Source of the DNA: Yuukianura sp. NJ FZ-2021
Lineage: Eukaryota
Length of the DNA: 64,000 bases
Reading direction: 5' to 3'
Assembly: GCA_046563655.1 (NCBI GenBank)
Contig: CM102286.1
Coordinates: 7,192,001-7,256,000 of the forward strand
In this document: piece by piece, positions 1 through 64,000 of the stretch
How the letters are laid out: every line of letters begins with the position of its first letter
How positions within the stretch are numbered: the first letter of the stretch is position 1
Translations under genes and position numbers: made by a program
The notes under the pieces: model-generated
The model's database searches: none
What the model was told of the DNA's origin: nothing
Seen by the model: only the letters and a program-made list of their open reading frames with translations

Positions 1-634
1 AAAACTTATTTTCAATTTTGAAAAAACTTTACATTTTATTCCCTTCACTTTTCTAGTGTACACTGTACAGGGAGTATTTATTTTTAATTTGAAAAAAAAA
101 CTGTGAGTCAAGCTTATGTATTTCAGGCTTACCAAAATATCTCCTAAAAACCCCCAAAATATTGGCAAAAAAAAATTTTTTTTTTAATTCGTCCAAATAT
201 TAACTTACTTTAGTATTAAGGGCATGGGTAAATAAAGAAATATTAAAGTAATAAAAAAAACCGCAAATAATATTTTTTAACATTACGACCATGGAGCTAA
301 AAATATGTGACATCTAATTCGACATTATTTATCAATATCACGACGAAAAAACTGCGAAAGTAATTAACTGTAATTATACAGAGGAGCATATAAGTTATGA
401 TGCCACACGAAATGATTAAACCGTAGTTGACAAGATAAGGCTCTCAAGTGAACAGTTAACTTCTCCACTTCCAACTGAATGCTCAGTGTGTCAAGAACAT
501 AAGTGGAGAATAGAACCAATTAAACGTTTTAAAAAATTGTCGAAAGTTGAATTTTTTTTACTACTGTAACACGTTTGAGGTGATATTTGGTTGTAATTTT
601 TAGGAAATTTTAATCCGTTTTAGGCAAGTTTAAA

Positions 635-1194
635 ATGGCGGCGAGGACCAAGTACACTGGAGGTTGTCATTGTGGGAAAGTAAGATTTGAAGTATTTGCC
701 GGAAGTAAAGTTGTTGTATACGATTGCAAGTAAGGATGAAATTATATTTTACGTATTTTGGATTGACACTTTTGGGTATATAAAACTCAATCAATATTGT
801 TCAGTTGTTCAATTTGTACGAAGAAACAGAACAGACACTTCATTGTTCCAGCCCAAGATTTTAAGTTGCTTCAAGGTCATACGGATTTGACAACCTACAC
901 TTTCGGAACACACCAAGCGAAGCATATGTTCTGTTCCAAATGCGGTGTACAAAGCTTCTACATACCGAGATCAAATCCAGAGGGTTATGGTGAGTTCATA
1001 ATGCTTCACTTTCACTACAATAAAGTAGTAAATGTCAAATGGCAAATACAATGGTTTACATTTTTATTAATACAGGAATTATGCCGCATTGCATTGATTC
1101 TCCACAACCGACAATATTCCAAATTGAAGAATTCGATGGGGAGAACTGGGAAGAGTCAATCGCAAAGCACCATAATCTGAAGCTTAGTGTTTAA
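635..1194 (+). CDS. CENPV: CENP-V / GFA (glutathione-dependent formaldehyde-activating) family protein, 3 exons
   Basis: ATG at 635: MAARTKYTGGCHCGKVRFEV...YDCN|CSICTKKQNRHFIVP...YTFGTHQAKHMFCSKCGVQSFYIPRSNPEGYG|IMPHCID...FDGENWE...LSV*. GGCHCG, CNCSIC and FCxxCG are the GFA/CENP-V zinc motifs; GT-AG introns at ~730-805 and ~990-1076. Confidence 0.9.
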
Positions 1195-2882
1195 ATGATA
1201 TGTGCCACTCCCTCGTATTCTTGACAATACAAACTAAGACACACAACATACAAATAGCGTGTATCAATAACAACTTAGATTTCGTTAGACTTAGATTAGA
1301 CTTTTTAATTTCAAACACAAATTTGGTCCTAAAAGTGAAAGTACCGATGTAAAGGCGATATAATTTTATATTTAGCACATATTGCATTCGGGAATTAAGG
1401 CATTCCGTTGCAACCCAAAATCTTTAGATAACTGGCGACAGATGACGCTAAAAGGAGGATCTTGAACTCTGTTTAGAGAAAGCCTTTGGTTTGTGTTTTG
1501 AAAAGTGAAATGTGAAATCTGGACAGGCGGGTATTAGGCGGACGGAAATCGGCTTACATGAGGTCCCTCGACTCGAACTTTTGCTCCATAATTGCAAAAC
1601 ATCAGCCTTAGCTTTTCCAATTACATCCTTGTTAGAGGTCCAAACAGGGATTGGGATTTAATCTTCCCTCTCGACTTTCTCCTCCTCTGTCAGTTTATTT
1701 CCATCTTAAGCAGGGATTTCAAGTGGTTTCTACCAAATAACTAAATCTTCTTTTCAATTGCACAATGGCGCAGCTCTGCCTTTCCAAATAAGTCAACAGT
1801 TCCCTGGAATTTATTTATGTATAAAAAAATTACGTCAAAAATGACAACTAATCAAAACATTTCGGGTTTTAACCAACTTAATTTAGCTTGAATATTATGC
1901 GTATTTCCAGGAAAACATGTTTTAAAAGTCTGCTTGTACATGTTGTAATATAAATTTGAATGAGTAAATTTCATTTTTTTTTTAAATTTCATACAAAAAA
2001 TGGCAAGTACGTTGATTATACTAAAAAAAAAGGACGAGTTCCGCATACATCTCTGTGATTTTAATGATATCTTTTTATTTCAAGAGGGAGAAAATTATTG
2101 TTTCCCGAAACGACTTTCACCCTGCCGTGGAAATTTATTGTCTATGTCTATTATGTGTGTGTTACCTGTATTTAATATGAAAGGAAAATTGTCTCTTCCT
2201 GTCGAGACTTAATAAATTTTCACCATGTGACGTCGGTTATGCCTTCCATAAACTTGATTATGTTCATCCTCCTGCAGAGTTGGTGGGTCAAAGGACGCTT
2301 ATTGCATTCTTTCTCCTTGTCACAACAAAGGACTCCACTTTCCCTTTTATCTCAGCATCATCCACGTAGATCCCCATTCCCTGTCCTTTTGCAAATTAAC
2401 TCAACCTAATAACATTACCCTTCAGATCAAATGATGAAAAGGCATATTAATTCCAGAAGAACTTCATACCAGTTCATCAACCCCACTACATCTATCTTGT
2501 CTACATTACTATTGCTCATCTTGATTTCCAGAAAAGCCAGATCAGTGATAATACTTGTGCCAAATCCAAATTCTATAATATTACCGGCAAACACGTGTAA
2601 TTAATTACTCTGGAAAGCTGTTGACTTTATGTTGAATTTATTTTCCGCTGTTTTGTAACTGCGTAATTGAGATTATGCAAGGAAGTTTTCCACCAACAAA
2701 ATTAATTCAGACGTAGCTAAATGCTCCTACTTATCCAAAAAAATTTATTACACTGTCACATAGACTTCTAGCCAACTTTACTTCTAACAACGTCCAGAAT
2801 TAAGTTTGTATAGATGTAAATGATGTAATATGTAATAATGTATGCGATAACCAAGCACATTATTGTGCTAATCTACTCTTTA

Positions 2883-5385
2883 TTATTTAATAAGAAGCTT
2901 CGCTGTGCAGTGCTCACTGGAACTGGAAATTCTTTCAGACGGATCCGGATCTGACAAAACGTCTATTTCATCCCCATCGTCTTCTTCTTCATCTTCGTCT
3001 CCTTCTAAATCCGATGGACTGTAGCTGAAGGAAGATCTGTTTGAACGGAAAGGCTCCTCAAGGGGGTGACACAGATCATCTCCATTCTTAGTGGGCCCAT
3101 TGTTACAACAATCAAAGCCAGAAGGACCACTTCCAGCCCCTCCGCTTCCACTCGAACACGACCCTCCTCTCCGCCGTGAATAATCCATCGGTAAGTCTGA
3201 ACAAAGGACCAAGTCAGGCACAAGCATAATAAAAACAGCTTCACCTCTTCAAACTTTCACTGTCAAATGTCAGACTAACAACTTCAACCTTCATTAATTT
3301 GAACTGTTGGAGAGAAAACTTTAGATTTTCGAAAGCCATCAAAAATTCTACGGATTAAAATCAAAGTTTTAAAAGTTTACCCGTTCCGGGGCGAAGTGTG
3401 GAAAGTCGATGAACATTTCTCTTGTCTTCGCAGTCAGTTCCATTCTCAGATGAAGAAATGGAACCTGACTTATTTGTACCCGCTTTTGACAAACTGGCTT
3501 CACTTCCCTTGCGCAACTGCTTCTTGTGTTTCATTCTTCTGTTTTGGAACCATGTTTTAACCTGGAATTTCACAATGTGCATTTTTTATTTGAGCTGCGT
3601 TAAACTAAACTTGAAAGTTTTTACAGTTTTACAAATTTTTACCTGTGTTTCTGAAAGATTTAGCGCATTTGCTAATTCTACTCTCTCTGGAGTGGACAAG
3701 TAACGCTGGGCCTCGAATCGTTTTTCCAATCCATTCAACTGTTGGTCACTGAATACAGTACGCGCCTTCCTCCTGCGACAGTGTTTTGAATTAGGATCTC
3801 CACCGGTAAACAGAGAACTGAAAGGCAACCCTGTATAAAATTCCAAAAAAAAAATCAGAAAAACATTAAGAATACAAAAATTTCTAAAAACAGTTTTCAG
3901 TGTTTTCTATGCCACAAAACATCAAACCGTGAAATTTTTTTTTCAAACACAAATATCTAAAAAAACGTTATGGATTGCGCGCCAGAATGAGTAAATTCTG
4001 TTTTTATGTCCTTGTCATTAGGTTGGGCTCAAATTCAGCTTTTGTCTAGAGGTTGACATAATGTCAAAATGAGAAAATTAACCCGTGTAATCACGGGATT
4101 TTATAAAAATTTGTCACTCTTGTACAACTGCAGCGGTAAGTGTGCTGGTAAATTTAATTTCAATTCATAAGCGTCACATCTTCCGCTTACAATTGAAATT
4201 ACGGTTCTGGAGGGAAAGCATCAAGTTCGACTTAAATCAACTTGCGTCTGTTTGTTTCATGTGCCAGTGGAAGGTCTAATTTGGCCATGTAATTGTTCTT
4301 GGTTCCCAACGACATAGGTTATGTAACTCTACGCGGGTGAAAATGTCGTAATTAGTAGGGATAAACTCAATCATTCCCCGAATCTCCTGTCACGGTTTGA
4401 CATTTGAGGGTTCAGAGCCCTTCAGCAGCAACAACCCTGCCATTCACTCGCTCTATTCTTTTCAGAATTAAATCCTTCTCACAAGATCCACAATGCTAAA
4501 CTCAAGAGTTGCTTGTAAACGTTTCTGTGCATGTTTGGCACAATGAAAAGGAATAATACGATGATGAAACATGATCTCTTCATTTTTTAGGCTAATGAAG
4601 GCACAACTCAAATTCTCATTGACTCTACATTACACGTTCTAATTCGTCACGCACAACAATTTAACCTAATTGAAACAAAATTAAAAACAAAATGAAGAGC
4701 AAGATCCGAATTTATGCGATTCAATTTACATAAAAGCAACAATTCTATTCAATAAAAGTAACAATACAGTTACAATCATCGTATTAATTCAATTTCGGTA
4801 GTTAATGAATACACGTTCAATCTGGATCAACAAAAAATTCAGTGTAAACTAAAATCCAGCGTGACAAATTTAAAAGAAAAACTTAGCGCAAACTTTAAAC
4901 AACCAATTATAATATTGTATATTGTTTACCTGCAGCAGCGAGGAAAAATGGGTGACTAGTGACGTCAGGTCGTGGCATAAATGCTGGCAAGTAAGCTGAA
5001 AATGGTGCCATGTTTGAAGAAGTGGAACACGGTGGCGTCGTCGGTGAGTACTGCGGAGAGGGACCACCGCTTTCCGGATGGTTCATGTTTGAATGGAGCC
5101 GGGATGCCACTGGAACAACAATTTCACGACCGAAGTTCTGAAAATGTGCAAACATTTGATCTGCTATTTCGGTGATTTAAAGAACTTTAAATAACCTAAC
5201 TGAAATAAATTGTCACAAAACGAAGAAATTTTGTGTACCTTCGGCCTTGGGAACAGAATGTCGTCAATTAGGAAAGACGTTCCATTGCGTCTCGAAAAAT
5301 TGGCAGAACTTGGGATGACATGTTGCGAACTGTCTTCTCCTGACTTCCAATTACCAAACAATCGTTCACGTTCGCGATGCATCAT
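2883..5385 (-). CDS. bsh: Brain-specific homeobox (Bsh/BSX), about 5 exons
   Basis: Homeodomain [60 protein letters not shown] (Bsh/BSX class). N-terminal eh1-like [10 protein letters not shown]. Exons ~5258-5385, 4929-5160, 3643-3831, 3381-3562, 2883-3196 (acidic/Ser-rich tail). Confidence 0.92.
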
Positions 5386-8300
5386 TTCAGCATTTGTTCG
5401 TTTCACTGTCAATTTAACTTTGTTAATTTAAATATCTATGTCCCTAGTATCAATTACTAGAATCACGTGACACAGCTCACAAATTGCTAGTAGAAATGTA
5501 GATCGGAAATCGGAGTTAATGTTTAAAGTAGCACTGGAGCCCTAGAGTTTCCAGCTCTTTCTGAAAACGATTTGAGCAGCGTCAAGTAACGTCGTGCGTT
5601 GGATTACAAAAGGCGCGGGGAGCCTTAAGTCCTGGAAGAACGAGGCGGGATCAGTTGTTTGTGAATTGTCGTCTCTCTTCGACGCATCATTACTTACCTA
5701 ATCGCGCATATTTTGAGGGTAAAAAGTTTAGGGATTGGTTTGCGGAGAGGATCGTATTGATCCTGTCGTTAGGGCCTTAAGTGCCTAGCAACCAATAGAA
5801 GTGAGCGGGAGGCACTTTCACTTTTGGTCCATTCCTACTTTCTCCCGGTGGCCTTCGTCAGAATACCCGGGAATCATAGACTACGCGGCAACGGGAGGAC
5901 GAGCTAATGGGACGCTAAAAGGCAGCATCTCTCCCTCCGATTCGGATCTTCCTCCATGACGATGACGATGATCATCTCCTTCCAGAAGATTTCGATCATC
6001 CACCATAAGCTTTACTACGGTAAAGACGCCATTCCTTTAGGATTTTCCACTTCTTCCAATTTCCATGTACTTCCAAACACAATTCGATTTCTGAACAAAT
6101 GATGAGAGAATTGGACGTCAAATGAGATCCCCAACGATCCTCTTCTTGAAGAATAGAAATCCAGGAGAAAGTTATGGCCACACGCTGCTTATTCAAAAAT
6201 CACATCACGTCCAACACTGTGGCGGGAAAAGCTCAACAGCCACCATTCAATTTGAAGGCACTAAATTCCCCGTTCTTTGAATAACACCTCAATTTGTGCT
6301 CACGAAAAAGCTCTAATGAAGGGAATTTTCGGATTTTGCTTCCAACGTCAGATTTTCCGGATAAGGCTTTTCTCTTTCTCGTCCCCCTTCAAGAATTCCA
6401 AATCTCCGAATTCAGTTTACTAAACACAACAAATAGTACACTAACCACATAAGATACAAAGGAACTGCAAACTACGCAACATCATCAAATCCAAAAATCC
6501 TTTCTTTCGTCTTAGCACTGTTGACTAAAGAGCTTCAAGTACCCAGGGGAGGCCCTAAGTTGAACAGCTTTTCTAAAAATTAATTGCACAAGAAGATTTT
6601 GTGATGTCGATTAGGAATTTAATGTTAATGAACCAATGTTAGGCTATTCTGAAGGAACTACTGGGGTTATTGTTTTGACATCCAACACTGACAAGGGACA
6701 TGGGGTAAAGTTGACTTTATCAGTCCATTGATTCCCCCAAACTGGGCTATTAGAGGCGAGTAAATGCCAATCAAATGTCAACCAAAATTTTAAGAAAGAA
6801 AACCAAAAAACCGCCATATCCCAGTAGTTCTTTATCTACTTTCCTCAAAGACACACTTTTATCCTTGTCAATTTCAAAAACGCTTTTTTTTGCTTAGAGC
6901 GGGAAAGGTGAATTAAATGCCCTTAAACCTCTGTAATATCCTTTTCAACTAACCAGAAATGGTATTTACATGGTTGATAAACTACTCGTTAATGCCTTTC
7001 CCCTGGGACAACTTTGTACAACTTCCAGGAAAAGCCAGTCCCACTTTCAATTTTTTTCTAAACCTAAAGCCACAAATGTTTCCAGCGTTTCAGGAAAAAA
7101 AACTAATTGCAGGTTTTGGAAAAAAAAAAGTTGGGCTTGATTTTAATGTTATTCCAATTTTAAGCATGGAAATTTCCTCTAACTTTATTTTTAATTTCCA
7201 TATTAATTTCGAACCTTTTTTTTAAAACTTCAACAAGGTTCACATGAATTTCTGTAAGATGTTCGCTCTAGCTTCGACGTGATGGATATGACAAAAATTA
7301 ATAAAATCAGTTTCATTAAAAAAATTTTTTTTTTACAGTTTAACGAAAAACCTTATTTTTAGTGAAAAAACTAAACTAGAAAAGATTTTGGCCACTTTGA
7401 AGTTTCATGATATTATTAGAGCGTTAGTTTTTTAAGTTTTTTTTTTTTTGTTTAGTTGCCTTATTCAATTTTTGTTGTTTTAAAAGCCATTCAAAAAGTA
7501 AAGAGTTGACATGAGTGAAAGTGGGGGTGGACGGATAATTGGAGGAGCCAACCCGGATGATTTGAATGAAGTGCTCCAGTGCTTGCTTTGCTTTTGTTCC
7601 TGAATCCTGATTTTCCTGATGATCTTGATGGAGTTGGATGAATATCTGTCGACTACCCTACGCCTACATAATTTCATTCGGAAACAAGATGTGAATTGTG
7701 AAGTGAGTAGAGGGCAACTCAACTTCCCCTTTTATCTTCCAATTTCCCGTTTGACAAGCTGTCAACTTATGAATAAGTGGAGAGCACTTTCTCCACTTTC
7801 AGAAATAAGGAAGAAACGCTTTGCTTCAGCTATGCCAATGCCTTCCAGAAAATGATGGGAAAACTTTTTTTGTATTTTGAATTTTCAGTTGAAACGTTGA
7901 AAACGAAGTTACTAAAGAGCTTCTTTCTATTGACATGTGCCTTTAAGGCACAAAGAATTGAATTATGGAATAAATAATTGTTTTGGAACATTCAATGTAA
8001 ACAATTTCCTAACCAAATCAAATCAAATTTTGATTTGTATTAGTGTGAATATAAACTAATGAAATAAAATAAGGAATTTGTGTTGTATTCTCCGAGTGGC
8101 TTTGGAAATTGAGAAAATTGGAAAAGAAAATGAGGTTATGGTTGGTCAGGTTAAATTCATCTGGTCAGCCACATCCTTTGAAAACTTGTTTCAACTGCCC
8201 ATTGTGCCCAATTCAAACTTTCCTTCTCAAATATACTTGTAAATTCAAAGTCAAAAAAAGAAACAGAGAGATTTCCAAAATTTCAATTTATTTGAAAATT

Positions 8301-9981
8301 TAAAAATGCTATAACTATAAGTCTGAGAAACCAACAATTTCACAGTAAGTATGTTGAAGCTTAACTGTAAGACACGCTACAGCGTCGTCCTAGGCTTTGC
8401 ACTTGCCATTTAATAGGTTAAGTGGGAGTCTGTCGTGTTTAATAGTTCAAAATTAGAGGAAGTGTACCTTCTAATTGAGACAATTTTGCGAGTGATGAGT
8501 TTAACAAGGACCATTTCAAAATTGAATGAAGCGAAGAGGGTTGACATGAATTGAATTAGTGTGGAGAATAATAGGAGAAAGGACTCCAGTCCTACGGTTA
8601 CTAATGGACTCAACCTGATGAAACATTGTTCACAGAGTGAAAGAAGAGAAAGCAATCGAAAGGCACAGAGGTTATGGATTAATCAAAATCATTCTAAGAA
8701 GAAATAACATTCAGAAAAAATTCAACATGGAACTCCAACAAATCAAACGTCCAGGGTTTTAACGTCTATGTTATCTGCACTATAGGTTTATGTATCATTA
8801 AAAATAACCAACTAAACTACTTAATTAAGAAATAATTAATTATAGAACCTCTGCAGAATTTTTTTTTATAGATATTTTAAGCATATAATTTGTTCAACAT
8901 TTTAGACTCTTCAAAGCATAGTGCCCATGCTTGCTGAGCCTTCATTTATTCATCGTATATTTTAAATTTCCAGGGGTTCGCCGTTGTGTTTCCATTAGTT
9001 TAACTGTTTTGTAAAGTTTGCAAGTCAAAGCTAACTACCCACTCATCGGAGAAACCCGAGTGGGAGTGTGGTACTCGGAATACCATGAATCCTGTTTTCC
9101 TGGCGAAGATGTCGTCAAAGCAAAAGAAAGTAGGTTTTAGTTTATCTGACGAATGGGCATGCTATTGATGCTATTAGGGGGAAGTAATTGGTGCAAGACG
9201 GAGTTGTAAAGACTAATAACGCTGAGAATGGTTCTGTCAAATGAGAGGTGATGGGGTTGAATCCAAAGGGAAATGTTATTTGGGCAAGAATCAGCGTCCT
9301 CTGATTGCTTCCCAACTCGCACGAGTTTCAAATCAAGGAAAGTTGGGGAAAGTTTAGGAGGAAAGTAGGGCTTGACAGAGGGACAAATTGGCAGAAAAGA
9401 CCTTGTTACAACCAGAACCAGCCTCTTATTCGGAGTTGTCGACGGTGAATATAACCTCTGCTGAGTGGCTCCATTCACTCAAAGCAAAATTTAATTTTCC
9501 CTCCAACTCAATTCAATCAAAATCATCATGAACATATTTTCCTTCGAGAATCCTTTTCCGTTACTCCTCCTCCGAGCGTTTTCAAAAGAAAAAAAAGTTG
9601 CTCTGGTAGCAAAGCGACTCCGTTAGTCTTTCTATAGCTTCGAAGCCTTTCGTGGTCGATTTGTAGTCGCTGAATCTGAAAATTTGTGACAACTTTTCAT
9701 TTCTAAAAACCAATCAACTTTCAAATTTTAATAGTTAATTCAATGAAATAGAAATCTTTGGTTAAAACAAAATTGCACTTTAGACATAAAAATAAATACA
9801 CTGAAAGAGCAAAACGACAACAAACAGAAGGGTGTAGAATGTAACTGCATAAAGTAATTGTACATCCATTTTTGGATTTTAAAAGCATTTTAAAAAGCAG
9901 AAAATGGCAATCACAATTTGAAAACCATTTGAACACAAACACAACCGTTCAGAACCTTGACCTCACCAACGTTGCTTGCTT

Positions 9982-12129
9982 TTAAATACGGTAAGTTGAC
10001 GACGGACTTTTGTATGAAACACGATTTTGGTCAAAATCGTCGTCTCCAGCACGTTGGTAACGAATTTCCTGGTGTGCTATTAGGGCATTAGCGATGGCTC
10101 TCCTCTTAACAACAATGACGGCTAGAATGGATAATCCGATGATGATCAGTATCACCCTAAATTCATCAAAGATGCAAATGAGTTATTTAAAATCGTCATA
10201 ATTTCGCAATTGATTCAGAAAAGCGTACAGTACGGACCCAACTGCCAAGACAGACATGGCTGCTGCCGGGTGAAATCCATCTTCAGCAGCTTCTTCGTCG
10301 TCTGAAACGTACTTCAAGCCATTAAGTCCATAACCACCGCCTGGTTTGCATTTGGCAAACGTTTCTGGTTCAAGTCCCATTTCAACAATGGATCCTCCTT
10401 TCATGTTCTTCGGTTCAGCACAACTAAAATACACAAAAATCATCAAGTGGGTCGAAAGAGTTTTAAGTTTAACAATAAGTTGGAAAATATTTTTTTTTTG
10501 CACGTACACAATATTTCGGACCAATTGGGGATGAGTTCGGCGAATTTGATCCACAAGTTCTTGAGCCATCCATTGCAAATCGCAGTTGCATCTACAAATT
10601 AGCAAGAGGAAATTGATGCTAAAATTTGAAATTTATATTAAACACTTCACAAAGCAAACGCAACTCTTTGCTTGCCCAAAGACTGGCTACAAAGTAACGT
10701 TACTTTGTTAACAAGGCACTAACTATAAGTGCAATTCAGCTGCATTTCACAAATTTAACATAGCATTGAATTAACATAAGGTAGAAATTGCATACTTGAA
10801 TGGGTTGTTCTGGATATCGATGTACTGGGTCACTTTCCATGCTGCCAAGGCTTCGGCAATGTGGGTCAATGCGTTGTCATTCAACAGAATCTTTTAACAT
10901 CAAAAAGGCATTAATACTCACGATAAAAATTTCGATGAAAAAAATTGTTAAAGTGAATTTCTAAACGTGTTTGCATTACCTCTCTAACTGGCCAGTCGTC
11001 TTCGTTCAAAGCAATTTCGTAAAAGGCGGCGTTGCTAATTCGGTCCAAATTTCTATTGTGATGACAATAAAATTTGACCAGTTTCTTCATTGATCCGAAC
11101 GTCCTCTCCTCAATGACGCGTAGGCTCTTCATGTAACTGATGCTCAATTCCGTCAAACTGTCTAAACCCTGCAATTCCATTTGTTGAAAATTTGAAAATC
11201 GTTTTTAGAATTTCAATATTTTAGTATTTTGAAATATTACATTGAACGAATCAGCATCGAAGGATTCGAATTTATTGTCATCCAGAATCAGTATTGTCAA
11301 ATTATGGGCGTTCCTCAGCTCTTGTGGAATTATGGTGAATTCATTTCCGGAGAGATCCAGAGAAATTAAATTCAACAGTGAATGAATCATTCCGGCAGGA
11401 AAATCCGAAATTCCAGTGTAAGCCAAATTCAAATACTCCAAGCTGTCTAAACCAGCGATAGCTAACGACGTAGATCCGCCCAAGATCTTGATCGGATTGA
11501 AACTGGCGTCCAACGAAGTCAGAAATGGGAAATGGTCAAATAAGTCAGTTTCAAACCTTAAAATTAGAAAAATTCTTGTACAATTGCATAAAAAACCTTT
11601 AGCTAAGTTCCAAAGTACATTTTGCAACTTACGAGTGGATGTTATTGTAGGAAATATTCAAATTTTGAAGTGACAATGGTTTGTAGTAGGTTTCATTCGA
11701 TCGACCTTGAAATACAACTTCTGGCAAGTCTTTGGCCATGAAGTTATTACTGCTCAGATCCAGTGATACCAAGTTGTCCAATTGCTCGAAAGCAAAGAAT
11801 TCAATTTCCTGAAGCCCATTCCCTCGGAAAGAAAGACTGACGATTGGGAGTGGTGGAAATTTGCTAATTTTGCCCAAGTTGTTTTGATCAAATCGAACAT
11901 CAAAAGTGACGCTGGAATTGGTTATGTTGAAATTGTTCTTTTCCAAGGTAAAAGCCCAATCTTCATTTGTAAACAGTGTGGAAAGATTTAATTTTTCACA
12001 AGAGATCAGGATTGGCTGAATTCCTTTGTCGCAAAAGCACACGGAACAAATATCTGTAGGATTTTGACCGTCGGCGCTGATGAAAGGTGCAATGAGCAGC
12101 AGAATTGGAATGATTCCGAGTGACTTCAT
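9982..12129 (-). CDS. Leucine-rich repeat single-pass membrane protein (signal peptide, LRRNT, LRRs, LRRCT, TM, short cytoplasmic tail)
   Basis: MKSLGIIPILLLIAPFISA signal peptide; CSVCFC cap; repeated LxxLDLSxN; NNPF|KCNCDLQW-type LRRCT; TM VILIIIGLSILAVIVV followed by KRR; stop at 9982. Candidate 5' UTR donors near 12425 and 13446. Confidence 0.85.
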
Positions 12130-14533
12130 TTTCAAAAATTTCTTAAAAAGCAAAACAAATAAAATAAAAAGTTGTTATAAAGTAGTATGTGATAGGAAAA
12201 AAATGATCGCTTTAAAGTATTCAATAAAAACACTGAGTTTAGTACAACCAAAAATAAAATCACGTTTCAACCGATTTTGAAAATTTGAAAATAACCAAAT
12301 AACGGCTTTTTGAAACTCTAAGCTGGGTTTTCCACAAACAATTATTGGTTTTTCCACACAACAATTGTTTCATATCACAGCTAATTTAAAAAATTTGTTA
12401 TTTGCTACAAACGCTTATGGGAGTTACCTGAATTTTGTGAAATTATAGTTCGTGTCTAACTCGTGATTGCGGAAAGTGAATAGGTAACTATGATTTCATT
12501 GGAACCACCACTACAGTAGCAAGCCAAACAAGAATTGCAAACACCTTTTGCCAAATCTATCAATTTGAAATTGAAGTAATCCGTTGTACATTGAAATTTG
12601 AGTCGTCATAAATACACCTCGTCATCCTCCAGCAGTGGTGCTCTTTGGTAATAAAAATTCAAAATCCATCAAGGAACGACGCGGTGGGATAGTAATACTT
12701 TTAAAACACAATAACACTTATGATAATTTGAAACCGATAAGATACAACCTTCTAGAGCCTTCCCATAACGCTAGAAACTAGAAATATGGTCCATTTTAAT
12801 GTGTTGACTGGAACTGGGAGACTAATTTGCAGTTTTACTAACTTCCAAGCCCATTATACTTAACTTTCAATAATGCATCTTAATTTACTTTCGTCACCAC
12901 ACACGTAATAATGTTTGTACTTGTGGGAAGACCCACAATAAGTAACAGGCGTATGGATTTTTACAATTAACAAAGGAGGTGAGTGAGGTTGGGACTGGGA
13001 GGATACTATGCTGTTGGTCAATGCCAAAAATCCTACGGGATTACACGATTCTTAAAGCTTCAATATGAAATATGCGTCATGAGTCACTGCTTTTTTTAAA
13101 GAAACTTATTGCCGAAAACATGATTTTATGCTTTTGCATCTTTAGTAGGGGTAGATTAAAACTTGCAAAAACTTGAAGAGTTTGAAGGGTAGGATTGAGT
13201 CGCTTCTTCGTGCAATTCATGCCCCCAACTTAATCACTTTGTAGATTTTGGCACATTTTGGCAAACATTTTTCAAGAAAGATGCGTCTGAAGTTTAGAAG
13301 TGCGCATGCTCAATTTATCTTTTATTCCCAAATGTATTGTTTTAAAAACGTGCAATGAATAATTCAATTTAAAAAAGAATTAGTCACTTGTCATCGTGAG
13401 ATGCTTGTAAAGAAATACCAAACAATCACGACTTTTAACGACTCACCTGTCCACGCAGCCGTACTTACACTGCGTAGGTTAAGAAAATTGCATAACAGTC
13501 AAATAGCGCTAATTTTTAACGCGATTCGAAGCCACAAACGTTATACTTTGGAGTACTAGTACAGTACTCCTGCTTTTCTCTATCTAGCACTGGCTAGGAT
13601 ATGACTGAAGCAATTATTAATTGTGCAGTCCAAATATTAATTACTTATATTGCATTTCCCACTGGCATCCTGTGACGCGTTTTCCTACCATTTCGAAATT
13701 CACACCGTAAAAAAGTAACTTATGTAAACGTTAACGGAGGCTGGACCATTCATTCTATTCCATTGTTCTCTTCTGCTGAAATACGTTTTACAGGTAGTAT
13801 ATATTATAATTTCAAAAATAAATAACTTACCAAGGAAGAATATAAATTCATGGGAAGAAATTCTTGGTTCCGTCTGAGAGCGGAACTGCAGAAATTAGCG
13901 TTGCAGCTGAATAGGCCACTAAAATAATGCTGGAAAACTGGCGTAATGGAGGAAAAGCGTTTCTTCCAGTGCCACTCTAAAAAGGAACTTAGTACTTCAA
14001 TCACACAGAGATTGATTTTTCACCTTTTGTTTCGCCAGTGCTGATAACCAAAGAGCATTGAGCATTGATACAGATTAGATATTCGACACAAAGTCCTTAT
14101 TATTCAGCTTTACATCGGAAATTGGGCCTGACGCAGGACGAATTTAGTGCAACAAACATCCCAGAACGGATATTGATATCATCTACAAATAGAGTGACAT
14201 GACATTTAAAATTAACACTAAAAACTTTGGCATCAACTATCCCTAATGAGTCACGGCAATTTTATTTCAAAGAAATACTGAAAGCGCTCGTCTCTTCCTA
14301 CACCGGTGAAACCGGAAATACACTTCTCGGGGTAATGTAAGCTAGTCGTCCTTGAAACGGAAAACTCGTTTGTGTCATTTGTGACAAACGTTTACTTAAA
14401 CCTCTCTAACCTAAGGAATGTTCTGAATTGACAATGACAACACATGAAAAATCTATCTGCTTAAAAATAAATACTGTAAACTAAGGAAAGCAGCAGTTAG
14501 TAAGAGCTTGTTTAGCCGCACCAAAAATCACAA

Positions 14534-15954
14534 CTACATTTTGTCATTTTCCTCTTGTAGTAGTTGCAGAAGCAGATCGTAAACGGGTTCGAATGCCTTC
14601 GTATATCCAGATTTCGTAAGGTGTAAATAGTCCCACATATCATGATGACTAATATTCCCTGGAATCAGAAGAATAAACGGTATTTTTTAAATGATCTGAA
14701 CTGAAAATTATTACGGTAATAATTATTATTACCTCCAGGTTGTACGAATCCTGGGTCTATATTCACTAATTGTGTTTTAAACTTTGACGCTAACGATTTG
14801 TACAGAAGCTGGTTCACTAGGGCGTTCCTGTCACGAAGTGCATTAGGGGTTTCACCTCGTGGCAGCAATGTCTAAAAGGAAAACTAAATCATTAAATGGC
14901 ACAAGAGCAACAATAATTCTATCTCTTGCGCTGTTTTGGGAATGAGTACTTAAAAGGCATTTATGTCTATGTCAAGAGTCACTCTGGAGAATACCGGTTG
15001 GATGTGTTACTTCTGAGAAATCTGTTCTGATGAGAAAGTTTTTCATCGAAAGACCTCAAGAATAAAGAATTTTTCAACAGAAGTTTTGACTTTAGTATAA
15101 ACTATCCTAAATCCCTGAATGTCTTTCGGCTTTCGGTAGCATTTACCTTTTATAATCAATACAGACATACCAAAACAATTATGTAGGTCTGAGGTTGCTT
15201 CTCTCGTATAGAGTCAACGACAACTTCAATTCCTTCGGCGATATGTTCTGCACTGTTTCCATGATTGTTAGTACCTGGACACACAAAATTACATTGGAAG
15301 TTAATGGTGTAGCAGAGAAGATGCGTACTAAAACTTTTTATTAAAATCCCTTACCGACAAGCAGCACAACCGCCTGAAAAAAAAAATATACGGAAATTAT
15401 GAAGAAATTCGCAGGCCCAAGTTTTTCATGATCTTGTCAATGGTTCAGAGATTTACAACTCAACTTCCTCTTGGTCAGTTTAAAAAAAACGATAAACGTA
15501 ATGTATTTTGGATACAATTTCATAATGAGACGTGTTGAAGTGGCGTTGCAAACTCGAACAGCAATACAATTTCGAAAGGTGCATTCGTTACTTACTTTTG
15601 GATTCATTTGATCAAATTCTCCATTCTGAACACGCCATAAAACGTTTTCTACTCTTTCAGCGCCGATCCCAAAGTTGAGTGCGTGCATAGGAGCAAAATG
15701 AGTATCCCACATTTCAACGTAACTCAAATACGCGATTAATGAGTCTCCGATAAATACCACCTCTGGCTCTTTCTCTTGAGCGTCTGATACAAATCGCTTG
15801 TGCTAAAAGTGTCACGAGTCAAATTATTTCTTTGAATATTCACAGGTTCAGAGAGGTTGCAGTAACAACTTACTACGCTCATCCAACGGCCATCTCCAAA
15901 GTGGTCTACCGCAATCGTGGGAACTGCTGCCGTATTTGACTCTTGCAATGACAT
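14534..15954 (-). CDS. PAFAH1B2: Platelet-activating factor acetylhydrolase IB subunit beta/gamma homolog (SGNH hydrolase)
   Basis: GDGRWMS, VVFIGDSL, LNFGIG, VLWRVQNGE, a ~20-nt micro-exon (AVVLLVG, ~15355-15374), GTNNHG, LLPRG, and DMWDYLHLT (catalytic DxxH). Confidence 0.92.
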
Positions 15955-16881
15955 AGTCGGTCGATTTCTTTTCGTACTGCCTTTCCTTTATGTGAATCCC
16001 AGTAGCGCTGAAAGTGATGTTGCCGTTGAACCGACTGTATCTTCGAACTGGAGAACCTGTGTTAAATTAAAAACAATCTTTTCACTCTTATCTTCGTGGA
16101 AGTTAATTTTACAGTCCATATAGTTGTTAATTTATATATTTTTTATAAACATACGTAATGTCAGCGAATTCAAATATCCACCGAGCACAGTGCAGTGGCG
16201 AGAAGTTTCTCTCCTGATTGGTTAATGGCTACCCTACCACTGGAATAACGTAAGCAGCAAGGGCGAAGTTTTTACCCCCGATCCGATGGAATACAGCACT
16301 TTCTTCCCGTGAAATTACAACATTAATTCAATTAATACAATTAATTTAATTGTATCATTTTAATGAATATTTTTGTTGTGATTATGAAGAAAAAAAACCA
16401 AACAGGATTAACTGAAAACTACCAACCCTACTTACCGTCATAAACGTATTTAAATACTCGCAATACGTGGGCATTCGTTGGAAATATTATTTAACTTCAA
16501 GCTCTTCAAAGAAAACAACGTTGTTTGGCTGCGTCGAGAAATCTAAAGTTTAACGCAGTCTAGTGTTCAATTTTAATTAATTGCCATAATTTCCATTTTA
16601 CGTTATGTTTAATGCAGCTTCTGTTAATACACTAACTTTAGATTTATTTACCAAATGAATTGCCCTCACCTGAGGTTCAAGGTAAAGGTAATACAAGTAC
16701 GTAAGTTTTAGGTGCGCACATGCAAAAATTGAACATCATGCAACAGCCACTGCCGTATGGTTGTATCTGGCCACTAAGATTTTAATGATTTGCAGTGTCG
16801 CGGCATTGTACATAGTAGCTCATTTATTATAGTTAAAAATTCGAATGAGTTTACACCTTACAGTCTACACCTGAATCCTTC

Positions 16882-17048
16882 GGTTCCAGGTAATTTGGTC
16901 GGAATTGGATTGGTCGAAAACGCAGATGTCGGCAAACCTAACCTAACCTAGCATTAGAAAGGTTAACCAAACCTAACCTAAATCCCATATACGCCTGCCG
17001 ACCTCTGCGATTCCGACCAATTCACTTCCGACCAAATTACCTGCTACG
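16882..17048. mobile_element. MITE-like element with ~50-bp imperfect TIRs, internal CCTAA units and a 7-9 bp target-site duplication
   Basis: CAGGTAATTTGGTCGGAA...GCAGATGTCGGCA pairs with TGCCGACCTCTGC...TTCCGACCAAATTACCTG. Flanked by GAATCCTTC at 16873-16881 and 17049-17057. Confidence 0.75.
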
Positions 17049-17237
17049 GAATCCTTCCATTAGTTTGTAAGATTTTGGTCGTAACCCTTTGCGACTGCTC
17101 TTGCGTTGATGTGCATTACCGGCTTTTACCTTCAATAGTGGATACATAAAGTCGATCAGCCGTGGCTTATTATAGCATTACATTACAGACTGAATTAAGC
17201 GGCGGAGGAGGATAGAGTATATTAGACGTGCAGCAAG

Positions 17238-17365
17238 TGTAGCCACCAGTGGTTGGTGACATCCAAAACGTTATTTTTTTTTGTCAAGAACTTGATGCGC
17301 AGTTAAATATGCAACCACATTTAGCCACTATGTGCTACTGCCACTTATAACCAGTGCTGGCTACA
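17238..17365. repeat. Degenerate inverted repeat, possible old MITE
   Basis: TGTAGCCACCAGTGGTT ... AACCAGTGCTGGCTACA (17 bp, 2 mismatches). Confidence 0.4.
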
Positions 17366-20300
17366 AATATGGCGCATCGTTGTCATATTTGAATCCAACG
17401 TGGTTTCATTTGTTGAAGTTCCCGTTTTCTGCAACCGGCGAAGTGGGAAAGCTAAAAAAAATTTATTAGGTTATGGTGGTCCTTGTTTATATTCTTGTGT
17501 CTTCGATTTTTTTTTTCAAAACTAAATTCTAAAAAAAAAACAACAATTTAAATTAAGCGATTTAATGATGAATCACACACGAACACAGTCAGAAAGCAGC
17601 GAACAACCGACAGTGTTGTAGGATCGATAAAGTCTTGCTTCTATTCAGCTGATGAACATTCGTCGTTACATTTGACTTGTCTTGGATTTGTAAATAAGCA
17701 CTTCGAAGCGAACAAGCGCCCAACAAGATACCTGAAGAGACAACATCAGTCATTTCGTTCAACACCTCCCGGATGACATTTTGGTGAGTAGGTTTTACGC
17801 ATTTTTCTTATTAGAACTATGTAGAAGGTCAGACTCGGACCGGGACAGGTCGCAGGCCCTGACCCTACATCGTAGGGTCGTACCAAGACGAACACTCGCT
17901 TCGGTTACGTCGGCGTTCGGCATGACTGTAGGAGGTGGACGGATGATGATGTAGTGAAGAGTGAAGAATGTTTGAATACTATCATTAATGGAAGGACGCG
18001 GACATTCCGCGGTCAGACGACATTTCAGCATTTCTTAACGAAAAATGTCCATCTTCCGGCATAGTGCCTTGCAGGAATAACTTGAACATTACTTCCCCCA
18101 GTCAAAAGCAATGCTAATGCTTTTATTTATATTCATACATCGAATTTTCGAATTCAAACTGGAACGCAGAGGAAGATTGGATTGATTTTAGATGAGTAAT
18201 TCTGTTTCGTCCAATATGTTTCAATTCGTTTAATAGTATTTTCTTGAATTTAGAAACACCATAGAAGACTGCATAATTGCTTTTCAAACGCATGTGGCTT
18301 GTGATTGGATAGATTCAGGTTTGATTTATTTGCGCAAGTGCATGCCAGCCACATTTTTGGACACCCACCACATAACTACGTTGGGTTAAGCCAGCACCGT
18401 CGCGTCCGTTAGCTATAGTAATTTTTACCTCAACCTCACTGATAATCTCAGTCTCATTGCCAGTATTTTGGTGTTTTGCCAGTATTAACGTTGGTCCATG
18501 CTGGAATCCCGACAACTCGAAAAGCCAAAGGATTGGAATTAAAAATGTAGCGGGTTCTCCTTTATAATTTTGCATTGCAATTAATTGATCAGCGCCATGT
18601 TTTAGTTTTATCGCATTACGAACCAGAAGCGACGCTTGAGATTTCTCATTTTGTGTGAGCCGAAGTTACTTTCTTACATGTGTAAAATGCAAGCATCGTT
18701 CTCATCATCATTGATGTCGCCCGTTAATCATTAAAGGTTAGGTCATCCCTTAAAAAATACCGTAAGATTGGAAACAACAGATTAATAAGACGGTCATGAT
18801 TTTGATTAAATTACGATGTCGGTGGTAGCGCTCAAGCAAATTTTATTACTATTACTGAAGCTTGTACTTACGAGCTTGTAGTTCGTTAGTAGTTCAAATC
18901 TTATTAAACTGTGCATAACTAGATTACAGCACAAGAACCTGTAACTGCCCAGCCCGTGTCTTTTAATGGTTCCTGGAAAAAATTATAATTTTAGAAGTGG
19001 TGGGATCAAGTGGTGGTGTGGTTGGGGTCCTTTTTATGGCGCATAATTTTATTTGGCCGCTAGGTTTAAACGAAATGTGAAATCAGAGGATGGTGCCTGT
19101 GTTGCTTTCTCCAGGGGAGGATTACGTTCGTAAATCAGAGGAGTAGCTGGATGTCAGAAGTAATTAAGCCGAAAAAGTGGAATATTAGATGAGTTCTCGG
19201 GGTTTGGGGACGAGGAAGCAGCGGTTGGGTTTGAGTATTAAATGTCGGATGTTTTAGAAGTGGAGGCAGAAAGTAGTAAGTAAGTTGGAAGAAGCACAAG
19301 TACTAATACAAGTGCAGAGTCTGTGGTTTAGAGCCTCTGACTATGCAAGAATGCGGCAGTTGGGAATAATGGGTTATGAGCTCCGGAAGAAGGAGAGAGA
19401 AAAAATGTAGAGAAGAGAAAGTCCGCCGCGGTGGCTTTCACTTTACTCCACCACTCGACACAGTCAGTTGTCCTTTGTTGGCCTAGTGCCCATTCCTCTT
19501 TTTTTAGAAAGTGAAACTTACATGATTCTGTGAGACGAGGAGGGAAGGAAAGTGAGGGATATACTGGCAGTATAACTTCTTGGACTTCATCATTTCAGTT
19601 TCTGCGAATATTATTGCCAGCTAGCTAACTTTTGCTGAGTAATGTTGTTTCTTATGACACTGGACTCTCCTCACTCTCACACGCTTTCTTTTTCTCTTTC
19701 ACCCAATATTTTTTTCTGAGAAACTTTCCCTCTTTTTTTGAGAAGTCATCGAATCCAACTCTCAGTTTCTAGACTTGGTACAGCGCTGTGGAGCTGTGTG
19801 TCTTGAGCAATAAACCTTACTTGTGTCATTCTTGAGTCATTTTGGGCCATAACTACAGCGTTTCTACTTCATCTTCCCATCATCATCACCCTCTGCGTTC
19901 ATCTTCCGTCTTGTTACGCTGTCGTCTCTGACTTTTATGAAAAAAAGTACTGCTGGAGTTTTTCGGAATTATTTCTTCAAGATAATTTTCCCAAAGAAGA
20001 ATAATTACACTTTACACATAGCATTTAGTAGTAGAAGATTTTTAAAAGTTTAAAAAATAAATCAATGGCAACCTTTTTGAAAATAGACCAGAATTTGAAA
20101 AATTTTTGAAAAAAAGTTTTGATGTACTAAGGGCTAGTTGTATTGTCCGGTTTGAAGATTTTTGCCATGTTTTTGTGAAATTCGATTTTCATTTGGCTGC
20201 GGACTTCTCAACTTGTGTTTTGTACATGTTTAGGTTTTGAGCATGTTATGGGGCTTGACATTTTCAGTTTTCAGGGATATAAGGATGTAGGAAAAGTACT

Positions 20301-22880
20301 TTTTGTAATAAGTAGGAAAAGGTAGTTTGGTGAAGAAGAATGTCAAGTGACATTCCAGTCGTTTCGCTACGTGACAATGGACTCATGGACGTTGTGATGT
20401 TGGAGCCCATGGTGGAATGGATGGAAGATTTTGTTGGGCATGGCGGAATAAGAAAATGCATGAGATGAGGCTGTCTTTAGTATTTTGAGAAGATCGTGGA
20501 GTGTGAAGATGCCTCTAGAATGGAATGGGATGGTGGTCCTATTTTCTTCCTGATCAGCACTGATGCTTCGCTTTTCGAGACGAAGAAAGTGGATGGTTTA
20601 GCCGGGAGTGAATGGATGGCGATAATAAAGACGGGGAAGGAAGGTGGTACGTAGAAGGAGGAAGTGAGAGAGATTGTAGGGATATCTTATACAGTCAAAT
20701 GTTGATATAAAATTTTGAGGACCATAAATACCCATGTCACGTATTTCCAGCAAGCCGTTATCCAGGATAAGTGGCGGGGGACTTGAGTTGGCACTTTTTC
20801 TCAGGGCGGAATGGCGGCCAACACTTTAAACACGAAAATGAATCCGAAAGAAAACCGTTGAGAGAGTAAACCATTCAAGATGAGCTTGGAATTGTAAAGT
20901 CAACTGCGCACAGTAGTATTTTTTAAGTCCTGTCGATTGCATGATGAGTAGCAAATGTCGACTAATTAAACAGAGCGTTAAAGCGGGTAAGAATCCGTGA
21001 TAGTAAATAAGTAGGGAGGATTTATAAGAAGTTGATTAGATGGATCTCCGCATCCCTTGTATCCTTGTAGAACTTTCTCCTAGAGGCAATCTCCAACAGA
21101 ATGTCATCCTGTGCTGAAAAGAAGAAAGCTCGTAAAAGCAATGGTTATGATATGATGGAGTCTTATCGTAGTAGGGTGGAAGGAACCTAGCTGCAGAAAG
21201 TCTCATCTCAACTTGTTTTAAACAAAAATAAAACTTTTTGTGTTATGTGAAGAAAGTCTTGTAAAAACTATGGGATGGGATGATGGGAAATGAGAAATAG
21301 GGCGAGCTGTACAGCACGGACCTCGACTTTGGACTTGAAGTGGTATAGCGAACTTGTGGCTTAATGTTGGCGAGTAGTGTTGGAGGCGCGGAGTTTAATT
21401 ATGTTCGTCCAAGAAAGTGCATCCTACATTAGAATATGACAGTGTTCTAGTATATACTGCTCCAGACTTTGTTTTAAGTAGTGGTTTCAAAATGATGTAA
21501 CCAGCTCGACTCTCAGCAGTACAACTAGGGAAAGTTGGGGAAAGTTTTGCTGATAGTGAAATTCATTTAAATCTATGAATCTTATCTGCTCTGCCTACAC
21601 CATTTATGCTTTTATTATTTCATCTTTTGTGAGTCTTCCTCAACAGAACGTCTACTTTTCAGAAAGTCTTCTTGAGAAGCTTATTTTTCTTCACAATTTT
21701 GCTTATTTCGGAAATGGGAAGACCACTATGTTCCTTTACAGCATGCATCATGCTGATGCTTCGGAATTGAAATTGTTTTGATTTGATAATTGAAATTGAA
21801 GCTAGAAATTGTTTTAAGCTTATGGTTAAGAAGTTTTTTTTAATTCTAAAATTCCCGGCACCATAATGACTTACGTGCGAAGCTGCATCGCGATTGGAAT
21901 CAGAAATCAGTTTTTGGTGTGAAATGAAATTTTCGAAAAAGTTAGTGGAACATTGATTGGCTAATACAGTGGGCGTTACACCGTTGCGACGAAGGTTACA
22001 TGACAGCAGTAACGCGACGTGTATGAGGGTGTGTGTGTGTCTCATTTTATTAATTTCCTGGGAAAGCCTTTCTCCCACTGTTTTCACCTTGATTTCTCCA
22101 CTCCACCTACCGATCACATGACTTTATACAATGGGAAACGACGGGCGATGACAATAAAAACCGAATAGCTAAATTGTTGTTACGTGAACTTTCACTTGAA
22201 AGTGATGCTGGGTGTTAGGAGAGGGTGCTCCTGTAATTGATGGGTTACGAATGTCGCTTTAGGTTTACCGCAGAGTGTAAACTCGATACAATTGGTTTTT
22301 ATTCGGCTGAGCTGAGAATATAATTGCATCTTTATGGCCAATCTGGCAGCTTTGATCTGAGTTGATACGGAACTTGATGGTTTATTTGCATGTCAAGTCC
22401 GGGAGTAGCTTGGTTCCAAAACCAGGTTACTTTCGAATACAATTTCTTAGAATCAGGTTAACTGAGAAAACAGAGTTCTTTCCAATCCAACAATTTTAAG
22501 TGACTTTTTCTGTAGTTGTAAAATGGTGGTTTAACTTGGATATAAATAATCGGTTTGTAATATTCTTGAGTTTTTCTAAATCCAGGACGATGGTAAAGAT
22601 TGACCAGTAAAAGCCACTTTCTCCTGTGCATGGTTGGTGTTTTTCATTTTACATAACTTGAAGTGGTTCGTGGTTCTTTGGCGTATTTGTAGTTAAATTT
22701 TGTCTCGGGTGTTTCAAACATGCAGGAAGAGACCGTTTTGAAAAAGTAAAACTTGTTAAATCTGAAATTAAAATCTCTTGATTGCTAGTTTTTTTAGGGC
22801 TTACATGATTGCATTCTGTGAGCGAAAAATAATAACCATTAGCGAAACAAAAGTAGTGGACCGAATACTTATATGCCTTA

Positions 22881-23063
22881 AGGCAGACGGGTTCAAACCG
22901 GACCTGTGGATAGATTTTTTTTTGGTATGAACAAACTAAAATCTAGTCCATTGATAAAAACAAACTTTCTTTGGACGATCCATCCAGAGAAAGTAAAACT
23001 TGTGTGACCGGCTGCGCTACCGTCCAGTGGATAGAAATCCCGAGGTCCGGTGTGAACAGCCCT
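22881..23063. mobile_element. Degenerate MITE of the same TIR family as 35638-35878
   Basis: AGGC..CGGGTTCAAACCGGACC ... GGTCCGGTGTGAACAGCCCT; the termini match those of the 35.6-kb element. Confidence 0.65.
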
Positions 23064-25459
23064 TAGGGATAATATTAACACAGACGATAATTGCAAAAGA
23101 AGAAAGCCTTTGAAAGTTAAATGTTAAATATAATTTCAATTCCTGTTCGACCTCCGAGTTCTGGTTGCCTAACTGAAGCTATGTTAACCGAATTTTGGCA
23201 TTTTACCCTAAATTTCGGCTCTTAACGCGCAGGTTATCTAACGTTCTTTGAACCAGAAGCGAAATAAAAAAAATGTGATATTTGAATCTAGTGTACTAAA
23301 GAAATGGTAAAAAATAATCTTGAATTAAAAATCAATCGAGAATTGTCGTGTACAATTCGTTAGCGGAGAAATCCCATTAGAATCGCCGAAATCTGAGCTA
23401 AACCTAACCTTAACCTTATAGACTTATGTACTGTTGTCTTGGAATGTATTTGAGTTTTAGGGAATTAGTGGACTAATTCCTGCTATGATTGGGGAAAGTT
23501 TTAAGTTGAGTTAGTTTTACGAAATGTAGGGATGATTATATGCCGATTTAGCGAAAGAACAAAAAGAAAAGCTATAAAAACAGGGTGAGTTTTCCTCGGT
23601 TAGTCGTTTGAGCTCATCCTTGTGTCTTTATGGGTAGAAGGGAGCGGGCGTTTGGCTACGACCACTTTCCCCAGTGACAGTAGGGTAGGGACACAGAGAA
23701 AGTCGTTTTCGATAACCAGAGAAGCAATTAGAGTTTGGAAATAAGATCCTCCGTGCTCTCTAGCCTAGTCATTCGGCTAGGTTAGTCTCTTTGGTGGGGC
23801 TAATTACTGGCGGAGTGGCCCATAGTGGCCACCTGAGTCCTCTCCAATGTCATTTATGATCGCCTAAAGACTTTCTCATTTCCCATTCTACACTTTGGCT
23901 TCCAAACGACATGCTTTCTTCGTCCAACAATTGAGTCTCATCGTCTTTTGCATTTGGGTAGCCCAAATTGTTCTGGTGGTGGACTATTTTCACTTTTGAG
24001 GGAAATATTTGGGCGTCCGCTCGTTATGGTTTTTCTGGGGTGGTTGGGAAAGTCTGTCCGGAATACAATATGCGGCGGGAGAAAGTTGGAGGGCGGGTGG
24101 GTTTGGAATCCTATGGAATGCTGCTATATAAAGGTCCAATTCTTCTCCTATTACTTTCATACGCAGTGTTGGAGTGAATGTGACAGGAACTCCGCGGAAG
24201 ATCTAAGCAAATAGGTTTCCTTTGGGTTTGGGCTTTACGTCAGTGAAAGTGGTGTCGTTTAACCAACATTCCTTGGGAGGTTCAAATATAATTTCTCATC
24301 TTCATTGCTAAATTCAACACAACACATAAGGTAAACAATTTAAAACGGCCTTAAGCTGGGTGATTTGTTTCATTCTTTCAAGAATTTTGTTTTGACATTG
24401 TAGCGAATTTGTAAGTTCTCATAATCATGCCGAATTTGTTGAGTGTTTTGTAGTTGACTCTTTTTGTTTGGTTACTTTTTCAAAAGTTTTGAAAAGTTTT
24501 GTGAATTCAAAAGTTTTGTATTATTTGTTTTTTCTTATAAACTGGTTGTTAGTTACTTCACATGAGTACTTTTTGTCCGTGAACATGAAGATTGTGTGAA
24601 CAGGAAAAGAGGAAATTCATAGTGTGATGGAGAGGATGATGGTGTGATTGTGATTTGGATTGAGAAGAAAGTGGAGAATTATGGTAATGATGGATTTATG
24701 TTCCGGATGCTCCGGGAAGAGGCGGTAACATGGAAACAGAGTGAAAGAACACTTGAAAGTGAAAGTATTTCAGGAAGAGACACTTTCCTCCCATTCTTTT
24801 CTGTCGCTCAAAAGCCTTACCTCTTACCTTTCGCGAGGAAAGTTTTTAATTTTTTACTGACACATCGGCAATCTATTAGCTAGGCTACGTTAGTACTGCA
24901 TGCAAAAGGTTTATCTTCCCGCATACTGTGTATTAGTAATTGTAATTTTTAATTAAATGTCAAAACATTAAGCGTGTGAACTCCTTCGTGAATGTAAAGA
25001 TTAACTTTAGCGGATCTTAGGCAAAGTTTCGTGGCTGTGGCTCTTGTTTCTGAGAATAACCAACACCAAAGTGAAAAGCATGGTGAAAATGGGTTGATGA
25101 TGATGGGATTGTGTGATGAGCTGATGGTAAAAATGATAAACATTACACGTAAATCCACTTGGAAGAAAGGCGTATGATTTAAGGATCCGGAGAGAAAGAC
25201 ATTCAATAGACTCCGAATCCACATGGAGTTGGAGTGCAGTCAATAAATAAGATAGCGAAGGGAACAAACATGGTAAGAGCAGGGAAGCCTTGCTTAGGTG
25301 TTTTCGGTTTTTGTTAGTTTAGTTTTTGATGGAAGTGAACTGATCTTGCCAGGAAACAGGAAAGTCCTCGAGGATGTTGATGATTTGGTGTCGGTCGTGG
25401 TAGGGTGGTTGTGATCAGTTAAGGTTCCAAGTACCCCCTCTTTGTTCACGTTATTGTGG

Positions 25460-25577
25460 CTGTCATAGTACCTACAGCCTCTTGAAATGTGCTGACAGCA
25501 GCCTCACAATTTGTGACAGATCTTTCTTTTTTGTGGGGACTGTTCCACTCGAGACAGAAACCTTTCAAGGGCTGTCA
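25460..25577. promoter_or_regulatory. Cluster of four TGACAG (MEIS/PKNOX/TGIF-type) sites upstream of the PKNOX coding exons
   Basis: CTGTCA at 25460, TGACAG at 25493, TGACAG at 25514, CTGTCA at 25572. Confidence 0.45.
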
Positions 25578-28500
25578 GTCCTTTTATTACAGCGTGTTGT
25601 ATCTGTCGCCCCCTTAAGTCACTCAAGACAGGAAAATTGAAACCGCATCCGTCCCCTTCAAGGCAAAACAACAAGGGCCCCTCCTATCCTTTGAGGCCTT
25701 CACCTTTAAAACGACATACAATGGAAGTTTGCTCAATTTGATACCGTCATATTAATCAAACTAAATTTATTTAGTCAAGGACTGACTGTAATATTGAGTC
25801 AGAAATTGCAGTATACTGTGTGACGGTAAGCGTTTTCGTTTTGTACAGCGAAAATTTGTGTCAGGTCAATTCGTCAAGTCTTTGGGAATTTCTTACAAAT
25901 CGTGCTAGTGCAGTGTGATAAGTGCATTTTCGTATGCGGGATCTGGTTATTTGTTAATCCCCGATTCACCGTCAAAAAGTTGAATTGAAATACTTTTTTG
26001 AAATTGAAAATTGCCAACATGCAATTTTCAAAAAAAAACATGGAACTCGCGGTTTGTTCCTGAAAAGTTTAACTTTAGGTTAAGTTTTGCAAGTGAGGTA
26101 TATCAAATATGTTGTATCAAAAATAAGGTTATCAAAAATAATTTCCAATTTCAAAAAAACATTTCAACTTATTCAATTATTGCATTGAATAACGTTGAAG
26201 TCCGCTGTAGAAACTGACCGTGCTGCTAGATAGGTGGGTTCACTTAGTTTAATCCTAAGTTATTATCCCAAAGATCAACACGGAAGGAATTACATGCATT
26301 AGGTTTGCCTGTGTTTAAAACTGATTTTCCGGACTTATCCTTATTTTTTCTTTTTCTTACGCCAAATCGCTTTTGAGGCTTCTAGGGCAGGAGAACTGGT
26401 TGTCGGTTATATAAAATTTTGGAATTGGTTTTTGATGAAAGGTTCACATAAGCGTAAGTAATTCTAATACAATTCTATAGTCTGTGATTAGAAGGTAAGA
26501 GGGCTGGAAAATAGAATTCTTTGATTCTGGTTCCGGCTTGTCAGTGACACTACGGAAAAAGAAGCTGCCTCCAGGACAATCCGTTCTTCCGTAAGTGTCA
26601 GTTGAACGATATCAGATTTCTCATCTGCAGATTGAAAATTCGGTTTCATAAATGGAAGCGCCTGTTTATTTCCATGTTTTAAAAGTTTGAGGACCCCGTG
26701 CGCAGATTGGCAGAATGCATCCAGGATATCTGGAAAGTTGAACATCATAAGATTTCTCTGGAGTTCTTGGAAATGTCAAGCGCAGGTGAAAATTGTATTA
26801 CTGAGGAGAGGGAAATTCTGGAGCGTAGAAGTTTTTGATTTTTGGTCAGAAAGTGCTGACTTAAATCAGATTTTCTGTTTCCTATCATTGGGGTTTGTAT
26901 TGGTTTATGTAGATTTCTGAGGTGGATTTGAAACGGGATAGGGTTGAAAAGATTTCTAGGGAGAATTCGGATATTGACTGACATTGAATCTGAATACTAG
27001 AGAGGAGGTGTTTGGGTTTCAAGTTGAAAAAACGTTTGAAAACCCTGGAGGAAAATGACATAGGATTTGGAAAGTGTGTAGTGCGTTTTCAATTTTAACG
27101 TTAAAGTTGGCATTGGCACTTGGTGAAGAAGAGGGGGAAAAGCAATAAATGCCAAACGAATCTTACCAAAAAAGAAAACCTATCGAATTCCCAATTTGGA
27201 AAAACTCACAACTTTGTAGTATAACATGCTCCAGTAAAAGTCTGTCAAGCTACCGACTGACTTTTGAAATGTTTCGGAGCTTGGCGAGGCGAAGCAACAC
27301 TGGTAGGAAAACGTTAATTTTCAACGTAGACACTGAAATGTCATGTTTTTTTTAATAGAAGACAATCAGTTTGCTTTCAGTAAGGTGAAACAAAAGTTAA
27401 ATGGTAACTTGATCTGTTTACTCCTATCTTATTTTAGTTGAACCATTGCTAATAACGCCAATGTGTTTTCGTTTTTAGAAAATTTCTCTAATTGGTCCTA
27501 TAATCTTTGTTGGTTTTTATTCTAGACAAGTGGTTTGTAATATAGTCTTTCGTTTATGCTCCGAATTGGGCCTGTTTAGCAGTATTTATAACATGACGTT
27601 TGCAAGTGGATTGGTTGAAGATGGACAGGGCAAGCATAATTTCCAGACATGGCATCGAACATTACGAAATTACGATATAAAGTTGACGATACGGTGCTTG
27701 TGATATTTGCAATCTCAAACGGAGAGAATGTCTCGCTAGGACGTATTTTTACTATTGATTTGATCACATTTTAAAGTTGGCCTGAAAGTGTTCAAGTCCT
27801 TCTGGAGGTTGATGGTTGGAAGGGCTGGAGAGCGTAGAGTCCCATTGAAAAGTTGCAGAGCAGAGGCTGTAGGCTTAAAACAAAGTGGGAAGGGAATGGG
27901 TCCTAGGGGTAGACAAAGTAAAAAGTCATACAATTTGAAGAGCCCCGACACTCCGCTCGTACATCTATTGTTTAGCACGACTCCCTCTTCGCCAATATTC
28001 TCTGAATGAGCAGGAAGCTCTTGGATGCTGCTGGGGAAAGCTCCAAGAGAAAGTTCTATTATGCTCCGGCTATAAAACTCCGGCTCGCTTTTGATTGAGC
28101 GCTTTTGGAATACTTTCAGAGTCATTTCAAGGATCTTTCATCTTTCCCTACTCAAAATCCTCATCCAGATTATGTCTCTCCAACTTAATAAGGCAAGAGG
28201 AACAAAAATTAAAATTTTATGAAGGCAGCAAAACTTTTGTAACTTTTCCCAACATTGGCAGCATTTACAGCATGACTGGCTCCGGTTTCAGCTTTAGTAC
28301 TGAGACTGCTTTGGTTTTGTCTTTGGAAACGACCAAATGGAATTAAAATTACACAGTACACAATTTTTTTTAGAGAGCTTACAATTTCAGAATTTTGGTA
28401 AATGTGAAAATGGGGTTTGAGGAAAGTCTAGCGGCTCAATGCATTGTGCTATTTCACTTTACAAAATTTTAAAAAATTCGTTTTTTTTAATCTTTGCTTC

Positions 28501-28599
28501 TTTTTTGTCTCTTTGCAGAATAAAGATCTGTTCCGTTGCGGACGAGATTTTTTGTGGAGGCGACTATGATACGAAGTTGTAAAAGAACGCGAAACTTCG

Positions 28600-30759
28600 A
28601 TGAAATCGCGAGGTAGCAAGACTATGAAAGAAAAATGTGACACTGGTCGAATTACTGGGAGAATGCACAGTTTCAATGCATCTCCGACTCATACAATCGG
28701 AGGTCCGGTTGACACCATTACATTGGGTTCTCAGCCTATCCTAACACATGAAACGCAGTACCCTGATCAGGCACAGTTCGAAGCCGACAAGAGATCGGTC
28801 TATAAGTAAGTTCATGCTCTGTGAAATTGAAATTTTGAAATCTCCCGATGATTTTACCAAATTATTGGTTCTTGATGACTCCTGAGAGCTACCTAAAGCT
28901 AATCTTCTCTATGAGGCTTAAAAAACCACTCAATCATATGCGAAAAATGCGTATACATAAATTGTTTAATATTTTTGTGTTTTTGTTTCCAGGCACCCTC
29001 TATTCCCTCTTCTAGCACTTCTTTTTGAGAAGTGCGAAATGGCCACCCAAACAGCCGCTGACTCTCCGATCTCCGATAGTTTTCACCAGGATCTCGAGGT
29101 ATGATGACGACAGGCTACACAATTGCTACTAATTTTCAATTTGTCGCTAATTGAGCATTTTTGCAATATTAGGCATTTGTCCAGCACCAGGAGCGGGACA
29201 AAAAGCCATTTCTTGTCAACGACCCTGAAATTGATGGACTGGTAACAAAATTATTCTTCACACATAACATGATGCTATCGCCAAGAGCCGTCCATTGATT
29301 TGTGGTTTGTATCTTTGACAGATGATCAAAGCTATTCAAGTGTTACGAATACATTTACTGGAGCTGGACAAAGTACAAGAACTGTGCAAGGACTTTTGCA
29401 ACCGATACATTACCTGTTTGAAGGGGAAGATGCAGAGTGAGAACCTCCTTCGGTCTGACTACTACGAAAATGGAATTGGAAACAACGGCGGAATCCACCT
29501 CAGTTCACAAAGTAACAGTCCAAATAATTCCTACTCGTCAAATGGGGATGCCTCTGTTTCACCTCCAAATGGAGTATTCCATGTCCAACATTTGAGCACT
29601 GTACAGAATTACCCTCTGCATAACACTCCACCATGTTCGACATTGAGTCATACCAGCAATAGCTTGCCTCCAGTATCAATGCCACTCTCCATAGGTCAAC
29701 CATCATCTCCGGAAGATCACTCCAACAGCACCAACCACCATCATCACAATTCTTCTTCTGCATCCCCTGGCTCAGGCACGACACTCATCCACGGCGGAAC
29801 ACCTCTCTCTCAAATTGGTGCCAACCTCTGCCCTCCTGTTTCCCAAGACACATTTGTGCAAAGTATGTAAATTCAAGAATTATAAGTTAAGCCTACGTTG
29901 AACTATTGAAGTTTTATTTATGAAAAATGTTTGTATTATTCCAGCCCCGCAGAGTCCTAGCTCTGGGGACGAAGATGACGATTACTTGGGAAGGAAGAAG
30001 CCAAAGAGAGGAGTACTTCCGAAACACGCCACGTCTATTATGAGGTCGTGGCTATTCCAGCATATTGTGGTGAGCAATTTCCCTATAAAATTTTGTAATA
30101 AGCTAGCACTGATATTCGAATGATTATCTACACCATGGTCCTTGATTTCCTGAAAGAACCAAAAGCTAATCTTCTCTATGACAAGTTGTAGTATTTGGAG
30201 AGGTCAAGACTTTGTGCAGAAGTAAGCAACGTTTTAGTAAATCTTTCTATATAATTTTGTGAGCAGCATCCTTACCCAACGGAAGACGAAAAGAGACAAA
30301 TCGCTGCTCAGACGAATCTTACTCTCCTACAAGTTAATAACTGGTTTATCAACGCTAGAAGACGAATACTCCAACCTATGCTTGATGCTTCAAATCCTGA
30401 AGCTTCGACTACACCCAAGGTATATCCCATGTCACGATAGTTCGAAGCGTAACTTGCATTATAAACTAGATTCTCTGAATATATAGGTGAAGAAAATTAA
30501 GACGCATAACTCAAAGCCAGCCCTGAAGTACTGGTCAGACAATTTAGCTTCTGTGGGTTCTGGACAAGTAGATGACGATGCCGATGACTCAAACGGCTTA
30601 GGCCAAGGTAAAACGTAATCACGAAAAACTTGAAATAATCGGCGAATCTCTAATAATCGGTAATGTCACTTCTTAGATGATTCCAGCGATGAGCTGGACG
30701 AGAGCAGTAATGACGGAAATGATCTCCTCATTGACAATAGCGACTCGTCTCAACACTGA
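28600..30759 (+). CDS. PKNOX: PKNOX/Prep TALE-class homeobox protein, 8 coding exons
   Basis: MEINOX motifs [24 protein letters not shown] and [44 protein letters not shown]. Homeodomain [60 protein letters not shown] is PKNOX-type rather than Meis/hth. Start codon 28600 or 28624 is uncertain. Confidence 0.95.
28844..28918 (+). ncRNA. Intronic box C/D snoRNA, U6-A47 2'-O-methylation guide (mgU6-47/SNORD7/Z30-like), copy 1
   Basis: Variant C box ATGATTT (28848); guide GCTAATCTTCTCT (28898-28910) complementary to U6 AGAGAAGAUUAGC; variant D box ATGA (28911-28914), ~78 nt upstream of the 3' splice site. Confidence 0.8.
30116..30185 (+). ncRNA. Intronic box C/D snoRNA, U6-A47 guide, copy 2
   Basis: C box ATGATTA (30120); internal stem TGGTCCTT/AAGAACCA; same guide GCTAATCTTCTCT (30165-30177); D box ATGA (30178-30181), ~85 nt upstream of the 3' splice site. 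Confidence 0.8.
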
Positions 30760-31347
30760 GTCTCGCAGTTTCAATGGTTTCCCACCTTCCTTCAACTCTG
30801 CTGTTTCCTGATCTTCCATTCCAGAAGAATTTTAATGAAAGACATTGGAGTATTCGGTCTAAAGCTACTGGAATTTTACTCGTTCCTTCACAATTTTATC
30901 TTTAAATTATTCTCGGGTTCGTTTCTTCGAACACCTTGCTTTTCTCATTCTCATTACGAATTGCTCAAATTACTGAAATATTTTAAGTGTAGAAAAACTA
31001 GGATCTCCATTTGATATTAAGTTGAAATTGTCACGAGACATTGTTTATGAGAAGTATGGTTCCTTGTCACATTGACTCATTGTCATTCCACTTTCCACGC
31101 ATCAAGTTGTTTATGTTAAAGTTTAGAACAGCATTTTTCGAAAAAATTAAAATTTAGTACTTTAGTTAGCTTGTTTGCTGATGGATTTAGCCTTTTTCTT
31201 GTGTCATTAAAAACGTAAAATAAGTTCCGTTTTGGAACCCAGTAAGCTGGCCTGAATAAATCAAAGAAAAAAATTTGAAGGCCGCCGAGATGAGTGAACT
31301 TGTGCTAAGTTAAAGGTCGATGGAGAATCGATTAGGGAAGTAACAGG

Positions 31348-31501
31348 GAGAGATTTAGCCGAAAATGAATCTGCTATGAATAATGGTACAAATCAAGGAA
31401 AACGCAAGAAACCGAAACTGAAGAGACGGAAGCTGGAGGATGAAGGAGAGTCGGACAATGAAGATGAAAAATTAAAATCTGTGGCTGTTTCAGCCGATTG
31501 G
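31348..31501 (+). pseudogene. Isolated coding-like exon fragment (basic then acidic, ending KLKSVAVSADW)
   Basis: Reads ENESAMNNGTNQGKRKKPKLKRRKLEDEGESDNEDEKLKSVAVSADW up to a GTAACT donor; in-frame stops just upstream; no other exons found. Confidence 0.3.
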
Positions 31502-32225
31502 GTAACTACTAACCAGTTTTAAGTAAAATAAAAATCGTTTTTATTTAAAAGCTACAAATCACACATTAACTTACCACTAGTAGTTAAAATTTGGAACACA
31601 TCAAGGGCGAATTGTCACACAGTGCTTGCAGATTTGTTTGGAAGAGGAGCGATAAGTTAAGGTTCAACTCCGTACCAGGGTTGATCCGAGTCACACCTCT
31701 CCGATTGTTTCTATTCTACAACTACTTACCTAATTAGTCTAACTTAATTACTTAAGTGACTAGACTGTCTTTGGCAAAGCCGCCTGGGGTTGTCAGTCTG
31801 AGATCAAAGCGAGTAGGAATCTTCGTTAATTAAGCAAAGTCCGGTAAAAGGCGATCAGCGTCACTGACAGTCATCAAGGCAATAGATGAGACTTTTGGTC
31901 TTCTGACGACAAAGATCTCGAAAGCACATCCGAAATCCGCTATTCGTTGATCTCTGACTTCTCATTCTGTTCAAACAAGGTTTACATTATTAATCAACAT
32001 AAGACGTATTTGCTACTAAAAACGTTTATACAGAAGCAAAAAACGTTCGCAAAAATACCGATGTTTTGATTATTTTGGCCAGTTGGTTTAATCCCTTCCT
32101 CATGCCGGATGCTGCCACTTTCAGTTTGAAATTTTGACTTGTGAGTTCTGCTATTCGTTGTTGCGACGTTTGGAGTTGAGCGTCCTTGAGTTCAGTACAA
32201 TGTCTCAGCTCCGTTAGCTCCAGTT

Positions 32226-32293
32226 AGGCGATAGGTCGATTTGAAGGTTTAACCTAACCTAACCTAACTAACTTTCAAATTGGCCTATCGCCT
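32226..32293. repeat. Small hairpin element with central (CCTAA)4
   Basis: AGGCGATAGGTCGATTTGAAGG ... CTTTCAAATTGGCCTATCGCCT flanking AACCTAACCTAACCTAACCTAA. Confidence 0.7.
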
Positions 32294-32764
32294 CAACCGA
32301 AGGTCACAGGGTCATATGTCACAGGACAAAAAATGATCCCCTCATCAAGCCCAACAACTTTCCCAGAGGTCATTTTTTGGGTTGTCACAGGTCATGTCAC
32401 TCGAAAAAAATTTCTACGTAAAACGGACTAGATCGCTTTACTATAACCTGTTCTCTCTCACTGTCTATCGAACATATCCGTTCTGCTTCCGAATCGCGGA
32501 TGCTGATGCTTGTCAATGACAAATCCTTGATACTGTTTGACGGGGAGTCGGATCGGGGACTATCTTGATGATTGTCGGCTGACGGTGGACCATTTACTTG
32601 ACAATCTTTTGGCTTTTTCCTACTACGGGTCGATTTATCTAAAGCACAAATAAAATTTTGATTAGCGAGATTCCCATAATAACTGAAATCTTTTCGACTT
32701 CTCCTGTACTACGACCAACAATGACTTCCATATGATCCGGAGAATACTGGTACAAAACTGTAAT

Positions 32765-33338
32765 TTTTTTTTTTTCGTTTTTTTCACTTTTTATCATGTT
32801 TCAAACGTTTTTGGCACGTTTGGAGCAAAAAAAAAATTTTGACCCCAAGGGTCCCCCCTTCCCATTTTTTTTTGAGAATCTGGACTCGAAAATTTTTTAA
32901 GTACAAAAACTGAAGTGGGCACCCCTGACAACCTCAAAAATGACCCTTATAAAAGTTGTTTAGAATCATCAGTGGAGTATTTTTTGTCCTATGGACTATG
33001 ACCCTATGACCACTCCCTGAGGTCAGAGGTTAACTCGAAAATTTCCCCAAATTTTTTTTGGATTGACCTCTGACCTCAGGGAGGGGTCGCAGGGTCATAG
33101 CCCACAGGACATAAAATACTCCCCTTAGGATTATGGACAACTTTCGTAGGGGTCATTTTTCAGAAAATTTTTGAGTCCAGATTCTCAAAAAAATGGAAAG
33201 AGGGGACCCTTGGGGTCAAAAAAATTTTTTTGCTCCAAACGTTCCAAAAACGTTTGAAAAGTGATAAAAAGTGCAAAAAACGAAACAAAAATTTTTCCAA
33301 AATTTTGACCAAAAAACAGAAAAAAGTTTCATAGCCCC
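32765..33338. mobile_element. Foldback-type palindromic element (arms ~270 bp); partial related copy at ~32300-32410
   Basis: TTTGGAGCAAAA..TTTTGACCCCAAGGGTCCCC..GAGAATCTGGACTC..TCCCTGAGGTCAGAGGT is mirrored by ACCTCTGACCTCAGGGA..GAGTCCAGATTCTC..GGGGACCCTTGGGGTCAAAA..TTTTGCTCCAAA; centre ~33045. Confidence 0.85.
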
Positions 33339-33835
33339 AGAAACGACAATCTAACCCAGTTTTGGTGCTCGGTGGACCGCAAGTATTGGCGCAAACCCTC
33401 GACCGACGTCAAAGATGAAGATGAATTTTTTTTACAAATTGCAGCTGATCAAAACGTCAATGAGGAATCAGTCAACTAATCCTAAGAACTGTCAGATTTG
33501 TCAGAACTAAATTGAAAAATAGGCGTGGATGTGAAGTTGATTTATGTAAACTAGAAAGCCTAAAATCCAACCAATTGGGATTCATGATGAATTTTACCGC
33601 TGCGATATTTAAAATGACCATATTGGTTATATTTGAAACCTAATTAACATTGTTAACTCCAAGTTATTTTAGTGTCTTCCGAGAACTAGCAACCGAAAGT
33701 GACGTTGAATGTTGAATCCGCATAGTTCGTGGTTCTCCTCTTGACATTCCTGTTGCATTCCATTCCAATTTCCAGGCTGCTACATCAAATTAAGAAAAAT
33801 TTCGTGATCCCAGTCGTTTGTCTTGCACTGTCAAC

Positions 33836-36280
33836 ATGGATTCCATTCCAAACGAAGTAAGATCAATTTGGTTCCTAGTTTTAAAAACTATTGAAACCTT
33901 CGACCTTGAAACATATTAAAGTGTCCAGGTTGAAGAGAATAAATATGCCAATATGCCAATATGAGATAGTTCGGCATATCTCTTGCTTTGCATTTGAATA
34001 ACGTTATTTTAAACATCCAAAACGTATTTTTATAAAAACAAGAATCTCCGCTCCGCTCAAACAAGATTTCGACATACAAAAAAGTTAAAATTAGATACGT
34101 TCTTGTTGAGTTCACATGCTTAACAATGTTTATCTTAACAATCTTATTGTGTTTCAGATTGTGCTTCAAATCATCGGTTGTTTGAGGAAGCAAGAAATTC
34201 TTAAGTTGCGCCTGGTCAATCAACGCTTCAACCAACTAGCAACGAGAAGTGTACTACCAAAGTTGTTGCCAGCGAAGTTTATAAAAGACTCTGACATCGT
34301 CAAGTTTATTTCGGTGTTTAAACACAACAAAACGGTCGTTCCGTTCGAAAAGTTTGTATTTTCGCAACATCTCTCCGCATATGGGGAGCCACTGGAGGAG
34401 TTTTGTGGCCAGTTTGGAAGGATTGTGAAATGCTGGCGAATTTGGAGTTGGCCTCTTGATCAAACGCTAAAACAGAATTCCCTGTTCAACAACATCCAAA
34501 TCTTATTGGAAAAATGCGAAAATGTAGAAAAAATCCATTACCAAATTGGGGAAGAGGAAACTGTGCCAACTGTGGAAGAGGAAATGGCGAGTGTTCTTGA
34601 AATGCCTATACTCAGAAAGTTAAAAACAATCAAGATCAAAGTCGGTGAATCTATGAACAAAGTCGACTTCATTCGTCTTCTGGTTCTTTTGAAAAAAGCT
34701 CCAAATCTTAAGAACGTTTCAATCAAAAGTATTGGAGATTACACCGCTACATCATCATACCATGCTCTTGCGCCAAATATCCTAAACCATCTCTACAGAA
34801 TCAATGGAACCGTCCACATTCAAAAGTTGGATCTACATGTTCAGTTTCCAGCGGTGAACTTCAGTGACCTCGAAAACTTGGTTGCAGTTTCAACAAAATT
34901 CAAAATTCTTAACTTGAATTTAACCTTAATGCCACGGGATCCCAGTTCTGGAAGTGTACCTCAAACACTAGAATTTATTTCAAAATGGATTCCAAAACTG
35001 ACGTTTTTGCGCAGACTAAGTGTAGAATGTCTCCACTTCTGGGCAGACAACGATGGTCATTTCCACTACTTTGGTCCAATTGAACTACCACTCCGTTCCC
35101 TCTCCAATGTTCAATGTCTGGAGCTTTATTCCCCACATGAACCTGTCGCTTTACGTCAAACGGTGCATTTTCCAACTCTCACTTCACTCGACTGCATATA
35201 TCATGGAACGACGGATAAGTTCATCTTTGCTGGATGTGTATTTCCAAATGTGAAATACGCAAATATCTACTTGAAAACGGACCAAGAGCGGCAGCATTGG
35301 CCATCCGTACTGCCCAACGTCACTCAATTATGCGTTGCTTCTAAAACATTGAAAGGGATTTTTCAGTTTCCAAAGGTTCAGACACTGCATATTTATGTCG
35401 ATTCTGTAGCAAATGAACCTGATGATGTTCGTGAACTTCAATTAAAACACTGGAACCACCTAACGAACGGAGCCGAATACATTTCCAATAGCGTCATTGC
35501 CAATTCTCTGCCAGTAACCGAGAAAACCTCCGAGTCGATTGATTCGTTTCGGAATTTGCCACGTAAGTCATCAATTTTTATAATACATCTTTTAATCTTC
35601 TAATTTTTTGATGTATAAATTTAATAAGTTTAGATAAAGGCGGGTTCACACCGGACAATTGGATGTTTTTTTCCATTCACTAGACGTCAATGCCGTGTTG
35701 AGAGGTTGGATCACCGATCCAGACCAGAAGTTCAATCATCATCAGTTGAACTTTTGGTCTGGATCGAAATCCAGCCATGGAAAAAATTTCCAACGCCTTG
35801 CTTTCTCTAAAATATGGTGTGAACGAGACAAAATCTATGGATGCAAAATCCATACAGTGGTCCGGTGTGAACCCGCCTTAAGAGTTCAAGCTAAACACAA
35901 AATGATCGTTCATGTATCGGTGAATGTATTAACAAATGTTGCTTGTTTTTACCAGAACTGACACATTTGAAGTTCTTTTCGCTCGACCAGATTGAGTGCT
36001 GGAAGGGCGTTATTTACGCCAGCCAAACTGGGCAACTACGACGCCTTCGGAAACTTGTCTTCCGTCATGCTGATTTTAATGAGGTGAGTGTTGAATTACT
36101 TTCAAAACATAATCCTAGTATTTCAAAATTTTAAAAAAGAGAATATGTAAATGAAGATAAAATTTCAAATTTCAGAAGGACGATTACCTGGAAGTACTGA
36201 TGAAGTACCACGATTCAGTGATTACTACCGCACAACATGCTATACCACCGTTCCCCTGGAATGAATTGTTTCTAGATTAA
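33836..36280 (+). CDS. F-box protein with LRR-like C-terminal region, 4 exons
   Basis: MDSIPNE|IVLQIIGCLRKQEILKLRLVNQRFNQLA (F-box). Long exon 34158-35562 with degenerate LxxLxL repeats; exons ~35956-36083 and 36176-36280 continue in frame. Confidence 0.8.
35638..35878. mobile_element. Tourist/PIF-Harbinger-like MITE in F-box gene intron
   Basis: Perfect 19-bp TIR AGGCGGGTTCACACCGGAC / GTCCGGTGTGAACCCGCCT flanked by TAA on both sides. Confidence 0.85.
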
Positions 36281-36564
36281 ACAAACGCATCTATCCAAAC
36301 TTATTTCCTCTTGATACGGCAATTTAAATAGGTAAAAAGTTTAATTAACAGAAATGCAGCAGTTTACACCAATTTGAGGGTGATGTCCGCCCCTTTTTTA
36401 AGATATAGTTTGGAATAGTCCATGTCATTGTCAAATGTCGAAATGTATTTCATGATACCCTGGTAACATGTAGTGATATACCCTAAATTTAAATTAATAC
36501 ACAATAAAAACAGCATTTGAAAAACTAACCTTTTGGTCTCCCATTCCCCAGATCGGAGAACGCT

Positions 36565-36725
36565 ATTACATCGAAAAAAATAAGACATCGACCAAAAAGA
36601 CATCGACAATACAAACACATCGACACAAAAGACATCGACAGAAATTTTATTTTTTATACCCGGAAATTATACGGCTTATGTCTTTTGTGTCGATGTCTTT
36701 TTATCGATGTTAATGGCATGGACCC
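36565..36725. repeat. Inverted array of GACATCGACAMAA subunits (small foldback-like element)
   Basis: About 5 direct copies of ACATCGA(C) at 36569-36640, followed by inverted copies TGTCTTTTGTGTCGATGTCTTTTTATCGATGT at ~36679-36710. Confidence 0.7.
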
Positions 36726-37343
36726 ATAAGTTTCATCTTTGTCTAAAAAGAGATCGAGAATAATTGTTCTGGAATAGAGTGAGCTGACCTGAACCAACCG
36801 AATACAAAAAAAAAATCGATTTGTCATTTTTTAATTACTAGGATTGATCTTGAATCTAAATTCCACACGGCTTGTACAAAAGCGAATTAATGGAAAAGTT
36901 AATTTAAGTAATTAGTAATAAAATATAAATTATTGGTTGACCATCAAAATCATTAACAGAATGAGCGTAAATTATTTTGTGCATTATGTTACGATCAGGA
37001 GAGCTTTCATGTAGGAAGTGATTAGGTTGTCGGGTTTAAGCGCTGTTCGGTGGGTGGATTGGGTTGCGACGGTCTTTTTGTAAGATTTTTTGGCAAACAA
37101 AATCATCATGGTCATGGTGTCCTCAACTTCGGAACTCTCTAATACAATACGAAGGTAATTGAAATATTTTACTAATTCAGAGATTGGACAACAGAATCAA
37201 CGGAAATGCAATTACCTACCTCATGCTTTTAAGGTCGAATGATTTGCTCCCTGCTGAATTGAGTGGGAGATGAACTTGAGTTGTCAGAAGTTGAAGGACT
37301 CTTAAGGTAGATTGACCATTGGGATTTCGTTTGCCAACGATTC

Positions 37344-40300
37344 CTAGCAAACCCGGTTCGCTACCCTACATACAAATCAAATAATCCAATGAATAACTTT
37401 CTGCTTCAAATTCAGAACTTAGGCTGTATGATTAGGCAACTAGAAAATCTCTAAAATTTTGACCATTTCGCTCAAAATTCTAAATCTTTGGTAAAATTAG
37501 GATCGGAAAATATAAAAACCAGTTGTATGTCTTAAAACATGCGCAATTTATTACTACAGTAATAAGTACCTCTCTGTATCTATTACAATAAATTTGAAGG
37601 AACAGGAGTATAGCCAACATACCTGGTTTGGAAGATAGTGTCTGCATTGTTGTTTATCCAACTAAACAGGACTATGCTCAACAGGAAAACTATTATACCG
37701 GATACAAGTGTCAGGAGTTCCTGAGTCGGTGATACTTTGAGGAAAATCCGAACTCGAAGGTCTGACCAAACGGACTCCGACCATGTTGAGAATCGCCCGC
37801 TCTTCCAATCGTAGTTGTCAACATCATCGAATGCCGGACTAACTGCCGGAGTGACTGTTGCCGTGGTTTGATAGCAGCTCCCGTTGATCCAGATGTACTC
37901 GTATATCTAAAGATGGAAAAAGAAAAAGTTGTAAGGTGGAGTAAAAAAAATGGCTAAGATATTTTTTGACAGAAATCGTCTAAACATTTTCAAAGGTCAA
38001 AACACTTCCACAATCGATGGGTTACCTTCGAATCCTGTTCTCCTCTGTGGCAGTTTTCCTTTGCCCTACTGCTAAGATTTCCTTGGTGATATCCCATGAT
38101 ATGATGAGTGATGGTGGTCAACGCGTTTATGCGTCTATTGACACTAACGTAGAAAGACTTCGGTAACTTGCTCAGTTCATTTGCATCATCATTCGTCACT
38201 GTTTGAAAGAGCTGGCATCCAGGGTTCTTCACATAACATTCCAAAATATCATTGACCTACAGGATACAACGAAATTAGCAATCGTCACTCCATGCTTAAG
38301 TATAAAAGTTAATATTTTCGTTACCAATGCCGGATTCGCAGTGTTGTTAAAAAATGGAGGTCTGCTTCCCACAATCAACTCCTCAATCGAATTTGCTACG
38401 GTCGCAACTAATTCAGCAATTCCATTGACTGTTAAACTTGTGACATCCGAGTAATGAATATTGTGTAGGTCATCCAGAATACTGTTGTAGTGCCTGGAAT
38501 GAACAAGAACATGATCTGCTTTGTGACGGAAACGATATTGGGTTACTGTTGCGACTAGCGGGAAAAGTCAATTTTAAAAGTAAATCTTGTCTTACTTGTT
38601 TTTGAATTCTTTATGGTGATTCGTAAACACAATCCCAGGAAAGTCAGGATTCTGAGCAAGGAATGACTGTAATGATGAAGGTGGCACTCCCATTCCGGTG
38701 TCGTTTGCAACGACGATTTTTGTGGATTGCCGAAGCTTACTAAACTTATTATACAAGTTTTGAAAGTCTTCATCGAACGCGGAAGAATTCCAGTTACGGT
38801 GGATGTAGTAAGAATCACGCGGCGAAGACAGTGAAAGTTGATTAAACTCGATGTAGTACAAGACGTCCTCCAAATGAAGCGATGCTGGGAAATTGCTCGA
38901 CTTGTCTGAACACAAAAGAGTACCATCCTCAAAGCGCTGCTACATATTGAATCTATCAGAATTAAGGTGTTATAAAAGTTGAACTTCACCTGGATCAACT
39001 TTATAAGGAAAGTTGTCATTTGCCATGTCGTATACGATACGGCTGGAGCCAATGTAGTCAAAAGCTTCGCCATTAAATAAGATGAAGTACACATTTGAAA
39101 TCTGCGCCAAAATGTTAGATGTTACATTAAACTTCAAACCGAACACCAGTAAAAGTAAAATATTTTAGTAACATCCCAATGCTATATATCTTACGTTGGC
39201 ACTGGTCTGAAGATGGTCCTTCAGTGGCGCAAGTTGTTTCGCTAAAGCAAGTACAGCAGTTATTCCTGTGGCGGCGGTGTCTGCCCCGGGTGAAATTTGG
39301 TCGAACATTGACGAAGCGTCGAGTCTTGCAGCGATTATCACGACCGACCTAAGCCGCATTTGAAATAATACATAGTAGAATCTTGTGAATGTCAATAACT
39401 CAACTCAATCGATACTCGATGTTCGATCAACGATGAGCTACAAATTCTTACCTTTTCTTATAAGGTTGGGCTTGACTACGGGGCACAAGCGTTGACCATA
39501 CATTTGCATCTCCCAATGGGTCACATACAATATCTAAACAACAATTAAACAATAACTTTTCACTTTCGCAATTTCAACTGCTGGTAGCTGGGTATTTATA
39601 TCCATAAAAGTGACTACTCACTTGGACTGACACTAACTTCGCTTAATTTGTTCCGACGGATACAAGTAGGAGTATCAACGGCCCCGCTCATGAAACTTAA
39701 CAATTCAGCAGCGCACAACGGCCAGTCCCTTGGCGTACCATCCGCATGTGGTTGATTGTATTTACGGTAGCACTATAATAGTTCCAAACATTGCATACCA
39801 TGGTGAATTTTAATTAAGACAACTAAGAGAGTCGTTGATTGGTGTTGCAAATGAATGACTCACATCCAGCAAATAATCTTTTGCTGTATCGGAGGTTGCG
39901 TAGAATATTGGAAAGTTCCAATCACGGAACAAAATCTCGTTCCCGGGGCTATTCCATTTTGGACAAAAGTTGGCATAACTCGCATTGGTGTAGAACCCTG
40001 CAGAGCATAATAACAAAACAAATCATCCTTCAGAAAATGATGATGTTCGTATTGTAATTAAACTGATCCTACCATATCCTCGATTGGGACATTGCTTGTC
40101 CGGTGTGTATTCAACAATGTCCTCTTCTGAGCTTTCATTTCTCGCTAGCAAAACTACACCGCTAACACGTCCCAATGAATTCTGGAATTCTTCCAATACC
40201 TCTGGGTTAAACCACTTCATATGCAGCAATGCGATATATGGAGAGTGCGGGCCCGTTTTAACAATCCAGTCTACATCGGATTCTTTTTCTATCAAGTGAA

Positions 40301-40691
40301 GAACGCCAACACTCCCACCTTGCTTCGCTGAAAATTAAACAGAACAAAAAAATGAAATCGTAGCCAACAGTGGTTGATGACAGGTGACTGAGGATTACTA
40401 TTTTTTTAAGTTAAGTAGGAGGTGAGAATTTGTTAAATTAAACAAAAGTGAGATAAAATATAACTCACAGCTGCATCCGAACTGATGAGTACCGTTCATT
40501 CGACGGAAGCAGGCGTAACTATCTGTAATCTTCTCATAGATTCGTTGGCTAACAACAGTCTCTCGGTCATTCGCAGCGCCGGAGCATTGCAGCAGTGTCA
40601 AAACTAGGATAGTCGCTCGAATTATTTTCTTCGGTATGGTGCTGATGCTTTCACCATCGCCATGCACACCAAAAATTAGTCCTCCAGACAT
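37344..40691 (-). CDS. NCSTN: Nicastrin (gamma-secretase subunit), multi-exon
   Basis: CFRRMNGTHQFGC, WNSPGNEILFRDWNFPIF, AARLDASSMFDQISPGA, LFNGEAFDYIGSSRIVYDM (DYIGS motif), PPSSLQSFL, STWSESVW then a TM segment. The last exon (37344-37365, RVANRVC*) is inferred. Confidence 0.95.
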
Positions 40692-41017
40692 TCTCCCCTC
40701 TTGACTGCTCGACAGTCCGTTAGCAGATTTCCGGAACAGACAGGAGTCGAGTCTGTAGAGCCGAAGTCTCAACTATAAAAATCTTTAACGTCAAGTCAAC
40801 GTGAGTAGACGATGTATTTAACGTCGGATCGGAGGGTGGAGATGGGACACGCTTTCCTAAAAAAAAATCAAAGAAATAAACGTTCATCAGAATTGATTTT
40901 TAAAATAGTAAACACAAAATAAAACAATGAAATGATATCTGCTGCATCATGCACCTGCCGTGGACGCGGTGCACGCAGCAGTATAAAATTTATTTGTGTA
41001 AATCTGAAAGTATTTAA

Positions 41018-41590
41018 GGACGGGTAAGAGGCAGCGTTTGTTTACGATTTGCTGTCAGCCATTGCCGTTAGTAACAAAGCAAAATCACTGCGCAAACGTG
41101 CAAAAGTCGGCACTCTTTCGAATGGTTGACGAATCAAAGTTTTTCAAAGTACAACATTTCAAGTAATCTGGGGCTCAACAATCAACGTGTTCCCATGGAG
41201 ACGGCTAATTTCAGTGCCGACTTTTGCTAATTTGCAAATTACTATAGAATTTCATCTACTTTGGCTAATTAGATGTTCATTATAAGACCTAGAAATGCGT
41301 TTGAGGTGTCTAAAAATCCGGAAGACCATGGCGCTTAAGTCGCCGTAACCAAATTTCCGAATTTTTGTATCATTCCACGTTTAGAAAAAATTGAACTTTG
41401 TATTCAATTTTTAGTATTATTTCGCAACAAAAATTCAAATTCCGATCACTGCTCTGTATTCTACAGGTAATGACGAATTTTTAGAGCCCTTGTACACATT
41501 TCTACGATATACCTGTGAGTTCTAATTAGACCTTAAAGTTAGTTAATTTGAGGCGAAACGAGACACCCCGTTGCCATGTGTGATTCCTTC
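41018..41590. mobile_element. TTAA-flanked non-autonomous DNA transposon (Kolobok-like), copy 1
   Basis: 573-bp segment is the reverse complement of 60621-61194 over its whole length; both copies are bounded by TTAA and have purine-starting imperfect termini (GGACGGGTAA.. / ..TGATTCCTTC). Confidence 0.85.
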
Positions 41591-42673
41591 TTAAGTCTAG
41601 TCTAAGCCGCTGGGCTGATCAATCCACAAATAAACAAGGCATTGGCATTTGGTTCTTGTTTTTCTTTTTTTAAATTTAAAAGTTAATTTAATCAAGTTTT
41701 CGTGTTCGAGCACCCTACCTTTTACATTGCACGGTTACCTTACCACGAATAATACGTTCATTTGAATGTTGAAACTTCACTTCAGATTGTTTTGAACGTA
41801 CAACTTTGGACTGTTTGGACTGAATCTAAGTGCAGGCAGAAGCAGATCTTATCTTGTAATCAACTGCAATCAATCCGTCATAAACCTAATTGTTGTCTCT
41901 TGTGGTTGCCGAAGTGTGATTGATTCCTGATTCACTTGAAAACCCCCAGCCTATCTTAAAAACTGTCATCAACCTTATATACTAGTTAGTATTCGGCGAG
42001 GGAAAACGAAACCTCTCAATTCAGTTAAACTAAACATTCGCCTGAAGGGGGGCTGACTAATACTCATAATTATGACTATTCTTCTACTATCTGAGTAATT
42101 CTGAAGTTGGTAGTTCAAGGACTTCATACTGTGGAGTAAATATTGGCCTTATACAATACTTTTTTAAAGTCATCCAAGACTAATGCGTGCCTCCTTAAAA
42201 TTCTAACGTTGTTTTGTTCTGAAATTAATCGGCCAGCAGAAAATCCAAGGAATGTGTTATGGTACTTACAAAATTCTGAACACTCTGAGGATTAGGCGCA
42301 GCCCATAGACATCCTGTGTATCCGCTTTTTAGGGAGGCCCTTTTCAAGAAAAAAATACTGGGACGAATCTGGAAAAAAAAACGGAAAGGGAAACGTAAGC
42401 TAATCTAACGTTTGACTTTTTACAGTGACTTGTCCAACAAAGTTCTGAAAACTGATCACTCTTACGGGAATCAATTGCATCTGGGCCGTGTCGTAACGTC
42501 AAATTCTTAAATCCTACTCTACCCGATTACCGGTAATTCATTGCTGTGGTTTTAAAAAGTTCGTTTTTCAACATCAAAGAATAGTACTTTGTACATATCA
42601 TCTAAGTGTTCATCATCGTTCGTTATATGGTATTTTGTTGTACTTTTCCAGCTCTAATCGTGTCGAAGGAGGA

Positions 42674-43507
42674 ATGGCCAAACACCATCCTGATCTAATA
42701 TTCTGTAGGAAGCAGCCAGGTGTTGGTAAGGAAGGAGTCAGAGTTAAATTACAAGCCGAAATGATACACTAAGACTAAATAATACCCCGCGCACCGATAG
42801 GTTAGGTATGATGTAACGATGTGTATAAAATAGTTCCTAGCCGTTGCAGTAGTTACATCAGATTTTGTGTCTGATGTATCTTTGGTTCTAAAAGATCTTA
42901 TTAACTTTGAATGGAATTCTTCTGAACATCAGAGTAATCAATCACAGCACCGAAGTTACCTATTTATCCATTTAACTTTCTGCACAACGTTTTACTGCTA
43001 GTGAAATATGTAGTTTTCATGTTTTACATGTACAATAACAACGCTCTCGTTTCTGGCACAGACGTTGTTATATCCTTTCCGTAATGTTGATTAATATCGC
43101 TTGCGTTGTTAACATTCGCTTCTTCATATTTTTAGCTATAGGCCGACTCTGCGAAAAATGTGATGGGAAATGCGTTATTTGTGATTCATATGTACGTCCT
43201 TGTACATTGGTCCGAATTTGCGACGAGTGTAACTACGGGTCATATCAAGGACGGTGTGTGATTTGCGGAGGACCGGGAGTATCCGACGCTTACTATTGCA
43301 AGGAATGTACGATTCAAGAGAAAGACGTAAGATAAATACGAATTATAGCTGAAGTTATTTGGTTCGGCAAAGGTTTTGCAATATATTAAATTATATGTTG
43401 TTTTTTTCTTAATTTAGCGAGATGGTTGCCCGAAGATTGTCAACTTGGGTAGCTCAAAGACTGATTTGTTCTACGAACGGAAGAAATACGGATTTAAGAA
43501 GAGATAG
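42674..43507 (+). CDS. PHF5A: PHD finger-like domain protein 5A (SF3b subunit), 3 exons
   Basis: [110 protein letters not shown]. Confidence 0.99.
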
Positions 43508-44102
43508 CTTGGTCATGGCCACGTGGGAAAATCGTACTACATTTTTTGACGTATTACTTTTTGTAAGTTGATTTTTGATGTTAACAATACAAATGTACAC
43601 ACTGTGTGATGGAAAATGGTTAGTTTAAGGTGTGAAATGAAATCCTTTGACATTATGACATTTTAAACAAATTGAGCCTACTATCCTTTAGCAATTAACC
43701 TGCAATGTTGTAACGTATGGCTCTTATGTACTATAGGTAATTAATAAAAAGATTAATAGATGTCAATTTTTTGAAACCAGTGATGGTTTAGTTTTCCAAA
43801 TTGTACCTTATATCAATAGTCAGATTGTAATTGCTTGCCACCCGCCCAACCCATCATTGTGAATTCATGGTCACTTCTCACTTACGATGACGTAACGTGT
43901 TTTAACAACAAATTGTTAACATGTTTGTCCTTTTATTACACTTTCACAAGCGAAATAGAAAATTAAAGCACTACTTAACTTATTAGTGCTAACCTTTATG
44001 TTAAAAGAGGTTTCTATTTTACTTGCAAAGGAGCAGTCCTTGTATAACTGTCGATTGGAGCACTTCTTGCGAAGTTAGAATTTTTTGCGGAAGATTGGGA
44101 AT

Positions 44103-45683
44103 ATGTCAATCGTCCCCATTATTTTCTGCGTTCTTATTTCTCATTGCGTAGATGTTTTCAGCGTTAACCCAATGACGGCGACACCCTTGTCATCCTACGA
44201 AGTTGTTATGGGTTGGAGAAAACTGGAATTCAATTTCAGTTCCGCCAGTATCGACGAGCAGAGAATTCTGAAAGCCGACTACGTGCCGGAAAACAACATT
44301 TTTACTGGAATTCAAGTCACTGAAGACAGAATATTCCTAGCAATTTCACGCAGGCGTGATGGTGTGGTAGCAACGCTAGCCTTTGTTCCTTATGATTCAA
44401 GTTCGATGACTCCAAATAGCCCGGCGCAGCCGAAAAGTGGCAGCGGCAACCTTCTGAGTCCTTACCCAAGCTGGGCAGTAAGTTCGGGAATATTCGCTTA
44501 ATTAATTGGTACTGAACAAGATTTTAATTGAATGTTTCATTTTCAGTTACAGAAAGTTGGAGATTGCAAGGCTTTGCAAAATGTTCAGACCATTCAGAAG
44601 GATGTGTTTAAACGTCTATGGGTCATTGACACTGGCATCCACTCAAATTCCACTGGTGTGGTCAAATGTCCACCGAAGCTGGTGTTAATTGACTTGGAAA
44701 CTGACAACATCGTCTTTTCATACGATTTTCCGCAGCAAGTGGTTGATCGGAACAGGAATTTGCTCAGTAACCTTGTCGTGGGATGTCAAAATCTGACGGA
44801 TAGAGACGACTGTTGGGCGTACATTTCGGACTCTGCCGCAGCTACCCTTGTAATTTTTCATTTACGAAATAAACAATCATGGCGTGTGCGTCATCCGACG
44901 ATGATGGGCAATAGTTCGGCCAACGTCATTACAATTTTGGGTAATTTCACTTTTAATTACACGAAAATTACACAACATGTAATAATTATATTTGCGAAGC
45001 ATCATTCAAGCAAGCATGAGTATGAACTAAATATATGAAATGTGTTTTTTAATGTTACAGGTCATAAGTACTCCTTCGAGTCGAGCATTAATGGACTGGC
45101 ATTGTCGCCTTTCGACCATGGTTTCGATAAAATCTATTTCTGTGCCCTCAGTAGCTACAACCTCTACGCTGTGCCAACGCAAATCCTGAAATTGGCTGGA
45201 GCCAATGGATACTCGTCTGATCTGTTGAACGCTGATGTCACGTTTGTCGGAGCCAAATTCTCTCAATCCGATGGGCTCGAAATGACAGCTAACGGCCTAC
45301 TACTATATGGCGACCTCTCCAGCAACGCCATCAGTTTTTGGAACACATCGCATCAAACTGTTGACCCAGCAGATGAAGTGCTCTTAGTACAAAATGACAT
45401 TGATTTGCAATGGATCGATTCCTTTTCTTGTGACGAAAATGGCTATATCTACGTAACGACAAATAGGATGCAGCGGGCTTTAGCCAACAGTTACGATTTT
45501 CAGGACGTTAACTTCAGAATTTTGCGGATTTACGTTGGGTCAAGATGTTACCAATACCCTTCAGTAGACGACGACTGGGAGAAATCCCATGGCACAAGCA
45601 GCGGCAGGAAACCAATTCACTTCATATCATATTCCGCTTGGTATTTGGTAGCTGCAGTTGTAATTGTTCTAATTTTGAAATAA
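44103..45683 (+). CDS. Yellow / major royal jelly protein family, 3 exons
   Basis: Signal peptide; YVPENNIFTGI, LSPYPSW, RLWVIDTG, CPPKLVLIDL, AYISD, SWR, INGLALSP, YVTTNR and VNFRILR motifs of the yellow/MRJP family. Confidence 0.93.
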
Positions 45684-45783
45684 AAATGTCTTCAATGCTA
45701 ATATTTAGTAAATATAAATGAATTACATATAGTGCATGCAGGTATTATGAGGCGTAAAAGTTACTTACAACAACTGGTTGGTA

Positions 45784-45900
45784 CCGTGGGGTCATTTGCT
45801 AACAAGAAAAACTTTTCCCGCGACCCTTTTTTCTCCTTTAACTCGATGAGAAAAAAACGTCCATTTGAAAACTTTTTCTTGTTAGCAAATGACCCCACGG
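45784..45900. mobile_element. Tc1/mariner-type MITE (TA TSD), 117 bp
   Basis: TA|CCGTGGGGTCATTTGCTAACAAGAAAAA ... TTTTTCTTGTTAGCAAATGACCCCACGG|TA, perfect 28-bp TIR. Confidence 0.9.
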
Positions 45901-46304
45901 TAGCACAAAAGGAAGAGATAGAAGAGAGATAAGAGAGACATCTATCTGTGGAATACATTTGCGTGTGTGAAAACTCCTGTCTGTAGTACACACATGGAGC
46001 GGAATTTGCTTGGAAAATGTGTGTTGCGATTGCGAATGTTCCGCGCTAATATACTCTTCATTAAACCTCTTTTTTACTTTTACTTTGTTCACTCTTGTAA
46101 TTGTATTTGTAACCTGAATTGCTCCTGATTGATACTGCACTGACTGACTACTACTGTGAACTGTTTGGATCCTCCATTTTTCATTGTTTGGTTTCTAAAA
46201 CTTTGGTAACCAATACCGTACTCCTGCTCTGCACTGTTACATCGTTGGTAGCTAGCAATACACTATTTTATGCTGACGGAACACTATCCTTCTTCGATAG
46301 ATAG

Positions 46305-47283
46305 ATGTCAAGGCAAACGCGAACTGGTTCATCTCGTCGTCACTCACTCCGAACGTATTTGAGCGACGAACTGGGTAAGTTCGGGTTAGACTAGTGCACT
46401 GTCGTTAAGTAAAGTATTGTTTGAATCGGACATCGGCCAGCACAATAACTTCATAAGTTTACACTTGTAAACCGTGTTTTCCGTTCTGCTTCTTCGTCCA
46501 GGCATTACAACTTGTAATGCATGTGCCAGACAACAAACATTAATACGACAAGACTTGAAATTAAGACTTCTAATTTACGAATTTCACTTCTCCTTTGTCT
46601 TAATGTTTGTTTGATCTTGTGTGATAGGAGTTGAAATGTTACTGAATTGAAGTGGAAGGAAATCTGACTAAAATCTTAACGATTCTTAAATCTTTCAATA
46701 GCTACATCGTCAAATAGAGATGAAGAATTGTCTGGAGACAGCCATCGGCGTTGTCGGCGAACTGGCAATACCGATAGCAGCAATGACGACTTCAAGCAGT
46801 ACACAGCTTTCGCTGTGCTGATATCGAAACTGATGGAACTTAAGTTCGGTTCTTTCTTGGGATTCGACTTTGTGAAGGCAACATACTTGTCCGGAAGAAT
46901 TGACTACGTTGCAGTGGATGACAACCTTGAGCTTTGGACTCCCGGTAAAGCCTGTTATTTGCTCTTCGGTTTTGCTAATCCAGAAATTCTATTTTTCTCT
47001 GATGCATCTCTGCTGCTTAATAATAGTTGTGTTCTGAACAAATAATTATTGATTTCTAGGCCAAAGAAGCGGCAGAAGATGTGCACTTGCTGGATTCGAC
47101 ATTATGAAGTGCTTCCAGCAACTCGACGCAGAGCATAACTGTTTCCCGGCTAGACGAGCTCGTCGTCATTGTCGTAGCTGCCTCGATCGTGCATTTCGAA
47201 GCACTACTCCGTTCATGGATTTCAATTTGTGTCCCAATTGCAAAAGTCTGAAGTCCTTGTTGACTGAAATGGCCAGCTACTGA
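46305..47283 (+). CDS. Hypothetical 178-aa protein with C-terminal CxxC-x16-CxxC, 3 exons
   Basis: Exons 46305-46374, 46702-46944 and 47060-47283 join through phase-1 GT-AG introns into one open frame (537 nt); no recognised family. Confidence 0.55.
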
Positions 47284-47446
47284 TTACTCATACAAGATTT
47301 AAAAAGATAGAGCTCAACAGTCAATCCGACGCGAAAAAAAGTGCTCTGCAAATCATGCTTTAGTTTTTTATCAATATAAGTTTTACTTGGTTCTTGGGAA
47401 CGAGTATTTTCAAAATAATTAATCCCGTATTAATATGGCCAGATAT

Positions 47447-50400
47447 TCATGTTGCAGACTTGTTCGCCGGTTTTGATCCGGCATTCACCTGTATTGTTTG
47501 TTTAATTTCTTCCATGTGAATTGTGAGAGTATGCAGAATCTGACTCATTTGATGCTGCAAGCTGTCCATACGTTGTTCTAACCTCCTCAGCGTCACCTCG
47601 GTCGAAACATTACCGACTACAGGAAACTGCTGCTTCGGGGCTGCAACCTCGGTAGTGTTTTGGTTAAATTTTAGAACAGTGTGCCGTGAAGAATGCCTGG
47701 TAGAGGCCACACGGAGGGAGGCAATTTTCAGTTCCTTGGAAACCCTTCTATCTCTCGGGTCATTTGGACGAAAGTAGTAAGCCCAGCTATCATATTTAAT
47801 TTAATTAGAGCCTGTTAGACAAACCTATTCTGAATTTGTTTTACTTGTAGGAAGACGGTACTAGTAGTGCACTTCGCTGAAGGATGAGACCAATCGATCT
47901 CGGGATAATGGCCTGGAACTTTTTTGAAAAAATGAACGATTCCAGGCGCGAAATGAGTGCGGTCTGCCGAGAAAGACGGTTCAGCTTGGCTCCTTTTTGT
48001 AAGCCCTAAAAGTTTCCTAGTATTATGGATTGTAATATACTAATATGTTCAATAGCTGTAGATGTAAAAGTTGTCAACCAACCTGAATATCGCTAACTGC
48101 TAGCCCAACGAGAAGATTCCTGAACAGGATACGTCAAATAAAATAAACTTGTGTAAAGTAATGTAATGTTAAAAAAAACGAAAAGAAATTCATACATTAG
48201 TACAATCGTGACGATGACTACAAACGCTGCGTGAAGAATGTGTGCAGTAATTGGATATCGCAGGGGTTCGCCCTCGTAAAAAAGTTCCTCATAGTCAACT
48301 AGATTCAAACGGTTCGATTAGCATCGTATTGTACCTAGCAATGCAGAATATTTATATTACCTTCTCCAACCATCATCGTAAGTACTGCAAAGTTTCAATT
48401 TCCCAACATTAATTGCGGTAAATATCAAACCTGCTGTAAACTGATTTCTTTGTAACGTACCTTTCAAAATTGCCAGCGGTATTGAGTAGTAAGCCTGCTC
48501 CTGCTCACAGCATTCGAGAATTAATGTTCTTAATTAATACTTAATTAATAGAATTAATACTGTAATACTTACTGGCAGCACTCTAGACAGTATCAATTGA
48601 GAATGAAAATGTACTAACCCCAGGGAAGATGACGCAGAATGCCAAGGCGAACGCAATCAAAAGGCAAGCGTATCCGAGGATTACTAAACCGAAATTTCGC
48701 GCCACCTTTTCGTAACAAAGAAAAAATCATATTACGAAAAATAAAAGAGGGAGATTTAGGTTAATGTGTAATTTCTGTTACCTTCCCAAGCATTTGAACA
48801 TACAAACCAAGAGCTGGGAATCTTCCGACCTGAAGTAGCATCAAGCCCCATCCGATCCAGATTCCAATCTGTAAGAAACATTAGGTTGATATTAAGCAGA
48901 CAAACTCTGGCGCAAAGGAAGCATTCGGTAAACATTCCACTATAAAATTTGTTGAATTTTCAAGTTACGGAGTGAAATCTATCAATCCTGGATTGACAAC
49001 ATCCGTTTTCGATTTATCTTTGACATTAAAAGTGTATGAATGGAACTCTGAAGTATTCAGAATGTTGCAATTGAACAGTTCTAGCTTAACGCATACCCTA
49101 TTAACCTATCCAGAAATTACAATTAATTTCAACGAGAAAGCTTACAGCAGCGGCGGGATACTGCCAGAGTTTTCGGTCCGGGTAGGGCCAACTATGCGGC
49201 CATGCTGTGACCAAAACGCTTGTGATAAGCAACCATTGGCCCCAGTTCTCGCTGCTCATGACATAGGAAATCGGAGCTTGCAGAAGTTGAAAAATTTCCT
49301 TGATTGCCATGGACGCCGTGAAGACAAGCAGGAGGCACCAGATCACAGTCAGCCATGACTCAGTACGATGACACTCATTCGTGATTTGCATTGATTCTGG
49401 AAAGTCATTTAATAGCACAAGAAGGTTAAAAACTGGTCAAGTTGTACAAAAAGTTGTTAATTTCCAGTGGAAGCTCAAGCTTGCATTTGAAGTCCTTGTT
49501 ATGTTTTCCGAAGTAGCATTCTGCTCCCCCATCAAAGCCAGAAAGCATTAAAAAGTTAGTCAGATTTTAGCAAATTCTTCAGGGGCAAGCTTACTGTCAA
49601 CAAAAACTGAGTCTGGCTCTGGGGTTACCGCTTTCGGACTCATCAATCTCGTGCCAATTTCAAACTCCGTCGCCATGTTACCTGCAATGCGGTCGCGGTC
49701 ATAGTTCAAGCGATGTCTCATCTTCCCCCCTCTCGGTGGTAGTTTAGTAGGATTGAAGGAAAATACGCTGAAGTAACTGCTTCGCTTCACTCTCCCTATG
49801 ACAGGAGGCGTTGGCGTTGGCGTACTGGTGTCGAAAGGGCCAGGGGTAGGGGGACTCTTGTCGTCGTAACGTGTTGGGCCTTTGAACACTGGACCAGTTC
49901 CGTTACGCGTCCATGCTGTTGTCATGGGATCCAGTAGCTCTGGATCATGTACTTTGGCGGGACATTTGATTAGGTAAACGTCCACTACATAGACAGTATA
50001 CAGGAGGACCAGTGCTATCTGAAAAAAAAATAAAGTGGGCCATTAGATGAAGTCCTAAAAACATGATAGCCTAAAAGTTTAGATAGACATTTACTTGAAA
50101 CAGCAATGAAGCCCAAAAGAATTTTCGCACACGCTGCCACTTGAGTGTTAGGAAAGCTTCACTGAGGGGATGTGCCAGTATTTTTTTATTGCCAGCAGCC
50201 AAAACACATGTCAAGAAGTCGGTTTCCTTCCTTGGCTTCTGGTAGTATGTACGTTCTGGTAATTTAGAATTACCACTTCCACGATATGATCTCTCAGAGT
50301 TCGGTACAACCGCGCTGTAAGCGTCATTAAAGCCTAAATTACCTGTAACTTGTAGCGATTGATTACCTTAATTTTGACATAACCGAAAATCATAAGTTAC

Positions 50401-53400
50401 CGGAAATCAAGCTTGATTTCACAGTCTGGATCTCCTGGCTCGTGGTCATGAATTGTCACGGCAGCGTCAAGCCTGTCTACTAGAAATCTCATAACGTCAG
50501 GAATTTTCCGGACCAGAAGTGTCAGTGCAGTTGTTCCTGCTTTTGTCCTAAAAAAATGACAGACCAGGAGACAAATAAATGTAGGTGGCAAAAGCGTGTA
50601 AAACGTGTGAAACGTATTTTTTAAATTATCTTGCATCACGGTAACCTTGAGGTTCACATTATTCTGGTAAGGCGAATTTGTCTACCTATAAATCACTTCT
50701 GATGTGGTGGCAATTAGCCAAAAGAGTTGGCTGTTGGCACACTTCTACGTGATAATGTTGTAATGTCGTTTTTGAAAATTTTTGAAATGCTTACTTTACT
50801 GTAACATCGGCACCGTATTTTAGAAGGATTGACACACATTGGGATGTTTCGTTCACAGCAGCTAAAGAAAAATAGTATCAAAAGCGTCATTTTCACTTCC
50901 TGAAAACTAATCCTTTCTTAGATCGAATCTTTAGTACTACCGTAAACCTTCTCAAAATGCAACTCCCTGAGCCTGCGTAGTTCGAATACTACCGTAAACC
51001 CTCTCAAATTGCCACTCACGTGTTTTTCTGGTTTAATTAGCGTCAAATTACGTTTGATTACCCAAATATTCTGATTACGTGGTATCAAACGTATTCGCCC
51101 AACAAAAGCGTTACCAGTTGATGTGTGTAGTGTTGATCCTCGACCAAACACTGAAGTTACTATATGGTGTCCCGTCGAAAAAAATTAATTGCAATTTGTG
51201 AGGATCTACCGTAGCAGTGTTTTATACTCCGAAGTGAGCTTTAACATGTGGACTGGTTCTATTGGTATGTCCGTATGTCAGTTTGAAGGAATAATAAGTT
51301 ACCGAGATGGAGGGGCGTGTACCCAAAGTTATCCTGGGCGTTGATTTCGGCATTCGTTTCCAATATCACACGAAGACATTCTGCAGCCCGCGACCCTACA
51401 AAATATTTTTGTTAAAAAAGAAGTTACTTTATCATGCTGCTTATAGTTTGTAATGGAAGTGGCATCTTCTGTCGATACTGTATAAGAAATGGCTAAATTA
51501 AGAACCACCTCGGTTGATGGCACAGTGTAGGGGAGTTCTTCCGTCTCTGTCTTTTGCATTTGGGTTAGCACCTCCTTCCAGTAGAACGCTTGTCGCTTCT
51601 GCATCAACACTCGCTGCTACATGGAGAGGCGTGTGACCTTACGTCAATGGAAAAAAGATCTTCACATTAGACAAGTTTCTGAGAAATTTCGTGTAACAGA
51701 GAGGATAAATGGAGATTGATGGGGTGCCAATTTTCTGCTTCATCGCCTCGGTGTCATTAACAAAGACAAAAGCTGACATTGTGAAAAAACTCCTTTGACT
51801 CCTTACCTCTGGCATCTTGCATGTCACAGAGAGCTCCAGCTTTTAACAAAATTTTAATGCAAGCTGGATTCCCTTCTTCCGCTGCAATGTGCAGAGCGGA
51901 ACTTCTGTGGTTACCCTGAAAAAATAATCGCTGATTTTGAATTTTCCAAATTTTGATTTGAATACTAGTTTTAAATATCGGTTGCTGAATTCCGGAAAGT
52001 AATGGACGGAAGCAAGCTACATGAAGCTACCTTGCATAGGTTTACATCGGCGCCATAGTCCAGCAGCAGTTGAAGACAGGCAGCGTCTCCAGTGGAAGCT
52101 TCATCAAAGAAAACACAAATTGGCATCACAATTTGTAAAATCCCGCAGCGCTGGCACTAGAAAGTGGAAGTTTTCGCACGCGATTTCATAAAGCTTGAAT
52201 ATTTACCTGCAACATGCAGTGGATTTTCACTGAAAATGATTGGAGGATTTTGTTTTGCTCCAGCTTCCAAGAGGCGCTTGACGCAGTCGTATGATCCAGC
52301 TTGTACTGCCCAGTGAAGCGGAGCTAAAATTTTTAAATATCAATTTTTAGAATTTTAGTTTTGCAAATCTGGATAGCAGAAGTTGTGACTTTTTTCAGAA
52401 AATTATCTGGGTAGGTTAGGAGAACTGGCGGTAAATCATGTCTAAATTCTTTGTTGGCTGATTGATGGTTTGACATTTCAAAGAAGCTTTACAAATTCCA
52501 AACGAAAATACCTCAAGACATTTAAGAGTTCCAAGACGCTGCTTGTAAACATATTCAGAAGATTTAAAAGAGAAAAACCACGTTTGGTTTAGCTTTGGGT
52601 TTGACGATGGACAAAAGTTTGTGATGGATTTTGAGGCTTACTTTTCCCAACTTCAAAACCAGCGTTTACATTGGCACCCGCCGTTAGAAGAGCTTCAACG
52701 GAACCGAGAGATCCAGATGCTGCAGCGCACATGAGTGGCGTTGCCCGTTCGAAAGTATCACAAGGATCCACCTCTGCGCCTTTAAAAACAGTATGAAAAA
52801 GTTCTTTTCTTTTCAAAGATCTTTCAAACAAATCCGTTAGTGGTAACGGAAACGAGTCGAGACGTCCGGATGTTTTTTGTTTTAAATTTCCTAAACAAAC
52901 CTTTTTCAAGTAGAATTTCCACTGCTCCGGAGTGACCCGATGCTGCTGCAAGATGTAAAGGCGTTCTGAAATCCAAAATCGAAATTGACAAGTAGACAAG
53001 TAAAAGACAAGTAGTATTTGTTGGTGAATTTAGTAACCAATTTGTTAAATCTTATTGTCTGTCACTCGTTGAAAAATCTGAATTCTCAAAATTTAGAAAG
53101 GAGTGGTTTTCTAAAAGAAAATTTTTTTGCACAAAAATTGATCTGTGTAATTTGGAAGTTCTTGTAAGTTTTGCGGCTTACCTTCCTTTGCCATCTCGGC
53201 AATTGATGTTTTGAACATTTTCGCTTGTGCTTAGCAGTGTTTGGAGTGTGTCAACTTGGCCATTCCAGGCAGCTTCCAGTAAGGAGGCTATGCCTGGAGT
53301 AAGTTCACGAAAACTTTCCAAAACACTATCTTCACCCCAGACGCCATAAGAAGTAAAGAATAACGAAGTTTTTCTTGTTGGACCCCTTCCGTCTGAATTA

Positions 53401-54738
53401 TTCAGCATAGTGGAAGGATTATGTGCACTGTCAATTTCTCCCTAGAATTCCAGAAATTTCAAAATTACAAAAATTCGGGTAAGAAAGATTAGCTTATAAA
53501 CTACGAGCTTTGTCGATGTGAAAGTCTAAAGCAGTTTGTGACATGGGGCGGCGTGAGGGTTAGTAAACGAGCTAAATTCAATGACAATGGAATAATTCTG
53601 AATTAAGAACAAGGAACTATCGTAAGTTATAGAAATTCTGAGTAAAAGATGCGCGCAAGACGTAAGAGAAATATGAGTCACTGGTTTAGATTAAGAACTC
53701 TGCGAGGCCCGTCAATATCGACAGTAAGCTGAAATCTATGAAAACATCCGTTATGATGACACTCAAATCAGAGAGAGGTCCTTGGTTGCGACAGTGTTCA
53801 CAAATTTTGAAATGTTTAGGAATTAGGTTAAATTATTCATGCCAAAACTAAACCTTTAAATGCTAGAACTATGATTTCATGTTTTTCGTTTTTTTTTTTG
53901 TCTTATTTTTTGCAAAGGAAGTGATTTACCTCGCTGTCGCTGGAAATACTGCATATACTTGCGACTGGGCTAGAGCTTTTTTTCTTTCTGCGTGACGCTG
54001 CGTGCTTCTCTGGAATCAAAATGTTTGTGAATGGTTGACAATTGCTGATTTGCGGGGACTCCGCGTCTGCGTCTGTGTCATCCTCAATTCCTTCGGCAGG
54101 AACTTCAAGTCGAGGAGCAGTACTCCGGCGGATGCCAGTGTTCTTACCGCGATGTTTCCATTTATTTCTGAACAAAAAATTACAAAATGTTATATGTGAA
54201 AGCAGTAAATATAAACGAAAACGTAAAAAATAAACGAAAAAAAAGAACGAAAAATAAATGAATGAGGAAAATTTTAAATCTTAAAAAATCTACATGAATA
54301 ATTCAAAAGCCACTCTTGTCCACTATCACACATAATAATAAATACGGGATACACTTACTTGAAATTTAGCGTCTCATTGTTATTCGGAGTTCTGTGAAGG
54401 ACGTCTGAAGAAATTTCGTTCACTTCATACAGTTCTGGTTTCGGAGCATACTTCTGTTCTGGATCCACGGGGTTACCGAATTCCAGCCCCAATGCAACAC
54501 TTTCCGGAATTTCTTCTACCCGGGATTGTGGGGCATTAAATCTGATTTTATCCCGGAGCCACCGTGCTCTCCGTTGTGACCCACTACTGGCACTTGTACT
54601 TCCACCAGCACTTTTGGCCTTTGCCAATCCAATTTCACTTCCACGACTGTCACTTTTTCTGGATTTCTCCGAAGAACTGTTCGGTTCGGATAAAGTGGAC
54701 CGAAGCTTCTCCTTGAACGATTCTACTCCGTTGAACAT
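47447..54738 (-). CDS. TRPA-family channel, pyrexia/water witch-like (ankyrin repeats + 6TM)
   Basis: Ankyrin repeats (TPLMCAAASGSLGSVEALLTAGANVN, ALHIAAEEG), HPLSEAFLTLKWQRVRKFF, GRFPALGLYVQML, pore region LKVLTMMVGE-DYEELFY, and S6/TRP-like NLLVGLAVSDIQGLQKGAKLNRLSRQ resembling pyrexia; coiled-coil C-terminus. Confidence 0.9.
50992..51211. mobile_element. Degenerate TA-flanked MITE in TRPA intron, with duplicated left end at ~50936-50966
   Basis: TACCGTAAACCCTCTCAAATTGC ... GCAATTTGTGAGGATCTACCGTA (about 19/23 match). Confidence 0.55.
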
Positions 54739-55999
54739 GGCTTGCAGGATTAATTTGAATGCCTGAAGTAGTATCTGGTGTTGTGAATGTGAGATGTTTC
54801 ACAAATTAGTTAAATTGACCTCTAATGTTTTTTAATTCGTGATTCATTGAATTCGCAAACAAGTTCTTGGTAAGGTGAATGGTAGACACTGAAAGATGAG
54901 GAGGAAGTGGTTGTTTGCGTCGTGAATTCTCAAAGTTAGAAGCAGCAAAAAAGCAAAAGCTTTGGGTAGGAACTACTTATTCATCTTATATTGAATGCTG
55001 TCTTCATGTATTCTTCATACGAAAATGCAATTCTGCAGATGACTTTATGAAAAGTTGTTAATCACATAAATAAATAAGTTTACCCATCGTGATAGAAAGT
55101 TTTTACCGACTTCACATTTTCGTGGCAGCAAATGTCACCACAACTCACAAACTGTGTAGTAAAGGTGATGAACAATAAAGGAGCATTAGAACGCGAATTG
55201 TTATAACGAACGAACGAATGGGTATAAAAAAAAATAACGTTAGAGTAACCTGTTCGAATTCACGAATGATGCTGACTTGCGAATACTTGTTCAAACAAAG
55301 AATTTAAATATGATGGATATTGAGAGTTTTTTTAGTCCTTTTGCTCCAACAAATTACAAAAACTTTGCACGCCACTTCCAAAACAAACTGAATTCTTGAA
55401 CTACAATAAGGATCGGAATGTGCTCCAATTTGAACTTCACTAAAGCTATAGGAGAAGGATTTGCGGTAATCGTAAATTGAATGAAGAAATTTAAATGCGA
55501 GGAAAACCGAAACTGGATTTTCCGTTCCTTATTAATACGAGGCCTTTAAACTTTAATGCTCTACACCCAGTTCGTCGCCACGTACTGAATAACCGAATCT
55601 GACAAACCCGAAGATCTTCACGGCTCGAGTTTTTTTGAATGAAGCACGAATACAAATATAGATCCCCTCAAAGTTTCTTAAACTGTATAAATTAAGCGTC
55701 GTTTTAGAACAGTTCAGTAAAGGAAACGCTTTCTTCAACCTACTAAAACCCCCGAAATCTGCAAATCCGGGAGGGACTCCCCGCTCAGCCACATTACTTA
55801 AAAACCAGCGTGAAAGAAATTGCATTCAGTTTTTGGGATGAAAACACTTTTCTAGTCAATTCCTCAATTCCCGGGCATATTTTACCGTCAACGACTCGTC
55901 TCCGTAAAAAGATAAGAAAGAAAACCTCAGAACGGACGTGAAGCCGCACTTGGTTCTACCGCATTCATAATTTACGTAGTATTAAACAGTCCATTTGGA

Positions 56000-56410
56000 A
56001 GAATCCCAGTTGTCATACTCTGATCAGCTCTAAATATTTCGATGATTATGATCATGATTTTTTTTTTGCATCCAACACCAACTACGCCAGTCATCTTCTT
56101 CGTAATCGCTGGAGTTTGGGGAATCAGCGACGGCATTTGGCAAACTCAAATCAACTGTAAACTTATTCGCTTTTTTTTAAGCGAAGACTTGTTTCTGAAT
56201 AAGTTGAAATTCCCTGACTGTCTTAGCTCTCTATGGCGTCCTGTTCCAGAAAAATGAAGAAGCTGCTTTCAGCAACTAATTACCGCCTCTGGGAAAGTAT
56301 TGGTTATCATTGCCTACGTCGAAACAACTCAAGTTTGTGTAAAACTTGACATTTTACTTGGCGTTATTACTGGGAATGCTTGGCTATTTCACTACTGAGA
56401 TTTAGTCAGA
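56000..56410 (+). pseudogene. UNC-93-like MFS protein, 3' fragment pseudogene
   Basis: FFVIAGVWGISDGIWQTQIN|ALYGVLFQKNEEAAFSN then stop/frameshift before YRLWESIG (UNC93 AAFSNYRLWES motif); further frameshifts follow and no 5' exons were found. Confidence 0.85.
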
Positions 56411-57208
56411 TCTAACAAAAAAATAAATATTTAGTTTTTTTATACTTGCAAAGAATGACTTTGTTTTTACTTGTGTGTGCGTTGTGATTAGTACAATACA
56501 TTTATTTAAATTATCTTAGCGAGTCTTCAAGACTCACTGGCTAGGGGTAAGGTAGGCGTATGGATATCTGTTTGGGTTTGTCCAAAAGTTTTGATCGAGG
56601 AGGTTGATAGGCCTCTGATGCATTTGGAAAGAGTATATCCCTATCCCATGGTACTGATCGTGGACGATCAGTCCACAGTGGATTGCACTTGATCAAATCC
56701 AATTTTTGAACTGTATCAAAAATACTTCCATCAAATAGTAGCCGCATACTAATTCCAATTTCATTATCATCAGAGAGTTGTCAAGGTGATTTTGTAGGTT
56801 TTTGCTCTAACTAGAGAGGAAATATGGCCTGATTTCAACAAAAAATTTGAAGCCAATTTGCTGGCGGACGCTGGCGGACAAAACCGCTTGCATTTGAAGG
56901 ATTAAGGCTTGCACCTACCATGGAAACTGTGGGTGAAAATGAAGTGAACAATTTTGAAGTGATTTGTTCAGCGTAGGAATGTCATACAGTGATCCACAAT
57001 ATATCAAAGTTTGGGAAATTAGTTGTGTGTGTTATAGGAGGACAGTAGTGCTCTTTACAGAAATTAGCTATTCGTGAAACATGAAACTGCAAGAATAGGA
57101 TGCTGTGTGAACCATCCTTAAGTTTAATGAATTTCAGTGAGTTGTCAGGAGAAACGTTGGCAAACATTGGCTTCAAAAATTTTGTTTAAAATGGCCTTCA
57201 TTTCACAT

Positions 57209-58550
57209 CTAGTTAGGAAAAGTTTTGTTTAAAAATCTTTGATTATCATCGTCACCATAGTTGTCTTTTAAAGTAAGACTTTTGAGATTTGGAAATTGTG
57301 CTGCCTGTAATGGACTCGAGAGGAAGGGTTGACTCATATTAGTCATATTATCCCAGTTCGGTTCGCCAAATTCCAGTTCCAGTACTTCTAGATTTCGCAG
57401 AATTGGGATTGTAATGGTTGACCATTCTACGTAGAGCTTCAATCTGTGAAGTGTTGTGGAAGTACATTTTAGTAAAGCTAGAAGCATCTCCGGAATGAAT
57501 CGAGCAGTACGTGGTATCCAGGCGCCATCCACACAGAAGAGGTGTAAAGTATGCAGAGTTGGCAGTGGGTGTGCGATTAACTTTTGAATTAGAGGAATAT
57601 CTCCGCTACTCAATTCAAGCTCGACGGCATCAAAATTTTGAAGCAGTCGCAAGTATTCCGTTGCTTGAATATCTGAAGTTGCTCTCACACCGAAACTGCA
57701 TTCGACAACTTGAAGTGCCGGTGTACTGGAGAACCATGATGAAAAATCATCAAATTCGATTTTCTCAGTTTGAAAATCCAAAGCCGGCGATGGCCATTTC
57801 GCTTCCTTTGAGCAGGGCGTGACTTCAATGTACTTCAGTTTAGGAAGATGGAATGATGAGTTCAAAGCAACCTCCGTGGAGTTTCCGTCGTTGTATCCGT
57901 AAACGGAAAGTTTTTCCAAGTTTGGTGCCTGGGCCAGTAAAACTTCGAAGACCTCATCTGCATCCCCAGCAAAGGAGGGCTCCAACTGTATTACGTAGTG
58001 TTTGACATATGGTCCCACGGTATCGGCCAGTTTCTTGAATGAGGCAAGAGTCGGAGGACTGTGACACGTTTCGTTGCTGATTGGAGATTGGTACGAGCAC
58101 AAGTACAATTCGAATTTGGAAAATGGGAAGTTTGTGCCTTGCAGTCTGCCTTCCATCGTTTCCAGAAACTGTTGTATTTGTTTGTCGACTTCTTCCCCTC
58201 CGCAGCGGATAGTGCGTTCAGGAAAAATTCGACCGGTAGGCCTTTCTGGAATATACGGTCACTGGTTATTTCGTTCCAAGCTCTGCTAACTGTACGCCAT
58301 GTTAAAAGATCCTTGGGGTCATCCACATAACCAAGTATCTTGAACAGCACCTAATATTAATCGAAACGTTTGTAAGGTCTTTGTTCAAAATGCTTCAATT
58401 CATTTTATACTCAAACGAAAGAACATTCCCTAACATTAAAGTTAAAAAATAAGCCAAATAGTAAGCTAAACTTTACAACACAACTGCATGGCTCACCTCA
58501 TTTGGAAGATGTGGATTACTGCCGTAAGACGTCTGTAATGGCAAATTCAT
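57209..58550 (-). CDS. F-box/LRR-like gene with a single-base frameshift near 58195-58227 (3' half of the chimera; own ATG at 58550)
   Basis: MNLPLQTSYGSNPHLPNE|VLFKILGYVDDPKDLLTWRTVSRAWNEIT (F-box). The body continues in the shifted frame (EVDKQIQQFLETMEG...FPFSKF, APNLEKLSV, LPKLKYIEV, FPNLKSLTL). Coding-like remnants extend to ~56541. Confidence 0.7.
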
Positions 58551-59179
58551 TGCCAAAATATGGTTGGATTCTACCAAACGGGGCCCAGATGAAACATGGT
58601 AGAGACCCTGAGAGTTTAGATTCCCGCTTGGATCAGCATCCCCCATCAAAAACGCGGACGGCTCTACCGGAGAAATCTAAAATATTTTAAATTAAAAAAA
58701 ATCATCATCAGTTTTTGAAAGTCATCGATTTAAGTCATAAATAGACAGCTATTCATTCGTAAATGGTAGTTACAGTGTACTTACCGTATCCCCAACGAAA
58801 GTGCAGCCGTAGTCCGAAGGCTGCAATGCGCTCGTAGACACGTTATGTGTAATTTCAAACTGAGGACTCAGCGATTTGCTAACAATGACCCTTGCGCCTT
58901 CGATGGACTTTGAAAGTAATTCTGAAAATTGAAGAAAAATTATGAGCCGTCTTCGTCCGATTATAAAGCTTCCGTTAAGGATACATTACCTGTGCATGGC
59001 TTGTGCAGCTCTTCTAAAATTCCTGGGTTATCTTTGACTCTAGGGTCCACACGCAATGCAGTATCAGGATGCGCTGGAGGGTACAGACCAGGGGACGTCA
59101 AGTTCGTCATAGGTAGCAGTTGTGGCAAAATCGTTGGATCAGCTTCACATTTTGCTGTCTTGACTAGTCTGTTTCCCAT
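58497..59179 (-). CDS. Inverted partial TOM40 duplicate fused in frame to F-box exon 1 (chimeric exons)
   Basis: Exons 59179-58990 (190 nt), 58921-58785 (137 nt) and 58676-58497 (180 nt), all GT-AG with no stops. TOM40 homology ends at ~58590 and the frame runs on into the F-box first exon. Confidence 0.8.
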
Positions 59180-59496
59180 TTTCCAAAATTACTAAGATCA
59201 AGAAACGATGTGTCTTAGATTCTTTGATTGAATTGAACTCTCCTCGGAGAAAACTCAACCTCCTAAACAACATAGGATATTATTATGAAGCCGATCTCAA
59301 GCATACTGCTTAAACTAAATGAAAGCGAGCAGACACTTACCAAGAAAATGATACAGGAATTCGGTACACAGAAAATTGGTCTGATTATGTACTAAAATTA
59401 GATGACTGTTTTTCATATAAGGAAGATTAGGAATGTTATTGTGAAATTGATTTCGTACTAACGTAATTAGTTCAATTCGATCATGTCCGACCGCGG

Positions 59497-60616
59497 TTTA
59501 CCCGGTGACGGGGGGTTTGTTGAGCGGCTGACTATTTCCCGAAAATTAGCAGATACGTCCGAGGTCCGAATCGCAAAAAACCGCGATGTTACGGGGTAGG
59601 CTTAATCGCAGAATCGTCCGAAAATGTTTAAAAACGTAAAATGGGCTAGTCTAATTCTAGGAATCATCAGATATTTAAAAACGCAAAATAAATTAAGGAA
59701 ATATCAATTCTAAAAAAAAATGAAAATTTTGGTATGAAAAAACAAATAAGTAGTTTGTTTGTTTTTTTTTACAAAATATAGCAAAAAACGTGAATGTCTA
59801 ATTCGGATGTTGGATAATGGATAATTGGATATTGTATAACCTGGACTATTTTCTACCTCAATTTAAGTATGATACCGCTGGGTACACTTGTTTTATTCCT
59901 ACAGAATTTTTTGAAAGAGAGAATTTTGACCTTTTTTTTTTGCAATGGTGCTTTAAAACAAAGTGCTCCAGTACTGGAAAATTTATGAAGCATGGAGGAG
60001 ACTATTTCCCACCTAATCTGACCTTTGACCCCACTGGAGCAACCTGTTTTGAGCAACCAGAATTTTTTTGAATTTTTTTTGTTGTAAAACCTTAAAGTTT
60101 TTTTGAAATCTTACCGTGAAAAAGGTGCTCCAGTGCCAAGGTAAATAGAATACTACTAGGTAGTGCGAATGGAAAGTTTGTTTGGTTGCCATGTGGAAAA
60201 AAAAATGACGTCACCAGCTGAAAATACCGGAATTCTGCCAATTATTGGTGGTGTCCTATAGAAACCCGTAAGACACATCTTGTTTACATAAATGCCAGCG
60301 GGTTCCAATTTCACGATTACGGTATTTTTCAGCTGGTGACGTCACAAACAAAAAATTGCGTTGGTTGCTATGGGCCCCATTTGCAGGGGGCTGCTCCAGT
60401 GCTGGCAAATTTACGGAAGGTGAACTGGAGTATTCTCAACTCAATTTGACCTATGCACCAGAAGCATCTTGTTTTAAGAATTAGACTAGTTCATTTTAAT
60501 TTTTTAAACATCTTCCGACGAGGCTGGGGATTAGGCCTACCCCGTAACATTGCGTTTTTTGCGATTCGGACGTATCTGCTAATTTCAGAGGAATAGTCAT
60601 CCTCTCAAAACCCCGG
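59497..60616. mobile_element. Non-autonomous element with long (~160 bp) imperfect TIRs and internal direct and inverted repeats
   Basis: AATTAGCAGATACGTCCGA..ATCGCAAAAAA..ATGTTACGGGGTAGG..CTAGTCTAATTCT is mirrored at 60478-60616. Internal IR TGACGTCACCAGCTGAAAATACCG (~60206) / CGGTATTTTTCAGCTGGTGACGTCA (~60320). The right end abuts TTAA. Confidence 0.8.
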
Positions 60617-60620
60617 TTAA

Positions 60621-61194
60621 GAAGGAATCACACATGGCAACGGGGTGTCTCGTTTCGCCTCAAATTAATTAACTTTAAGGTTTAATTAGAATTCACAGGT
60701 ATAACGTAGAAATGTGTACAAGGGCTCTAAAAATTCGTCTTTATCTGTAGAATACAGAGCAGTAATCCGAATTTGAATTTTTGTTGCGAAATGGTACTAA
60801 AAATTGAATACAAAGTTCAATTTTTTCTAAGCGTCGAATGATACAAAAATTCGGGAATTTGGTCACGGCGACTTAAGCGTCATGGTCTTCCGGATTTTTA
60901 GACACCTCAAACGCATTTCTAGGTCTTATAATGAACATCTAATTAGCCAAAGTAGATGAAATTCTGAAGTAATTTACAAATTTGCAAATGTCGGCACTGA
61001 AATTAGCCGTCTCCATGGGAACATGTTGATTGTTTTGTTCCAGCTTTATTTGATATGTTGTACTGTGAAAAACTTTGATTCGTGAACCATTCAAAACAGT
61101 GCCGACTTTTGCACGTTTGAGCAGTGATTTTGCTTTGTTACTAACGGCAATGGCTGACACCAAATCGTAAACAAACGTTGCCTGTTACCCGTCC
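60621..61194. mobile_element. TTAA-flanked non-autonomous DNA transposon (Kolobok-like), copy 2
   Basis: Inverted copy of 41018-41590; TTAA at 60617-60620 and 61195-61198. Confidence 0.85.
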
Positions 61195-61762
61195 TTAAAA
61201 CACAATGATACAAGGAGGACATGTTCAACTCAAAATTACAAGCTACATTGTGCTATCATGACGATAACTTTTTTCCGTGTTTTTTTTCAAGTTTAGTATA
61301 AACTCAAGATGTAAATCCCGCATTCGGCTACTGAGATGAGATGAGATGCTGAGAAGGCGACTATTGTGTTGCTTTCGCCCAACTCTGTAGATTAGCAATA
61401 GACTTAAGTGATGATGAAGCCGGAGAGTGTCTTTTTGTTGTACACCGTGTGTGCTGAAGAAAGCAGGCACTCACTTGTTCTGTTCTTTCTGGTGTCCGAT
61501 CCCAAAGTCTATTAAATCCTAATCTTCCTATCCGAAAAACAGATCTAATTTTATAGTAACATAATCCGACCAATTTTCTGTGTACCGAATTCCTGTATCA
61601 TTTTCTTGGTAAGTGACTGCTCGCGTTCATTTAGTTTAAGTAGTCTGCTTGAGATTCGTAATAATGTTTTGTGTTTTTTTAGGAGGTTGAGTTTTCTCCG
61701 AGAGTTGAATTCAATCAAGGAGTCTAAGACACATCGTTTCTCGATCTTAGTAATTTTGGAAA

Positions 61763-63239
61763 ATGGGAAACAGACTAGTCAAGACAGCAAAATGTGAAGC
61801 TGACCCAACGATTTTGCCACCACCACCACCTATGACGAACTTGACGTCCCCTGGTCTGGACCCTACAGCGCCTCCTGATACTGCATTGCGTGTGGACCCA
61901 AAATTCAAGGATAACCCAGGAACATTAGAAGAGCTGCACAAACGATGCAAAGGTAGTGTATTTTTAACGAAAGCGTATAACCGCACGCAGACTGTAATAA
62001 ATTCCCTTCAATTTTTAGAACTACTTCCAAATCCTGTCGAAGGTGCGAGGGTCATTGTTAGCAAATCGCTGAGTCCCCAGTTTCAGATTACACATAACGT
62101 GTCTATGAGCTCATTGCAGCCTTCGGGCTATCGATATGGCTGCACTTTCGTTGGGGATATGGTGAGTGCACTCTTAATACCATTTATGATTCAATAGCCG
62201 TTCATTCATTCATATTGATGATTCATCATCATCACCAATATAAAACAAAACAAATGGTGAGTGATTTTTTATTCCATATATTTTAGATTTCTCCGATAGA
62301 GCCGTCCGCGTTTTTGATGGGGGATGTTGATCCAAGCGGAAATCTAAACTCTCAAGGTTTCTACCATGTTTCAGATGCGTTGAAACTTAAATGGGTAGCA
62401 CAAGTCAGCAAAAACAAGTTTCAGAACTTGCAGACCTCATTTGACTATAAAGGCAGTTGTTATACCGCAAGCGGTAGTATCGTAAACCCAAGCTTTCAAA
62501 CCGAATCTGGTAAGCGAAATCGAGCTTTTAATTTACTGTTCCTATCTTTATCGTGGTACCATCCAAAGCTTTTATTCTTCAATTACTACACAGTGTATAT
62601 GTATTTTTTAGTCCTTGGTGTTCTGCAATACCTTCATGCTGTTACACCGCAAGTGGCATTGGGGGGTGAAGCTGTTTACCAAAAATCGCCGGCAATTCCT
62701 GAAGGCTCAATTTTAGGGTTCACTGGATCCGCGCGATACTCCGGTTGGTAATCACCACTTCACTTTAGCAATTTAATGAATGTTATTATTTTTGATTGAT
62801 ACGTTTTATGTGCTTCGTCCAGATCAATTACATACAGTTAGCGGGTTTTACGGCCAACCAGGTGTAGGAATTTACGTATACCGAAGAATCAACGAGGAGT
62901 TACAAGTTGGTGTGGAAATTGAGAGAGTTCAACAACAACTATCAGCTTCTATTGCCTATCAATACGACCTACCTAAAGCCAATTTTACAATGAAAGGTTC
63001 GTTCACTTGTATTTCGAAATACTGCTTCAGTAATTACTAATGTACAATGACCATGACCAAGGTCGCTACTAATAACGCCGTGTTTGCTTTTTGTAGGAAT
63101 GATTGACAGCAACTGGACTGTAACTGGGATGTTGGAGAAGCGGCTTCTTCCTTTGCCTTGCTCATTTGCTCTCTGTACATCAATTAATCACAAAAGCAAC
63201 CAATTTAGAATGGGATGTCAAGTTGCATTAGAACTGTAA
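61763..63239 (+). CDS. TOMM40: Mitochondrial import receptor subunit TOM40, 6 coding exons
   Basis: NPGTLEELHKRCK|ELLPNPVEGARVIVSKSLSPQFQITH..SGYRYGCTFVG, GDVDPSGNLN, QYLHAVTPQVALGGE, LQVGVE, IAYQYDLPKANFTMK|GMIDSNWTVTGMLEKRLLPLP..INHKSNQFRMGC. A 5' UTR intron lies at 61609-61682. Confidence 0.96.
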
Positions 63240-63506
63240 CAAAACAAGTCCAAAGTCCATGTAGTTAGTCCATTATACTTCCACTCGCCAATATTAGCAA
63301 TGAACTGTAGCCAAGGGATAAAATTTGTTAAGTCTGATTTACTTAAAACCAACGCTTTTCTATGGAACCAAACTTGATTTTTCTTTGTACCAAAGAACTT
63401 GATTTGATGACTTCATAAAGGATGCCTTTGCCTATTGAAAAACTAGTAGAACTGAATGGAGGATTTGCCAGAGCAAGAAGATATAAAAAAAATGAAAGTT
63501 GTTAAC

Positions 63507-64000
63507 TTAATACTGTAAACTATGCTTCTTTCCTTCCGTTTTGTGCGAATGTGGTCGATGAAGGCTTCCAGATCCTGCAGAGCGTTTACTGTGTGAACTC
63601 TTGTCCTTGTGTGGCTTATTGCTCAAGAGAGGATGTGTATCTAATTTTATAAGAAACAGATTGGGCATTAATATGAGACGTGATTTTAATTCTATTTTGC
63701 GATTGATTTCTATAAGAAACTGACCGTTGACAGGAGCTCCCTCTAAAGTGATATCATAGGTTTTAGCCTTCTTCCTTCTAGGCCCCTGCGATGGGCTGGA
63801 TTCATAGGCGTGATGTCGCTTTCCATGGTGATGATGATGGTGGTGATGGTGCTGAGGATGGTTTTCGTCTTGGGTGGGTACATGAAAGTCTTGTACTGGC
63901 GGAGCCCAAGAATCGTCGGGATCTTCAACTTCCGGTGCGATGGGCAGAAAGAGGAGAGCGTTTGGATCCTCTTCTTCTTCGTCGGAACTACAGAATGCCG
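63507..64000 (-). CDS. 3' end of an unidentified gene (acidic, poly-His, basic low-complexity tail); runs off the window
   Basis: Open frame ...SSDEEEEDP...HPQHHHHHHHHHGKRHH...PRRKKAK...APVN, phase-1 intron ~63641-63724, then DTHPLLSNKPHK...HSLQY*. Confidence 0.7.
   Translation of the reverse strand, partial: AFCSSDEEEEDPNALLFLPIAPEVEDPDDSWAPPVQDFHVPTQDENHPQHHHHHHHHHGKRHHAYESSPSQGPRRKKAKTYDITLEGAPVNGQFLIEINRKIELKSRLILMPNLFLIKLDTHPLLSNKPHKDKSSHSKRSAGSGSLHRPHSHKTEGKKHSLQY

Follow-up and report, generated by a model that had tools for sequence, protein, structure and literature searches.

Two putative intron-encoded box C/D guide RNAs for U6 A47 in the PKNOX homeobox gene of a springtail

Two introns of one homeobox gene of Yuukianura sp. 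NJ FZ-2021 contain a similar short element, which raises the question of whether these elements are RNA genes and, if so, what they guide. They lie in a 64,000-nt stretch (the window, meaning the whole stretch of DNA that was analysed), and an earlier note had described them as two paralogous C/D guides for A47 of U6, sharing an element of ~65 nt with an identical 13-mer directly before ATGA, about 80 nt upstream of the acceptor. The features concerned are as follows.

28600..30760, + strand: coding region of the PKNOX/Prep (TALE homeobox) host, from open reading, Pfam and springtail PKNOX best matches
28600-28805, 28993-29098, 29173-29241, 29322-29862, 29945-30069 and 30267-30419, + strand: modelled PKNOX exons
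near 30487 and 30677-30760, + strand: two further 3' exons of PKNOX, bounds approximate
28806..28992, + strand: host intron A, 187 nt
28848..28914, + strand: putative guide RNA copy A, 67 nt from box C to box D
28848..28854, + strand: copy A box C, AUGAUU-U, the U at its position 6 pairing with A1 of box D
28867..28893, + strand: copy A internal hairpin, with closing GGU/ACC pairs and a short loop
28872-28875, + strand: copy A D', UUGA
28882-28888, + strand: copy A C', CUGAGAG
28898..28910, + strand: copy A antisense element, 13 bp with U6 nt 43-55, D+5 = A47
28911..28914, + strand: copy A box D, AUGA, 78 nt before the acceptor
30070..30266, + strand: host intron B, 197 nt, interrupting the homeodomain
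30120..30181, + strand: putative guide RNA copy B, 62 nt from box C to box D
30120-30126, + strand: copy B box C
30142-30145 and 30150-30156, + strand: copy B D' and C'
30165-30177, + strand: copy B guide
30178-30181, + strand: copy B box D, 85 nt before the acceptor

In the intron model, which was built on GT-AG sites and protein alignment and has a putative start codon, GT-AG joins of the six exons from 28600 to 30419 yield a single open frame. The encoded protein contains the Pfam domains Meis_PKNOX_N and Homeobox_KN (PF16493, PF05920), its closest proteins are those of the springtails Allacma fusca and Orchesella cincta, and in a tree of 14 proteins it falls with these two in a 100/99 clade; the host had thus been correctly named as PKNOX, of which the genome contains a single match of this type. 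Between A and B lie three introns without a guide, of 74, 80 and 82 nt. Other PKNOX introns were considered as further hosts and rejected, since the C-box-like words in 29099-29172 and 29242-29321 are absent from the orthologous introns of contig L104, a PKNOX-encoding metagenome contig. Over the whole window, model R1 matched the two units and no others.

In both units box C AUGAUU comes first. After roughly 12 bases without conservation there is a D'/C' hairpin, whose C' reads CUGAGAG or CUGAAAG, and a short spacer then leads to the guide, which box D AUGA follows directly. The likeness of the two copies extends past the 13-mer, as their interiors still give z = 5.4 against shuffles when boxes and guide are removed, and their flanks, tested in the same way, give z = 1.2 and 0.4. 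Beyond what the earlier note had remarked, the outer boxes depart together from the canonical RUGAUGA and CUGA, with U for G at position 6 of box C and A for C at position 1 of box D, so that the stem II pair becomes U-A. When the two window units are taken together with six orthologous units described below, both G-A pairs, the U-U pair and the Watson-Crick C6-D1 pair of the K-turn are found in all eight, the last being U-A each time, and box C is invariant in 8/8, its TGAT-K core having been demanded by the search pattern. UUGA followed by N-UGA-RAG/UAA likewise occurs in 8/8 units, with pairing below the G-A pairs. In the internal stem, 92.5% of cells are paired versus 40–56% in slid controls, with one two-sided change from C-G to U-A; covariation in this stem does not stand out from shuffles, 62 of 500 of which do as well. 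The hairpins alone fold weakly (z −1.84 and −0.37). In the window copies the terminal stem is likewise weak or offset (best flank duplexes −5.2 and −7.2 kcal/mol); a terminal stem is clear in L104_A, L156 and L090. A second guide before D' was also considered and rejected, the stretch after box C being unconserved and the bases before D' being already paired.

As to the target, the guide forms 13 contiguous base pairs with U6 nt 43-55 (−18.6 kcal/mol) and matches both U6 genes of the genome perfectly. ACAGAGA occupies nt 41-47 in both U6 genes, with numbering identical to human, and the D+5 rule selects A47, the last A of this box; the guide overlaps that box in part and also takes in the AGC triad. 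The units resemble U6 over these 13 nt and no further, the similarity stopping right at the D box. A47 is described in PMC5855946 as the known mgU6-47 site, and according to PMC5855946 and PMC10484740 it is methylated via mgU6-47 in human and, as A41, via snoZ30 in S. pombe. The second U6 gene, at L002:1502-1608 (G000:C8:1709892-1709998), is diverged (94.9 bits versus 111.9): its 5' region, internal stem-loop and 3' part have all changed, and the A47 target stretch is unaltered. A division of labour between the copies over the two U6 genes was rejected, because the target stretch is identical and both guides make the same 13 bp.

The 13-mer by itself carries little weight. A single one is expected 0.0027 times per 64-kb window, and the 98.7-Mb genome contains five exact matches versus ~4.2 expected from base composition, that is, without enrichment; since this count is near expectation it proves nothing, and the context is what counts. 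The five copies are the two U6 genes, the two PKNOX elements and a further one (L004) that no D box follows. With a shorter guide-plus-D-box pattern, six matches were obtained in the genome and six in the reversed control, and the four outside the window have neither the extended guide nor a fitting C box. Given this result, and since the snoZ30 model reaches at best 23.2 bits in the genome (six sub-threshold matches, all away from the locus), the A47 guide candidates found in the assembly are the PKNOX pair alone, although guides with mismatches might escape the pattern. A guide for U6-C77 elsewhere in the genome was also looked for, and none of the six pattern matches is clearly a snoRNA. 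L174:1490-1520 (G000:C6) could be such a guide: a C-box-like word stands immediately before it, and no clear D box was seen.

The Rfam snoZ30 comparison proposed in the earlier note gave no match at the locus. At the gathering cut-offs (50 bits for RF00288 snoZ30 and 80 bits for RF01196 snoZ30a) the whole window is without matches, and at E up to 10 the region 26500-31500 yields no snoRNA family at the locus and four unrelated chance matches; the orthologues in L063, L135 and L156 are also without a snoZ30 match. Judged by their sequence, the PKNOX units would work like mgU6-47/SNORD7/snoZ30, yet outside Rfam snoZ30/snoZ30a membership.

Evidence also comes from other PKNOX genes. Metagenome contigs were scanned with a pattern made up of the C-box core, a gap, a 12-nt guide and C/A-TGA, neither host nor position being part of it. 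At least 124 stretches matched, and 122 loci were examined, 44 of these with only ~300 nt of flank. PKNOX-encoding loci account for 6 of the 122 among the matches listed, on five contigs, and in all of them the match sits in the orthologue of intron A or intron B, on the sense strand only and 75-102 nt from the acceptor. L104 carries both copies, L063 carries A, and L135, L156 and L090 carry B; intron A of L090 is 89 nt long and empty. The L104 and L090 proteins group with springtails in the tree, and L063, L135 and L156 are too short for it (L063 and L156 could be one species). The boxes and guide of copy A are intact in 3/4 orthologous A introns (window, L104 and L063), intron A of L135 being unreadable. 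Guide-bearing introns measure 187-229 nt and guide-free introns, including intron A of L090, 64-101 nt. Intronic C/D snoRNAs typically lie ~65-90 nt before the 3' splice site, and the spacing had rightly been called typical, with 78 and 85 nt here and 75-102 nt in the six orthologous units.

Outside the searched motifs, the units are also related. Once the two outer boxes and the guide are taken out, the interiors exceed shuffles in all 21 of 21 pairs without L090 (z 2.4–8.4), the seven pairs with L090 align poorly (z 0.8–2.8), and the flanks reach at most z = 1.9 across 28 pairs. L063 carries a longer, partly self-complementary insertion exactly in the D'–C' loop. The PKNOX proteins of the window and L104 are 86% identical, and each gene retains both copies, with unit similarity highest between the B copies (score 50), then between the A copies (42), and lower for the cross pairs (34 and 35). 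Since the window A copy scores 42 against the B unit of L156, and since the host tree gives L090 no firm place within the springtail clade, a gain after L090 and a loss in L090 fit equally well. A looser pattern gave 21 chance matches in viral contigs, so part of the 122 loci must be noise; noise, however, would not fall in two fixed introns of one gene. The conservation in orthologous introns that the earlier note had called for was thus borne out in springtail-like loci, and because relatives carry it in the same introns, the guide is very probably real.

Other parts of the window are conserved in L104 as well. Two non-coding blocks upstream of PKNOX, at 27076-27202 and 27872-28001, are 82% and 74% identical to L104 and are candidate 5' UTR exons or promoter elements. 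The gene at 37583-40772 (− strand), which we take to be nicastrin, stands tail-to-tail with PKNOX in both the window and L104; just past its 3' end a 43-nt block (37312-37354) is 93% identical to L104, with unremarkable folding (z −1.1 and −1.4) and no Rfam match. The gap between the two genes is ~5 kb longer in the window than in L104 and contains a 497-aa open reading frame at 34110-35603.

Taken together, the anatomy, the D+5 position on the species' own U6 and the orthologous-intron conservation support the earlier claim of two paralogous C/D guides for U6 A47. We put a probability of roughly 0.88 on the reading that both elements are intron-encoded box C/D guide RNA genes of the mgU6-47/SNORD7/snoZ30 functional class, the proposed processing and A47 methylation included. 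On this reading PKNOX would be transcribed and spliced, the host supplying broad transcription only; Snu13, Nop56/58 and fibrillarin would assemble on the K-turn and protect the unit; the intron would be debranched and trimmed to an RNA of ~65-75 nt; and the guide would pair with U6 nt 43-55, whereupon fibrillarin would 2'-O-methylate A47. The second copy would stem from cis-duplication into another intron. The processing, protein-binding and methylation steps are modelled on the general intronic C/D snoRNA pathway, as outlined in PMC8178906 and PMC10557570. The two copies are probably redundant or dosage-adding, which is the simplest view since they share a target and have no conserved D' guide, and either copy could be poorly expressed.

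It is unlikely that one copy alone functions while its duplicate decays or is hardly expressed. Copy A has extra loop bases and a box C that ends in UUU, and same-host C/D paralogues can differ widely in level according to PMC8178906; set against this, copy A is intact in three of the four A introns while the flanks have diverged to chance level. It is quite unlikely that springtails tie their whole U6-A47 guide supply to PKNOX and keep the copies, one of them in the intron that splits the homeodomain, for cis control of PKNOX splicing or because PKNOX expression sets tissue-specific methylation levels beside the ACAGAGA box, an arrangement that, if true, would link a developmental transcription factor to spliceosome tuning. 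We regard as very unlikely the related view that the guides are real and also act in cis, the snoRNP or the U6-antisense element modulating the splicing of introns A and B and so coupling PKNOX output to snoRNP or U6 status. In its favour, two species with 86% identity between their PKNOX proteins keep both copies, intron B divides the homeodomain, the guide reaches across the AGC triad into the ACAGAGA box, part of which it covers, and effects of an intronic snoRNA on host splicing are known for NOP56 (PMC10557570). Speaking against cis action, the introns contain no conserved flank or extra element, intron A of L090 is empty, redundant same-host copies are the norm as reported in PMC8178906, and no observation requires it. 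Finally, it is barely credible that the elements are not RNA genes but arose by chance, derive from U6 pseudogenes or form a regulatory motif at the DNA level. For this view, the 13-mer count is near expectation, Rfam is silent at the locus and loose patterns find chance matches such as those in viral contigs; against it, U6 similarity is limited to the 13 nt that end at the D box, the four boxes are correctly ordered with compensatory pairing, and the position is fixed in the same introns of five other contigs, on the sense strand only.

With both elements read as guide RNA genes, the U-A box pair can be set beside other A47-guide-like matches. From 79 distinct matches among those listed, 21 without a purine-led C box were dropped and 58 scored, giving a C6-D1 pair of U/A in 25, G/C in 26, mismatched in five and ambiguous in two. 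The U/A class represents about two independent origins and not 25, since it consists essentially of plant-like U27 clusters and springtails. AUGAUU with AUGA is also described, in PMC6461891, for nucleomorph snoRNAs, as a compensatory and K-turn-compatible pair. It would appear that the pair arose independently in an animal, and snoRNA finders that expect canonical boxes would miss such units.

The same matches contain several other arrangements. Dual U6 guides are probable in 12 of the 79 distinct matches listed, which have an upstream element complementary to U6 around C77 (L036, L049, L052, L057, L068, L084, L085 with two copies, L096, L118, L140 and L144); the springtail units are without this U6-C77 element. 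The two L085 copies lie ~1.4 kb apart (L085:4573-6016) in a gene with a steroid 5-alpha-reductase-type domain, and this pair is another case of same-host duplication. A U27-like motif occurs in 19 of the 79 distinct matches listed, 18 of these 19 with an AUGA D box (L117, L127, L139 and similar ones). They look like dual 18S/U6-A47 guides, and those checked, L117, L127 and L139, lie in plant-type snoRNA clusters whose nearest score is to SNORD27.

Two further statements of the earlier note found little support. A developmental transcription factor had been called an unusual host; Prep1 expression is, however, ubiquitous in mouse and early zebrafish according to PMC3008670, and other A47-guide-like matches lie in or beside non-ribosomal genes, namely those for SSRP1, a WW/FF-domain protein and a steroid-dehydrogenase-domain protein. 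The duplication between introns had been called unusual as well, and this is equally weak, because C/D snoRNAs usually duplicate within one host, as described in PMC8178906. What appears to be new is an Rfam-invisible U6-A47 guide in springtails and an unreported host, PKNOX, the kind of RNA being already known. Among the openly available papers listed by a literature search, supplementary tables aside, no report of a PKNOX-hosted snoRNA or of a springtail U6 guide was found, nor was the host gene of Drosophila mgU6-47 found in the literature searched. The conserved one- or two-copy arrangement is a potential marker for snoRNA movement in early hexapods, and if PKNOX were the only guide source, the level of U6 Am47 would follow PKNOX transcription.

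Among known systems, the closest in function are mgU6-47/SNORD7, S. pombe snoZ30 and Drosophila mgU6-47, in which a D-box antisense element to the U6 ACAGAGA region likewise selects A47 (A41 in S. pombe), as described in PMC5855946, PMC10484740, PMC3884663 and PMC8599867. The PKNOX units differ from them in length (62-67 nt versus the 97 positions of the Rfam model), in their AUGAUU/AUGA boxes and in occurring as two copies in PKNOX introns, the comparison covering guide and boxes. The nucleomorph RNAs GtNM-R12-14 share the compensatory pair of AUGAUU with AUGA, but PMC6461891 gives rRNA targets as predicted for them and they belong to an unrelated lineage; the box variant is convergent. The plant-like SNORD27/U27-type clusters (L117, L127 and L139) share both the A47 D-box guide and the AUGAUU/AUGA boxes; unlike the PKNOX units, they have a conserved second, U27-like element and are polycistronic, and they score 42–43 bits versus the SNORD27 cut-off of 52. 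In genomic arrangement the nearest parallels are human SNORD12 and SNORD58, whose paralogues also lie in different introns of one host and are ascribed to cis recombination in PMC8178906, whereas the host of the PKNOX units is a TALE transcription factor and their predicted target is U6 and not rRNA.

Follow-up and report, generated by a model that had tools for sequence, protein, structure and literature searches.

A probable chimera of TOM40 and F-box sequences, born of an inverted insertion and since decayed

Can an inverted fragment of one gene, inserted ahead of its neighbour, give rise to a new chimeric protein? The question is raised by a locus in which the frame of a partial TOM40 copy runs on into an F-box gene, and which a first, sequence-only reading had presented as a candidate young chimeric gene. 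Our analysis of the 64-kb window (the whole stretch of DNA under study) divides this proposal: the fused frame and its splice sites stand, whereas the recipient F-box/LRR gene is interrupted twice. We consider it probable, with considerable room for doubt, that the chimeric F-box locus arose through a template-switch-type insertion into the F-box leader and is now a pseudogene or null allele.

The parent of the copy is a TOM40-like gene on the forward strand (Table 1). GT/AG sites are present and phases fit in its first three coding exons, and the Porin_3 family (PF01459) matches all three parent exon ORFs at profile positions 15-65, 66-128 and 187-233, with a best score of 35.6 bits against a cut-off of 28.4. 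In tblastn the gene covers residues 1-333 of the orthologue P0001, which in turn aligns with the solved TOM40 9etm_A (E 1.3e-77) and with human TOM40 7ck6_A (E 1e-65). Profile match and kinship with solved pores both indicate that the parent is a TOM40-type eukaryotic porin.

The 5' part of this gene recurs in inverted orientation upstream of the F-box gene. As the sequence-only reading had reported, 58590-59433 on the reverse strand is a diverged copy of 61517-62373, with an identity of about 84-92%. Eight inverted pairs are found within 55000-64000, five of which (I1-I5) are collinear and join 58590-59390 to 61559-62373 with 81-95% complementarity; self-BLASTN of the window returns a single match, 61517-62373 against 59432-58590, with 84.3% identity over 871 columns, gaps counted. 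In total, 829 nt align between copy and parent, with 106 mismatches and 11 indel events. The coding part accounts for 38 mismatches and a single gap event in 414 aligned nt, the non-coding part for 68 mismatches and 10 gap events in 415 nt, and the introns alone for 53 mismatches and 7 gap events in 243 nt. As judged from this alignment, the similarity is far beyond chance. Every GT/AG site is retained, that of the leader intron included, and the sole coding indel is an in-frame 6-nt deletion; both observations agree with what had been claimed. From their conserved GT/AG sites, the first two copied blocks may be read as 5' UTR exons with their intron.

What was copied is limited at both ends. 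It had been suggested that the F-box gene captured TOM40 5' regulatory sequence; the homology begins at most 92 nt ahead of the first leader donor, and neither the alignment nor the self-BLASTN of the window contains copied DNA from upstream of the first leader exon, which leaves the suggestion unsupported. At the other end, the homology stops after 29 codons of TOM40 exon 3. The TOM40 barrel has 19 strands, of which the copy holds only about the first quarter (about Porin_3 profile positions 15-88 of 271, as mapped from the parent matches), well short of a complete barrel; a product of this length is predicted to be unable to form one. None of the three exon ORFs of the copy matches Porin_3 at E<=1.

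Table 1. Positions of the features of the locus within the 64-kb window.
Feature	Position	Strand	Basis or remark
Parent TOM40-like gene, ATG at 61763	61517..63239 (end approximate)	+	frames, splice sites, Porin_3, tblastn
Putative leader exons of parent	61517-61608, 61683-61762	+	
Parent coding exons	61763-61952, 62019-62161, 62287-62509 and three more	+	ending about 63239
Inverted partial duplicate of parent 5' part	58590..59433	-	homology, splice sites, open frame, divergence
Leader-exon copies	59341-59433, 59180-59262	-	putative 5' UTR exons
Copied coding pieces (138 codons), ATG at 59179	58990-59179, 58785-58921, 58590-58676	-	splice sites, open frame
Native 5' end of F-box gene	58497..58589	-	dissimilar to TOM40 parent
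F-box exon, frame of the fusion model (frame A)	57994..58350	-	PF12937; P0002 alignment
Frameshift interval	58190..58221	-	32 nt where homologue P0002 has 11 residues
LRR-like body of F-box protein (frame B)	57242..58189	-	ORF, P0002 homology, fold model
MITE-like insertion in coding exon (479 bp), body 56772-57241	56763..57250	.	repeats, P0002 collinearity
Cut-off C-terminal coding part, 73 codons and stop 56541-56543	56541..56762	-	P0002 homology
Foldback/MITE-like element, arms about 148 nt (81%; pairs I6 and I8)	59512..60614	.	inverted pairs
583-bp repeat, 93.7% identical (inverted) to 41013-41594	60617..61199	.	window self-comparison

The frame that opens at the copied ATG does cross the breakpoint into the F-box exon, and yields 288 aa before a stop at 57991. 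The exon model proposed for it (58990-59179, 58785-58921, 58497-58676 and 57991-58350 on the reverse strand) has GT/AG at all junctions and fitting phases; a partial TOM40 duplicate thus lies in frame, with intact splice sites, with a genuine F-box exon that scores above the Pfam cut-off. Beyond the breakpoint follow 39-40 nt of F-box leader and then the gene's own start codon at 58550, which opens a first coding exon of 18 codons whose donor comes after 58497; read from the TOM40 frame, this native stretch contributes a 13-codon linker. Three more ATGs lie upstream of the F-box ATG: those at 58597 and 58639 are out of frame, whereas the one at 58646 is in frame. Among the matches listed by a literature search on Tom40, F-box and chimeric genes, none describes such a fusion, as far as the text of these records goes.

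The recipient is an F-box gene. Residues 2-32 of the exon from 58350 match the F-box-like family PF12937 at E 5.1e-07 (29.8 bits, cut-off 24.3), and the start of the motif, to judge by reading, probably sits in the preceding small exon. Residues 7-48 of the homologue P0002 align with residues 1-43 of frame A (20/43 identical); P0002 has only 6 residues ahead of the F-box exon and no TOM40-like part. Between 58258 and the stop at 57209, frame B offers 349 open codons; it matches residues 60-350 of P0002 (111/309 identical, E 4e-52). Relatives are scarce: an exhaustive protein search with frame B against 1.84 billion representatives gave four matches at E<=0.001, one of them a true relative (P0002), a word-indexed search among proteins of near length gave 1374 candidates and none at E<=0.001, and within the window tblastn returns self matches only at E<=0.01. 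A 497-aa ORF at 34110-35600 could at most be a very remote relative (E 0.003 and 0.35, single comparisons). Pfam LRR families remain below their cut-off of 27 bits (18.2 and 11.2 bits). The AlphaFold model of frame B, built on a two-sequence alignment (pLDDT 68.5, pTM 0.59), consists of alternating strands and helices; Foldseek finds 25 PDB matches at E<=0.001, and those examined are LRR proteins, with TM-scores of only 0.3-0.47. The top match is an LRR F-box ligase (TMq 0.45). Look-alikes of frame B in the atlas comprise unnamed and F-box-named fungal clusters with scores of 0.90-0.94, which we note as a lead only.

Comparison with P0002 also exposes why this coding sequence is not intact: it carries a frameshift at 58190-58221 and a 479-bp insertion with a premature stop, both lesions being called against this one distant homologue (36-39% identity). 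Frame A is homologous down to 58222 and frame B from 58189 onwards; past 58222, frame A is no longer the ancestral frame. Relative to P0002, the downstream frameshift, whose reality the sequence-only reading had left open, is a true break. An intron is excluded here because the interval measures only 32 nt. Of 73 frame-restoring GT..AG pairs 40-400 nt apart, none lies inside 58190-58221, and none of the 16 distinct donors among them matches the splice donor consensus GTRAGT. Short homopolymer runs occur near the interval.

The length of 549 aa given for the case of an unreal frameshift is arithmetically reproduced if the frameshift alone is read through, but the gene does not end at 57209 as this figure supposed: 73 further homologous codons lie at 56544-56762, behind the insertion. 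Residues 366-397 of P0002 match this cut-off part (56622-56738; 18/39 identical, E 4e-7), and a translation carried across the shift, with X at that point, follows P0002 collinearly, with 159 of 409 columns identical. As assembled, the gene cannot, by its reading frames, yield an F-box protein with substrate-binding repeats. An error in sequencing or assembly could account for the frameshift, as could a polymorphism in the individual sequenced; the F-box gene would then be less broken, and an F-box protein lacking its last 73 residues might still work.

The second lesion bears the marks of a mobile element. An identical 9-bp direct repeat stands at either end of the insertion (57242-57250 and 56763-56771), whose inverted arms occupy 56807-56857 and 57166-57216 (pair I7; 51 nt, 75%; 79% over 52 columns), so that it may be classed as MITE-like on the strength of its terminal inverted repeats and target-site duplication. 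It supplies the stop at 57209-57211 and cuts off the last 73 homologous codons; its removal restores collinearity with P0002, with the 16-residue spacing unchanged. The 64-kb window contains no further copy of it. Read as an intron it fails, since no GT..AG pair restores the frame and the only GT and AG near its ends are in the wrong phase. Other repeats lie close by: the foldback element at 59512-60614 begins 78 bp upstream of the 5' end of the copy, and the 583-bp repeat sits between this element and the upstream region of the parent.

How the copy has evolved can be read from 137 columns polarised by the outgroup TOM40 P0001. Changes restricted to the copy branch number 16, against 2 restricted to the parent branch, while 5 columns are ambiguous, 27 set the outgroup alone apart and 87 are unchanged. 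The duplication thus postdates the split from the species of P0001, and the copy is relaxed. With 15 synonymous and 23 non-synonymous differences between copy and parent, dS is 0.169 and pairwise dN/dS 0.45. For the copy branch we estimate by hand roughly 0.6-0.8, with 16-21 of the 23 non-synonymous changes placed there and the outgroup available as protein only; a metagenome scan with P0001 for outgroup DNA or the orthologous locus gave 157 pattern matches, none of which was confirmed. The 6-nt deletion strikes a barrel motif common to parent and outgroup. By these comparisons, the TOM40-derived residues appear to be drifting almost freely.

How well open frames survive neutral drift was simulated with 20000 replicates per setting. 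With d=0.085 per site, which is half of dS, the 389 F-box codons (frame B and the C-terminal part) remain stop-free in 1.7% of neutral runs, and at d=0.04 in 13%. These values suggest that selection maintained the F-box frame through most of the period after the duplication, so that the fused frame may once have been in use. The TOM40-derived part, represented by a 140-codon stretch of the parent, remains open in 35% of runs, and the 8 splice nucleotides survive neutrally with a probability of 0.49. As far as substitutions and splice sites are concerned (0.35 x 0.49), survival of the TOM40 frame is thus not very improbable under neutrality, and, measured against dS, the coding sequence of the copy has diverged as plain neutrality would predict. 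Indels number 10 in the 415 non-coding nt and 1, in frame, in the 414 coding nt, a contrast whose weight depends on the indel rate assumed for coding DNA.

We propose the following course of events. The F-box/LRR gene (reverse strand) and the TOM40-like gene (forward strand) would have started as head-to-head neighbours, with about 435 bp between the F-box ATG and the first TOM40 leader exon. One rearrangement, in its pattern a template switch or fold-back repair, would then have produced an inverted copy of the TOM40 gene's first 857 bp, comprising both leader exons, the first two coding exons and 29 codons of the third, and placed it 40 nt upstream of the F-box ATG. Since the copy lies in sense with the F-box gene, transcripts starting upstream must cross it, and the copied ATG would open a frame running on into the F-box. 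Afterwards, the TOM40-derived residues would have drifted almost freely while frame and splice sites remained whole; we lean slightly towards selection solely for a translatable downstream F-box protein as the reason, over chance survival of the frame. The TOM40 piece would have been a passively carried leader or N-terminal extension rather than a demonstrated targeting module. Decay would have come through a frameshift 44-54 codons into the F-box exon and through the 479-bp MITE-like insertion that removed the last 73 codons, and two repeats would have inserted just upstream of the copy. The copied frame and splice sites are kept and the long frame of the recipient is still stop-free, which points to a recent rather than an ancient decay.

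The frames may also never have been joined in any transcript: a dead TOM40 fragment would lie upstream, the F-box gene would always have used a start site of its own, located inside that fragment or directly behind it, continuity would be due to chance and the breakage would have followed later. The near-neutral drift of the copy (16 against 2 changes), the loss of the barrel motif through the 6-nt deletion, the vanished Porin_3 signal and the uncopied parental upstream DNA all suit such a history; the F-box gene retains its own ATG at 58550, chance survival of frame and splice sites amounts to about 0.17, and the odds of a junction that keeps the frame and leaves the 13-codon linker open are estimated at about 1 in 6. 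The breakpoint lies only 40 nt from that ATG, however, which would confine an own start site to this short space or to TOM40-derived sequence, and for any start further up the ATGs at 58597, 58639 and 58646 would come first. Moreover, the F-box frame seems to have remained under selection after the event, so the gene had to be transcribed, and not one frameshifting indel is found in the copied coding nucleotides, against the 10 non-coding events. Taken together, the chance factors would multiply to roughly 0.005-0.02, and we regard this history as unlikely, if the chief competitor of the decayed chimera. A trivial origin, with the inverted copy absent from the genome, deserves hardly any credence. 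Chimeric long reads can yield inverted duplications, but fold-back artefacts would be expected to have near-identical arms, and those observed are too diverged for this, with their 106 mismatches and 11 indel events over 829 nt; the copy furthermore ends within an exon and joins unrelated unique sequence.

The remaining alternatives grant the fusion a present function. A working TOM40-N-terminus/F-box/LRR protein, as first proposed, would require that the frameshift reflect a rare allele or an error of assembly and that the truncation be tolerated. Its continuous frame with canonical splice sites, an F-box above the Pfam cut-off, a 349-codon LRR-like frame B, and the retention of the copied frame and splice sites despite a dS of 0.17 speak for it. 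According to PMC4931251, a passenger can be directed to mitochondria by a beta-hairpin fused to it from a barrel protein of that organelle, which makes a targeting role conceivable; the section headings of the same paper name the last hairpin as the necessary one, and the last barrel strands are absent from the copy. Against the proposal also stand the two independent lesions, of which the 479-bp insertion is no base-calling error and removes a part conserved in P0002 (18/39), the loss of all repeats from the product as assembled, the TOM40 part with its lack of residue constraint and its damaged barrel motif, and the repeats 78 bp upstream of the copy. We therefore think a working chimera quite improbable. 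Mitochondrial targeting by the TOM40 part is speculation, and the more specific idea that the frameshift is an error or rare allele and that the first hairpins of the barrel would recruit an SCF adaptor to the import machinery or the surface of mitochondria is more doubtful again. Little can be said for the 288-aa product as a functional protein in itself, for instance a Skp1-binding decoy made of TOM40 N-terminus, F-box and out-of-frame tail. The frame is open over 288 codons and its F-box is intact, but the 76 residues past the shift are out-of-frame former LRR codons, frame B is still stop-free over 349 codons, which marks the shift as recent and not as an established design, and the exhaustive search with frame B, with one true relative among its four matches, turned up no homologue built in this way; we give this idea very little weight.

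If the decayed chimera is the right explanation, an inverted template switch can place the start codon and exons of one head-to-head gene into the leader of the other, and selection on the downstream protein alone can preserve an added reading frame even as the residues it encodes drift. The locus also counsels caution, as an open fused frame does not equal a new gene: one distant homologue sufficed to expose two lesions and a missing C-terminus. Were a fusion protein made that brought an SCF adaptor to mitochondria in this way, a template-switch insertion between two head-to-head genes would have given rise to a new connection, specific to this lineage, between protein import and ubiquitination. 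As it stands, the locus does not reveal a new mitochondrial ubiquitin-ligase adaptor.

The event as proposed is of a known kind. Jingwei and Sdic are the classic dipteran chimeric genes. Tandem duplications in Drosophila have been the subject of population surveys (PMC4069613, PMC5460883, PMC2211543). As in chimeric genes that arose in Diptera through partial duplication or exon shuffling, a 5' fragment with start codon and splice sites has here joined a neighbour to give a fused frame; such products are mostly short-lived. Unlike in those cases, the present duplication is inverted, lies in the leader of a head-to-head neighbour, has a broken recipient and is known from sequence alone. Drosophila tomboy40 likewise represents a TOM40 duplication in Diptera (PMC1839131, PMC7560327, as excerpted); full-length Tom40 paralogues of this type are complete, pore-capable genes, whereas the copy described here is partial.

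F-box proteins bind Skp1 within the SCF ligase. With FBXL-type SCF receptors the recipient shares an N-terminal F-box (PF12937) followed by a predicted solenoid of strand-helix repeats, and the best fold matches of its model include the LRR F-box proteins 7sa1_B, FBXL17, TIR1 and D3/MAX2; unlike in these receptors, sequence relatives are almost absent, Pfam LRR scores lie below cut-off and TM-scores reach only 0.3-0.47. Mammalian FBXL4 is a mitochondria-associated F-box protein. Yeast Mdm30 and Mfb1 are described as such in the available parts of PMC2063881 and bioRxiv 10.1101/2025.10.13.682092. All three illustrate SCF adaptors that act at the mitochondrial surface, the very function imagined for the fusion at the outset; none is listed with a TOM40 piece in these excerpts, and the present locus is broken and documented by its DNA only. 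Finally, the locus resembles duplicated pseudogene fragments and MITE-disrupted genes in its relaxed copy, its frameshift and an exonic insertion with direct repeat and inverted arms; unlike in such fragments, the frame and all splice sites of the copy have been kept, and the long frame of the recipient is still stop-free.

The inverted partial duplicate of the TOM40-like gene is real. Self-comparison of the window by BLASTN gave one match, 61517-62373 against 59432-58590 (84.3% over 871 columns, gaps counted), and five of the eight inverted pairs in 55000-64000 are collinear, joining 58590-59390 to 61559-62373 at 81-95%. When parent and copy were aligned base by base, the 414 coding nt held 38 mismatches and one 6-nt in-frame gap, and the 415 non-coding nt held 68 mismatches and 10 gap events (53 mismatches and 7 of the gap events fall in 243 nt of intron); both the inverted copy and its single coding indel are thus as the sequence-only reading had described them. 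Its exon model, in which TOM40-derived exons lead into the F-box exon, likewise holds, with GT/AG at all junctions, the copied leader intron included, and a product of 288 aa. Should transcription begin beyond 59416, the spliced leader of the copy would contain one upstream ATG, at that position. Three of three exon ORFs of the parent (61763-63239) match Porin_3 in a Pfam profile search. The parent's third coding exon, used as query in a word-indexed search, retrieved a single relative, P0001, of 333 aa and with 88% identity across the exon; P0001 aligns with solved TOM40 structures at E 1.3e-77. Parent and partial copy are the whole of the TOM40-like sequence within the window. None of the three copy exon ORFs matches Porin_3 at E<=1; judging from the parent's matches, the copy would cover no more of the 271-position profile than roughly positions 15-88.

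The F-box/LRR gene (minus strand) and the TOM40-like gene (plus strand) lie on opposite strands and therefore face away from each other, and a foldback element and a 583-bp repeat both stand between the 5' end of the copy and the parent. Nested within the foldback element, near 60206-60344, is a smaller inverted repeat. The 583-bp repeat, probably a transposon fragment, has one copy immediately ahead of the TOM40 promoter region and another between the nicastrin-like and PHF5-like genes. With the TOM40 copy and both repeats removed, the distance between the F-box ATG and the first leader exon of TOM40 comes to ~435 bp (40 + 78 + 317 bp, by arithmetic). The left flank is followed by an inverted copy of a segment from close downstream and then by the resumed original sequence, an order that is the signature of template-switch or fold-back repair; such an event would have placed the copy upstream of the F-box gene. 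Homology sets in no more than 92 nt ahead of the first leader donor, so parental upstream sequence was not copied, which weakens the proposed capture of TOM40 5' regulatory sequence. If the F-box leader exceeds 40 nt, the copy would have inserted within the F-box transcription unit, and the fused transcript would then come from the promoter of the F-box gene itself.

The claimed F-box was confirmed in the exon from 58350 (F-box-like PF12937, above the curated cut-off). With the LRR-like body frame (frame B, 57209-58258, 349 codons), a word-indexed protein search returned no relative; an exhaustive search returned four proteins at E<=0.001, three with similarity confined to short repeat stretches and one true homologue, P0002 (453 aa, E 3.2e-41), which has only 6 residues ahead of the F-box exon and is without the TOM40-like part. 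The predicted fold of frame B (pLDDT 68.5, two-sequence alignment) alternates strands with helices, and its closest PDB matches are LRR proteins, an LRR F-box ligase on top. P0001 and P0002 are JGI/IMG proteins, full-length, intron-free predictions on ~2 kb contigs, probably derived from a related insect's assembled transcripts. Elsewhere, an unbroken 497-codon ORF has a weak F-box-like match at residues 17-47 (E 0.0071, below cut-off); when compared singly with the F-box/LRR gene, the ORF is faintly similar (E 0.003). It may represent an intact second gene in an F-box family that evolves fast.

The alignment of P0002 falls into three pieces and so reveals two breaks in the F-box gene. At the first, homology passes from frame A, that of the fusion model, to frame B within 32 nt (58190-58221). 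Insect introns are seldom shorter than ~40 nt; of 73 frame-restoring GT..AG pairs (40-400 nt), none lies inside this interval, and none of their 16 distinct donors is consensus. No plausible intron bridges the shift, though a sequencing or assembly error, or a polymorphism, could account for it. The second break is an insertion at 56772-57241, with an identical 9-bp direct repeat on both sides and inverted arms of 51 nt, which interrupts a coding exon. The stop at 57209, formerly taken as the gene's end, comes from this insertion, and beyond it collinearity with P0002 is regained at the same 16-residue spacing. As an intron, the insertion offers a sole GT and AG near its ends, in the wrong phase (judged by reading). 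The whole read-through (X at the shift) is identical to P0002 in 159 of 409 columns. Of the proposed chimeric gene, the fused frame with its splice sites and F-box stands, but frameshift and insertion break the recipient; judged from its sequence, the locus as assembled is unable to make an F-box protein with a repeat domain.

Survival of the copy's fused frame could be neutral chance, and its coding divergence, with dS as yardstick, equals the neutral expectation. Polarised with P0001 as outgroup, 137 comparable columns comprise 16 changed on the copy branch only, 2 on the parent branch only, 5 ambiguous, 27 in which the outgroup alone differs and 87 unchanged, which indicates that the duplication occurred after the lineage had parted from that of the P0001 species and that constraint on the copy is relaxed. 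Between copy and parent, 15 synonymous and 23 non-synonymous differences (dS 0.169) give a pairwise dN/dS of 0.45; a rough hand estimate for the copy branch, with 16-21 non-synonymous changes assigned to it, is ~0.6-0.8. Neutral evolution was simulated with 20000 replicates for each setting. At d=0.085 per site, which is half of dS, 389 F-box codons remained without a stop in 1.7%, and at d=0.04 in 13%. This rarity, together with a single frameshift in the F-box frame against 10 indel events per 415 nt of non-coding DNA, suggests that the F-box gene was selected during most of the time after duplication. A 140-codon parent stretch, as proxy for the TOM40-derived part, stayed stop-free in 35%, and the 8 splice nucleotides survived at 0.49, both at d=0.085; that part carries no frameshifting indels, and an in-frame junction with an open 13-codon linker has, by our estimate, a chance of ~1 in 6. 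As chance events, these factors combine to roughly 0.005-0.02, the indel term being highly uncertain, and so favour a frame held open as a path into the F-box protein, with the TOM40-derived residues free to drift.

Insect-type gene pieces elsewhere in the window were called by Pfam; the stop within yellow/MRJP is probably a short intron. Three palindromic stretches (71-80%, window self-comparison) are probably further foldback elements.

Features of the locus and the surrounding window
Feature	Position	Strand	Detail
P0002 7-48	58350-58222	-	frame A; 20/43 identical
P0002 60-350	58189-57266	-	frame B; 111/309 identical
P0002 366-397	56738-56622	-	18/39 identical
Foldback/MITE-like element	59512-60614		~1.1 kb; 148-nt inverted arms, 81%; 78 bp upstream of TOM40 copy
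583-bp repeat	60617-61199		93.7% to 41013-41594, inverted
Single ORF	34110-35600	+	497 codons
GFA domain	767-1177		Pfam
Homeodomain	3589-3906	-	Pfam
LRR protein	10914-12174	-	Pfam
Meis/PKNOX N-terminal domain	29319-29867	+	Pfam
Nicastrin	38232-40772	-	Pfam
PHF5	43039-43332	+	Pfam
Yellow/MRJP	44532-45680	+	Pfam; two same-frame ORFs split by a stop
Ankyrin repeats	51760-53029	-	Pfam
Self-complementary stretch	32767-33291		525 nt
Self-complementary stretch	45779-45905		127 nt
Self-complementary stretch	16879-17051		173 nt

No TOM40/F-box fusion appears among the literature matches listed, going by titles and abstract openings, which agrees with the earlier remark that no described fusion of this kind was known to its author. 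According to one study, a barrel hairpin can target a fused passenger to mitochondria, the last hairpin being the necessary one (PMC4931251). The TOM40 copy lacks the last barrel strands; by this precedent, a role as mitochondrial targeting module is conceivable. On sequence grounds, we regard the locus as a real and tidy chimeric structure, currently broken and of modest interest. It belongs to the known class of chimeric loci from partial duplication (PMC4069613, PMC5460883, PMC2211543), and it is likewise a case of gene disruption, through a frameshift and a MITE.
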